Below are positions 1-40,908 of a stretch of DNA of 40,908 nucleotides, one piece after another (positions within the stretch are counted from its first letter, which is position 1; each line of letters opens with the position of its first letter). The notes under the pieces were generated by a model that ran no database searches, had not been told where the DNA came from, and saw only the letters and a list, made by a program, of their open reading frames with translations. The translations under genes and the position numbers were made by a program. Location: the IMG/VR virus record IMGVR_UViG_3300007520_000036, one strand, 5' to 3'. This stretch comes from a virus.

Positions 1-123
1 TCGCAGGTATCGGAGCGGCGTTTTACAAACCTACCACTAAAAGCAAGTAATCATGATTGACCCACAAGATGCACTGTATTTTATCTACTTAGGTAGCGAA
101 ACCGACCCTATCGAAGGTTACGA
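1..123. repeat. 123-bp terminal direct repeat (identical copy at 40786..40908). It is either a circular-assembly overlap or terminal redundancy. Unique genome length is 40,785 bp.
   Basis: Bases 1-123 read identically to 40786-40908. ORF 40641..40835 ends inside the repeat and ORF 53..283 starts inside it. Confidence 0.95.
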
Positions 124-283
124 AGTAGGATGGGAATATCCGCTGCCTTGGATTCAATTGCCACAAACCGAAACCACCGAGGCACTAGCTTTAGAACACC
201 CTACGATGTTCGAGGCTGGGAATGAGCCTTACGATGAAACGGTATTCCCTGACCCTAACAGACCACGCCCACCACGCAAATAA
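53..283 (+). CDS. Hypothetical acidic, Pro-rich protein (76 aa) in the lysis region
   Basis: Intact ORF 2 nt after the stop of the holin-like gene on the circular map. No recognisable motif. Confidence 0.5.
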   Translation: MIDPQDALYFIYLGSETDPIEGYEVGWEYPLPWIQLPQTETTEALALEHPTMFEAGNEPYDETVFPDPNRPRPPRK

Positions 284-285
284 GT

Positions 286-627
286 ATGACTTATTGGCTG
301 TCATCCGCTGTTTTTTTAATGCTGTTTCATTCATGGGGATTTGAGGCGTTAGTGCCTCAATCCATGACTGACGCTACGTTCTTTCGCCTATACGACATGA
401 TTGGTTCGGCTGCTATACTTTGCACCACTAAGGCAGCAGGGTATGGCAGGGCTTTAAAGCAGCGTATCATCGTAGACTTCATGCTTGCTTTCATGTGGGC
501 GGATATATTCGATAGGGCAATAGGCATCACCACGTTTCAAAAGCGTGACTTATTGATACTTCCGATTTGGGCGGTGTTCACGGGCTTGGCACTTTACAAG
601 CAACGTTTTAATATATTCAGCCAATGA
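286..627 (+). CDS. Multi-pass membrane protein (lysis-associated, holin-like?)
   Basis: About 4 hydrophobic helices (WLSSAVFLMLF, IGSAAILCTT, IIVDFMLAFMWADIF, LLILPIWAVFTGLALY). Sits in a tightly packed lysis cluster upstream of the amidase. Confidence 0.4.
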   Translation: MTYWLSSAVFLMLFHSWGFEALVPQSMTDATFFRLYDMIGSAAILCTTKAAGYGRALKQRIIVDFMLAFMWADIFDRAIGITTFQKRDLLILPIWAVFTGLALYKQRFNIFSQ

Positions 628-875
628 TTCCCGCAAAAATAATTGCAATTGAAAAGAAAATTGATAGGATTCTATTCTACTTGGAAGACGACGCGCCGAC
701 AGGAACGAAGGGCGTTGTATCGACGCTCAACGCTCACGGCAAGCGTATCGAAAATCTCGAAGAGGGCAATCTAGTCAGTAAGGCTAAGGTTGCAGGGTTA
801 AGCGCCGGAATAGGTGGCATAGCGGGCGCAACGATGGGTAAGATATGGGCGTGGCTATCGCACGTAATATTCTAA
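624..875 (+). CDS. Small protein with a C-terminal TM helix (lysis-associated?)
   Basis: ATGA overlap with the previous ORF. Gly/Ala-rich C-terminal hydrophobic segment GLSAGIGGIAGATMGKIWAWL. Lies directly upstream of the endolysin. Confidence 0.4.
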   Translation: MIPAKIIAIEKKIDRILFYLEDDAPTGTKGVVSTLNAHGKRIENLEEGNLVSKAKVAGLSAGIGGIAGATMGKIWAWLSHVIF

Positions 876-886
876 ACAAAACAACC

Positions 887-1432
887 ATGAGGACATTATT
901 CATATCAGCAGGTCATAGCACTAAGGTAGGCAGTGACCGAGGCGCGTCGGGCAACGGGTTAATAGAGGGTGTAGTCGCAGCGGACTTCCGCAATCTGCTA
1001 GTAAAAGAACTGAAAGCAATTGGCGTGCCTGTCATTGTAGACGGGGACCACACCGTGTTAGCAGAAACAATGGCATGGCTACGTAGGTTCGTCAACAATA
1101 AAAGCGTTGCGCTTGAGATCCACACCAACGCATCGGATAACCTATCCGCTACCGGTGCTGAGATAATCGTCCCGGATAATCCATCGGCTTACGAAACGCT
1201 GCTTGCTACACGGTTATCCGAAACGATAAGCGAGGTTTTGGGCATCAGGAATAGAGGCGTGAAGCAAGAAAAACACACGGCACGTAAACGCCTGGGGTTT
1301 ATGCGAATTCCGTGCGAAACCGTGCTGCCTGAATTGTTTTTTATCAGCAACCGCTTCGACTGTCAGGCACACGAAGTCAACAAAGAGAAGCTAGCTAAAC
1401 GGCTTGCTGCGGATATTAAAGACTATTTGTAG
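887..1432 (+). CDS. N-acetylmuramoyl-L-alanine amidase (Amidase_3-type endolysin)
   Basis: MRTLFISAGHS..., ALEIHTNA, FMRIPCETVLPELFFISN match the MurNAc-LAA zinc amidase pattern. I chose the ATG at 887 (A/C-rich leader aaacaaaacaacc) over the track start at 845. Confidence 0.8.
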   Translation: MRTLFISAGHSTKVGSDRGASGNGLIEGVVAADFRNLLVKELKAIGVPVIVDGDHTVLAETMAWLRRFVNNKSVALEIHTNASDNLSATGAEIIVPDNPSAYETLLATRLSETISEVLGIRNRGVKQEKHTARKRLGFMRIPCETVLPELFFISNRFDCQAHEVNKEKLAKRLAADIKDYL

Positions 1433-1687
1433 CTAGTCATCTCCCATATTCAGTAAGTACATATAAAATTTACCCTGTTCAAACTGAGACGCATTTGCAA
1501 GTAAAACAAGTTTCCTAAATTGCCTATTTGCCAAATGCAATTCATCCAAAGAGTACCGATACTTATTATTTGCAATCTCGTTCCATAGCGCAATAATCGC
1601 GTCTAAGTCTTTAACCGAATCGGCTTCTTTTAAAATATCCGCTATGCTTCTAACGGGTGGGTTTGGGTCAATCGTTTTTGCTTTCAT
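1433..1687 (-). CDS. Hypothetical protein (84 aa), last gene of the leftward operon
   Basis: ORF with the conserved leader TAAACGAA-ATG. AT-rich. Confidence 0.5.
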   Translation of the reverse strand: MKAKTIDPNPPVRSIADILKEADSVKDLDAIIALWNEIANNKYRYSLDELHLANRQFRKLVLLANASQFEQGKFYMYLLNMGDD

Positions 1688-1712
1688 TTCGTTTATTAAA
1701 TTATGTTACAAA

Positions 1713-1898
1713 TTACAACAGCTCCCCGTCACCTAAATCATTGGCTGCCGCTGACAAGTCTTCGGCGGCACTTTCAAGTAATGATTTTGTAGCATCGGCT
1801 TCCTCTCCCGTTGCTACGTTTACCACATCTTTTACGATTGCAATTGGTGTAAGTGCTGCTTTTACTACAGCACTAAATACTCCTGATAAAAATCCCAT
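1713..1898 (-). CDS. Hypothetical small protein (61 aa)
   Basis: ORF in operon orientation. The overlapping + strand ORF 1657..1914 looks like a shadow. Confidence 0.45.
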   Translation of the reverse strand: MGFLSGVFSAVVKAALTPIAIVKDVVNVATGEEADATKSLLESAAEDLSAAANDLGDGELL

Positions 1899-1923
1899 TT
1901 TATTTTATTTATAAAGTTAAGTT

Positions 1924-2130
1924 TTAGTTGAGGGCTATCCATTCACCGTCTTTTAACACCTTTAAAATCCACCCACACAATTCTGTTATATCTCCATTCA
2001 TTGAATCGTCTATTTCATTACACCACAAAATAGATGTTATCTTATATCTTATCGGGTTTAGCTCAACAACTACGCCCTCAAAATAACAGTCCCCGTCTTC
2101 TACGTCTCGGATTTTATCGCCTATTTCCAT
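1924..2130 (-). CDS. Hypothetical protein (68 aa)
   Basis: ORF with the conserved leader TGAAACAAA-ATG. Confidence 0.5.
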   Translation of the reverse strand: MEIGDKIRDVEDGDCYFEGVVVELNPIRYKITSILWCNEIDDSMNGDITELCGWILKVLKDGEWIALN

Positions 2131-2146
2131 TTTGTTTCAGGGTTGT

Positions 2147-2350
2147 TTATAAATTATATTCCTTTAGGTCATTGTAGGCCTTAATCATCCCTACCGTATC
2201 TCCATTTGCCATTAAGATCTCAGCATTCTTTATGCTAATTTTCATCATGGCAGAAGCGAACGCTCCTGCGTTTTTTGGCAATTCATCATATATTTTAATG
2301 ATTCCTCTTACCCTTTCCATTTGTTCGTGCAATCCGTCTATTAAGTTCAT
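2147..2350 (-). CDS. Hypothetical protein (67 aa from the MNLIDG start)
   Basis: The ATG at 2350 forms an ATGA overlap with the stop of the upstream gene. The track start at 2389 would overlap that gene by 43 nt. Confidence 0.5.
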   Translation of the reverse strand: MNLIDGLHEQMERVRGIIKIYDELPKNAGAFASAMMKISIKNAEILMANGDTVGMIKAYNDLKEYNL

Positions 2351-2550
2351 CTCGTTTCTCGGTTTATATTGATTATAGCCACTCCACATTTTTTACATTT
2401 ATCATTGTATGAGCAATTAGACTCATTACATACAAGGCAATTTATTTCCCAATTAGAAGTAAGTTTGGAAACAAGTTGCTTTGCCTTTTGCCTTATCTGC
2501 TGCTCATTCAGCAGCCCGAATTTAGTTTCGTGTAACTCGTTATTTTCCAT
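2347..2550 (-). CDS. Small Cys-rich (zinc-ribbon-like) protein
   Basis: CLVCNESNCSYNDKCKKCG gives two CxxC pairs. Leader is TGAAACAAA-ATG. Confidence 0.45.
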   Translation of the reverse strand: MENNELHETKFGLLNEQQIRQKAKQLVSKLTSNWEINCLVCNESNCSYNDKCKKCGVAIININRETR

Positions 2551-2797
2551 TTTGTTTCAATTTAAGCGCATCTGTTAAATACTTGTTTGAAAAATACTGG
2601 TCGCGGTTGCAAAAGTCTGTTCTATGGGCATTTAGGCCATCACCATAAGCATCGCTTATTTGCTCTATTTCTGTAAGTAAAAGCGCTTTGGCTTCATTAA
2701 TAGCAATGCTAAAAACCCTATTATAAATTGGGTCGTTATCCCACTTTTCCTTACCTACTTCAAGCCTTTGTATTAATTCGTTTAATGGCGTTTTCAT
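2540..2797 (-). CDS. Hypothetical protein (85 aa)
   Basis: ORF with leader CGAAACGAA-ATG. Confidence 0.5.
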   Translation of the reverse strand: MKTPLNELIQRLEVGKEKWDNDPIYNRVFSIAINEAKALLLTEIEQISDAYGDGLNAHRTDFCNRDQYFSNKYLTDALKLKQNGK

Positions 2798-2814
2798 TTC
2801 GTTTCGGGGTTAGT

Positions 2815-2970
2815 TTAAAGATGAATACAGACGTGCCACCATATTAGCATAAATCTAAAGCCAAAACTTTGTATTTGAAAGCCTAAGTTCCAATGTCGGT
2901 GACCTACCATTATCAATAGGTATTCGCTATTGTGGCAAACTATTTCTGATTTTATTGTATGTATAATCAT
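2815..2970 (-). CDS. Possible small ORF (51 aa), absent from the track (below 60 aa)
   Basis: My translation is MIIHTIKSEIVCHNSEYLLIMVGHRHWNLGFQIQSFGFRFMLIWWHVCIHL. It has the same CGAAACAAA-ATG leader as the neighbouring genes and fills an otherwise 189-bp gap. Confidence 0.35.
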   Translation of the reverse strand: MIIHTIKSEIVCHNSEYLLIMVGHRHWNLGFQIQSFGFRFMLIWWHVCIHL

Positions 2971-2986
2971 TTTGTTTCGTTTTAAA

Positions 2987-3511
2987 TCAAATCAATCCAA
3001 ATCCAACAACCACAGCAAGCACGGCGGATATTACACGCCACGTATTGCGCTGCTTGGTAACCTTGTCAATCCGCTTGCCTTGTTCAGCGTTGTCGATAAA
3101 CAGCGTATCGGTTATTGTCCGCGTCGACATCTCGACCCGCACCGATGCAAGGCAGTTAATTAGCGCCGTATCGCAGTAAGCCAATTCTTTGAGTACGATA
3201 GCCCCGACCTCGATACAGCTATCTAACCGCTGCGTGTCGGTACGTGGCGCGCTATCCCTCCACCGTGTAATGGTGCGAGTCCTTTCGATGTAAGCCGTGT
3301 CTCTTAGGGCTTTAAAATCGACCGTAACGGCAAGGAGCGAATCCGCTTCAATACGCGCCCGTGTTAATTCGGCATGAAGCGCGTAAATGTCGGCAGTGTC
3401 GTCACGCCTCGGGAAGTTATCGAATAGCATATACATCATGTAGGCTAAGATTAGCATCCCTGCTACGCCCATAGCGTTACGGGCTAGCGTGTATTTTTGG
3501 TTAGTTGTCAT
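2987..3511 (-). CDS. Membrane protein with N- and C-terminal TM helices
   Basis: N-terminal GVAGMLILAYMMYMLF and C-terminal VISAVLAVVVGFGLI flank a charged helical middle. GC-rich relative to its neighbours. Confidence 0.5.
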   Translation of the reverse strand: MTTNQKYTLARNAMGVAGMLILAYMMYMLFDNFPRRDDTADIYALHAELTRARIEADSLLAVTVDFKALRDTAYIERTRTITRWRDSAPRTDTQRLDSCIEVGAIVLKELAYCDTALINCLASVRVEMSTRTITDTLFIDNAEQGKRIDKVTKQRNTWRVISAVLAVVVGFGLI

Positions 3512-3521
3512 TGGGGTAGGG

Positions 3522-4157
3522 TTAAATTGAACATTGTAGTATTTCCTGACATAGTTCTTTTGGTATTATTGAACGGTTATAGCTACCTTTTCTCCCTTGC
3601 GTTCCTGTCTTAGAGCCTCTTGGCGCGGGTTGATGATGGCAGTCTTTATTTCCATTTTTACACATTGCCCTTGGTTTCCATTTTTCGCTATTTGTCCAAA
3701 TATCTGTGGGCTTTGCCCTGTCGTCTCCGTATTGGCAGTACCAAATAGTATGTCTTTTAAACTGTTGCATAAAGGGCATTTTGCGAAGCATTCCCCTTGG
3801 GTTCTCAATAAAGAAAACCATTTTAGGATTAATCAATAACCATTCTTTAATCAATAAAATAAAGTGTTTATTTACTGCGTCGCATTTTTTAGCATACTCG
3901 CTTTTAGGCTCTATGCTATTGGTTCGGTGGGTTGAACAAGCTGCAATTGAGTACGTGGTACAATCAGGGCTTGCCCAAACGACGTCTGGAATAAAAGGAA
4001 CATCGATCAATTTCATGTATTCAACATCGATAGCCAAATCAATTTTGTCAAATTGCTTCCAATCAACTGAAAATACATTAATACCCAATTCATCTCCAAC
4101 ACTTCCGATTGATCTAGAGCCTGCAAAAAGTTCAAGTAAATTGACGGTGCATTTCAT
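3522..4157 (-). CDS. Small DNA (cytosine-5) methyltransferase-like protein
   Basis: LELFAGSRSIG (motif I-like), ASPDCTTYS (catalytic Cys motif IV-like), FFIENPRG (motif VI ENV-like), CQYGDDRAKPTDIW. AT-rich gene. Confidence 0.6.
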   Translation of the reverse strand: MKCTVNLLELFAGSRSIGSVGDELGINVFSVDWKQFDKIDLAIDVEYMKLIDVPFIPDVVWASPDCTTYSIAACSTHRTNSIEPKSEYAKKCDAVNKHFILLIKEWLLINPKMVFFIENPRGMLRKMPFMQQFKRHTIWYCQYGDDRAKPTDIWTNSEKWKPRAMCKNGNKDCHHQPAPRGSKTGTQGRKGSYNRSIIPKELCQEILQCSI

Positions 4158-4396
4158 CTCGTTTTAAGTTTAGGTACACACGCCTCGCTCAGCTCGGCTT
4201 GGTATCGTTTGGTTACGGCGCTAAAGTATTTCGGGTCTAAGGCGTAGCGGCGCGCACTGACCGCGTAGAACAACGCGACAAGCATCGAGCTGCATTCCTT
4301 GTCGCCTTGCTTTGTGGTGATAAGGCAGCGTTCATAGACCGCCCTGTCAGCGTCGGGTAGCGTCGCAATCCACGCCGATATGGTTTTGGGTTTCAT
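4154..4396 (-). CDS. Hypothetical protein (80 aa)
   Basis: ORF with ATGA coupling at both ends. Confidence 0.5.
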   Translation of the reverse strand: MKPKTISAWIATLPDADRAVYERCLITTKQGDKECSSMLVALFYAVSARRYALDPKYFSAVTKRYQAELSEACVPKLKTR

Positions 4397-4572
4397 TGCG
4401 CTTTCTCAACAATCAGCACCTCGACAAGATACGCACGTTTGTTCGCTTCGTCAAATCGCTGCTCGTATCGGTGCGTGTCGGGGTTGAACTTCTTAATCGT
4501 CAGTCGTGACGGGTTGCGGTCTGACCACCCTTTGGCTGGCTTAGGCGCGTTGGTTTGTTTCGGCTTACTCAT
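4393..4572 (-). CDS. Small basic ORF (59 aa), absent from the track
   Basis: My translation is MSKPKQTNAPKPAKGWSDRNPSRLTIKKFNPDTHRYEQRFDEANKRAYLVEVLIVEKAQ. ATGA overlaps at both ends exactly fill the gap between 4396 and 4569. Confidence 0.55.
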   Translation of the reverse strand: MSKPKQTNAPKPAKGWSDRNPSRLTIKKFNPDTHRYEQRFDEANKRAYLVEVLIVEKAQ

Positions 4573-5003
4573 TTTTGTGTGTGGTTAAAATGCTTGTCGG
4601 TAATGGTTAAGAACTGCCTAACTGTAAAAACAGTAACGGGTTGGTCGAATCGAGAAACATCACTCCAATAATCAGCTTTACCATCAAATCCATAAAATTT
4701 ACAAGAACCACTATAATTGGTAGTGTGTATTTTATTATACCTCTTTACCGCCTCGGTTCTTGACTCATTAAATTTGCCACTTTCAAACAGCACCGCGTAA
4801 TACTTCGGCAACCCGTACTGCATATGAGGGTATAAGTGGTTAGGGTCGATAGGATTCGGCTCGGCTTGAACCGCTGCGGCTTGTAGGCTTATTTCCACCA
4901 CGTCGTTAATCTTCGCGCCGGTCGCTTTGATAATGTCGATTAGGTAGGACTCTTGATGCACCGTAGCGACAAGCTTGTCGTGTATTCTTATTTCGTATTT
5001 CAT
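4569..5003 (-). CDS. Hypothetical protein (144 aa)
   Basis: ORF with leader TTAACCAAAACAAACCA-ATG. Confidence 0.55.
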   Translation of the reverse strand: MKYEIRIHDKLVATVHQESYLIDIIKATGAKINDVVEISLQAAAVQAEPNPIDPNHLYPHMQYGLPKYYAVLFESGKFNESRTEAVKRYNKIHTTNYSGSCKFYGFDGKADYWSDVSRFDQPVTVFTVRQFLTITDKHFNHTQK

Positions 5004-5038
5004 TGGTTTGTTTTGGTTAAATGGTTTGTTAAGTTCCG

Positions 5039-5380
5039 CTACCTATCGCCCGCTACGTCATTAGCGTGGTCGGCCATGTCGGCTGGGTCGGGTGCTTCAT
5101 CTTCGGTGCTGTCGTTTGGCTTGTTGTATTCGTGCCATAATAGCAATTGCTCTACGTCGTTTTCAAAATCGGTAATATTCATTGATTGAATTGTTGATTC
5201 AGCAAGCGCGTCGTTAATTCTTAAAATTAATTGCCGCGCCATTCTCTCTGCATAAATCACCTCTAGCCTATCCTGCGCCTCCTTTATAAGCACTTCAAGC
5301 ATTCTGCTAGGCACGGCTTGAACGCCATGCTCTCTCCACGCCGTTAGCGCGTCTTCCCAAGTAATTATCATCTTTTTCAT
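5039..5380 (-). CDS. Hypothetical acidic protein (113 aa from the MKKMII start)
   Basis: The ATG at 5380 makes an ATGA overlap with the stop of the DUF4326 gene. Confidence 0.5.
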   Translation of the reverse strand: MKKMIITWEDALTAWREHGVQAVPSRMLEVLIKEAQDRLEVIYAERMARQLILRINDALAESTIQSMNITDFENDVEQLLLWHEYNKPNDSTEDEAPDPADMADHANDVAGDR

Positions 5381-5718
5381 ATCGCTTTGGTTTGAGAATA
5401 AAATAATTCCAAAAGGACATCGCCATGACAAGGCTTTGGTTTACACCAACAACCAATAACTTTGTTTTCTAATTCACTCAAATCGGTGAGTAAATGTTTG
5501 CCATCTCCTTCGGTAATCCACTCCTTATATGCTTTTATTGAATCTTCTCTACTGCTTACAATATATTTTGCCAATGTTTTTCCGTCCTGTATATGAGTAA
5601 ATGGATTTCCCCATTTGCTAGGCCGGCCAATGTAAATGTCATAAGGTGACTTCTTACAATGAACAACACTTATACGGCTTTTATAAGTATCTTTAATATT
5701 CGGTAGTTCGTTTACCAT
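5377..5718 (-). CDS. DUF4326-family protein
   Basis: YIGRPSKWGNPF ... CWCKPKPCHGDVL matches the DUF4326 signature as I remember it. Confidence 0.6.
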   Translation of the reverse strand: MVNELPNIKDTYKSRISVVHCKKSPYDIYIGRPSKWGNPFTHIQDGKTLAKYIVSSREDSIKAYKEWITEGDGKHLLTDLSELENKVIGCWCKPKPCHGDVLLELFYSQTKAI

Positions 5719-5744
5719 AGTGTTTTTTTTATTTAATTTTAAGT

Positions 5745-5909
5745 CTATCTAAATCGATAAACAGTAGAATCAAGCCTTTTTTTGGTAAGTTCTAAATTTC
5801 GCCTTTCAATATCCCCTAAATCTGTTTTTTCTAGCATATCTACTACATAATGCCAATAATGATTTAAAGCATCTTCTATTATTTGCATTTCAATTTCACT
5901 GAGTACCAT
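5745..5909 (-). CDS. Small ORF (54 aa), absent from the track
   Basis: My translation is MVLSEIEMQIIEDALNHYWHYVVDMLEKTDLGDIERRNLELTKKRLDSTVYRFR. It fills the 5719..5920 gap in operon orientation. Confidence 0.4.
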   Translation of the reverse strand: MVLSEIEMQIIEDALNHYWHYVVDMLEKTDLGDIERRNLELTKKRLDSTVYRFR

Positions 5910-5920
5910 ATTATTTATAC

Positions 5921-6124
5921 TTAATTCGCTCTTTCCTTAATCAGCACGTCAATCGACTCGCCAATCCGGTCTTGCCGCTCGGTGTGCTTCGACGCGTCGG
6001 CTTTGAAGTACGCAGACACATCGGGTTGGTTCACGCCTGCCTTAGCGGCTATGTCGACCTGCTTGATACGTAGCCGCTCTATCCATATAGATTGCTGCTC
6101 CTTTTTGCTTAGTTGTAATTTCAT
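5921..6124 (-). CDS. Helix-turn-helix DNA-binding regulator, first gene of the leftward operon
   Basis: IKQVDIAAKAGVNQPDVSAYF is an HTH_3-like segment. Position next to the divergent promoter region. Confidence 0.5.
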   Translation of the reverse strand: MKLQLSKKEQQSIWIERLRIKQVDIAAKAGVNQPDVSAYFKADASKHTERQDRIGESIDVLIKERAN

Positions 6125-6143
6125 GTTGTCCTAGTTTGTGCTT

Positions 6144-6151
6144 CAAAGCTA
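6144..6151 (-). promoter_or_regulatory. Bacteroidota-type -7 promoter motif (TAGCTTTG on the minus strand) for the leftward operon
   Basis: caaagcta on the + strand is TAGCTTTG (TAnnTTTG) on the minus strand, 20 nt upstream of the ATG at 6124. Confidence 0.45.
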
Positions 6152-6198
6152 AGTATTAATATTTTATAAAAAAAACATATTTATAAAAAAGATTCAAC

Positions 6199-6206
6199 TA
6201 TATTTG
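6199..6206 (+). promoter_or_regulatory. Bacteroidota-type -7 promoter motif TATATTTG for the rightward early operon
   Basis: TAnnTTTG lies 32 nt before the ATG at 6238. It is preceded by two TTATAAAAAA tracts (6165..6174, 6181..6190). Confidence 0.5.
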
Positions 6207-6237
6207 CATACACAACAACAACCTAAACCGATACACA

Positions 6238-6753
6238 ATGACACACTGGAAAAAACTGAACAACCCTGACTACTTAGGCGCGTATGCCTTAGATACTGGT
6301 CAAGAGCCTATCCTTCGCATCAAATCAATAACCCGCGAAATGGTTACGGGCGAACGAGGTAAGCAAGACGAATGCACCGTTGCGCACTTTAGTGACGACA
6401 AGACGAAGAAAATGATACTTAACGCCACGAACTGCAAAAGTATTACTAAAATTTACGGCACGCCACAAATCGAGCAGTGGTTGGGCAAACTAATTCAGGT
6501 CTACATAAAAATCGAGAATAAAGATGGTGATGACTTTGAATGCCTACGCATCAGGCCAATTGCACCGAAAGAGCCGACCGCCACTAAAGAAGCGTTAACG
6601 CCCGAACACGCGCGCTGGAGCGTTGCGGTCAATGCCTTAGCGAGCGGCGCAACAACTATTGCGGGGATCACCAAAACATACAGCCTAAGCGAAACCGATA
6701 AGGCTGCGCTAGTAGAAGCGGCTTCAAACGTAAAGGAGCCGGACAATGCCTAA
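6238..6753 (+). CDS. Conserved-looking phage protein of unknown function (first gene of the recombination module)
   Basis: 171-aa ORF with no motif I can name. Overlaps the exonuclease gene by 8 nt. Confidence 0.55.
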   Translation: MTHWKKLNNPDYLGAYALDTGQEPILRIKSITREMVTGERGKQDECTVAHFSDDKTKKMILNATNCKSITKIYGTPQIEQWLGKLIQVYIKIENKDGDDFECLRIRPIAPKEPTATKEALTPEHARWSVAVNALASGATTIAGITKTYSLSETDKAALVEAASNVKEPDNA

Positions 6754-7339
6754 GCAAGGATTTTTAAGTTGCTCGTATCTTGACAAGATAATGGTGACTA
6801 GCGATTTAAAGAAAGGCGTTGACTTTTTTGGGGCGGGTGCAATAACCTTAGCGTATCAAATCGCAGCGTCCCGCCTCGGCGTGGATATGCCCGAAGCGTC
6901 GGGTATCGCATTAGATTGGGGCAACGAGTACGAATGGGCGGCTAAGCATAAATATACAGAATGGGCGTTTCGTGAAATCAAAGAGGCTCCGTTTATTGAA
7001 AGCTTTGCTATTAAATGGTTTGGCGGCACGCCCGACGGTCTTTTAGGTATGAACGGAATAATAGAAATTAAGTGCCCTTACAACCCTGTAAACCATTTAA
7101 AGAACGTTGTGAATGCCTATCAATACGAGGAAGACTACAAGGCTCAAATACAGGGCTACCTGTTATTAACAGGATATAATTGGTGCGACTTTGTCAGCTA
7201 CGACCCTAGATTTACCGAACCTTTAGACTTATCAATAACCCGAATTGAACGCGACGAGTCTTACATTGAAACGCTTGAAACCCGAATAAAACTATTTTTA
7301 CAACTTGTAGAACAACTAATATTAACTATAAAAAAATGA
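6746..7339 (+). CDS. YqaJ/lambda-exonuclease-like recombination nuclease (PD-(D/E)xK)
   Basis: GGTPDGLLGMNGIIEIKCPYNP gives the D...E-x-K motif typical of YqaJ-type viral recombinases. Confidence 0.8.
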   Translation: MPKQGFLSCSYLDKIMVTSDLKKGVDFFGAGAITLAYQIAASRLGVDMPEASGIALDWGNEYEWAAKHKYTEWAFREIKEAPFIESFAIKWFGGTPDGLLGMNGIIEIKCPYNPVNHLKNVVNAYQYEEDYKAQIQGYLLLTGYNWCDFVSYDPRFTEPLDLSITRIERDESYIETLETRIKLFLQLVEQLILTIKK

Positions 7340-7668
7340 ACAAGCAGCTAAAAATTATCGCAATCCTACCCGCAACTAACGGAACAAGCGCGGCGGGTAA
7401 GGCATGGACTAAATCAACGGTAGTCGGCGAGGAAATCGAGGGGCAATACCCTAAGACCATTGCCTTCGATATGTTCAACAAGTCCGAAATACTTGACACG
7501 CTTCGTGTCGGCGCAATCGTAACCGTGACGCTCGAAATCAGCAGCAGGTCGTACGAAGGCAAGTGGTACACCAATGTAAGCGCGTACAAGATTGAAACAA
7601 GCGCACCGCAGCAAGTCGCTGCTCCCGCGCCTGTCGATATGAGCGGCGGTGATGACTTGCCTTTTTAA
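7336..7668 (+). CDS. DUF3127-like OB-fold ssDNA-binding protein
   Basis: KAWTKSTVVGEEIEGQYPKTIAFDMFN...GKWYTNVSAYKIE, followed by an acidic SSB-like tail GGDDLPF. ATGA-coupled to the exonuclease gene. Confidence 0.6.
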   Translation: MNKQLKIIAILPATNGTSAAGKAWTKSTVVGEEIEGQYPKTIAFDMFNKSEILDTLRVGAIVTVTLEISSRSYEGKWYTNVSAYKIETSAPQQVAAPAPVDMSGGDDLPF

Positions 7669-7676
7669 TTTAAGTT

Positions 7677-7925
7677 ATGAAAAGAACGGACAAGGAAATT
7701 GTAGAAGCGTTGGCTTTTATAAAAGAAAAACATAACGGCAAGCCACCCTATCAGTTTGGCGCGTTTGAATGCGCGGTAATGATGGCTAAATACCAAGCGA
7801 ATGAGTACACTAAACATGGAGGTATTAATAGCATCGCAGAGGAATATGCTAAATTTTGTATCCGTTGCCACCAAAAAGAGTTACCAATACTTTGCTTTGA
7901 CGGATACCTAAAGCTTACAAATTAA
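7677..7925 (+). CDS. Hypothetical protein (82 aa)
   Basis: ORF in operon orientation. AT-rich. Confidence 0.5.
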   Translation: MKRTDKEIVEALAFIKEKHNGKPPYQFGAFECAVMMAKYQANEYTKHGGINSIAEEYAKFCIRCHQKELPILCFDGYLKLTN

Positions 7926-7947
7926 CTTGCCCTAAACCAAAAAAAAC

Positions 7948-8355
7948 ATGACTGAAAATAAAATAAATAAACTCCAAAACGCCGCCGTGAGGCTTTTGTT
8001 CTTGCAGTTGTCGCTTAAAACCAAATGGTTTAAAATGACTGAGGCAGGCGTAAAAACAGAAGATTATAGAGAAATAACTTCTTATTGGATAAAAAGACTT
8101 GTTGAATGCGTATTAGACGAACAAGGCAACATCACTAAACCGATTGGAGATTATGCACAAGTAGATTATTGCAGGTTTATTTTTAAGCCATTTACTCAAA
8201 ACACAATGACTTTGGGCTATCCTAAATCAACTGATAAGGAAAGGATTTTAAGTCTAGAACATAAAGGAATTGAGATAAGAACAGGCAAACCTCAATGGGG
8301 AGCAGAGCCTAATAAACTATACTTTGTAATTAAGCACGGTGCTATTATTGGCTAA
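7948..8355 (+). CDS. ASCH/PUA-like domain protein (tentative)
   Basis: LSLKTKWFKMTEAGVKTEDYREITSYWIKRL resembles the N-terminal strand-helix pattern of ASCH-like phage proteins. From memory only. Confidence 0.35.
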   Translation: MTENKINKLQNAAVRLLFLQLSLKTKWFKMTEAGVKTEDYREITSYWIKRLVECVLDEQGNITKPIGDYAQVDYCRFIFKPFTQNTMTLGYPKSTDKERILSLEHKGIEIRTGKPQWGAEPNKLYFVIKHGAIIG

Positions 8356-8412
8356 TCATGAAAAGCAATGTTTTAATTAAAATAAATCATTTTAACCCTA
8401 AACCAAACCAAC

Positions 8413-8775
8413 ATGACCGAAAAGCAAGCAATGGAGGCGGTTATCCTGCCCGAATCAAACCATTACGAATCATGCCTAAACTTCGCGCTAAGCTACGTTA
8501 ATGTAGTGCGCGGCACGTTTACAAGCGAAGACCTCAAAGCGGCTTACACGGCGCGGCTACTCCCCGAACCGAGAGAGCCGCGAGTATGGGGCGCGGTAAT
8601 TAAAAGCCTGTATCGCTCAAAGCTTATCATTCCTATCGGATGGGCAACGTATCGCGGCAAGTTAGGACACAGCAGACCGTCGCGCATTTGGCGTGCCGCG
8701 ATAGTCCGCGAGGTGCTGCATGGCATCGTTGCGGGTTATAAACAGGAAGTAATGTTTGCAAAGTCAGTAAAATGA
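8413..8775 (+). CDS. Hypothetical protein (120 aa)
   Basis: ORF with leader TAAACCAAACCAAC-ATG. Confidence 0.55.
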   Translation: MTEKQAMEAVILPESNHYESCLNFALSYVNVVRGTFTSEDLKAAYTARLLPEPREPRVWGAVIKSLYRSKLIIPIGWATYRGKLGHSRPSRIWRAAIVREVLHGIVAGYKQEVMFAKSVK

Positions 8776-9851
8776 AAATAAGTAAAAATCATAACTTCCC
8801 TTACGAATGGACTTTAAAAGACGCGGTGTTTACAAAGGATAAAGGCAAAGTATTTAGTTGTTTTGCTTGCGGCGGTGGTTCAACGATGGGTTACAAGTTA
8901 GCCGGATTTGATGTATTGGGATGCAATGAAATTGACCCTAAAATGATTGAAGCATACAAAGCTAATCACAACCCAAAGTATGCCTATTTGGAGCCAATAC
9001 AAACCTTTAAGCTAAGAACTGACTTGCCTGATGAATTATACAACTTAGACATTTTGGATGGCTCACCGCCTTGCAGTAGTTTTTCAATGGCAGGCAACCG
9101 TGAAAAAGATTGGGGCAAAGAAAAGGTGTTCCGTGAAGGACAATCAGAACAGGTTTTAGACACTTTATTTTTTGACTTTATTGATTTAGCCAAAGAATTG
9201 CAGCCTAAGGTAGTGATTGCTGAAAATGTAAAGGGATTGCTTTTAGGAGATGCCAAAAGCTATGTGCGGGAAATATACAAGCAATTTGACCAAGCAGGTT
9301 ACTACTGCCAACATTGGCTTTTAGATGCTTCAAAAATGGGTGTTCCGCAGCGGCGGGAACGAGTGTTCTTTATTTGTTTACGTAAAGATTTGGCCGAACC
9401 GTTTTTATACCAACAGGATATGTTCACGGTGAATCCTTTGTTGGAGTTGTGGTTTGATGAATTAGAGATTCCTTTTGGGAAAATAATAGACGAACAAGAT
9501 AATTCCGAAACATTGAGCCCGTTAGATGCTGATTTATGGGATAAAAGAATATCAGGAGATATTGATTTATGCGACATCAGTTTGAGGGAAAGAAATATAT
9601 TGTCAAGATTTAACGCTAAATTTCTGTACAGGCATAAAGTTTCAAATACAATAACGGCAGGGGAGCAATGCGTTTTGTTTGACAAAAAAAGGAATAGAAA
9701 CAAGATTGAATTATTGAAAGCCGGCACTTATCCACAGGACTACAACTTTTTAAAATTAAAACCCGAATACTTAATTGGAATGAGCGTACCCCCTGTAATG
9801 ACCGCGCAAATCGCAAAGCAAGTTTATGAGCAATGGATGTCAAAAATTTAA
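8772..9851 (+). CDS. DNA (cytosine-5) methyltransferase
   Basis: FACGGGS (motif I), GSPPCSSFS (motif IV), IAENVKGLL (motif VI), QRRERVFFI (motif VIII), GMSVPPVM (motif X). Confidence 0.9.
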   Translation: MKISKNHNFPYEWTLKDAVFTKDKGKVFSCFACGGGSTMGYKLAGFDVLGCNEIDPKMIEAYKANHNPKYAYLEPIQTFKLRTDLPDELYNLDILDGSPPCSSFSMAGNREKDWGKEKVFREGQSEQVLDTLFFDFIDLAKELQPKVVIAENVKGLLLGDAKSYVREIYKQFDQAGYYCQHWLLDASKMGVPQRRERVFFICLRKDLAEPFLYQQDMFTVNPLLELWFDELEIPFGKIIDEQDNSETLSPLDADLWDKRISGDIDLCDISLRERNILSRFNAKFLYRHKVSNTITAGEQCVLFDKKRNRNKIELLKAGTYPQDYNFLKLKPEYLIGMSVPPVMTAQIAKQVYEQWMSKI

Positions 9852-9892
9852 CTTACTAAAATATTAATCCTTTCAAATCCAAACCAAACCAC

Positions 9893-9900
9893 TATCTTTG
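9893..9900 (+). promoter_or_regulatory. TATCTTTG -7 promoter motif upstream of the structured leader
   Basis: TAnnTTTG in the 207-bp intergenic region, directly after an AAACCAAACC leader-type motif. Confidence 0.4.
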
Positions 9901-9969
9901 AACTAGTCAACGCGTGGCGGCGTGACCATAAATAAACCTCATTATGTTCCTAAAAATCTATAATCCAAC

Positions 9970-10052
9970 CCCCAAAGGGGCGCAAGTAACCAAACGAATT
10001 GAGGCGTTTTGGTTGCGGTCTGCCAAGACCAGCGCACCTTTGGGGTTTTTTT
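9970..10052 (+). terminator. Three-way-junction RNA structure ending in a U-run (complex intrinsic terminator / attenuator)
   Basis: P1 pairs 9970-9983 with 10032-10045 (14 bp, one A.G mismatch). P2 pairs 9988-9996 with 10005-10014. P3 pairs 10017-10021 with 10026-10030. A T7 run follows at 10046-10052. The initiator ATG is at 10059. Confidence 0.6.
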
Positions 10053-10058
10053 ATTGAC

Positions 10059-10898
10059 ATGGGTAGACCAATTAAAAACACAGTAGAGTACTTTCCTCAC
10101 TACGCCTCAGGCAAAGGAATGTATTACGTCGAGTCACGGCACGGCAACGATGGCTATGCAGTATGGTGTAAGCTTCTAGAGGAACTAGCCAAAACTGAGT
10201 ACCACGTTCTGGACTTTAACGACGAAACGAACCTTATCTATTTAGCTACAAAATGTCGGGTGACCGAGGACCAGCTAATAGCCATTATCGGCGACATTTG
10301 TAGGGTCGATGGCTTTGACAAAATCCTATGGGAAAGCCGCTTTCTTTGGTCTGAAAAGTTCAGTGAAAGCGTGACAGATGCCTACAAGCGAAGGAGCAAT
10401 GTGATCGCAAATCGTGACTTTATAGTGAGTTTATGTATACATAAAAGCACGTGCAGCGGGATTAATGTATACATAAACCCCCAAAAAGACTACATTAATA
10501 CACAAACTAAAGTAGAGTATAGTAAAGTAAAGGAAAGTAGAGTAGACGAAACAAGTAAATTCACGCCAAAACCGACCCCGACAACATCGGCTCAAATCGA
10601 CTTGACCCTAACCGATTTCACCAAAAATCCCCAAGCGTATCGCGACGCTTACGAGGTGTGGCGTACGACTTGCAAAAGCGATAGGCTGTTTATCGATACC
10701 TACTGCCTCAAGCACAACGCGAAGCAGTCAGAAATCATTAGGCTAATCGATACCTTTCAGCACCACCTGATAACGACCGACAAAGCGCACGCAACGATAA
10801 GTTCTTACAAACGGCATTTTAGCGCGTACCTTGGCATAAAGGAAAAGACGAATGAAATAAACCACATCTTTCGGGCGAACATTGTTTCGGGGGAGTAA
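10059..10898 (+). CDS. DUF4373 (Lin1244/Lin1753-like) replication initiation protein
   Basis: MGRPIKNTVEYFPHYASGKGMYYVESRHGNDGYAVWCKLLEELAK matches the DUF4373 N-terminal domain. I chose the ATG at 10059, because the track's TTG start at 9999 lies inside the terminator structure. Confidence 0.7.
   Translation: MGRPIKNTVEYFPHYASGKGMYYVESRHGNDGYAVWCKLLEELAKTEYHVLDFNDETNLIYLATKCRVTEDQLIAIIGDICRVDGFDKILWESRFLWSEKFSESVTDAYKRRSNVIANRDFIVSLCIHKSTCSGINVYINPQKDYINTQTKVEYSKVKESRVDETSKFTPKPTPTTSAQIDLTLTDFTKNPQAYRDAYEVWRTTCKSDRLFIDTYCLKHNAKQSEIIRLIDTFQHHLITTDKAHATISSYKRHFSAYLGIKEKTNEINHIFRANIVSGE
10433..10477. repeat. Two copies of ATGTATACATAAA, each containing a perfect 10-bp palindrome (candidate iterons)
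   Basis: Copies at 10433..10445 and 10465..10477, with 32-bp spacing, inside the linker of the initiator gene. Confidence 0.8.
10509..10544. repeat. Two copies of AAAGTAGAGTA in a purine-skewed AT-rich tract
   Basis: Copies at 10509..10519 and 10534..10544. Surrounding sequence is ctaaagtagagtatagtaaagtaaaggaaagtagagtagacgaaacaagtaaa. Confidence 0.8.
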
Positions 10899-10924
10899 AC
10901 AAGAAAATAATTTACTAAAAACAT

Positions 10925-10938
10925 ATAACCAAACCAAA
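10925..10938 (+). repeat. ATAACCAAACCAAA leader repeat, left flank of the SNF2-MTase gene
   Basis: Identical 14-mer recurs at 13167..13180. It ends 1 nt before the ATG at 10940. Confidence 0.9.
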
Positions 10939-10939
10939 A

Positions 10940-13162
10940 ATGGAAAAACTCAATAAAATTCAAAATGAAAATGATAAATTAAATTATTTGCATTTTCTTG
11001 ATCAAAAGCAAAAAGTACATATTCAAAGTGGATTTGATATTAATTTGAATGATCTAAATGATATGATGTTTGACTTTCAGAAGTTTATTGTTCAGCGAGC
11101 ACTAAAAGCAGGTAAGTATGCGATTTTTGCGGATTGCGGATTAGGGAAAACTCTAATGCAATTAGAATGGGCAAAACAAGTCAACAAGCAAACTAATAAG
11201 CCAGTATTGATTTTGGCGCCTTTAGCAGTCGCAGGACAAACTGTAAAAGAAGGCGCAAAATTCCATATTGACATTTGTAGGTACGATGGCAGCAATGCAC
11301 CAATACAGGTCACCAACTATGAACAACTTGAAAATATTGATTGCAGTATTTTTTCTGGAATTGTATTGGATGAAAGCAGCATATTGAAAAACTTTGAAGG
11401 AGCAACCAAAAAACTTATATTGGATTTGTTTGCAAAGACACCGTACAAACTTGCTTGCACTGCCACACCATCACCAAACGACCCAATGGAATTAGGGAAC
11501 CACTCAGAATTTCTTGACGTAATGGGAAGGAATGAAATGTTAGCGATGTATTTTGTTCATGATGGAGGGGAAACCGCTAAATGGAGATTGAAAGGCCATG
11601 CATTAAAGCTGTTTTATCATTTCATTGGTAGTTGGTCTATAATGTTAAGTAAGCCTCAGGATATTGGATTTGAAATGGATGGGTATTATTTGCCTAAGTT
11701 AAATTTGATTGAAAAACAAATTACAACGCCAAAAAGAGATAATGGCAGCTTATTTAATGATGCTATTATATCAGCTACCAACTTCAACGCTGAATTGAGA
11801 TTGACAAAAAAGGAGCGGTTAGAAGAAGTTGTGAGAATTGTAAATAGCAGGCCGACCGAAAATTTTATAATTTGGATAAAACAAAACGAGGAAGGCGAAA
11901 TTCTTAAAAAATTATTGCCCGAATCAATAGAAGTAAAAGGAGCCGACTCAAACGAATGGAAAGAAAAACACCTGTTAGGATTTGGAGAAAACAAATTTAG
12001 AATTCTTATAAGCAAAACTAAAATAGCAAGCTTTGGAATGAATTATCAGAATTGCCGGAATCAAATATTTGCAAGTTTAGACTTTTCTTTTGAGGGGTTG
12101 TATCAGGCAATTAGAAGAAGTTACCGATTTGGGCAAAAAAACGAAGTAAACATTTATTTAATAACCACCGACACAATGGCCAATGTAAAACAATCAATAG
12201 ATACTAAACAAAAACAATTTGAAACTATGCAAAATGAAATGAGCGAAGCCGTAAATGCCAACCTAAGCGGGAAATTAATGACAAGCGCTGAATTTGACTT
12301 AACAGAAGAATCAAATGAATGGTACAAAATAAAAAGAGGGGATTGCGTTCAGCTTATTCCTGAGCTTGAAGATGAAAGTATAGGGTTAAGCGTTTTTAGC
12401 CCTCCATTTGCAGAACTATACACATACAGCAGTCACTTAGAGGACATGGGTAACTCAAAGGATTACAATGAGTTTTTGAAGCAGTTTAGTTTTCTAATCA
12501 AAGAACTATACCGCGTAATGATGCAAGGCAGAAACGTCGCGGTACATTGCATGGATCTACCTGTGCAAAAAGGAAAGCATGGGTTCATTGGATTAAGGGA
12601 TTTTAGCGGATTGCTTCTACGTGCTTTTGAGGATGCAGGGTTTGTTTATGCAAGCAGGGTTACAATATGGAAAGACCCTGTTGTTGAAATGCAAAGAACA
12701 AAGGCGCTTGGATTGCTGCATAAGCAAGTTAAAAAAGATAGCACCATGAGCCGCGTCGGTATTCCTGACTATGTAATGATTTTCAGAAAGGATGGAGAAA
12801 GAAGCAATCCTGTAACTAATACAGATTTACCAGTAAATTTATGGCAAAAATACGCTTCTCCTGTGTGGATGGATATAAATTACGGAAACACTTTGCAGGG
12901 ATTTAGAAATGGCAGAGAAGACAATGACGAAAAGCATATTTGTCCTTTGCAGTTAGATACTATCGAGCGTTTAATACATTTGTATAGCAACAAGGGGGAC
13001 ACGGTATTTACTCCGTTCATGGGTATTGGTAGCGAGGTGTATCAGGCTGTTAAAATGGGCAGGAAAGGAATTGGATTTGAATTGAAAGAAAGCTATTTTG
13101 ATTTGGCCAAGGCCAATATTAATGCGGCTGTTGGAGAAAAAGCGCAACAATCACTATTTTAG
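10940..13162 (+). CDS. SNF2-family ATPase fused to a beta-class N6/N4 DNA methyltransferase
   Basis: DCGLGKT (motif I), VLDESS (motif II), QAIRRSYRFGQ (motif VI). Then VFSPPFAELYTY (MTase motif IV) comes before FTPFMGIGSEVYQAVKMGRKGIGFELKESYF (motif I). Strongly AT-rich. Confidence 0.85.
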   Translation: MEKLNKIQNENDKLNYLHFLDQKQKVHIQSGFDINLNDLNDMMFDFQKFIVQRALKAGKYAIFADCGLGKTLMQLEWAKQVNKQTNKPVLILAPLAVAGQTVKEGAKFHIDICRYDGSNAPIQVTNYEQLENIDCSIFSGIVLDESSILKNFEGATKKLILDLFAKTPYKLACTATPSPNDPMELGNHSEFLDVMGRNEMLAMYFVHDGGETAKWRLKGHALKLFYHFIGSWSIMLSKPQDIGFEMDGYYLPKLNLIEKQITTPKRDNGSLFNDAIISATNFNAELRLTKKERLEEVVRIVNSRPTENFIIWIKQNEEGEILKKLLPESIEVKGADSNEWKEKHLLGFGENKFRILISKTKIASFGMNYQNCRNQIFASLDFSFEGLYQAIRRSYRFGQKNEVNIYLITTDTMANVKQSIDTKQKQFETMQNEMSEAVNANLSGKLMTSAEFDLTEESNEWYKIKRGDCVQLIPELEDESIGLSVFSPPFAELYTYSSHLEDMGNSKDYNEFLKQFSFLIKELYRVMMQGRNVAVHCMDLPVQKGKHGFIGLRDFSGLLLRAFEDAGFVYASRVTIWKDPVVEMQRTKALGLLHKQVKKDSTMSRVGIPDYVMIFRKDGERSNPVTNTDLPVNLWQKYASPVWMDINYGNTLQGFRNGREDNDEKHICPLQLDTIERLIHLYSNKGDTVFTPFMGIGSEVYQAVKMGRKGIGFELKESYFDLAKANINAAVGEKAQQSLF

Positions 13163-13166
13163 CACC

Positions 13167-13180
13167 ATAACCAAACCAAA
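13167..13180 (+). repeat. ATAACCAAACCAAA leader repeat, right flank of the SNF2-MTase gene
   Basis: Identical to 10925..10938. It is followed by CCAA and the DnaB ATG at 13185. Confidence 0.9.
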
Positions 13181-13184
13181 CCAA

Positions 13185-14582
13185 ATGGACACAACCGAAA
13201 TAACCGAAATTGAAAAAATCATATTAGGAGAAATAATCTTAGAGCCTAAATGTGCTGACATTGCAATGGATTGGATAGCCGATAAGCAGAACTTCTTTAC
13301 CGACCCCCACGTATCGGTGGCGTGGTGGGCTGTAACCGAGCTGAAGCGAGAAGATAGGCATATTGACATAGTCACGGTTAACGCTAAGTGCCGAACAAGC
13401 CCGAACGAAATCGGCGCGGCAATGGCGTTTCAGCTTGCCCAAATGACAAACCGCGTTGCGTCTTCTAAAAACATCAAAACACACTTGCTTTTACTTACCG
13501 ATAATTGGATAAGACGAACCGCGACCGAGGCAGCTGAATTGATGTTAGCAAGAACTCAGAGCGAAAAAAGCGACGTGTTCGAAGTAGTCGCTCAAATCGA
13601 GAGGTCAATACTTGAATTGAACCGCCAAATATTTCCCGTCGTTCAAAAGGAGATTGGAACGCTACTAAGCGACATTGTTCATAAGATTGTGACAAGTGCT
13701 GACACCGGCGTGACTTCGGGCTGCTCGTCGGGCTTTCGCGACTTCGACAACATTCACGGCGCGTTTATGCCCGGCACTTTGTCGATAGTGGCGGGTCGCC
13801 CCGCTATGGGAAAGACAAGCTTCGTAATGAACATAGCTCGAAACATATCGAAGCGCGGCGTACTTGTGTTAGTGTTTTCAATCGAAATGAGCGCCGAGGA
13901 ATTGGCGTGTAGGCTGCTTTCGATGGAAACGGAAATACCGAACAACTATATTTACCGAAATCCGGAACGCCTCGAACTTCACGAAAAGCAGCGCATCGGC
14001 TCAATGGCGGATGGGCTAAAGAAAGCAACGATTAAAATAATTGACGAAGGCAGGCAGACCATGTCGAGTATACGGAACACGGCGAAGCGGTACGCTCAGG
14101 ACGGCAAGATAGGCTGCATCATAATCGACTACCTGCAAATCATTACTCCAGACACGAAAGAACACCAACAAAACGATGTAAAGTTCTACGCCGATACGAC
14201 GCGCGACATCAAGATACTAGCCAAGGGTATTGGCGTGCCCGTGGTGCTACTTTCACAACTGAGTAGGGCAAATGAACACCTGAGTGATAAACGCCCAACC
14301 TTGAACACGCTACGCGGCTCAGGAGGAATAGAGGAAAACGCGGATAGCGTGACTTTTGTGTACCGCCCTAGTTATTACGAAGCCGATAAGCCAGCAGTAG
14401 AAGACTGCTTTGCAATCGTAGCTAAGAACCGTAACGGCGCGATTGGTGATGTACCGCTTCGCTTCATTCCTAAGTACACAAAGTTCACCGATGCCAATGC
14501 TTATGAAGATAATTTCAACCCGACAATTAACCCATCAATGTTATACAATGCACGCGAATCCACACACGACACGCCGTTCTGA
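13185..14582 (+). CDS. dnaB: DnaB-type replicative DNA helicase
   Basis: AGRPAMGKTSF (Walker A), CIIIDYLQII (Walker B), VVLLSQLSR, LRGSGGIEENAD. I chose the ATG at 13185 after the conserved leader, not the track start at 13098 inside the upstream gene. Confidence 0.9.
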   Translation: MDTTEITEIEKIILGEIILEPKCADIAMDWIADKQNFFTDPHVSVAWWAVTELKREDRHIDIVTVNAKCRTSPNEIGAAMAFQLAQMTNRVASSKNIKTHLLLLTDNWIRRTATEAAELMLARTQSEKSDVFEVVAQIERSILELNRQIFPVVQKEIGTLLSDIVHKIVTSADTGVTSGCSSGFRDFDNIHGAFMPGTLSIVAGRPAMGKTSFVMNIARNISKRGVLVLVFSIEMSAEELACRLLSMETEIPNNYIYRNPERLELHEKQRIGSMADGLKKATIKIIDEGRQTMSSIRNTAKRYAQDGKIGCIIIDYLQIITPDTKEHQQNDVKFYADTTRDIKILAKGIGVPVVLLSQLSRANEHLSDKRPTLNTLRGSGGIEENADSVTFVYRPSYYEADKPAVEDCFAIVAKNRNGAIGDVPLRFIPKYTKFTDANAYEDNFNPTINPSMLYNARESTHDTPF

Positions 14583-14751
14583 TAAGGTTGCGACGCTCGA
14601 AGACGCTTATCTGCTGCTTGCTTTGGCTAAATCGGACAAGGCAATACACGTCAAAGCGTTCAAATCGCACCGTGAAAGCGGCGAATTGCAGGCAGTGATG
14701 AAAGATTTATTGCAATGGATTGAGATTGAAAAGGCGGTTTGCATCGGTTAA
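14548..14751 (+). CDS. Possible small ORF (67 aa) overlapping the DnaB 3' end
   Basis: The most downstream ATG of track ORF 14443..14751 that still covers the 170-bp space after dnaB. Start is uncertain. Confidence 0.3.
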   Translation: MHANPHTTRRSDKVATLEDAYLLLALAKSDKAIHVKAFKSHRESGELQAVMKDLLQWIEIEKAVCIG

Positions 14752-14855
14752 ATACGGTTTAATCTAAAATAAGTAAAATAATTATAATATTTATATTGCG
14801 GTATTGGAATAATGTATTACCTTTATAGCAAGCAATAAAGCTAAACCAAAAAGCC

Positions 14856-15137
14856 ATGAAAACCCTAACCAAAAAATCAGCATTAGCAAAGCTTTCCAAA
14901 TTAACACGATCTAAATATTCAATAGCTTACAGATTTGTTATAGACGTAATTGAAGGCGCAAAGGAAATCCGCCCTGTATACACAAGCGGAAAAGGTAGGT
15001 TTTGCTCAAATCAAAACCACACGTTTGAAACTACTATCCTGCTTGACATAATGGGTATCGAATACTTGCTTACAAACGACTCGCCCAAAGGGGGGTTAAC
15101 AGGAAACTTAATTACAATAACAACTAAAATTAAATAA
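14856..15137 (+). CDS. Hypothetical protein (93 aa)
   Basis: ORF with leader CTAAACCAAAAAGCC-ATG. AT-rich. Confidence 0.55.
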   Translation: MKTLTKKSALAKLSKLTRSKYSIAYRFVIDVIEGAKEIRPVYTSGKGRFCSNQNHTFETTILLDIMGIEYLLTNDSPKGGLTGNLITITTKIK

Positions 15138-15138
15138 G

Positions 15139-15720
15139 ATGAAAACTTTACAAACTTTACTTAAAGAAGACAAGCAAATTAAAAATTTACAAATTCTACT
15201 CGACGAAGACCATGTAAACGCCTGTAAAGAAGCTATTACTTGGGTCAAAGAGATGACCATAGAGCAAGCAATGATTGACATTCATAGAGGCGATTGGTGT
15301 TTATACATAGCTATGCTATTAGAAGTTGATGAAAGAACATTAACCTTAGCGAAAGGAAAGTGTGCCGAAACAGTTATGCACCTAATGAGGGACCAAAGAA
15401 GTGTTGATGCAGTTAAGGCTTGCATTGATTACGGTAATGGGTTAATATCTAAAGCGGACTTACAAATAGTAGCTACCGCTGCTAATAAGGCTGCCAATGC
15501 TGCTGGTATTGCCGCCGAAGATGATATTGATGAGTCTGCTGCTTATGCCGCTGATGCCGCTTCTTATGCCGCTAATGTGTGGGGATATGCTTCTGATTGT
15601 GCTTCCGCATCTTCTTTTGCCGCTGATTCTGAATCAATAAACCAACAGCAAACAGCAGACATTTGTAAGGAGATATTAGGGCAACTGATAATTGATAAGG
15701 TGAACAGCTTGTATAAATAA
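15139..15720 (+). CDS. Hypothetical helical protein with an Ala-rich quasi-repeat C-terminal region
   Basis: ATAANKAANAAGIAAEDDIDESAAYAADAASYAANVWGYASDCASASSFAADSE. TTATGCCGCT occurs twice in the DNA. Confidence 0.55.
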   Translation: MKTLQTLLKEDKQIKNLQILLDEDHVNACKEAITWVKEMTIEQAMIDIHRGDWCLYIAMLLEVDERTLTLAKGKCAETVMHLMRDQRSVDAVKACIDYGNGLISKADLQIVATAANKAANAAGIAAEDDIDESAAYAADAASYAANVWGYASDCASASSFAADSESINQQQTADICKEILGQLIIDKVNSLYK

Positions 15721-15728
15721 GCAACCCC

Positions 15729-15875
15729 ATGAAACTACTCACAATAATCTTACTACTAGCAGGTCACGGCGCTATCTTCAACAGCGAAGACGGCGCGGCT
15801 CTACTCGCCACGCTTATCGTATTTTCGATCGGCTTAGGTATAATTCACGGCACTAAAACCAAACCGACACGATGA
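15729..15875 (+). CDS. Small membrane protein (48 aa), absent from the track
   Basis: My translation is MKLLTIILLLAGHGAIFNSEDGAALLATLIVFSIGLGIIHGTKTKPTR, with two hydrophobic segments. ATGA-coupled to the next ORF. Confidence 0.5.
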   Translation: MKLLTIILLLAGHGAIFNSEDGAALLATLIVFSIGLGIIHGTKTKPTR

Positions 15876-16042
15876 ACACCGAACCTTTATATCAGCACTG
15901 GGCAAAGCAGATCAAAAAAGCGATACTGCCCGACCATTCCGAAACCATACGGCCGATACGCTTCGACGCGGAACTTGCCGACAGGATTGTAAATGTCAAA
16001 ATCGAGCAGCGCATGAAGGAGTATTACGGTAAGAAAAACTAA
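15872..16042 (+). CDS. Small ORF (56 aa), absent from the track
   Basis: My translation is MNTEPLYQHWAKQIKKAILPDHSETIRPIRFDAELADRIVNVKIEQRMKEYYGKKN. Leader is TAAAACCAAACCGACACG-ATG. I prefer it to the antisense ORF 15887..16219. Confidence 0.5.
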   Translation: MNTEPLYQHWAKQIKKAILPDHSETIRPIRFDAELADRIVNVKIEQRMKEYYGKKN

Positions 16043-16054
16043 CCCACCCCAAAA

Positions 16055-16516
16055 ATGAAACCAAACCAAACCGCACCGCTCGCATCTGAGCTGTCTATGC
16101 TGATGAAAGCAATCGACACAAGCAAGCACAAAGATTACCACGCTCAGAACGCCCACAACGAAGCGCAACAGCAGATGCTGAACGCGTCTATAAGCGTCGA
16201 CACAATGTTTATCATGCAAGCCGATATTATCTGCGAGGTCATAGCTAACCTGTGCAACACAAGTATCGAGCTGCTCAAATCAAAGTCCCGAGAATGCAAC
16301 GAAATGGAAGGGCGGAAAATAGCCTACCTTGCCATGCGACAGCTTCTGCCTAAAGTTGCGCTACGTAAGATTGGCGCGTACCTTGGAGGTCGTGACCATT
16401 CGACAGTACTGCATGGCATAGAGTCGATGCAAGATATAATAGCCACCGAGCCGCACACAAAGCGGCTTGTTAACGAGGTGCTTGCCGTAGCGAAGTATCA
16501 GATTAGATTGATTTGA
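16055..16516 (+). CDS. DnaA C-terminal (domain IV) HTH DNA-binding protein
   Basis: RKIAYLAMRQLLPKVALRKIGAYLGGRDHSTVLHGIESM carries the GGRDH[ST]TVLH signature of DnaA domain IV. Start is uncertain (16055 or 16097). Confidence 0.7.
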   Translation: MKPNQTAPLASELSMLMKAIDTSKHKDYHAQNAHNEAQQQMLNASISVDTMFIMQADIICEVIANLCNTSIELLKSKSRECNEMEGRKIAYLAMRQLLPKVALRKIGAYLGGRDHSTVLHGIESMQDIIATEPHTKRLVNEVLAVAKYQIRLI

Positions 16517-16539
16517 GGTGTATTTAAAAGACAAAGCAA

Positions 16540-16830
16540 ATGGGAAAGATAGTAATAGTATTGGGTCACGCAGACCCTGAGGTTCTTACAGAGCCAATTG
16601 ACCGAACCAAAGCGGAAAATCCGGACAAGGAAGTAATAAGCTGTCAAGAGGCGTTGCGCCGAGGTATTATATCGGGCTACCACATTACGCATAGTGATGA
16701 CTCAGATGGTGGCGAATTGGACGTATTCGGCATTGATGATTTGCAACGAAACGAGATTATAAAACTGAAGCTCAAAATACGAAAGCTGAAAAAGAAAATG
16801 CTAAAACTAAAACGACAACCTAAAAACTAA
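16540..16830 (+). CDS. Hypothetical protein with a Lys-rich C-terminal coiled segment
   Basis: 96-aa ORF ending KLKLKIRKLKKKMLKLKRQPKN. Confidence 0.5.
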   Translation: MGKIVIVLGHADPEVLTEPIDRTKAENPDKEVISCQEALRRGIISGYHITHSDDSDGGELDVFGIDDLQRNEIIKLKLKIRKLKKKMLKLKRQPKN

Positions 16831-16841
16831 ATTTATAAATT

Positions 16842-17060
16842 ATGCATAGTTGCGATCGAGATTTACCATTTTTCCCCGATACAGGTTGCGGGAATATTCA
16901 AAGACCTAAGTCTTCATATACAATTGAAAACGGAAGGTGTTTTCAAGACGGACAATTACTTGGAGACGTAATTTTTGCAGATGAGAAAATTATGCAAGTT
17001 GAACAAAAAAACGGAGGGCTATGCGACGGTCGGGTTATCACGTTTATTAGGACGGACTAA
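16842..17060 (+). CDS. Hypothetical protein (72 aa), last gene of the early operon
   Basis: ORF followed by a terminator. Confidence 0.45.
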   Translation: MHSCDRDLPFFPDTGCGNIQRPKSSYTIENGRCFQDGQLLGDVIFADEKIMQVEQKNGGLCDGRVITFIRTD

Positions 17061-17095
17061 AATTATAGCAAAGACAGCCTCGCTATTAAGCCAAT

Positions 17096-17126
17096 AAATC
17101 CCGCTCTTTGTAGTTCGGGATTTTTT
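17096..17126 (+). terminator. Rho-independent terminator ending the early/replication operon
   Basis: 8-bp stem aaatcccg/cgggattt, 12-nt loop, T6 run. Confidence 0.75.
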
Positions 17127-17130
17127 GCTT

Positions 17131-17138
17131 TAACTTTG
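17131..17138 (+). promoter_or_regulatory. TAACTTTG -7 promoter motif 4 nt upstream of the terS ATG
   Basis: TAnnTTTG, with a TTTG at 17107..17110 (20-nt spacing, as expected for a Bacteroides-type -33 element). Confidence 0.5.
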
Positions 17139-17142
17139 AGCC

Positions 17143-17592
17143 ATGCCAACAACAAAGGGACACGGAAAGTATATCGAAACGCCCGAAAAGCTTTGGGAGT
17201 TATTTAGCGAGTTCATGGAATGGATTAAGAACAACCCGTTTCAAGTACAGGATTATGTCGGGAAAGACGGGCTAATGGTGTACCGCGATAAGCAAAGACC
17301 GCTTACATGGATGGGCTTTGAAAAGTGGCTTTACCTGAATAGTATTATCAGCGACATGAGGAGTTACGAGCAGAACGAGAAGGGGTCGTACACTAATTAT
17401 CTTCCCGTCATCAGTCGCATTAAGGCAATTTGCAAGGGCGACATAGTCGAAGGGAGCAGTTCAGGCATCTTTAACGCCAATATTGCGGCACGTGTTGCCG
17501 AACTTACCGACAAGCAAGAAACCAAGCTAACAGGCACGCCTTTCGTTCTAACCCTTACCGAGCCGCATGAAGCTGACGGCCAAACAGACTAA
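17143..17592 (+). CDS. terS: Terminase small subunit (putative)
   Basis: Position immediately upstream of and overlapping terL. The N-terminal KYIETPEKLWELFSEFMEWIKNNPF resembles gp3-type packaging proteins. Confidence 0.55.
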   Translation: MPTTKGHGKYIETPEKLWELFSEFMEWIKNNPFQVQDYVGKDGLMVYRDKQRPLTWMGFEKWLYLNSIISDMRSYEQNEKGSYTNYLPVISRIKAICKGDIVEGSSSGIFNANIAARVAELTDKQETKLTGTPFVLTLTEPHEADGQTD

Positions 17593-18913
17593 AGCCTATC
17601 GGTCGGCACTGTCAGGCGAAAAGCAGTTTATTCTATTCGGCGGGGCTATTCGAGGCGGTAAAACCTATTGGCTACTGCTTACGTTTATATCGCTATGCAG
17701 CAAGTTCCCTAAATCGCGGTGGGTGATTATCCGCGAATCACTGCCTACGCTTAAGCGCACGACGTTAGTGACGTTTAAGGAAATAATTAACCAAGGCTTA
17801 GCGCCTCACATCGAATCGTTCAATCAGGATACTTTCACCGTGACTTTCACTAATAAGTCTGAGCTGATTTTTATGCCTGAAAGTTACGATCAAGATAAAG
17901 ACCTCAACAGGTTTCGCGGTTTGGAAATCAACGGCGGTGGCATAGATGAAATTAACGAATGCCACGAGCAGATGCTATACAAGCTTTTCGAGCGTTCCGG
18001 CACGTGGCTACACGCTCAGCCTGACGTCGAAGGCAATACCGCGCCTATTATCATTTTAGCGACGTGTAACCCCGCGCAAAATTGGATTAAAGACGTAGTT
18101 TACGACAAATGGAAAAGCGATACGCTACCAAAGACGTGGCAGTACATACCGTCTAAAATCACCGACAATCCACACATTCCGCTTGAATACATGGAATCGT
18201 TACGGGAAAACCTACCGCCTTACGAGTTCCAAAAGTTTGTCGAAGGTGACTGGGACGTGGCAGAAAAAGCGGTTAACCCGTTCTTTTTGGCTTACGAACC
18301 CGCCAAGCACGAAAGCAAAGCGGAACTATTTGACCCGCTTAAACCGATACTTATTAGCTTAGACTTTAACCTGCAACCTTTTTGCGGCATAGTTTGTCAG
18401 TACTTTATCGACGACAAAGGAATCCACCGCTTTAGGGTAGTCGATGAAATATCGGTTGCCGATGGCTCAATCCCTAAAATGATTGATGCTATCAAGCTAC
18501 GCTACGGAGCGCACCTTGCAAGCTGCTTCCTGACAGGCGACGCAATGGGCAACCGCGGCGACTTATCGCAACGTGACAACGCTAACTACTACGAGCAAAT
18601 AGCGCGCGGCTTAGGGCTTAAGGATAGGCAAATGGTTGTACCACGCGCTAATCCAACACACGAAAATAGCCGCGCTGAATGTAACTTTGTGCTTCAAAAC
18701 TTTCCAGACTTTAAAATTAGCCCTAATTGCAAAGGCGTGCGGCGCGATGTCAGGTCGGTTGAATGCGACGCAGCGGGGTCTATTATCAAGAAAAACAGAA
18801 AGATAATATCGCAACAGGCCGACATGGCTGACTGTTTACGCTATGCTATAAACACGTTCTTAGGCGAATGGTATGCCAAAGAGCTAAAAAGAATTGGATA
18901 TAACCGCAAATGA
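17567..18913 (+). CDS. terL: Terminase large subunit
   Basis: LFGGAIRGGKTYW (Walker A-like), GGGIDEINE (Walker B / catalytic Glu), ILATCNP. 448 aa with an Asp-rich nuclease half. Confidence 0.85.
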   Translation: MKLTAKQTKAYRSALSGEKQFILFGGAIRGGKTYWLLLTFISLCSKFPKSRWVIIRESLPTLKRTTLVTFKEIINQGLAPHIESFNQDTFTVTFTNKSELIFMPESYDQDKDLNRFRGLEINGGGIDEINECHEQMLYKLFERSGTWLHAQPDVEGNTAPIIILATCNPAQNWIKDVVYDKWKSDTLPKTWQYIPSKITDNPHIPLEYMESLRENLPPYEFQKFVEGDWDVAEKAVNPFFLAYEPAKHESKAELFDPLKPILISLDFNLQPFCGIVCQYFIDDKGIHRFRVVDEISVADGSIPKMIDAIKLRYGAHLASCFLTGDAMGNRGDLSQRDNANYYEQIARGLGLKDRQMVVPRANPTHENSRAECNFVLQNFPDFKISPNCKGVRRDVRSVECDAAGSIIKKNRKIISQQADMADCLRYAINTFLGEWYAKELKRIGYNRK

Positions 18914-18914
18914 T

Positions 18915-18922
18915 TAATTTTG
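18915..18922 (+). promoter_or_regulatory. TAATTTTG -7 promoter motif ahead of the tail module
   Basis: TAnnTTTG lies 31 nt upstream of the ATG at 18953. Confidence 0.4.
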
Positions 18923-18952
18923 AAACAACTAAATAAATAAATACTTACTACC

Positions 18953-19315
18953 ATGAGCTGCGAACCCTGCTTACTTATCGCTTCCTTCGACATTTGCTGC
19001 ACCGACCTAACAATCGGCACGGTAGCCTTAGCTGGAGAGTACCGCACAATTATCACCGACCTATCGACAGGGGCTAAATTCAGCTACGTGTCGACAGTAG
19101 CGGCTAATAACGACCTGCTGACAATACAGCCAAACGATATTGAGGTACGCGAATATTTCTTTACCACTAACCGAACCTACGCGCTTGAAACCTTCATACA
19201 GACAGCAAGCGACTGCAACACCAACACGCCCGCCAATATAACGCGCGGCGAAGACGTAGAAACGTGCTTTTCGTTCGAGTTCTTACGAATGGACAACATA
19301 ACCACCGCGCCATGA
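18953..19315 (+). CDS. Hypothetical virion-module protein (120 aa)
   Basis: ORF at the start of the tail module. No recognisable motif. Confidence 0.5.
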   Translation: MSCEPCLLIASFDICCTDLTIGTVALAGEYRTIITDLSTGAKFSYVSTVAANNDLLTIQPNDIEVREYFFTTNRTYALETFIQTASDCNTNTPANITRGEDVETCFSFEFLRMDNITTAP

Positions 19316-19644
19316 CCTTTCTAGAATTAGCCGTAATAACTAGCTTGTCGTGTGTAGCGATGTATGTGCTGTTTGAAAGCAATATGCTGCTATCGTTTTT
19401 TACCGACAGATACCGGATTAAAGACTTTACCCGCAACGTTATAAACGAATACGACGACAGTAAAACGAAGTGGTATCACAAGCCGCTATTCGCTTGTGTG
19501 GGCTGCATGGCTTCGTTTTGGGGCACATCTTTCTACGCGCTATACACGGTTGTGCTAGAGTTCCGATGCTTCGATAGCGCCGAAATGCTATGCACGTGCT
19601 TGATTTGCGTTCCTTTAAATTTCATCTTTAACAACCTTACATGA
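19312..19644 (+). CDS. Multi-pass membrane protein inside the tail module
   Basis: The ATG at 19312 makes an ATGA overlap with the previous stop. Hydrophobic helices: LELAVITSLSCVAMYVLF, LFACVGCMASFWGTSFYALYTVVL, LCTCLICVPLNFIF. Confidence 0.5.
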   Translation: MTFLELAVITSLSCVAMYVLFESNMLLSFFTDRYRIKDFTRNVINEYDDSKTKWYHKPLFACVGCMASFWGTSFYALYTVVLEFRCFDSAEMLCTCLICVPLNFIFNNLT

Positions 19645-20264
19645 TAGCTTTATTTTACAGACTATTCAAAAGCAAACTAAACAGGCTTGCGTGGATTGAC
19701 CAAAACAAACCAAACCCATTCGCGGGGCTTGAATTCGCGTTCAATCTTAACGGTGTAGATTATTGCACGTATCGCAGCGTGTTTGATATGCCTATGGTTC
19801 GCATGGGCAAAGTACAAGTTCTATTGGCTCAGCTTGCCTCCTGTATTAGCAGCGATGAATTAGATAGGTTCGTGGCGGCAATGAAAGGCGAGCTAGACAA
19901 GGCAACGCAAGGCACGGCGGTCAAGAACTTAGCACGTATCGGGTGGCTTATCGAGGAAATGAACAACCGAAAAACCCTGTTGGTGCATACCGATATAATG
20001 CTCCAAATCTGCGCAGCGTCAGTTATGGCTAAGGGCATAGACCCCGCCGTGTGGAATGAAGACACGGAAAAACATAAGTACGAATTATTTAAATCGGCTT
20101 ACAGCACGGAGGGTCTGGCAGGTTTTTTTCAGCAAGCAGGGTTAACACAATTCTTGCCTCGATTAAACGATATCGAGAAAGACTTGACGCGGTACTTGGC
20201 GGAGTCGGACAACTACTTGAAGGCGCAGGCAGAGGTAATGAAAAGCTTCAACGAGAAATCTTAA
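19641..20264 (+). CDS. Tail assembly chaperone (gpG-like), zero-frame product
   Basis: Position directly upstream of the tape measure gene. Contains a slippery run and an open -1 frame. Confidence 0.6.
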   Translation: MIALFYRLFKSKLNRLAWIDQNKPNPFAGLEFAFNLNGVDYCTYRSVFDMPMVRMGKVQVLLAQLASCISSDELDRFVAAMKGELDKATQGTAVKNLARIGWLIEEMNNRKTLLVHTDIMLQICAASVMAKGIDPAVWNEDTEKHKYELFKSAYSTEGLAGFFQQAGLTQFLPRLNDIEKDLTRYLAESDNYLKAQAEVMKSFNEKS

Positions 20265-20422
20265 GCATCGGCGCGGAACTTTTTAAAACGGATTTGAACT
20301 TCCGTGAGTTCCTGTTATTCCACGCGCGCACCTCGCCAATGGAATATGAGTACATGAAAAAAATGAGTTGTGAGGATTTTCTAACTTTGCTCAAAGTCCG
20401 CGAAGACATAAAACCCAAGTAG
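19641..20422 (+). CDS. Tail assembly chaperone frameshift product (gpGT-like fusion)
   Basis: After the slip at 20123..20129 the -1 frame reads ...SASRVNTILASIKRYRERLDAVLGGVGQLLEGAGRGNEKLQREILSIGAELFKTDLNFREFLLFHARTSPMEYEYMKKMSCEDFLTLLKVREDIKPK and stops 2 nt before the TMP ATG. Confidence 0.55.
20123..20129 (+). promoter_or_regulatory. -1 programmed ribosomal frameshift slippery heptamer T_TTT_TTT
   Basis: The zero frame reads GGT TTT TTT CAG. I translated the -1 frame codon by codon and it is open from 20093 to the TAG at 20420..20422. Confidence 0.6.
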
Positions 20423-20424
20423 CT

Positions 20425-22992
20425 ATGGCTGAAAAAGTAATAATCGAGTATGATGCCAACATAAAAGGACTTACCGGCAAGCTCGACGCTATAATCAACA
20501 AAGACAAGGAATTAGGCGGTCAAACCGAGAAGACCGGTAAAAAGATGCAAGACAGCATCAATAAGACCGACGCAGACGCTAACAACCTTGGCAACAGCTT
20601 CAACAACTTAAAGGGCTATGTCGCATCGGCTTTCGCGGTCGGCTCCATACTTGCATTCGGCAAAGAGGTTGTTGATGTCACGCGCAAAACCGAGCTGCTT
20701 CAAAACCAACTAAACTTTGTCGCAGGGTCAACACAAGCCGGAGCGATGCTATTCAGCCGCTTGCAAAAAGAAGCGCAAACATTAGGGCTTGAATTCACCG
20801 CGCTAAGTAAAGGCTTTGCGGGCTTTGCAATCGCATCGAAGCAAGCGGGTATTTCGGCAAATCAAAGCATTGAAACATATCTAAAGTTCGCCAAAGGATT
20901 GCGCGGTGCGGGCGCATCTGCTCAGGCTACCGAGCGCGCTTTCTATGCACTAGAGCAAATGATGTCGAAGGGCAAAGTATCAACCGAGGAACTAAGGCTG
21001 CAAATGGGCGAAGCGTTGCCCGGCGCTACTGCCTTAGCGGCTCGCGCGGTCGGTAAGACTACGGCTGAGTTCACTAAAATGTTGGAGCAGGGGCAAATTA
21101 TATCTTCTGATTTCATCCCGAAATTTGCGGCAGTAGTCGAAAAGGAGTTCCTTCCCGCACTGACAGGTAAGACCAATAGCTTAGACGCGGCTTTGATTCG
21201 CGTAGGCAATGGCTTTGAGAACTTGATGCGGTCTATTGGCGACAGCAATAAAGGCGCGTTTAAGGCATTGGTAGACTTCACTAGCAACGCGCTATACAGC
21301 TTCAACGCAATGGCTCAAAACGAAACGATGCCGCTTTTACAGCGGTTAGGCGTGGCGTTTGAGTTTGCTTTCGGCGGTAAGAATGCGAAGCGAATGGTTG
21401 AGGAACAAATGGAGGTCAATGCGCTAAACGAGGCAAGCCTACAACGGCAAGCGGAGTATATTATCGTTAACGCTGACCTATCGGCTAACATTGCAGCGGT
21501 CAAAAAAGAGGAAATCGAAGACGAAAAGAAAGCGTCGGCAATCAGCAAGCTAACCAACGACGAACTATTAACACGCGTCGATTTAATACAGGCATCTATA
21601 CTTTTATTCGAAAAGCGCAATTCGGTGTTTATCAAAGCCGGAACATTAGAGCGGGTCGTCGGTGAACAAGCAATCAATGATTACAAAGCGCAAAAGTTCG
21701 CTATTGGATTAATCAACGAGGAAATATCAATACGCGCGGGGTTAGCGCAAAAAGAAGAGGAAAACAGAGGTGTCGCAGCCGAAAAGCGCAAAGCAGACGA
21801 GGCAATATTCCTGAAAAACGCCGTAGACCTAGCACGTATTAGGGTCGTTGAATCTGAGGGCGGCATCGACCGTATCAACGCGCTGATTGAGTTGCGCCGT
21901 GCCGAAGGTGCTGCTGAAATCGGCAACATCAAAAAGACCGCGACAGAAAAACTGTTAAGCGAGGCAAATCTAAACGCCGACCTTAAAAAGCTGTATGCTG
22001 ACCGCGCCGAAATGGTGGCGGACGCAACGACAGGCGGCGCGGATGAAGACATGGGCTTAAATCAGTCGGGTGGCAAAGCTATCGACCGCTTCCTAAAAAA
22101 TATAGGCATACAAAGGGACGCGGAAAAAAAGCTACTAAGCGATAAGATACAAGGCGAGCTTGAACTAGAAGCAATACGTCAGCGGCTAATCGAGCAGCAA
22201 CTAGCCGACACGGCACGGCGCACACAGGCAACGATTGAAAGCGTTACCCAAGTCGCTAATGTCTTTGGCGGCTTGATAAGCAGCTTTGTCGCTACCGAGA
22301 ACCAAATCGTTCAGCAGCAAGCCGAACAAGCTTTACGCAATCAAGAAGCGCTTTTACAATCGGGCGAAATAAACCAAATAGACTACGAGAAAAACATAGG
22401 CGCCATAAAAGCCCGTGCCTTTGAAAAGCAGAAAGAAGCGGCTGTAATCGACGCGCAAATCAAATCCGCGCTTGCCGTATTGCAGCTCTTTACCTCGTTA
22501 CCATTCCCCGCAGCACTAGCCGCTTCACCGTTTATAGTTGCTTTAGGGGTGCGGCAAGTCGATGCGATACGCTCACAGCCGATACCGACATTCCACGAAG
22601 GCGGTATCGACATTGGCGGCGGCGGCAACATGACTAGCGGTAGCCTTAAGCCGAACGAGTTCTTAGCTAAGCTTGAACGAAACGAATCGGTTATCACCAA
22701 GCAGCGCACCTCTCAGTACTACGGTGAGTTAGAAGCCGTTCAAAACGGAAGGCTTGAAGATTACATCGCACGGCACTACATCGCACCGGCACTTAAGAAC
22801 GCGCGCGGCGGTGAAGGCATCGGTAGCAGCACTGCCAACACAATCGAAGTAATGTTCCAACAAGCTGACTTGGTCAACGCCGTCAGGGGTAATAAAACGG
22901 TACGGCTACACAAAGACACGGTTAAACAATTGGCAGGGGCTATGCAGCCGTCCTCAGCAGGTAAGATACTTAACAGGAGGGCGTGGGCATGA
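20425..22992 (+). CDS. Tail tape measure protein
   Basis: 855 aa. Core GKVSTEELRLQMGEALPGATALAARAVGKTTAEFTKMLEQGQIISSDFIPKFAAVVEKEF is typical of the PhageMin_Tail/TP901 TMP core. Long coiled-coil regions. Confidence 0.9.
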   Translation: MAEKVIIEYDANIKGLTGKLDAIINKDKELGGQTEKTGKKMQDSINKTDADANNLGNSFNNLKGYVASAFAVGSILAFGKEVVDVTRKTELLQNQLNFVAGSTQAGAMLFSRLQKEAQTLGLEFTALSKGFAGFAIASKQAGISANQSIETYLKFAKGLRGAGASAQATERAFYALEQMMSKGKVSTEELRLQMGEALPGATALAARAVGKTTAEFTKMLEQGQIISSDFIPKFAAVVEKEFLPALTGKTNSLDAALIRVGNGFENLMRSIGDSNKGAFKALVDFTSNALYSFNAMAQNETMPLLQRLGVAFEFAFGGKNAKRMVEEQMEVNALNEASLQRQAEYIIVNADLSANIAAVKKEEIEDEKKASAISKLTNDELLTRVDLIQASILLFEKRNSVFIKAGTLERVVGEQAINDYKAQKFAIGLINEEISIRAGLAQKEEENRGVAAEKRKADEAIFLKNAVDLARIRVVESEGGIDRINALIELRRAEGAAEIGNIKKTATEKLLSEANLNADLKKLYADRAEMVADATTGGADEDMGLNQSGGKAIDRFLKNIGIQRDAEKKLLSDKIQGELELEAIRQRLIEQQLADTARRTQATIESVTQVANVFGGLISSFVATENQIVQQQAEQALRNQEALLQSGEINQIDYEKNIGAIKARAFEKQKEAAVIDAQIKSALAVLQLFTSLPFPAALAASPFIVALGVRQVDAIRSQPIPTFHEGGIDIGGGGNMTSGSLKPNEFLAKLERNESVITKQRTSQYYGELEAVQNGRLEDYIARHYIAPALKNARGGEGIGSSTANTIEVMFQQADLVNAVRGNKTVRLHKDTVKQLAGAMQPSSAGKILNRRAWA

Positions 22993-24617
22993 GTTACGCA
23001 GTAACGCTTAACGGCATAGGGCTAACCAACGAGCCGAAAGGGCTTGAACTTGAAAGTGCTATTCAGATAGTGCGCGACAGAAACATTCCGGGCTTATTTA
23101 CCACGTTAATATCTGATCTAGAGTTTTGGGGCGATGGCTACGATGTGCTATTAGCAGCAGTTCAGGGCGTGGGGATATGCGAGTCGATACCTATTACCAT
23201 TGTGGAAGATTGCGAGGTCAACGGCATCAACTTTGAAGGCTTGATATTTCTTTCCGATATTGACCTCGACCTATTCAAATGCACCGCTACGGCAAGCGCG
23301 GAAGACAATAGCCTTGCCTCGCTTGTGCTCAGGTTAAAAGATACTAAGGTCAGGGTCAATTCAGGCTTTACGCTCAACGGCTTAGTGCTTACCGACATTG
23401 GCAGCAATATTGGTGGCAAGACATGGTACACGCTCGAAGAACTTTTTCAGCATACCATAAGCTACATAACCGACAATGAACTAACAGTCAACACGGGCGT
23501 AATTTTCGGCACTAATTTTTTACCATCAGACGCGGGAATTACTGTTTTAACAACAACAAGCTTGGCAGGTACTATTTTGCTTAATTACACCGACCCCGTA
23601 GGCATACCCGTTGACCGCTCTATTGCAATACCATTCGAACAAACCATTGACCAAATAGCCGAAAAAATTGCGCTATCCCTTGCTGACGAAACGCTTAACA
23701 ACTTAGGCAGGCAAGCGATTGTTCCGTATTTTATCGACAGACTTGGAGCCGTAATTATATTAGTATCTTTCCCAAGCTTTAGCGGGCTTACCGTTGACAT
23801 GGGCGGCACGGGAACTGTATTGGTAGGTGTCACTGCGGGCAGCTACGGGTTAAACAATGTAGTAATAACGCCGGGCAGCAACTTAAACGCGGCAGCCCCG
23901 CAGGATTGGACAATAAGCTTCCAAAATGTTGTTTCGATAGGCGCCTATTATAACCTATCGTTTGAATTCAGAGATACCGATAGCGTGCAAGAGCTTTTTA
24001 TTGACCATGAATCAGCGTTCTTTGTCAACACTCCGTTATTCACAATCGGTGGTGCTAAAATCATGCAAAGCCAAACCGCGCCGTTTAGTTTCGGCTCGCT
24101 GCAATACAACCAACAAGCAGAAGACGTGGAGCTGCTGCTATTTAAAGAGCGGTCTTATGTTAGCTATTCATGTGTGAATTCTGATATTAACATAGCAGCC
24201 GCGGCTTCGCCTTATTTGCTAGAAGTAGACGCTGACGCGCAAAGCGATAAGTACTACTTAGCCGAAGTAGTCGGTGGCTCAATAGCATCTTATCAAACGT
24301 CATATTACAACGGCGCAACAATAATATTAGGAAAGCTTTACCGTAGCGGCTCGATACTAAACACGTACGTCGCTAAGAACTACTCGAACCGCGCACCCTT
24401 GGGGCTGACATTCGAGGGCGTTACGGTCACCAACGACTACCCAATCAAGATTACGAAAAGCATTACCTTTGACTACCCGATAACACGGGCTAACCTAAAG
24501 GCGATGAACGACAACAAAAAAGGGTATATCACCGTAAACGGCATAAACGGATGGATAAACAACGTTACGTCAAGCCTTAAAACAGGACTCACGCAATTTG
24601 AACTAATAACAGAATGA
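22989..24617 (+). CDS. Distal tail / baseplate protein (putative)
   Basis: The ATG at 22989 makes an ATGA overlap with the TMP stop. Call rests on position after the TMP. Confidence 0.45.
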   Translation: MSYAVTLNGIGLTNEPKGLELESAIQIVRDRNIPGLFTTLISDLEFWGDGYDVLLAAVQGVGICESIPITIVEDCEVNGINFEGLIFLSDIDLDLFKCTATASAEDNSLASLVLRLKDTKVRVNSGFTLNGLVLTDIGSNIGGKTWYTLEELFQHTISYITDNELTVNTGVIFGTNFLPSDAGITVLTTTSLAGTILLNYTDPVGIPVDRSIAIPFEQTIDQIAEKIALSLADETLNNLGRQAIVPYFIDRLGAVIILVSFPSFSGLTVDMGGTGTVLVGVTAGSYGLNNVVITPGSNLNAAAPQDWTISFQNVVSIGAYYNLSFEFRDTDSVQELFIDHESAFFVNTPLFTIGGAKIMQSQTAPFSFGSLQYNQQAEDVELLLFKERSYVSYSCVNSDINIAAAASPYLLEVDADAQSDKYYLAEVVGGSIASYQTSYYNGATIILGKLYRSGSILNTYVAKNYSNRAPLGLTFEGVTVTNDYPIKITKSITFDYPITRANLKAMNDNKKGYITVNGINGWINNVTSSLKTGLTQFELITE

Positions 24618-26320
24618 GCGTAATTCTCACACCAAATCAATCAATCGTTTGCGCGCCTACGACCTTAAGCGACGACTTAATCAATTACGATTGGTTTGTA
24701 AACGCCGAGAATTGGCAGGACACGGGCAGCAACATACTAACAGTAGGTGCTTATGGTGGCGTGCAGATTTATGCGCTTGACGTAGGCGATGGATTTTTAC
24801 CCTACACGCTCTACTATGCGCAAACAATAGTAACGGATTGCGATTTCGTGCTTTACAACGTGCTGTTTGATTTCGTCAGCTACACAGGTACGATAACCGT
24901 CAGCAACGCTATTGCGTCAGCCGGAACGGGCGTAGTTATCACAGGCAGCGGGTGGTGGTCTTTTCTACTACCTAAAAACACGAAGCCGAATTTTGCTTAC
25001 CAAGGCTTAGCGGGTATTACGCGAATATCAAACCTTCAAGCCTACTGCATAACCGCCGCTCCGGATTGCGATTGCAGGCACGGGGATTACATTCAGCCGA
25101 TACTTGCCGAATGTGTTGTTCCGGATAGCGTCGCCGAAATGATGGCGGCAATACGCGCTGAATGGATAGCCGAAAGCACTACCTACGAATCACCGCTATG
25201 TGTTGCCGAGGTTCTTGAATCGCTAGCAGAAATAGGCACGGGGATATGTGACATGACAAGCGAGGGCGTTACGGTTCAATACCCCGCTATAATTGGCGCC
25301 GACGTGGTTTTAAACGGCAGCTTTGCAAGTGGTGCGAACTGGACACCGTCGGGCAGAATGTCAATAGGTAGCGGCTCGCTCAATTGTAACGCAACGGTAG
25401 GCGGTGCGGAATGCTTTCAAACGTGCTTGATTGTCGGCAACTACTACAAGATAACGCTGACGGTATCGGGGTCGACAGGCGGCGAGGTTAAAGTTCAGTT
25501 CGGTACTGTAAACACTATCGGCACGGTAAGCACTAACGCTACTGTCACGTTATACGGCAAGTGCATAACCGACGGCAAGCTGATATTTGAAGCAAGCGCA
25601 TCAGCGGCTTTCAACGGCTCGATTGACAACGTATCGGCACGACCTATCTCTATTTTTGAATTCACGGCTTTATTCGACTCAGGGCTATCGTTAGGATTTA
25701 CACAGGACTTCATTCAGGTTGAAGACGACATTGTGTTCCAACGCATGACGCTCAACCCTACCACCGACCCTGTAGCGATTACCAAAGACTGCTTTCGTGT
25801 CTTTGTCTATAATTCACACAATGAATCGGTAAGCACTGCTTACGAGCCTGAGTACTGCTTGACCGAGCCGTGGCAAATCACTACTAACGCGTGCGGCACG
25901 TTGCTGCTGACCGCGTTAATGGAAACATCGACTAGTTCGTGGGGATGGGGTTTTGCGGTTGAAAATAGCGGTATTTATTCTCCACGCATGAGAGTCTTTG
26001 CCGACCTTACCGAACCGAAATTCCCTACCGAATTAGACCAATTTGAAACAAGCTTTCACTACATATCACTGATATACGGTGAAAGGCGAAAAGTTAGCTT
26101 ACTAAAGATTAACAGGTCGCCGCTTTACGTTCATGAATTCATTAGCCTTGCTTGCCGCACCGATTTGTTTGGCATAAGGTTAGCCGATAACGAGGCAAAC
26201 TTCTACTTCACCAATACCGAGGAGTACACGCCGCAATGGATAAGAACGATGCGCATCGCTCCAGCTACAATCGAGGTGCAGGTCAAGCAACAGGACACCG
26301 TGAAAAACCTTTGTGATTAA
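24614..26320 (+). CDS. Tail tip / receptor-binding protein with a CBM-like jelly-roll segment
   Basis: ATGA-coupled. VVLNGSFASGANWTPSG...YYKITLTVSGSTGGEVKVQFG resembles the NG(G/S)FE..G...W starts of carbohydrate-binding modules. Confidence 0.45.
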   Translation: MSVILTPNQSIVCAPTTLSDDLINYDWFVNAENWQDTGSNILTVGAYGGVQIYALDVGDGFLPYTLYYAQTIVTDCDFVLYNVLFDFVSYTGTITVSNAIASAGTGVVITGSGWWSFLLPKNTKPNFAYQGLAGITRISNLQAYCITAAPDCDCRHGDYIQPILAECVVPDSVAEMMAAIRAEWIAESTTYESPLCVAEVLESLAEIGTGICDMTSEGVTVQYPAIIGADVVLNGSFASGANWTPSGRMSIGSGSLNCNATVGGAECFQTCLIVGNYYKITLTVSGSTGGEVKVQFGTVNTIGTVSTNATVTLYGKCITDGKLIFEASASAAFNGSIDNVSARPISIFEFTALFDSGLSLGFTQDFIQVEDDIVFQRMTLNPTTDPVAITKDCFRVFVYNSHNESVSTAYEPEYCLTEPWQITTNACGTLLLTALMETSTSSWGWGFAVENSGIYSPRMRVFADLTEPKFPTELDQFETSFHYISLIYGERRKVSLLKINRSPLYVHEFISLACRTDLFGIRLADNEANFYFTNTEEYTPQWIRTMRIAPATIEVQVKQQDTVKNLCD

Positions 26321-26326
26321 TTTACT

Positions 26327-26334
26327 TATATTTG
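26327..26334 (+). promoter_or_regulatory. TATATTTG -7 promoter motif
   Basis: TAnnTTTG in the 84-bp intergenic region before the ATG at 26405. Confidence 0.45.
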
Positions 26335-26404
26335 CCCTGTCGTGCGATGTGGCGTTCCGAGCCAATAAATCGGAGAAGTAAAAAATATCAAAAGTTAAAA
26401 AAAA

Positions 26405-26944
26405 ATGTCATATATCCAATATGGATGCGGCGACCTTCCTAACCATGAGTTAGTGCCGTGTGGCGTATATCCTAAAGGCGGCATTTCGGCGATTGGGATT
26501 CTGGAAACAGATCACACCATCACCGACTTTACAAACGCCGCGCAATATACCGCCGCGATAGCGAACAACTCGCTGAATGTTATTAAGAACATTCGGGGCA
26601 ATGTTCCCGACCCCTCCCCCGTTGAAGGCGACAACCCTGTAGGTTGCGGCCCTGATACGATTCTCAACGGCTTTAATTGGACAGCAAATTGGATGGATGC
26701 CAACGTAACGAGCGGCAACATTGATTTTTACAACCAATTGAACACCCGCACGACCTTTCTGATAATTTATCTTTGCGATGAAGACACGGTCATGGTTGTT
26801 GAGCGTGCCGTTAATTACATCGGTTTTAACACCGTACCGGCAAGCAACAAAGAGTTGCAGATGTTTAACGCCACCGCGCGCGCATCGTTAAGTGCGAACG
26901 GTTTACCGCTTAAATACGACGCTCCGGCGGGTATTTTCGAGTAA
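26405..26944 (+). CDS. Virion structural protein with its own promoter motif and terminator (candidate major tail tube protein)
   Basis: 179 aa, a monocistronic-looking unit between a promoter motif and a strong terminator. The function is a positional guess. Confidence 0.3.
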   Translation: MSYIQYGCGDLPNHELVPCGVYPKGGISAIGILETDHTITDFTNAAQYTAAIANNSLNVIKNIRGNVPDPSPVEGDNPVGCGPDTILNGFNWTANWMDANVTSGNIDFYNQLNTRTTFLIIYLCDEDTVMVVERAVNYIGFNTVPASNKELQMFNATARASLSANGLPLKYDAPAGIFE

Positions 26945-26961
26945 GATGTTAAGCTGTTAAT

Positions 26962-26993
26962 AAAAAGCCCTTGCGATTGTAAGGGCTTTTTTT
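26962..26993 (+). terminator. Rho-independent terminator
   Basis: 11-bp stem aaaaagccctt/aagggcttttt, 8-nt loop, T-run. Confidence 0.85.
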
Positions 26994-27011
26994 ATTTCAA
27001 AATGAATTGAC

Positions 27012-27019
27012 TAATTTTG
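27012..27019 (+). promoter_or_regulatory. TAATTTTG -7 promoter motif at the head of the glyco cassette
   Basis: TAnnTTTG lies 3 nt upstream of the ATG at 27023. Confidence 0.45.
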
Positions 27020-27022
27020 AAA

Positions 27023-27193
27023 ATGAACAAAAAGATAAGGTTTACCGGCGGCGTTCAGATATACTCAGCCGTTGTAGGCGAATTGGCTACCAAGGGCTAT
27101 TGGTTGCCACGCGTCGACCTTGCTGAATTCGAGGCAGGAGATATAAGCTTTGAAGTCAACCACAAACACAAAAAAATGATACGTATACGATGA
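27023..27193 (+). CDS. Small ORF (56 aa), absent from the track
   Basis: My translation is MNKKIRFTGGVQIYSAVVGELATKGYWLPRVDLAEFEAGDISFEVNHKHKKMIRIR. Confidence 0.4.
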   Translation: MNKKIRFTGGVQIYSAVVGELATKGYWLPRVDLAEFEAGDISFEVNHKHKKMIRIR

Positions 27194-27277
27194 TATGCTT
27201 CAATTACGACAGGCATAAACGCTTCATTACATACATGATAACCAAGGCTCAAAGCATACACTTTATAGCCCTATGAC

Positions 27278-28219
27278 ATGACGAAAAAAACAAGTGAAAC
27301 AGGCATATTGCTAATGGCTTTCGGTAAGCCGCAATACGCTCAAATGGCGTTCAATATGGCTTTGTCAATAAAAGCGCACGGCACGACGGCACGCATTCAG
27401 CTAGTGCATGACGACTCGGTAAAAGGACTTAGGCACGATCAGCTTTGGCCGTTTGATATACTCACGCCGATCAAGCACGACGACCTGTATAGCGGGGCTT
27501 CAATGAATCCGGGCAGGGCAAAAACACGGATGGACTTTTATACCGAGTTTGAAAATACGATATACTTAGATGTCGACGGTATATGCTTAAAACCGATACA
27601 GCCTTTGATTGACCACATGGACGCGCTTAGCGGCTATTACTACGTTCAATCGGCTAATTGGTACGAGCCGAGCAACGCCGTGCCTACACACAACTTGAAG
27701 CGTGACGGCTTAGCTTTCCCGCAAATGCAGTGGGCTTTGCCTGAAAAGATATGGCAAGTCCACGGACTGAAAGAAGATGCTGAGGTAACGGCTATCAATT
27801 CATCGTTCACCTATTTCAGAAAGAACGAATCGAAAGCATTCTTTGATAGCGTCCGCGACAACATCGACAACGGATTAAAGCCCGGCGAATACAGTTTGTT
27901 GTGGGGCGGCACGTACCCCGACGAACTAGCATTTAACATCGCGTGCGCTCAACACGAAGTAAACCCGTCGGCTATGCTCAATCCGATATGGTTTCAATTC
28001 GGCAAGCCGCTTACTAAGCCCGCCGAAATGACTGCTAACTACTATTTTTTGGGCTTGTACGGAGGCGCACACGTTACCCACAGTTCGGCGGGTGACTATT
28101 ACGACAGGCTTATGTTCGGGTATTGCCGCAATATGGGGCTAACACATCAGTTCAAATGGCACTTCCTTAGCAAGGCAAAGCACCAAGGCAAAAGCACTCA
28201 GTTAAAGCGGTTAAACTAA
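27278..28219 (+). CDS. GT-A fold nucleotide-sugar glycosyltransferase (GT8-like)
   Basis: N-terminal GILLMAFGKPQYAQMA, DxD motif YLDVDGICL, 313 aa, no TM helix. Confidence 0.5.
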   Translation: MTKKTSETGILLMAFGKPQYAQMAFNMALSIKAHGTTARIQLVHDDSVKGLRHDQLWPFDILTPIKHDDLYSGASMNPGRAKTRMDFYTEFENTIYLDVDGICLKPIQPLIDHMDALSGYYYVQSANWYEPSNAVPTHNLKRDGLAFPQMQWALPEKIWQVHGLKEDAEVTAINSSFTYFRKNESKAFFDSVRDNIDNGLKPGEYSLLWGGTYPDELAFNIACAQHEVNPSAMLNPIWFQFGKPLTKPAEMTANYYFLGLYGGAHVTHSSAGDYYDRLMFGYCRNMGLTHQFKWHFLSKAKHQGKSTQLKRLN

Positions 28220-28849
28220 ATGAAGGTATCAATTATCACAACCTGCAAGGGGCGGCTTGACCACCTTAAGCAGTGCTTACCGAGTTGGTTTAACCAATCC
28301 TTTGCAGATGTCGAGATTGTAATGGTGGATTACAACTGCCCTGAGCAAAGCGGCGACTACTGCGACTGCTTAGGCGAGGGTATTGTAGTTGTCCGCCCTG
28401 AGGGTATCGGTAAGTATTTTAACCTTAGCCATGCCCGTAATATCGGCGCGCTATCTGCAAGCGGTGATGTAATGTTCTTTATTGACGCTGACACGACGCT
28501 CGACAACGATTTTATTCAGCACCACGTCGATAACGTGCTTGTCGACGGTAGGTTCTTATCGGGGTGGTTCTACGGCGACGCAACAGGTAGCTGCATTGTA
28601 TGGGCGCGTGACTTTAAAACGGTGCGGGGCTTCAATGAAAACGTCGAAGGGTGGGGTTTTGACGACATAGACTTCTATAAGCGTTTAGAGGCTAATGGCA
28701 TTGAGCAGAAAGGCTTTGAACGTGGTATCGTCACTATTAAGCACGGCGACGAAGACAGGGTGAAGCATTACCACAGCAGTAATTTAAGGGCAACAGATAT
28801 GAACAACCAAAGAAAAACGAAGCAAAAATTTATAAGTTGTATATTATGA
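28220..28849 (+). CDS. Family 2 glycosyltransferase
   Basis: MKVSIITTCKGRLDHLKQCL, FFIDADTT (DxD), GFNENVEGWGFDDIDFYKRL (GT2 / Glyco_transf_7C-like). Confidence 0.8.
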   Translation: MKVSIITTCKGRLDHLKQCLPSWFNQSFADVEIVMVDYNCPEQSGDYCDCLGEGIVVVRPEGIGKYFNLSHARNIGALSASGDVMFFIDADTTLDNDFIQHHVDNVLVDGRFLSGWFYGDATGSCIVWARDFKTVRGFNENVEGWGFDDIDFYKRLEANGIEQKGFERGIVTIKHGDEDRVKHYHSSNLRATDMNNQRKTKQKFISCIL

Positions 28850-29391
28850 AAGTGACTTGGAAAGACTTAAAGGGGTGGTTCGACTTCCCATCAATTTACG
28901 ACCGCGCAATTGAAACCGCGCCACGCGGGGCGACGCTTGTCGAGGTCGGCGTGGCTTACGGGCGGTCAATCAATTACATGGCGACGCAGTCTAAGCTTGC
29001 CGATAAGGCGTTGAAGATTGTTGGCGTGGACTTGTTCATGGGTAGCGTTAAGGAAAAGCCCGGCACGTACGCAAAGGATATGTTTGACCAATTTGTTCAC
29101 GGCGTTCACGCGTGCGGTAATAACGACGTAATAAGAACGCTTTTAGGCGATAGTGCCGAGTCGGCAAAGAACTTCAAAGACAAAAGCTGCCACCTCGTAT
29201 TTATCGACGCGTCACACACATACGACGAGGTAAAGCGGGACTTGATCGCGTGGCTGCCCAAAGTATCGCGTGGCGGTATATTCGCCGGTCACGACATAGA
29301 CGCCGAGGGTGTGCGCAAAGCCGTCAATGAGGTATTAGGCAAGGAAGGCGTTGATTGGGTTATCGAGGGCAGAAGTTGGGTGATGTCATGA
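28846..29391 (+). CDS. Class I SAM-dependent methyltransferase (Methyltransf_24-like)
   Basis: LVEVGVAYGRSINYMA, VFIDASHTYDEVKRDL, GGIFAGHD. The ATG at 28846 makes an ATGA overlap with the GT2 stop. Confidence 0.7.
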   Translation: MKVTWKDLKGWFDFPSIYDRAIETAPRGATLVEVGVAYGRSINYMATQSKLADKALKIVGVDLFMGSVKEKPGTYAKDMFDQFVHGVHACGNNDVIRTLLGDSAESAKNFKDKSCHLVFIDASHTYDEVKRDLIAWLPKVSRGGIFAGHDIDAEGVRKAVNEVLGKEGVDWVIEGRSWVMS

Positions 29392-29492
29392 AGCGCAACA
29401 AGATTTATTATAACGACCCTGAATATTGGGAAATAGCCGTGGCAATTATTTTATTTGGCGCAATAGCGTTTTTGTTCATCGCTTTTGCTTAG
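29388..29492 (+). CDS. Small single-TM ORF (34 aa), absent from the track
   Basis: My translation is MKRNKIYYNDPEYWEIAVAIILFGAIAFLFIAFA. ATGA-coupled to the methyltransferase. Confidence 0.4.
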   Translation: MKRNKIYYNDPEYWEIAVAIILFGAIAFLFIAFA

Positions 29493-29499
29493 TTTTGAA
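29483..29499 (+). repeat. 17-nt direct repeat TTTTGCTTAGTTTTGAA, copy 1 (contains TAGTTTTG)
   Basis: Identical to 29571..29587. Embeds a TAnnTTTG motif at 29490..29497. Confidence 0.9.
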
Positions 29500-29531
29500 T
29501 CGGTTTAGTTATTGGCTTTGAGGTCAAGGTG

Positions 29532-29562
29532 AAAGCCGCTCAATTTTGGGCGGCTTTTTTTT
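29532..29562 (+). terminator. Rho-independent terminator splitting the glyco cassette
   Basis: 8-bp stem aaagccgc/gcggcttt, 10-nt loop, T8 run. Confidence 0.8.
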
Positions 29563-29570
29563 ATAACTTG

Positions 29571-29587
29571 TTTTGCTTAGTTTTGAA
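29571..29587 (+). repeat. 17-nt direct repeat TTTTGCTTAGTTTTGAA, copy 2 (contains TAGTTTTG)
   Basis: Identical to 29483..29499. Embeds TAnnTTTG at 29578..29585, 21 nt before the ATG at 29607. Confidence 0.9.
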
Positions 29588-29606
29588 AAACTTACGACAA
29601 AACCGA

Positions 29607-29777
29607 ATGACATACTCCATACAAATCGATGGGCAAACAGTAAGCAAGGCAGCAGATGAAAGCACGCGCGACATCATTTTTACCGCTATAAAAAAAGCCC
29701 ACCCATACAAGCTTGTTACATGGTCTGTTATAAAAGCCGGAACCACCAAATGTTGCGGAGCAATAGAAAAGGCATGA
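29607..29777 (+). CDS. Small protein (56 aa)
   Basis: Internal Met of track ORF 29529..29777. The longer form would start inside the terminator hairpin. Confidence 0.45.
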   Translation: MTYSIQIDGQTVSKAADESTRDIIFTAIKKAHPYKLVTWSVIKAGTTKCCGAIEKA

Positions 29778-30625
29778 AGCGCAAAAAGGTTCGAGTCGTG
29801 ACAAATTGGTGTAGTTCGTTTGACATACACGACAGGATAATTGACCAATTTTGCGCCGATAAAACAACCCTCGGCTTTGAATTTACCGCCTCGGATGATT
29901 ACGACTACCTAGTCGCATTCAACGATATGAGGGGCTTTACGCCGTTAGTTCCTAAATCCAATATCTTAGGCTTCATTCAAGAGCCACCAAACCATGCGCA
30001 TTTTTACGACACGAAATTAGCGGACAGCTGCGAATTGGTTTACACCTGCGCCGCGCCACATCAATATCCTGTTTATAGCGATAACATGAAAGGCTTTCCG
30101 TGCGGTATGTTCTTTCACATGGGCGGTGATATACTCGATTATTTCGGTAAGCCCGAAAAAACTAAAGACGTGTCAATGATTACCAGCGGCATACGTGGCG
30201 GCTTCTACGAACACCGCCGCAACCTTGCCTCTTATCTTCACCGTAGCGGCACGGCTGATGTTTTCGGCAGGGGGCTATCGACAGGTAAAGGCACGCTGCA
30301 AAACAAAGCAGACGGGCTAATGCCCTACAAGTTTAGCGTGTGCATGGAGAACGGAATATACGAAGGATACATTTCAGATAAGATTATAGACGCTGTTTTG
30401 TGCGACGCGATACCCATCTATGTAGGTGCGCCTGATGTTGCTGCATTCATTCCTTTTGCCATTGTACTCGATAACTTTACCAATCCAAAGCGAGCCGCTG
30501 CGGACATAAAAGAAATCATTCAGTCGGTAAATTACGACGCTATCTACCCAAAGATGCAAGCGTTTAAAAAGCTATATTTAAGCAAGCATTCAATACTAAC
30601 TAAGATTAACGAGTTTGTAAAATGA
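29774..30625 (+). CDS. GT10-like (alpha-1,3/4-fucosyltransferase family) glycosyltransferase
   Basis: YKFSVCMENGIYEGYISDKIIDAVLCDAIPIY matches the GT10 FxLxFENS...YxTEK motif. The ATG at 29774 is ATGA-coupled to the upstream ORF. Confidence 0.65.
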   Translation: MKRKKVRVVTNWCSSFDIHDRIIDQFCADKTTLGFEFTASDDYDYLVAFNDMRGFTPLVPKSNILGFIQEPPNHAHFYDTKLADSCELVYTCAAPHQYPVYSDNMKGFPCGMFFHMGGDILDYFGKPEKTKDVSMITSGIRGGFYEHRRNLASYLHRSGTADVFGRGLSTGKGTLQNKADGLMPYKFSVCMENGIYEGYISDKIIDAVLCDAIPIYVGAPDVAAFIPFAIVLDNFTNPKRAAADIKEIIQSVNYDAIYPKMQAFKKLYLSKHSILTKINEFVK

Positions 30626-31233
30626 AGACAATACACGCAACGATAGCCAAACTTATTGCCACAGGCGGTAAGGTGATATTTGAGATAGGCGCACATAAAG
30701 GCGAGGACACAGCGCACCTTGCATCGATTAAAGGCAGCGTCGTTCATGCCTTTGAATGCGACCCGCGCAACATCTTAACGCGATTACCTGCTAACGTGCG
30801 CATCAATTACAGCGCGGTATCTAACCACAACGGCACTCAGGACTTTTGGCTATCCGAAAAGCCAGGCGCGCAATGGACTTGCAGCAGCAGCTTGTTGCTA
30901 CCAAAGAAGCACTTAGAGGAACACCCGCAAATCAAGTTCGACCGCCGCGTAGAGGTAAGATGCACAACGCTCGACACGTACTGCGAATCGAATAGAATCG
31001 AAGCAATAGACTTTATTTGGATGGACGTACAAGGCGCGGAACACCTCGTATTTGAAGGCGGCAATTCTATACTGAAAAACACGCATTTCATATTCACCGA
31101 ATACGCCGACAACGAGCAGTTTAGAACTCAAAAACCATTGGCGGATTTATTACTAATTTTGGGTAAGAATTGGCGCGTTGTCGAGAAGTGGGATTATGAC
31201 GTGCTGCTAATCAATGACAACTTTAAAATGTAA
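30622..31233 (+). CDS. FkbM-family SAM-dependent methyltransferase
   Basis: IFEIGAHKGEDT, AFECDPRN, NHNGTQDFW, CTTLDTYC, IDFIWMDVQGAEHLVFEGG. ATGA-coupled to the GT10 gene. Confidence 0.8.
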   Translation: MKTIHATIAKLIATGGKVIFEIGAHKGEDTAHLASIKGSVVHAFECDPRNILTRLPANVRINYSAVSNHNGTQDFWLSEKPGAQWTCSSSLLLPKKHLEEHPQIKFDRRVEVRCTTLDTYCESNRIEAIDFIWMDVQGAEHLVFEGGNSILKNTHFIFTEYADNEQFRTQKPLADLLLILGKNWRVVEKWDYDVLLINDNFKM

Positions 31234-31272
31234 AGATATGTGTGGCTGCAAAAAAAAACCTAGAGGCAAAAG

Positions 31273-33051
31273 ATGATTAACGACGAGCAAAACGTATCAC
31301 CCTTAGAGGGCGCGCTAAATCATGTCGTTAAAGTGCTTAAAGGCACGAAGGGAGATGCTACGCCCGACTTTTACGACACCTATGCAGATTCTGTCAAGGT
31401 GGCCAGTAAGCTCCGGCCACACGCTGAATATGACTACTTCCCCGACGAACTTTTTGCGGAAAAAGCACCGAACCAAACCGCTGCTGAATTCACGTATCAA
31501 AAAGGGATATATCAGCCCGTAACCGTGCCTTACTTCCACAAAGCGGCTAACACCGCTTATCGGATATGGAACGAGCAGAACTACGATATTATTTGGGGTG
31601 AAGGCAACGACGAGCAGCGCGACTACTTTTATAAGCAGTTTCCTTTCTGGGGCAACTTAGAAAGCTATTATAAACAGGTCGTCACGCCTCGCGACCTAAC
31701 AGACCCGAACGCGGTTATTGTTCACGTGCCTATAAACTTAGCGTTCACTGAGGAGGGTATATTCGATGACAGCAAGCGCGTTGAGGTAATAGCCGATTTA
31801 TACCCGTGTGAGCGTGTATGGCTATTTGAAGACGATACCGAATGTATTATCGCGTCTTATGAACACTCGATGCTTGACGGTGATAAAACGGACGGCCTCG
31901 TATTGTGGTACTTTGATAAAAACGAAATCTACAAGCTTACGCAATACGGCAAAAAACAGGAATACACCTTTAACATCGAGCTGTATTATGCCCATAACCG
32001 CGACAAGATGCCATGTCGTCGCCTTGGTGGCATTCCAATTCAAAGGCAAGATAACTTTTACTTTCAATCGTTCTTTAGCCCTGTTGTACCCGCTTTGAAT
32101 CAAGCGCTATGTGACAGCTCGACGCTATCAATATCTAAGTATAGCCACGCCTTTTTGCAAAAGTGGGAATACGTCGACGACTGCGAGGTGTGCGACGGCT
32201 CAGGCAATGAAAGCTATCACATGGAAGGCTTCAACGAGCTAAAGACCCGTATCTGCTCAGGTTGCCACGGCGCGGGGGCTAAGCGTATGTTTTCCGCTTC
32301 GTCGGTTTATCAAGTTCAATCTCCCACGAAATTCAATACCGAAAAGGAGAAAATGGCCATACCACCCGCGGGCTTTATTGACATAGACCATGGCATCCTT
32401 GACTTTTTGCAAACACAGGTCGAAAAGAATATACAAAGCGCCTTTGAGCTGTTGTCAATAGACGTAATGAACAGCGACAAAATCAGCGGGCGTGAAACGG
32501 CAACAGGCAAGGCAATAGACCGCGAGGAACTGTATTCGTTTTTACTCAGGTTTAGCGAAACGGTATTTAACTTATTTGAGTTTAGCGTTAACACAATCGG
32601 AGAAATGCGATTCGGCAAAGAATGGCAAGCGCCTTCAATCCGCTATCCGCAAAACTTTGAGATGCGAACCGATACGGAACTAACCGAGGAGCTAAAAGCC
32701 GCTCCCGACTTCGCTAAACCGATGCTTGCCATGCAGTACGCAGGCGCGCGCTTCGCCACGCAAGAAAGCAAAGCGGACTTGCTTAAGATTTCGTTTTCGT
32801 TAGACTACTTTTTCGGCAAAGAGGTCAAAGATGTGATAGCCCTCGTTTCGTCAGGCATTGCGCCGAAATGGAAGGCGACGCTTCACAACGAAATGATGTC
32901 TATAATCCGCGAAGCTATTGCCGGTAACGCTACGTTCATGGACTTAGACGCTATCGAGCGTCAAGCGATTGTCGATGCGATAGCTCAGGCAAGAACGCCC
33001 GACAACGCGAGGTTAACGCCGGAGCAAATCCTTTCGGAAATTATAATATGA
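31273..33051 (+). CDS. Portal protein (putative) with an embedded CxxCxGxG zinc-finger pair
   Basis: 592 aa, immediately upstream of and ATGA-coupled to the Mu F/SPP1 gp7-like gene. The call is positional only. Confidence 0.5.
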   Translation: MINDEQNVSPLEGALNHVVKVLKGTKGDATPDFYDTYADSVKVASKLRPHAEYDYFPDELFAEKAPNQTAAEFTYQKGIYQPVTVPYFHKAANTAYRIWNEQNYDIIWGEGNDEQRDYFYKQFPFWGNLESYYKQVVTPRDLTDPNAVIVHVPINLAFTEEGIFDDSKRVEVIADLYPCERVWLFEDDTECIIASYEHSMLDGDKTDGLVLWYFDKNEIYKLTQYGKKQEYTFNIELYYAHNRDKMPCRRLGGIPIQRQDNFYFQSFFSPVVPALNQALCDSSTLSISKYSHAFLQKWEYVDDCEVCDGSGNESYHMEGFNELKTRICSGCHGAGAKRMFSASSVYQVQSPTKFNTEKEKMAIPPAGFIDIDHGILDFLQTQVEKNIQSAFELLSIDVMNSDKISGRETATGKAIDREELYSFLLRFSETVFNLFEFSVNTIGEMRFGKEWQAPSIRYPQNFEMRTDTELTEELKAAPDFAKPMLAMQYAGARFATQESKADLLKISFSLDYFFGKEVKDVIALVSSGIAPKWKATLHNEMMSIIREAIAGNATFMDLDAIERQAIVDAIAQARTPDNARLTPEQILSEIII

Positions 33052-33920
33052 CGCTCAAAGAAATTATAGAAGCAAAAGACAGGGCGCTGATTTCCGCGCC
33101 TTTGTCTTTTAACGCAGCGGTCAACGCGGCGCAAAGACAGCTTCTACAACAAGCCTTGCAGCTAGTTGGGCAACTTGAATACAGTGAGGGTTTGCTAGTG
33201 CTGAGCGAAACAAACTACGCGCGTATAGGTCAAATTATCGAAGCCATGCGCGGCACGCTGAGCCGCGGCGAATACGCGTCGGCGGTTGTTGGACTTGCCA
33301 CCAACATGGCACTGCAAGCGTCGCTCACTAGAGATTATTTCGACGCTGTTTTTGGCGATGCTTTTAGCGATAAAGCGCTTTATCAAATGGCATTTAAAAA
33401 AGCGCAACAAAACGCGCTGTTATCGCTTACATCAGAAGGCATCGACGCTAACTTCTTAAACATATTCCGCGATCAACTGACCGACGCTACAAGTGCAACA
33501 ATGAGCCGCGGACAACTAGAGTCGACTGTTAGGCTGTTTATTGAAGGCGATGCAAAGCGGCTCGGAAGGCTTCGCGGCTACACGGGTCAAATCGCTGACG
33601 ATATATTCAGTATTATAGATAGGAGCTACACCAAAATAATAAGCGAAGACCTAGACGTGCAGTTCTACCTTTATTCGGGCGGAATTATCGACGATAGCCG
33701 CCCGTTTTGCGTGACCCGTCATAACAAGTATTATCACCGCATGGAAGTAGCAGCATGGGGGAGCTTAGCCGATTGGACGGGTAAGATTGCGGGCACTAAC
33801 CAAAGCACTATATTCATCTATGCCGGTGGCTACCGTTGTCGCCATTCAATACTACCCGTAGCGATAAGCAGCGTGCCTGAGGCTGTTATTCGGCGCGCTG
33901 AGCGCCTTGGGTTTATGTAG
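33048..33920 (+). CDS. Head morphogenesis protein (Mu F / SPP1 gp7 family)
   Basis: C-terminal RPFCVTRHNKYY...GGYRCRHSILPV matches the Phage_Mu_F C...C...H.nCRC pattern. Confidence 0.65.
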   Translation: MTLKEIIEAKDRALISAPLSFNAAVNAAQRQLLQQALQLVGQLEYSEGLLVLSETNYARIGQIIEAMRGTLSRGEYASAVVGLATNMALQASLTRDYFDAVFGDAFSDKALYQMAFKKAQQNALLSLTSEGIDANFLNIFRDQLTDATSATMSRGQLESTVRLFIEGDAKRLGRLRGYTGQIADDIFSIIDRSYTKIISEDLDVQFYLYSGGIIDDSRPFCVTRHNKYYHRMEVAAWGSLADWTGKIAGTNQSTIFIYAGGYRCRHSILPVAISSVPEAVIRRAERLGFM

Positions 33921-33977
33921 TTTGCTACTTTCAATGTAACTACTTAATTTTACAACACACATTTAAACAGAACTATC

Positions 33978-34241
33978 ATGGAAAAAGGTAAAAGAGTACG
34001 TGCTATCCGCGACAATAAGGTAGTGTTTATTAGCCAAAAGACCGCGCGCGATTCGGGATTTCTTAGGAAGTACGGAATACGCGTTGACGACGAAAAGTTT
34101 AACCCAAGCGCACCTGTTGAAGCAGAGCTGCCTGTAAAGCCAACGCCGACACCTGAGCCGGTTATGCTTACAAAGCAGGTCGAAGCACTATCGTTTGCAT
34201 CTATTGAAAAACCTAAACGCACAACTAAAACCGTAAAATAA
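33978..34241 (+). CDS. Hypothetical basic protein (87 aa)
   Basis: ORF with a TAATG junction to the scaffold gene. Confidence 0.5.
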   Translation: MEKGKRVRAIRDNKVVFISQKTARDSGFLRKYGIRVDDEKFNPSAPVEAELPVKPTPTPEPVMLTKQVEALSFASIEKPKRTTKTVK

Positions 34242-35050
34242 TGGCTATTGACCAAAAGGAAATCGCAAAGTATCTATTTGATGCTGAGCAGTCGTTTGAA
34301 ACTATCGACGCTTTCAAAGACGCTTTGAACGCCCGTTTTGTGAGCCGTGAAGTCGCGGCGGAAGACGAAGAAATCAAAAACAAGGTGACGGGGAAGGTAT
34401 TAGGGGCTTTAGAAACCAAAATGAAGCGTGAATTTGGGCTGACAGAAGAAGAGGTCCGCGGCAAAAAGGTTTCCGAGCTTATTGAATTGGCAGGTGTTCG
34501 CGTAAAAAGCAACGTCGAAGCACTTACAGCCGAATTGGAAGCGGCCAAAAAAGGCAGCAACGGAACCGAGGAAATCGCTAAGCTGCAATCCGATTTGAAC
34601 GCCGCAAAGCTACGCGCAAAGGAAAACGAAGACCTTGCAACGGCCAACGCGACGAAGCTTGAAGAAGCAACCAATATCTTCGCAAAGGAAAAAGGCGGCA
34701 TATTAGTGGGCTACAAATTAGAGCAAATCAAGGCATCTATACCTTGGGCTGAGTCTGCCAACGAGTACACGCGGAAGGGCTTTGATTTTGCCATTAAAGA
34801 AAACTATATCTTTGAAGAAGAAAACGGCGAGTTGATAGTAACCGACAAAACAGGCAACAGAATTCAGAACGAGAAAAAAACAGGCTTTATCAAGCCTGAC
34901 GAACTTCTGAAATCCGAAGCTGACAAAGCAGGCTTGCTCAAAAAAGCAAGCGGTGCACCGGGAGCAAATCAACCGATACGACAATACACGCCAGCAAGTA
35001 ATACGGGCAACGGCAGACAGCCGCACCCCAACTACAAGCCGCGCGCGTAA
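34241..35050 (+). CDS. Scaffolding protein (putative)
   Basis: Charged, helical, coiled-coil-like sequence directly upstream of the capsid gene. Confidence 0.55.
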   Translation: MAIDQKEIAKYLFDAEQSFETIDAFKDALNARFVSREVAAEDEEIKNKVTGKVLGALETKMKREFGLTEEEVRGKKVSELIELAGVRVKSNVEALTAELEAAKKGSNGTEEIAKLQSDLNAAKLRAKENEDLATANATKLEEATNIFAKEKGGILVGYKLEQIKASIPWAESANEYTRKGFDFAIKENYIFEEENGELIVTDKTGNRIQNEKKTGFIKPDELLKSEADKAGLLKKASGAPGANQPIRQYTPASNTGNGRQPHPNYKPRA

Positions 35051-35170
35051 AGCACGACAAGATGTGCCTGAGTTATCGGGGCAATAAATACGGGTAGCGT
35101 TTTAAAAGTTGTGCCTTTCTGCTCGGGCATCATTCGCGCATAAATCCAAACAATTAAAACGTAAAACAAA

Positions 35171-36208
35171 ATGTCATACGCATTTAACTCATTTATCAAC
35201 TGCCCCGATATTCAGGGCAGACTTGAAGACGGCTATTTCCGTGGAGACCCCACGATGTTTCAAGGCCATATCAACGTGCTTCGCGCCGTAACCGCTCCTT
35301 TCAATGAAAGCGGCGTTATGCAGCGTCAAATCGACACGCGCAACGGCAAGTATCGCCAGGTCGAGGTTGTTTATCAGCCCCGCCTTTCAGTTACAGACGT
35401 TAGCACAAGTGCCGCACTGACCTGCGCCGGTGGTGCTACATACGGCGAAACATCGACCGTGTACAACATCGACCCTGCTGTCGGTGCTTCCTTCCCTTGG
35501 TCTGTAAGTTTAACCGATTTAGCCGCGCGTTGCGAGGCTGACGAAAACTACATCGCTCGCATGGTTGAAAAAGGTATGTCGGCAATCAAACGCTCGATGA
35601 ATCAAGAAGCTGTTGCTTTCCTTGATGCCAATTTTGGACCGCTCGGCTACGGCGACACGACCTTCACGACTAAGACAAAGCTTACCAACGGCGCTTTTGT
35701 TGACGATTACCTATCTGACATTATGTATCAGTACGAGCTTGCCGAAGGGTGGAATCGTCCTGTTGTTGTTGGCGGCGAATTGTCACGCAAGTACATGACC
35801 GCTTTACGCGCTCATTGTTGCGCTACGGTAAACGTTGACCTGCAAGCATTGGCAGGTAGCGACGCTGAAGCTTACTTCTTCTTCGAGCCGACCGCCGACA
35901 CCGTATTCGGTGCAGGTCAGTTCGCATTCTGGGCGCCGGGTGCTGTTCAGTTGATTCGTTACAACGAGTTCACGAACGTACAAGGGCCGCGCGGTATTGA
36001 CGACGGTGCGATTAAAATCGGCACTATCAGCGACCCGCAGACCGGCTTAGACTTTGACTACTACGCTCAATTTGATTGCGGCGTGTGGAATTTTCAGTTG
36101 AAGCTTGCCTACAAGTTCATCAGTATGCCTGAGGATATGTTCCTCACAAACGACAACTTGTCGGGCGTGAATTACATCTTCAACGGTGTAGTGACCAATC
36201 CGTCATAA
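35171..36208 (+). CDS. Major capsid protein (putative)
   Basis: 345 aa, located after the scaffold gene and followed by a terminator. No motif-level proof. Confidence 0.6.
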   Translation: MSYAFNSFINCPDIQGRLEDGYFRGDPTMFQGHINVLRAVTAPFNESGVMQRQIDTRNGKYRQVEVVYQPRLSVTDVSTSAALTCAGGATYGETSTVYNIDPAVGASFPWSVSLTDLAARCEADENYIARMVEKGMSAIKRSMNQEAVAFLDANFGPLGYGDTTFTTKTKLTNGAFVDDYLSDIMYQYELAEGWNRPVVVGGELSRKYMTALRAHCCATVNVDLQALAGSDAEAYFFFEPTADTVFGAGQFAFWAPGAVQLIRYNEFTNVQGPRGIDDGAIKIGTISDPQTGLDFDYYAQFDCGVWNFQLKLAYKFISMPEDMFLTNDNLSGVNYIFNGVVTNPS

Positions 36209-36233
36209 TCGGGTAGCTTCTGCTCGATGTGTG

Positions 36234-36268
36234 AGGGGGTGCAGCAATGTACCCCTTTCTTTTTTTTT
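36234..36268 (+). terminator. Rho-independent terminator after the capsid gene
   Basis: Stem agggggt/acccctt (one G.U pair), 10-nt loop, T-rich run tttcttttttttt. Confidence 0.65.
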
Positions 36269-36269
36269 G

Positions 36270-36277
36270 TACTTTTG
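36270..36277 (+). promoter_or_regulatory. TACTTTTG -7 promoter motif
   Basis: TAnnTTTG lies 16 nt upstream of the ATG at 36294. Confidence 0.4.
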
Positions 36278-36293
36278 GGTAAATAAAAACACA

Positions 36294-37298
36294 ATGGCAA
36301 ACTGTTACGATAACGTCATAGGCATTAAAGGCTATTGCAGCGATGTAACGCCTTCAAGCGGGTTGTGGCTTAACGACCTCACAGGACTTGATTTGATAAG
36401 CTTAGACCACGGCGCAAACGCTGAGCAACAAACGGCAATTACATTGGTGCTGAGTAAAATTGAATCCGCTTTTAATCTCATGAAAGCCGAATCGCAGAAC
36501 ATCATGTCGTCACGGTGGCATTTCCAAACATCTGCAAGCGATAGCGTTATAGGCTTTTTTCCCGAATCTGTATCACCGATTGCCGCCGCTCCTGTTTTTC
36601 GAGGCATAGCGGCACGGTTCGGACAGGTCGATTACTTTAGCTTAGGGCTGACGGCTATAACGTTTCTTTTGCCCGAGACCGTAGCCAATATCCCCGTGTT
36701 TGTCGTCGACCTCAGAACAGGCGTTACTGTCGACACCATAGCTTGCAGCAGCGTTGCCAACGTGCCGACGCGCACCAACGTGGCAAAGAAGTACATAACA
36801 AGCGGGCAGATGCTTAACTACGCGTTTTTGTTCGATACCACGACTATTCAAACCTACAACACCACGCTTTACCCTACGGCTTCATGTGGCTCGTGTAAAA
36901 ACGGATATTACGAAAACGGTAGCATCTTAGAGCGGGCAATAAAAATACCTACTGCATCGGCTAAGGTCGAGGCGAATATATCGAGCGACGGCTTTGCGGG
37001 CGGTATGTCGGTACAATATCAGCTTGCTTGTAGCTTCGACTCGTTGCTATGCGCACATATGCCACAGCTTGGATATGCGTTGCTGTATAAAACGGGTTCG
37101 CTTCTAATGCAAGAGCTTAAGTATAGCAAGCGGCTCAACGGTATAATATTCACTAACCGCGAAAGCTTTTCTGAGCTAGAAGTATACTATCAGCAGAAGT
37201 ACGAGGAATATTTAAACACGTATTGGAACAGGGCAAATTTAAGTTCCGGCTGTATTATCTGCAACAAATCTATTAAACAAGTCGTCCGCATACCATGA
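36294..37298 (+). CDS. Virion-module protein (334 aa), function unknown
   Basis: I chose the ATG at 36294 (MANCYDN...). The track start at 36231 lies in the terminator. Confidence 0.5.
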   Translation: MANCYDNVIGIKGYCSDVTPSSGLWLNDLTGLDLISLDHGANAEQQTAITLVLSKIESAFNLMKAESQNIMSSRWHFQTSASDSVIGFFPESVSPIAAAPVFRGIAARFGQVDYFSLGLTAITFLLPETVANIPVFVVDLRTGVTVDTIACSSVANVPTRTNVAKKYITSGQMLNYAFLFDTTTIQTYNTTLYPTASCGSCKNGYYENGSILERAIKIPTASAKVEANISSDGFAGGMSVQYQLACSFDSLLCAHMPQLGYALLYKTGSLLMQELKYSKRLNGIIFTNRESFSELEVYYQQKYEEYLNTYWNRANLSSGCIICNKSIKQVVRIP

Positions 37299-37840
37299 CC
37301 TTAGCGCAACAAATCGAAAGCTTAGAACGTAAAAAGCAGATGTTAATATCGGGGCGGGACAAAGCACTTCGCGTCGCCGCTCTTGATACGACGGCGGCTG
37401 TATCGATGCGAATCTTTACCTCAGGCGGTGCGCAACGTGGGCGAATTGGTAGCTACTCGACGCGGCCTATGTTTGCAACGCAGTCACAGTTCGTGAAAAA
37501 AGCAGCGTTTAAAAAAGACGGGTTTATACGCTTTCCCGGCAGCAGCGGCGCAACTCCGATCATGAATCTCCCCGGCGGATATAAGCAGCTCAGGGCTATT
37601 CAAGGCAGACCTACCAACACGGTCAACCTAGACTATTCCGGCGCAACACGTAAAGACTTCGAGAATAGCGTGCGCAAATGGGGCAACGGATATGCGGCTA
37701 TTGTAAAGCGCGATTTAAGCGCCGAAATAATCGAAAAGAACGAGCTTCATTTTAAGAAAAAGATTTTCGCTTTGACTGACAAGGAATTGATACACTTTGA
37801 AAAAACGCTTACTAAAGAAGTAATGAAATGGATTTCTTAG
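37295..37840 (+). CDS. Virion-module protein (head-tail joining?), function unknown
   Basis: ATGA-coupled. 181 aa. Confidence 0.4.
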   Translation: MTLAQQIESLERKKQMLISGRDKALRVAALDTTAAVSMRIFTSGGAQRGRIGSYSTRPMFATQSQFVKKAAFKKDGFIRFPGSSGATPIMNLPGGYKQLRAIQGRPTNTVNLDYSGATRKDFENSVRKWGNGYAAIVKRDLSAEIIEKNELHFKKKIFALTDKELIHFEKTLTKEVMKWIS

Positions 37841-39345
37841 CCTTAACCACCGCAATATTCGACCGCATTGCGCCGTATCAATTAGTACGACATACAGGCT
37901 TTGCCGAGGTGATAACCGACAAGGATAAAAAGTACCCCGCCGTGTTTTGCACCAACGGTGAATTTAAGCACGTCGACGGTGGTTACGATTGGAACGAGGG
38001 TATAGCTTACGTGCGCGTGAATGGTAGGCAGTCACAAAGCGACGCGCCTGAATCGGCTTACTTCATGGGCTGTCAGGACTTACAGAATATCAGCATACCG
38101 CTTCGCCTTGTGCTAATAGCCCGCCGCGATAAGTGGCTACCTTTCGACGCGGCGCAAACTATTGCCTCTGCTATCGGCGGCAACTACCGCAACTTAGCCT
38201 TAGAAATCGGCGCGGTGTATGTTAGCGTGAATTCAACAGATACAGAAAGCAATTACACTACGGTTTTAGAAGATGAATTTGAGGGCGTAGATATTCGCTT
38301 CGACACCTCGCTTATGGCTATTTACGTAGACATTGTTGTCGAGTTACAAGGCGACGCGCAATGTTTAGCAACACCTGCTTGCATTGCTGTCGTTCCCGAA
38401 CCGTTATGGCTTGCGGGGGTAAGTAATGGAAGGCTTTACCGCTCTATTAATGGCGGTACGACATGGGCGGAAACACAGCCCGCTGGAAATTTTAACGCAA
38501 CGTGGGCAGGCTCTCACGTAGCTACCCTAGGAACTTTTGCTTTTGTGACAACCAACACAAAACTATACAGGTCTAACGACGGCGGGGCTACATGGGTGGA
38601 ATTGACAAGCCCGAACGCAAACACTAACTTAGGAGTAATAAGCGGCGCAAAGGAAAACGGCAAAGTACTTGCAATAGGCACGCCTATAAACACGGCGTTA
38701 CCAAACATATTTTTATCCGATACTAACGGGCTAAACCTTGCATCCTTTACCATCGACGGTATAACAACGGCACGGGAGTACACAAATTCAAAAATGAGCA
38801 GCAACGGGCAAAAGATTGTTGTTGCAGGCGATAATAGGGACTTTAGGGCAGCAGGTGTTCGGTTTACAACAAGGCTTACAACAGACAACGGCGCAACGTG
38901 GTCAACACCTTTTAATGTAAGCAACTCGTTTTATGTAGTTTATGCAGTTAATGATTTGTTGGATAAAATTTTTATTGCTGAATTCAATTCGGTCTTAACG
39001 TTTAATTCACTAAAAAGAACGATTGACGGCGGCGCGACATGGGACACGGCGGCAGGCGTGACAAGTGGCGGGTTCTTTGACATGAGCGGCGACGGCACTA
39101 CGTTGTATTGGGCTACGTCTTCAATACTTCGCAAATCGACTAACAACGGCACGTCGTTTACCACACTCACAATACCAAGCAGGGCAGGCAATATTCAGGA
39201 AGTCCGCACCAATTTGAACGGGCTAAAATTGTTAGTGCTGACATCTCAACGCGCCTACCTAAGCTTAGACGGCGGCACGACTTGGGCGCAAACACAACCG
39301 AACGGAAACAGTAACTTCAATTGGGACTTAGGATTTATTCAATAA
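37828..39345 (+). CDS. Virion protein with a C-terminal BNR/Asp-box beta-propeller
   Basis: Six Asp-box-like motifs: SINGGTTW, SNDGGATW, TDNGATW, IDGGATW, STNNGTSF, SLDGGTTW. Confidence 0.7.
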   Translation: MDFLALTTAIFDRIAPYQLVRHTGFAEVITDKDKKYPAVFCTNGEFKHVDGGYDWNEGIAYVRVNGRQSQSDAPESAYFMGCQDLQNISIPLRLVLIARRDKWLPFDAAQTIASAIGGNYRNLALEIGAVYVSVNSTDTESNYTTVLEDEFEGVDIRFDTSLMAIYVDIVVELQGDAQCLATPACIAVVPEPLWLAGVSNGRLYRSINGGTTWAETQPAGNFNATWAGSHVATLGTFAFVTTNTKLYRSNDGGATWVELTSPNANTNLGVISGAKENGKVLAIGTPINTALPNIFLSDTNGLNLASFTIDGITTAREYTNSKMSSNGQKIVVAGDNRDFRAAGVRFTTRLTTDNGATWSTPFNVSNSFYVVYAVNDLLDKIFIAEFNSVLTFNSLKRTIDGGATWDTAAGVTSGGFFDMSGDGTTLYWATSSILRKSTNNGTSFTTLTIPSRAGNIQEVRTNLNGLKLLVLTSQRAYLSLDGGTTWAQTQPNGNSNFNWDLGFIQ

Positions 39346-39358
39346 GAAAAACACAGAT

Positions 39359-40618
39359 ATGAATAGCACTTTAAGCAAGGCAAGCCTAATCTTCATTGCG
39401 GGCGCACCGTACAAAGCAAGCGAGGCATACATGGCCAAACCCGCTACGAGCTTCTTCACTTTCACCCGTGCGGGCGCAACGGCTACCCGTATCAATTCGG
39501 CGGGGCTTATCGAGGTAGTTTCGGCTAACGTGCCACGCCTCGACTACTATCCGCAGCAATCATGCCCGACGCTGCTGCTTGAAGACGATGCTGTTAATTT
39601 GACAACATATTCAGCAGACTTGACAAATATCGCCTATGTGCTTTTCGGTGCAACAATAGCAGCCAATTCAGCAGCCTCGCCAATGGTGGGCGACTTAGCC
39701 GACAAGCTAACCGAGGACGTGTCGACAGGCTTGCATGGATTCGCAAAAAACACAGAGCTTGGCGGCGCGGTTGATAGCTCGCCCTACTGCATAAGCTTGT
39801 TTTTAAAGGCAAGCGGTAGGCAGCGCGTTCAGATGTTTGACAACGCCCAAAACGCTTCGGGGTTAAGTGTATTTGACCTTTCAACAGGAACGGTAGTAAG
39901 CGGCACGGGCAAAATTCAGCTTTACGGCAACGGGTATTATCGTTGTACTATTTTTCCTTTAAAAAACTTTAGCACAACCTCCGTTGCTTTTGTACGGTTA
40001 ATAGATACAGGTACTAATACATCATACACAGGTGATGGCGTTTCGGGGGTATTGGCGTTTGGAATGCAAGTTGCCACGTCGCTAACATCGTATATTCAGA
40101 CAAAAGCAAGCACAGTCACGCGTAACGTTGAGATATTAACGCTTTCAGCAGCTACGGCATTAATCGGACAAACTGAGGGGACTATATTTGTGGAAGTGCT
40201 TTACGACGCAAGCACCGAAAACCGAGCGCCAACAGCAGGGCAGCCGATAATTGGCGTGGGTACGGATGGTAATAATTATAGCACTATATTACTTCAAGGA
40301 GGTAATGATGGAGCACAGTCAAACAGGGTATTGAGCTACACGGCTAACGGGGGTGTAGCACAATCGCAAATATTAAGCGCAGCGCAAGTTTCAGGCGTGG
40401 TAAAAATAGCCTACACCTACGCCGCGGGGTCATTCAAGCTTTTTATAAACGGCGTTAAGGTCGGCGAGGAATTGTCGGGAACAGTGCCAACAGGCGGAAA
40501 CATATTCTTTGGTAATTCCTCAGCAGCAGGGGCTTTATTTGCGATTAACCTTAAAACCGCTTTGCTTCTTAAAGCCGTAATGCCAGAAGCCGAAGCAATT
40601 GAATTAACTACGATTTAA
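39359..40618 (+). CDS. Fibre / receptor-binding candidate with a LamG/concanavalin-like C-terminal domain
   Basis: VKIAYTYAAGSFKLFINGVKVGEELSGTVPTGGNIFFGNS is a typical LamG-like beta-sandwich ending. Confidence 0.45.
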   Translation: MNSTLSKASLIFIAGAPYKASEAYMAKPATSFFTFTRAGATATRINSAGLIEVVSANVPRLDYYPQQSCPTLLLEDDAVNLTTYSADLTNIAYVLFGATIAANSAASPMVGDLADKLTEDVSTGLHGFAKNTELGGAVDSSPYCISLFLKASGRQRVQMFDNAQNASGLSVFDLSTGTVVSGTGKIQLYGNGYYRCTIFPLKNFSTTSVAFVRLIDTGTNTSYTGDGVSGVLAFGMQVATSLTSYIQTKASTVTRNVEILTLSAATALIGQTEGTIFVEVLYDASTENRAPTAGQPIIGVGTDGNNYSTILLQGGNDGAQSNRVLSYTANGGVAQSQILSAAQVSGVVKIAYTYAAGSFKLFINGVKVGEELSGTVPTGGNIFFGNSSAAGALFAINLKTALLLKAVMPEAEAIELTTI

Positions 40619-40628
40619 CAAAATGTAA

Positions 40629-40636
40629 TATATTTG
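40629..40636 (+). promoter_or_regulatory. TATATTTG -7 promoter motif 4 nt upstream of the holin-like ATG
   Basis: TAnnTTTG in the 22-bp intergenic space. Confidence 0.45.
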
Positions 40637-40640
40637 AATC

Positions 40641-40835
40641 ATGAAACAACTAATATCAGGACTGAAACACACGCCCTCGACACTTGTCGGGCTGCTGCTG
40701 ATTGCAGCATCAATCTTTTTACTCGTTACCGGTAAAATCGAGTTCAACGAATTTAAAGGCTACGCGACCGAGGCGGTATTACTTATCGCAGGTATCGGAG
40801 CGGCGTTTTACAAACCTACCACTAAAAGCAAGTAA
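40641..40835 (+). CDS. Holin-like small membrane protein (2 TM)
   Basis: 64 aa. Helices LVGLLLIAASIFLLVTG and AVLLIAGIGAAFY, with a charged C-terminus. First gene of the lysis cluster. Confidence 0.5.
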   Translation: MKQLISGLKHTPSTLVGLLLIAASIFLLVTGKIEFNEFKGYATEAVLLIAGIGAAFYKPTTKSK

Positions 40836-40908
40836 TCATGATTGACCCACAAGATGCACTGTATTTTATCTACTTAGGTAGCGAAACCGACCCTATCGAA
40901 GGTTACGA
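40786..40908. repeat. Second copy of the 123-bp terminal repeat
   Basis: Identical to 1..123. Confidence 0.95.

Follow-up and report, generated by a model that had tools for sequence, protein, structure and literature searches.

Capsid and tail-tube subunits are glycosylated in the mycobacteriophages Che8, Corndog and Myrna, and the cluster O phages of Corndog encode three glycosyltransferases and an O-methyltransferase, as Freeman 2023 is cited in later reports (PMC11600133, PMC12619734, PMC12363180). The chlorovirus PBCV-1 also makes its methylated capsid glycans with soluble enzymes of its own, a sugar 2-O-methyltransferase domain among them, and the genes A064R, A075L, A071R and A111/114R are those of Vp54 glycosylation (PMC7019647). 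In the 'Gratiaviridae', a single glycosyltransferase gene is found in the structural module, along with a kinase and an ATPase, and capsule modification has been raised as its role (PMC8008677). Similarly, the genus of Cellulophaga phage phi18:1 carries a glycosyltransferase (gp41) in the structural module, for which LPS modification is one of two options (PMC11946311). The phage presented here has a lytic-type genome of ~40.8 kb and bears a cassette of five genes (g1-g5) at 27278-31233. The window is the whole stretch of 40,908 nucleotides that was analyzed, and all cassette and flanking features described below are on the + strand. The lineage consists of uncultured members only.

Results

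All five enzymes listed by the initial annotation are present, three being glycosyltransferases and two methyltransferases. Profile searches supported g2-g5 through Pfam, whereas g1 had no Pfam match and its GT-A fold was assigned from a structure model. Specifically, g1 (27278-28219, 313 aa) is a GT8-like retaining GT-A glycosyltransferase, based on fold model and conserved motif. NCBIfam and annotated PHROGs could not match it either, and tblastn against 50,697 phage records gave no match. The AF2 model shows a GT-A fold (pLDDT 90.6) with WbbM, glycogenin-1, UGGT, LARGE1 and LgtC as best PDB fold matches, and the D98-x-D100 motif (YLDVDG) is unchanged in all 25 homologues compared. Its nearest solved relatives include the protein-acting enzymes glycogenin, UGGT, LARGE1 and Skp1 α-galactosyltransferase, and the LPS enzymes LgtC and WbbM also come up in the fold searches. 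Multi-domain GT-GT(-MT) fusions occur within the g1 family, such as P0201, which joins g1 to GT25 and GT32. We presume g1 to be the initiating transferase of the cassette.

The second gene, g2 (28220-28849), encodes a GT2 glycosyltransferase (PF00535, 46 bits) with a Glyco_transf_7C (β4GalT-like) C-terminal region (PF02709, 39 bits) and is carried by most cassettes of the window's clade. It is followed by g3 (28846-29391), a Methyltransf_24/CmcI-like SAM-dependent O-methyltransferase (PF13578, 70 bits, with a weaker RMNT_CmcI match); in 21 distant loci, g1 has a member of this family as its only partner. The start of g3 is most likely the ATG at 28846, where ATGA overlaps the stop codon of g2, and not the TTG at 28837. 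The product of g4 (29774-30625) is a GT10, α1,3/4-fucosyltransferase-like glycosyltransferase (PF00852, 40.3 bits with a cut-off of 23.9), matching the H. pylori α1,3-FucT 2nzw at 6.5e-9; its most likely start is the ATG at 29774 and not 29720. The GT10 cluster is represented in 41 of the 79 cassettes. Finally, g5 (30622-31233) is an FkbM-family SAM methyltransferase (PF05050, 75.7 bits; TIGR01444, 65.3 bits). A Kyte-Doolittle scan found no transmembrane anchor in the five enzymes, as initially annotated; an internal hydrophobic stretch is all that it picked up in g4. The GC content is 0.468 for the cassette and 0.473 for the structural region.

The tight junctions that had been described are present, as TAAATG between g1 and g2 and as ATGA overlaps at g2/g3 and g4/g5. 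The five genes do run in order on one strand, but they are not fully contiguous, as a 382-nt gap (29392-29773) breaks the block. This gap contains a second strong terminator-like hairpin followed by a T-run (29531-29558), two TAGTTTTG motifs and two small ORFs. Each motif lies within an exact 17-mer repeat (29483-29499; second copy from 29571), the one ahead of g4 (29578-29585) being in the second copy. Because of this internal terminator and promoter motif, we read the cassette as two transcription units, g1-g3 and g4-g5. The small ORFs, one of 34 hydrophobic residues coupled to g3 by ATGA (29388-29492) and one of 56 aa coupled likewise to g4 (29607-29777), are of uncertain status and show no conservation in relatives. 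Another 56-aa ORF, between the upstream promoter motif and g1 (27023-27193), is of doubtful significance and had no tblastn match in relatives.

The terminator and promoter motif reported ahead of the cassette are both real. The former is a terminator-like hairpin with a 13-bp stem and a T-run, 3' of the tail-tube gene (26962-26991), and the latter is TAATTTTG, a Bacteroidota-type -7 promoter motif (27012-27019). In the window's clade (L001-L059), every distinct gap has a hairpin and T-run at this position, the hairpin sequence varying, and the promoter motif is kept just 5' of g1 in relatives. Genome-wide, TAnnTTTG is not enriched (45 observed vs 41 expected); in + strand intergenic DNA it was observed 10 times vs 1.06 in shuffles, with none of 1000 shuffles reaching 10. 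This intergenic concentration bears out the reading as a Bacteroidota-type promoter. The host phylum is probably Bacteroidota, with weaker hints from a distant relative's contig binned with a Taibaiella MAG and from a portal ~25% identical to that of Polaribacter phages.

The placement between tail and head genes was confirmed, since a tape-measure gene, two large tail genes and a tail-tube-fold protein lie upstream and the portal downstream. The upstream neighbor p179 (26405-26944, 179 aa), a candidate glycan acceptor, was identified by fold model (AF2 pLDDT 83) and synteny. Its best Foldseek PDB matches are nearly all to tail-tube proteins (monocin MttP, Sf11, R4C, T1, HFTV1, SPP1), and the putative tail-tube assignment is based on their moderate figures (E ~3e-4, TM 0.35-0.47). 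The portal gene (31273-33051; phrog_7376 at 3.7e-10, and synteny) forms the conserved downstream edge of the slot. Gene order was compared in more than 100 related uncultured contigs, wherever flanking DNA sufficed. The order tail tube, g1, variable enzymes and portal was present in every one of the ~90 g1-ascertained loci with enough flank, even at a portal identity of 21-28%. Among loci found via the tail-tube gene, many of them on contigs overlapping the g1-ascertained set, g1 was present in 27/27 with at least 1.1 kb downstream. Its divergence rate is about that of portal and tail tube. Accessory 'moron' genes are sporadic as a rule; g1 is a lineage-wide core gene and the anchor of the cassette. 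In distant clades the gap between tail-tube gene and g1 is 8-45 nt without a terminator, and in L095 the tail-tube stop and g1 start overlap, implying co-transcription with a major structural gene. The terminator and promoter motif of the window's clade would be in keeping with a structural protein made in large amounts and enzymes made in small amounts.

The enzymes after g1 form 21 different sets, and g1 is alone in the slot of some relatives (L124, L125, L093). Every annotatable partner is sugar-related, comprising GT2, GT10, GT-D, GT45/KfiA-like and GT77-like glycosyltransferases, FkbM and class-I methyltransferases, a DegT aminotransferase and an acetyltransferase. Different distal enzymes are found even in pairs of phages that match at 99-100% in the portal, 96-99% in g1 and 96-99% in the tail tube, and the segments replaced between near-identical phages are clean (1.3-2.4 kb). 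Between L026 and L021, for instance, the cassette differs while the tail genes stay ~96% identical. Such exchange of distal modules suggests that glycan fine structure is under diversifying selection, similarly to O-antigen loci.

The ORFs of at least 100 aa in the window were scanned, all but four short ones (102-113 aa). In agreement with the initial annotation, PHROGs and Pfam showed no flippase, polymerase, nucleotide-sugar gene or integrase in these ORFs, and the poor fit of classical seroconversion holds, as export and polymerisation machinery and a lysogeny module were not found among them. Neither a thymidylate-synthase-like hydroxymethylase nor a TET/JBP (5mYOX) dioxygenase was detected in the same ORFs (Pfam/PHROGs). 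Among relatives, the 234 slot proteins of 79 loci include no multi-TM protein, and all 79 cassettes lack a priming phosphoglycosyltransferase, a flippase, a polymerase, a ligase and a Gtr-type membrane protein. The proposed use of host nucleotide sugars agrees with the window, where no gene for their synthesis was found, but not fully with some of the relatives, in which genes that modify nucleotide sugars, for a DegT aminotransferase and a hexapeptide acetyltransferase, occupy the slot. A glycosylation-site motif was identified neither in p179, whose conserved C-terminus (APAGIF) lacks a conserved Ser/Thr, nor in the putative capsid protein. The reading as a soluble cytoplasmic pathway of several glycan-building enzymes, encoded inside the virion gene block and free of export, polymerisation or lysogeny modules, is supported.

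Discussion

Tentatively, we explain the cassette as a means of glycosylating virion proteins in the cytoplasm, late in infection, with a short methylated glycan, comparable to what mycobacteriophages and chloroviruses do. The cassette, to judge solely by its position, would be expressed with the late virion genes and would draw on host nucleotide sugars and SAM. The first sugar may be placed onto the acceptor by g1, the chain lengthened by g2 and extended or branched by g4, probably with GDP-fucose as donor, and the sugars O-methylated by g3 and g5. We predict a short, doubly methylated and probably fucosylated glycan of ~3 sugars as the product. Its acceptor would most likely be a virion structural protein, either the tail-tube protein encoded just upstream, the capsid protein or both, and progeny particles would exit the cell with a glycan coat. 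The initial annotation had proposed virion proteins or a host lipid-linked glycan as acceptor, and the comparative evidence leans to the virion. This lean is circumstantial and comes from gene content and order, as g1 is core and locked to the tail-tube gene, overlaps or abuts it in some clades, and no membrane component appears in 79 cassettes. The lack of a transmembrane helix does not discriminate, because many LPS glycosyltransferases are soluble or peripheral. Concerning the selective benefit of a glycan coat, the aquatic setting without antibodies is a point against the virion reading.

A possible but less probable explanation is remodelling of the host envelope. On the cytoplasmic side of the inner membrane, the soluble enzymes would add methylated or fucosylated sugars to lipid-linked intermediates of the host, be it for O-antigen, capsule or the general O-glycan of Bacteroidota, and the host flippase and ligase would see to their export. 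Superinfection by other phages could thus be blocked, or progeny kept off infected cells and debris. Combinations of GT2, GT10 and FkbM are typical of O-antigen and capsule loci, and with the GT8-like, DegT, hexapeptide acetyltransferase and KfiA-like families they make up the standard surface-polysaccharide-locus toolkit. Host glycan diversity could also drive a hypervariable cassette between conserved flanks, as in those loci, and modification of the host surface was raised by the authors who described structural-module glycosyltransferases in phages of Bacteroidota (PMC8008677, PMC11946311). The g3-coupled hydrophobic ORF of 34 aa could be counted in favor as well, but it is not conserved, and the 79 cassettes are devoid of the membrane and priming components named above. 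Since no integrase or lysogeny module was found in the scanned ORFs, there would be no long-lived lysogen for an envelope change to protect, and the late expression implied by position would give the surface little time to be renewed before lysis. Furthermore, g1 stays fixed beside the tail-tube gene although portals are as little as 21-28% identical and hosts and their glycans should differ, and the L026/L021 cassette change is unexpected if the cassette needed to match the glycan of the host strain.

Another cytoplasmic acceptor is improbable. It could be a host protein, such as a defence or translation factor inactivated in the manner of GT-A toxins, or a free or small-molecule-linked methylated oligosaccharide. 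Cytoplasmic protein glycosyltransferases also have the retaining GT-A/GT8-like fold, the cassette enzymes are soluble, and the loci with g1 alone would fit a single-step modification. However, toxin-like effectors add one sugar, leaving GT2, GT10, two methyltransferases and 21 enzyme sets superfluous, and anti-defence genes are normally early and sporadic, whereas this cassette would be late, is core and is set between tail-tube and portal genes.

DNA hypermodification, in which sugars are added onto 5-hydroxymethyl-pyrimidines and then methylated for evasion of restriction and CRISPR, as in T4 or the MT/5mYOX/GT clusters, is very improbable: phage GT-A enzymes, including GT8-like adders of secondary sugars, do glycosylate DNA, with some clusters near structural genes (bioRxiv 10.1101/2023.12.21.572611), and a C5-cytosine DNA methyltransferase (8772-9851) and two other DNA methyltransferases are encoded in the genome, but no hydroxymethylase or 5mYOX was detected in the scanned ORFs, the C5-methyltransferase is 17 kb off in the replication module although the genes of intact DNA-modification pathways usually lie together, the neighbors of the cassette in every relative are tail-tube and portal genes and not genes of DNA metabolism, and JGT, TarP and T4 β-GT are missing from the top Foldseek matches listed for g1.

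Compared with known systems, the cassette has GT-A enzymes, some of them GT8-like, in common with T4 and the clusters of Pyle et al., where several glycosyltransferases can act in series and occasionally lie near structural genes (bioRxiv 10.1101/2023.12.21.572611), but it differs from DNA-hypermodification clusters in having no detected 5hmC/5hmU source (ThyS-like or 5mYOX) and no linkage to DNA metabolism. Its enzyme families are those of O-antigen and capsule loci and of the GT8 LPS enzymes (LgtC, WaaJ/WaaO, WbbM), and it follows the same evolutionary pattern of conserved flanks and anchor with cassette-wise replacement of distal transferases and modifying enzymes. Unlike these loci, it lacks a priming transferase, Wzx/Wzy, an ABC transporter and a ligase, and it is located in a lytic-type phage. 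The 'Gratiaviridae' and the phi18:1 genus have Bacteroidota hosts, the phylum that is probable here as well, and a glycosyltransferase among the late structural genes, kept within the phage group. The initial remark that such a system was not known to be characterised in a Bacteroidota-type phage needs a qualification, as single structural-module glycosyltransferases had been noted, without functional work (PMC8008677, PMC11946311); what differs is the multi-enzyme glycosyltransferase and methyltransferase cassette with modular turnover, g1 being set beside gp41 and the 'Gratiaviridae' enzyme by description.

For the favored reading of virion glycosylation, PBCV-1 offers a parallel in its signal-peptide-free cytoplasmic glycosyltransferases and sugar O-methyltransferase, its multi-domain GT-GT(-MT) fusions (like P0201 in the g1 family), and its short virion-protein glycans with fucose and methylated sugars, to which the product predicted here would be similar. 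It is, however, a eukaryotic giant virus with N-linked glycans and scattered genes, and at the sequence level only the GT-A fold is common to both. The mycobacteriophage systems, as summarized in the reports citing Freeman 2023, also belong to tailed phages and combine several soluble glycosyltransferases with an O-methyltransferase and no export machinery. Their glycans are on capsid and tail-tube subunits, and the cassette presented here, known from its genes alone, is directly 3' of a tail-tube-fold gene. No sequence similarity was detected between the two groups of enzymes, and the host is probably of the Bacteroidota and not the Actinomycetota. Further differences are the GT10 enzyme, the distinct GT8-like family without a Pfam match that serves as anchor, and the fixed slot with its conserved first gene and hypervariable distal genes.

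Enzymes of the cassette

The five + strand genes at 27278-31233 (g1 to g5) belong to a soluble, export-less glycan-assembly pathway, in which a conserved first enzyme is followed by exchangeable elaborating and capping enzymes, all placed inside the virion gene block. Four of the five enzymes (g2, g3, g4 and g5) scored above the curated Pfam cut-offs. Specifically, g2 matched PF00535 (Glycos_transf_2; 46.1 bits, cut-off 23.3) and PF02709 (Glyco_transf_7C; 39 bits, cut-off 23), harbors the D-x-D motif (FFIDADTT) and retrieved GT2 enzymes and β4GalT7 from the PDB. The g4 product matched PF00852, the C-terminal catalytic domain of GT10 (40.3 bits, cut-off 23.9), and its PDB matches were the α1,3-fucosyltransferase of H. 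pylori (2nzw, E-value = 6.5e-9; 5zoi, E-value = 1e-8), plant FucTA and human FUT9. The match is confined to the C-terminal, donor-binding half, with no family recognised in the N-terminal 130-150 residues. Concerning the methyltransferases, g3 matched PF13578 (Methyltransf_24; 70 bits, cut-off 26.3) and more weakly PF04989 (RMNT_CmcI; 25.8 bits, cut-off 23.2), while g5 matched PF05050 (FkbM; 75.7 bits, cut-off 22.7) and the NCBIfam model TIGR01444 (65.3 bits, cut-off 37.7), which agrees with FkbM. For both, we infer that the substrate is a sugar hydroxyl. Together with the fold model and profile of g1, these matches bear out all five enzyme assignments of the initial annotation.

The first enzyme, g1, gave no match to Pfam (including Glyco_transf_8), NCBIfam or the annotated PHROGs. 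An AlphaFold (AF2) model built on 25 homologues has the GT-A fold (Rossmann-like nucleotide-diphospho-sugar transferase) with a pLDDT of 90.6. Foldseek against the PDB returned WbbM, glycogenin-1/2, UGGT, LARGE1, LgtC and the GT8 protein 3tzt (E-values from 8e-8 to 2e-6, TM ~0.45-0.6), so that among solved folds g1 comes closest to GT8/GT24-type GT-A enzymes with a retaining mechanism. At the sequence level, the g1 profile reached glycogenin in the PDB only at an E-value of 1e-4 and across the N-terminal 100 residues, and two distant homologues presented weak matches to PF11051 (Mannosyl_trans3). The DxD motif read initially in YLDVDG, which binds metal and nucleotide sugar, is invariant (D98, D100) across the 25 homologues (27-64% identity), as is a PDEL motif. 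The C-terminal His/Lys motif of GT8 enzymes is HxxGxxKPW. In g1 there is a C-terminal KH(A/Q)GK motif, of which K301 and H302 are invariant (H302 in a 14-sequence subset), and the pLDDT is low beyond residue 303. Given its model, g1 is best described as a separate family, for which no curated model was found here, related to GT8 by predicted fold.

An exhaustive profile search recovered 561 representatives of 50%-identity clusters of the g1 family at E <= 1e-30. Among the best 150 representatives, 31 are fusion proteins of 490-966 aa (P0201, P0142, P0229 and 28 more). The additional domains that Pfam could identify in these are all carbohydrate-related (GT25 with GT32/Caps_synth; GH130-like), most of the extra domains being unrecognised. 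BLAST of the fusions against the window and slot proteins gave no match, nor did PDB searches with two of them, and a fusion of g1 to a structural protein was not found among those examined.

Genome organization and structural neighbourhood

The first and last 123 bases of the window are identical (1-123 and 40786-40908), so that it represents a complete genome, either circularly closed or with terminal redundancy, of ~40,785 bp unit length. Structural genes extend over 17143-40618 in the order TerS, TerL, three small ORFs, tape-measure protein, two large tail proteins, the tail-tube-fold protein p179 (26405-26944, + strand), the cassette, portal, p290, the scaffold-like p269 (coiled coil), p345, p355, p181, p505 and the tail protein p419 (names give the length in aa). 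This order is non-canonical and is kept throughout the lineage. The tail-tube gene stands after the distal tail genes and before the portal. The model of p179 (pLDDT 83) retrieved almost only tail-tube proteins from the PDB, with moderate scores (E-value ~3e-4, TM 0.35-0.47). The tandem genes of p345 and p355 (35171-37298) encode proteins of ~350 aa each that are conserved lineage-wide and matched nothing in Pfam, PHROGs or NCBIfam; p345 also matched no PDB sequence and no cultured phage. By position only, p345 (35171-36208) is a putative capsid protein.

Other annotated genes include an endolysin and replication genes. Three DNA methyltransferases are located at 3522-4157 (- strand), 8772-9851 and 10940-13162, among them one C5-cytosine methylase (PF00145) and one 740-aa helicase-methyltransferase fusion. 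A 153-aa protein at 16055-16516, between the replication genes and the terminase, contains the DnaA C-terminal helix-turn-helix (PF08299, E-value = 9.8e-15). Between TerL and the tape-measure gene, the ORFs at 18953-19315 and 19264-19644 overlap, the second with a hydrophobic helix at residues ~16-38; a frameshifted pair of tail chaperones is conceivable, as is a membrane protein. In the late structural block, p505 (37828-39345) bears BNR/Asp-box and Sortilin-Vps10-type β-propeller repeats. It is a possible receptor-binding protein of the virion, of glycan-binding or sialidase-like type. Searches for tRNAs and Rfam families in the window found none.

Cassette anatomy and promoter signals

The coupled junctions of the initial annotation were recovered at g1/g2 (TAAATG) and at g2/g3 and g4/g5 (ATGA), and the TAATTTTG promoter motif is real, as is the terminator that follows the tail-tube gene. 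The single contiguous block described at that stage did not hold. The most likely starts of g3 and g4 are 28846 and 29774, and the 382-nt gap between these genes contains a strong terminator-like hairpin (29531-29558), flanked by an exact 17-mer repeat, TTTTGCTTAGTTTTGAA (29483-29499 and 29571-29587), each copy of which carries the promoter-type TAGTTTTG. Since hairpin and TAGTTTTG repeat sit in this gap, the cassette consists of two units, g1-g3 and g4-g5. The gap also holds a 34-aa hydrophobic ORF that is ATGA-coupled to g3 and a 56-aa ORF that is ATGA-coupled to g4, and a second 56-aa ORF lies upstream of g1. No conservation of these three small ORFs was seen in relatives, and as genes they are doubtful.

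The motif TAnnTTTG is not enriched over the genome as a whole. On the + strand, 10 of its 22 occurrences are intergenic (6199, 9893, 17131, 18915, 20382, 26327, 27012, 29490, 29578 and 40629), though intergenic sequence makes up 11% of the total (composition-matched shuffles: 1.06). They stand 12-284 nt upstream of nine gene starts, plus one past the last gene. The full -33/-7 pattern TTG-N19-TAnnTTTG is not enriched, the intergenic enrichment being limited to the -7 motif. Judged from its placement in the genome, this looks like the promoter set of the phage, of Bacteroidota type, and would point to a Bacteroidota host.

Conserved linkage of g1 to the tail-tube gene

Cultured relatives were sought among 50,697 phage records by megablast of 26000-33000 and by tblastn of g1 and p345, without a match. 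The portal found only ~25% identity, to Polaribacter and Pseudanabaena phages, and the matches of g4 (tblastn) were limited to T4-like cyanophage genes that are unannotated or labelled "putative transferase". A profile search of 185,579 reference genomes recovered a sole relative, a contig binned with a Taibaiella (Chitinophagaceae) MAG; this contig and the Polaribacter portal identity are weak host hints. In IMG/VR, at least 192 contigs encode a relative of g1, and 80 of them, plus other metagenome contigs, were used for the comparison of loci.

All loci with sufficient flanking sequence share one order, in which the tail-tube gene is followed by g1, a variable stretch of 0-5 kb and the portal, and this order persists at portal identities to the window as low as 21-28%. 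When loci were recruited via the tail-tube gene instead, g1 was adjacent in all 27 with enough sequence downstream, many of these contigs being shared with the first set. Within the clade of the window, every distinct gap between the tail-tube gene and g1 contains a hairpin with a T-run and then TAnnTTTG, the hairpin sequences varying. In distant clades the gap is 8-45 nt and has no terminator, and in locus L095 the stop and start codons overlap. Given the order shared by these loci and the short or overlapping gaps of the distant clades, g1 is a vertically inherited core gene in physical linkage with the tail-tube gene, the two probably being coupled in transcription as well. A recent horizontal "moron" was rejected, given that g1 is core and the cassette shows no GC anomaly.

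One locus has a divided arrangement. In L093, the distant relative on the Taibaiella MAG contig (JACDGL010000019.1, 9992-18396), g1 directly precedes the portal and a separate minus-strand cluster at 14320-18396, after the p290 homologue, contains FkbM-like and glycosyltransferase-like genes; here the glycan genes occupy two head-module sites.

Modular swapping in the variable slot

Clustering of 234 proteins from 79 loci, encoded in the slot between the p179-type gene and the portal, gave 21 architectures, and all annotatable partners of g1 are sugar enzymes. The transferases comprise several GT2 clusters, GT10, GT-D, GT77-like and KfiA/heparosan-synthase-like GT45 enzymes, and the methyltransferases three FkbM clusters and class-I enzymes. 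No multi-TM protein is present among the 234. Minimal slots hold g1 alone, g1 with a g3-type O-methyltransferase (21 loci) or g1 with a KfiA-like enzyme, while the set of the window (GT2, Methyltransf_24, GT10, FkbM) is shared with one locus only (L004). Additionally, some slots (L021, L022, L040) encode a hexapeptide acetyltransferase as well as an ORF, possibly split, that resembles DegT/DnrJ aminotransferases; these are predicted genes for making an N-acetylated amino sugar. The initial proposal that the pathway draws on host nucleotide sugars therefore stands with a restriction, as not every cassette would use these alone.

The exchange of distal enzymes is recent. Phage pairs with portals 99-100% identical, and with g1 and tail-tube proteins 96-99% identical, differ in their distal enzymes. 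The swapped segments are clean, 1.3-2.4 kb long and bordered on either side by ~97% nucleotide identity. Breakpoints fall within GT2 or where GT10 ends, and ~150 nt ahead of the portal. One pair has different cassettes with tail genes that are ~96% identical.

What the cassette may modify

According to the mechanism we propose, g1 would prime the acceptor, g2 and g4 would lengthen or branch the chain, with g4 probably adding fucose, and g3 and g5 would O-methylate it, the product being approximately a trisaccharide bearing two methyl groups. Virion proteins are the acceptor that we tentatively put first, at slightly less than even confidence, the candidates being the adjacent tail-tube protein and/or the capsid protein. 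This target is favoured by the core status of g1, which is fixed beside a gene for a major structural protein and sometimes overlaps it, by the lack of membrane partners in all cassettes, by the lack of a lysogeny module and by the precedents in mycobacteriophages and chloroviruses. A shared or Ser/Thr-rich C-terminal acceptor motif was sought in p179 and p345 and none was evident.

In the main rival reading, which is rather unlikely, the cassette would instead remodel lipid-linked glycans of the host surface; the enzyme families and the O-antigen-like turnover fit this. Such a role was raised by the authors for glycosyltransferase genes in the structural module of "Gratiaviridae" (PMC8008677) and is one of two options raised for a glycosyltransferase gene of Cellulophaga phage phi18:1 (PMC11946311). 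Some other cytoplasmic acceptor appears improbable. DNA glycosylation by these enzymes is very improbable, as the ORFs scanned revealed no source of hydroxymethyl-pyrimidines and the genes next to the cassette are structural ones, not those of DNA metabolism. Classical seroconversion, already judged a poor fit in the initial annotation, was rejected: no integrase was seen when almost every ORF of 100 aa or more was scanned with PHROGs or Pfam, the slots lack Gtr-type and other membrane components and the cassette has the tail-tube gene on one side and the portal gene on the other.

Returning to a virion target, natural phage particles would bear variable glycan coats under strong diversifying selection, with bearing on adsorption, decoy avoidance, grazing, particle stability and recognition by host defences, and this would be a new axis of phage "serotype" diversity. 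More speculatively, a large and widespread lineage of uncultured aquatic siphophages may carry short methylated glycans on the tail tube and/or capsid of its virions, made by an O-antigen-like locus whose distal swaps give co-circulating virion "glycotypes". Virion glycosylation would then be widespread and diversifying among phages, reaching far outside the actinobacteriophages, and antibodies could not account for it. If the host envelope is the target, the phage would be an unusual lytic one with a core, late-expressed surface-remodelling locus. Under either target, the cassettes amount to a compact library, recombined in nature, of soluble glycosyltransferases and sugar methyltransferases, in which the anchor enzyme is defined and a candidate acceptor is obvious.

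To our knowledge, the demonstrated cases of phage-encoded virion glycosylation are to date limited to a few mycobacteriophages, and virus-made capsid glycans are otherwise known to us from giant algal viruses. In mycobacteriophages, virion glycosylation is discussed mainly as an antibody shield. The cassette is not categorically new, because its five enzymes all have a known fold or family and other viruses also encode glycan pathways. In the present lineage, a large one from the environment, such a toolkit belongs permanently to the virion gene block. In the literature searched, we found no description of the lineage-wide fixed slot, of a GT8-like anchor family lacking a Pfam match, of its tie to the tail-tube gene or of the recent modular swapping.

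Comparison with known systems

In sugar hypermodification of phage DNA, a source of 5hmC/5hmU (ThyS-like, or a C5-methyltransferase with 5mYOX/TET) is usually clustered with the glycosyltransferase (bioRxiv 10.1101/2023.12.21.572611), whereas the C5-methyltransferase of the window is 17 kb from the cassette. No PF00303-like (thymidylate-synthase-like) protein or TET/JBP dioxygenase was present in the ORFs scanned, six of which (113-193 aa) have no annotation of any kind and could conceivably hide a very divergent dioxygenase. Gtr-type and O-antigen-modifying prophage modules are temperate and stand beside integrase/att, unlike the present location between tail-tube and portal genes; they also carry the GtrA flippase, GtrB, a polytopic serotype-specific transferase or an O-acetyltransferase, in contrast to the slots, which encode no multi-TM protein.

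Closer systems are found among virion glycans. Chloroviruses have soluble viral glycosylation enzymes, including a sugar methyltransferase (PMC7019647). For mycobacteriophages, published reports describe glycans of capsid and tail tube, and for cluster O three glycosyltransferases and an O-methyltransferase (PMC11600133, PMC12619734, PMC12363180). The enzymes themselves differ from those of Che8, Corndog and Myrna, as tblastn of g1, g2 and g4 against the 50,697 phage records retrieved no Mycobacterium phage. A parallel to the tail-tube glycans is suggested only by position, the cassette being fixed beside a tail-tube-fold gene. In composition, the cassette resembles the virion-glycosylation system of mycobacteriophages, as both consist of soluble, phage-encoded glycosyltransferases together with an O-methyltransferase.
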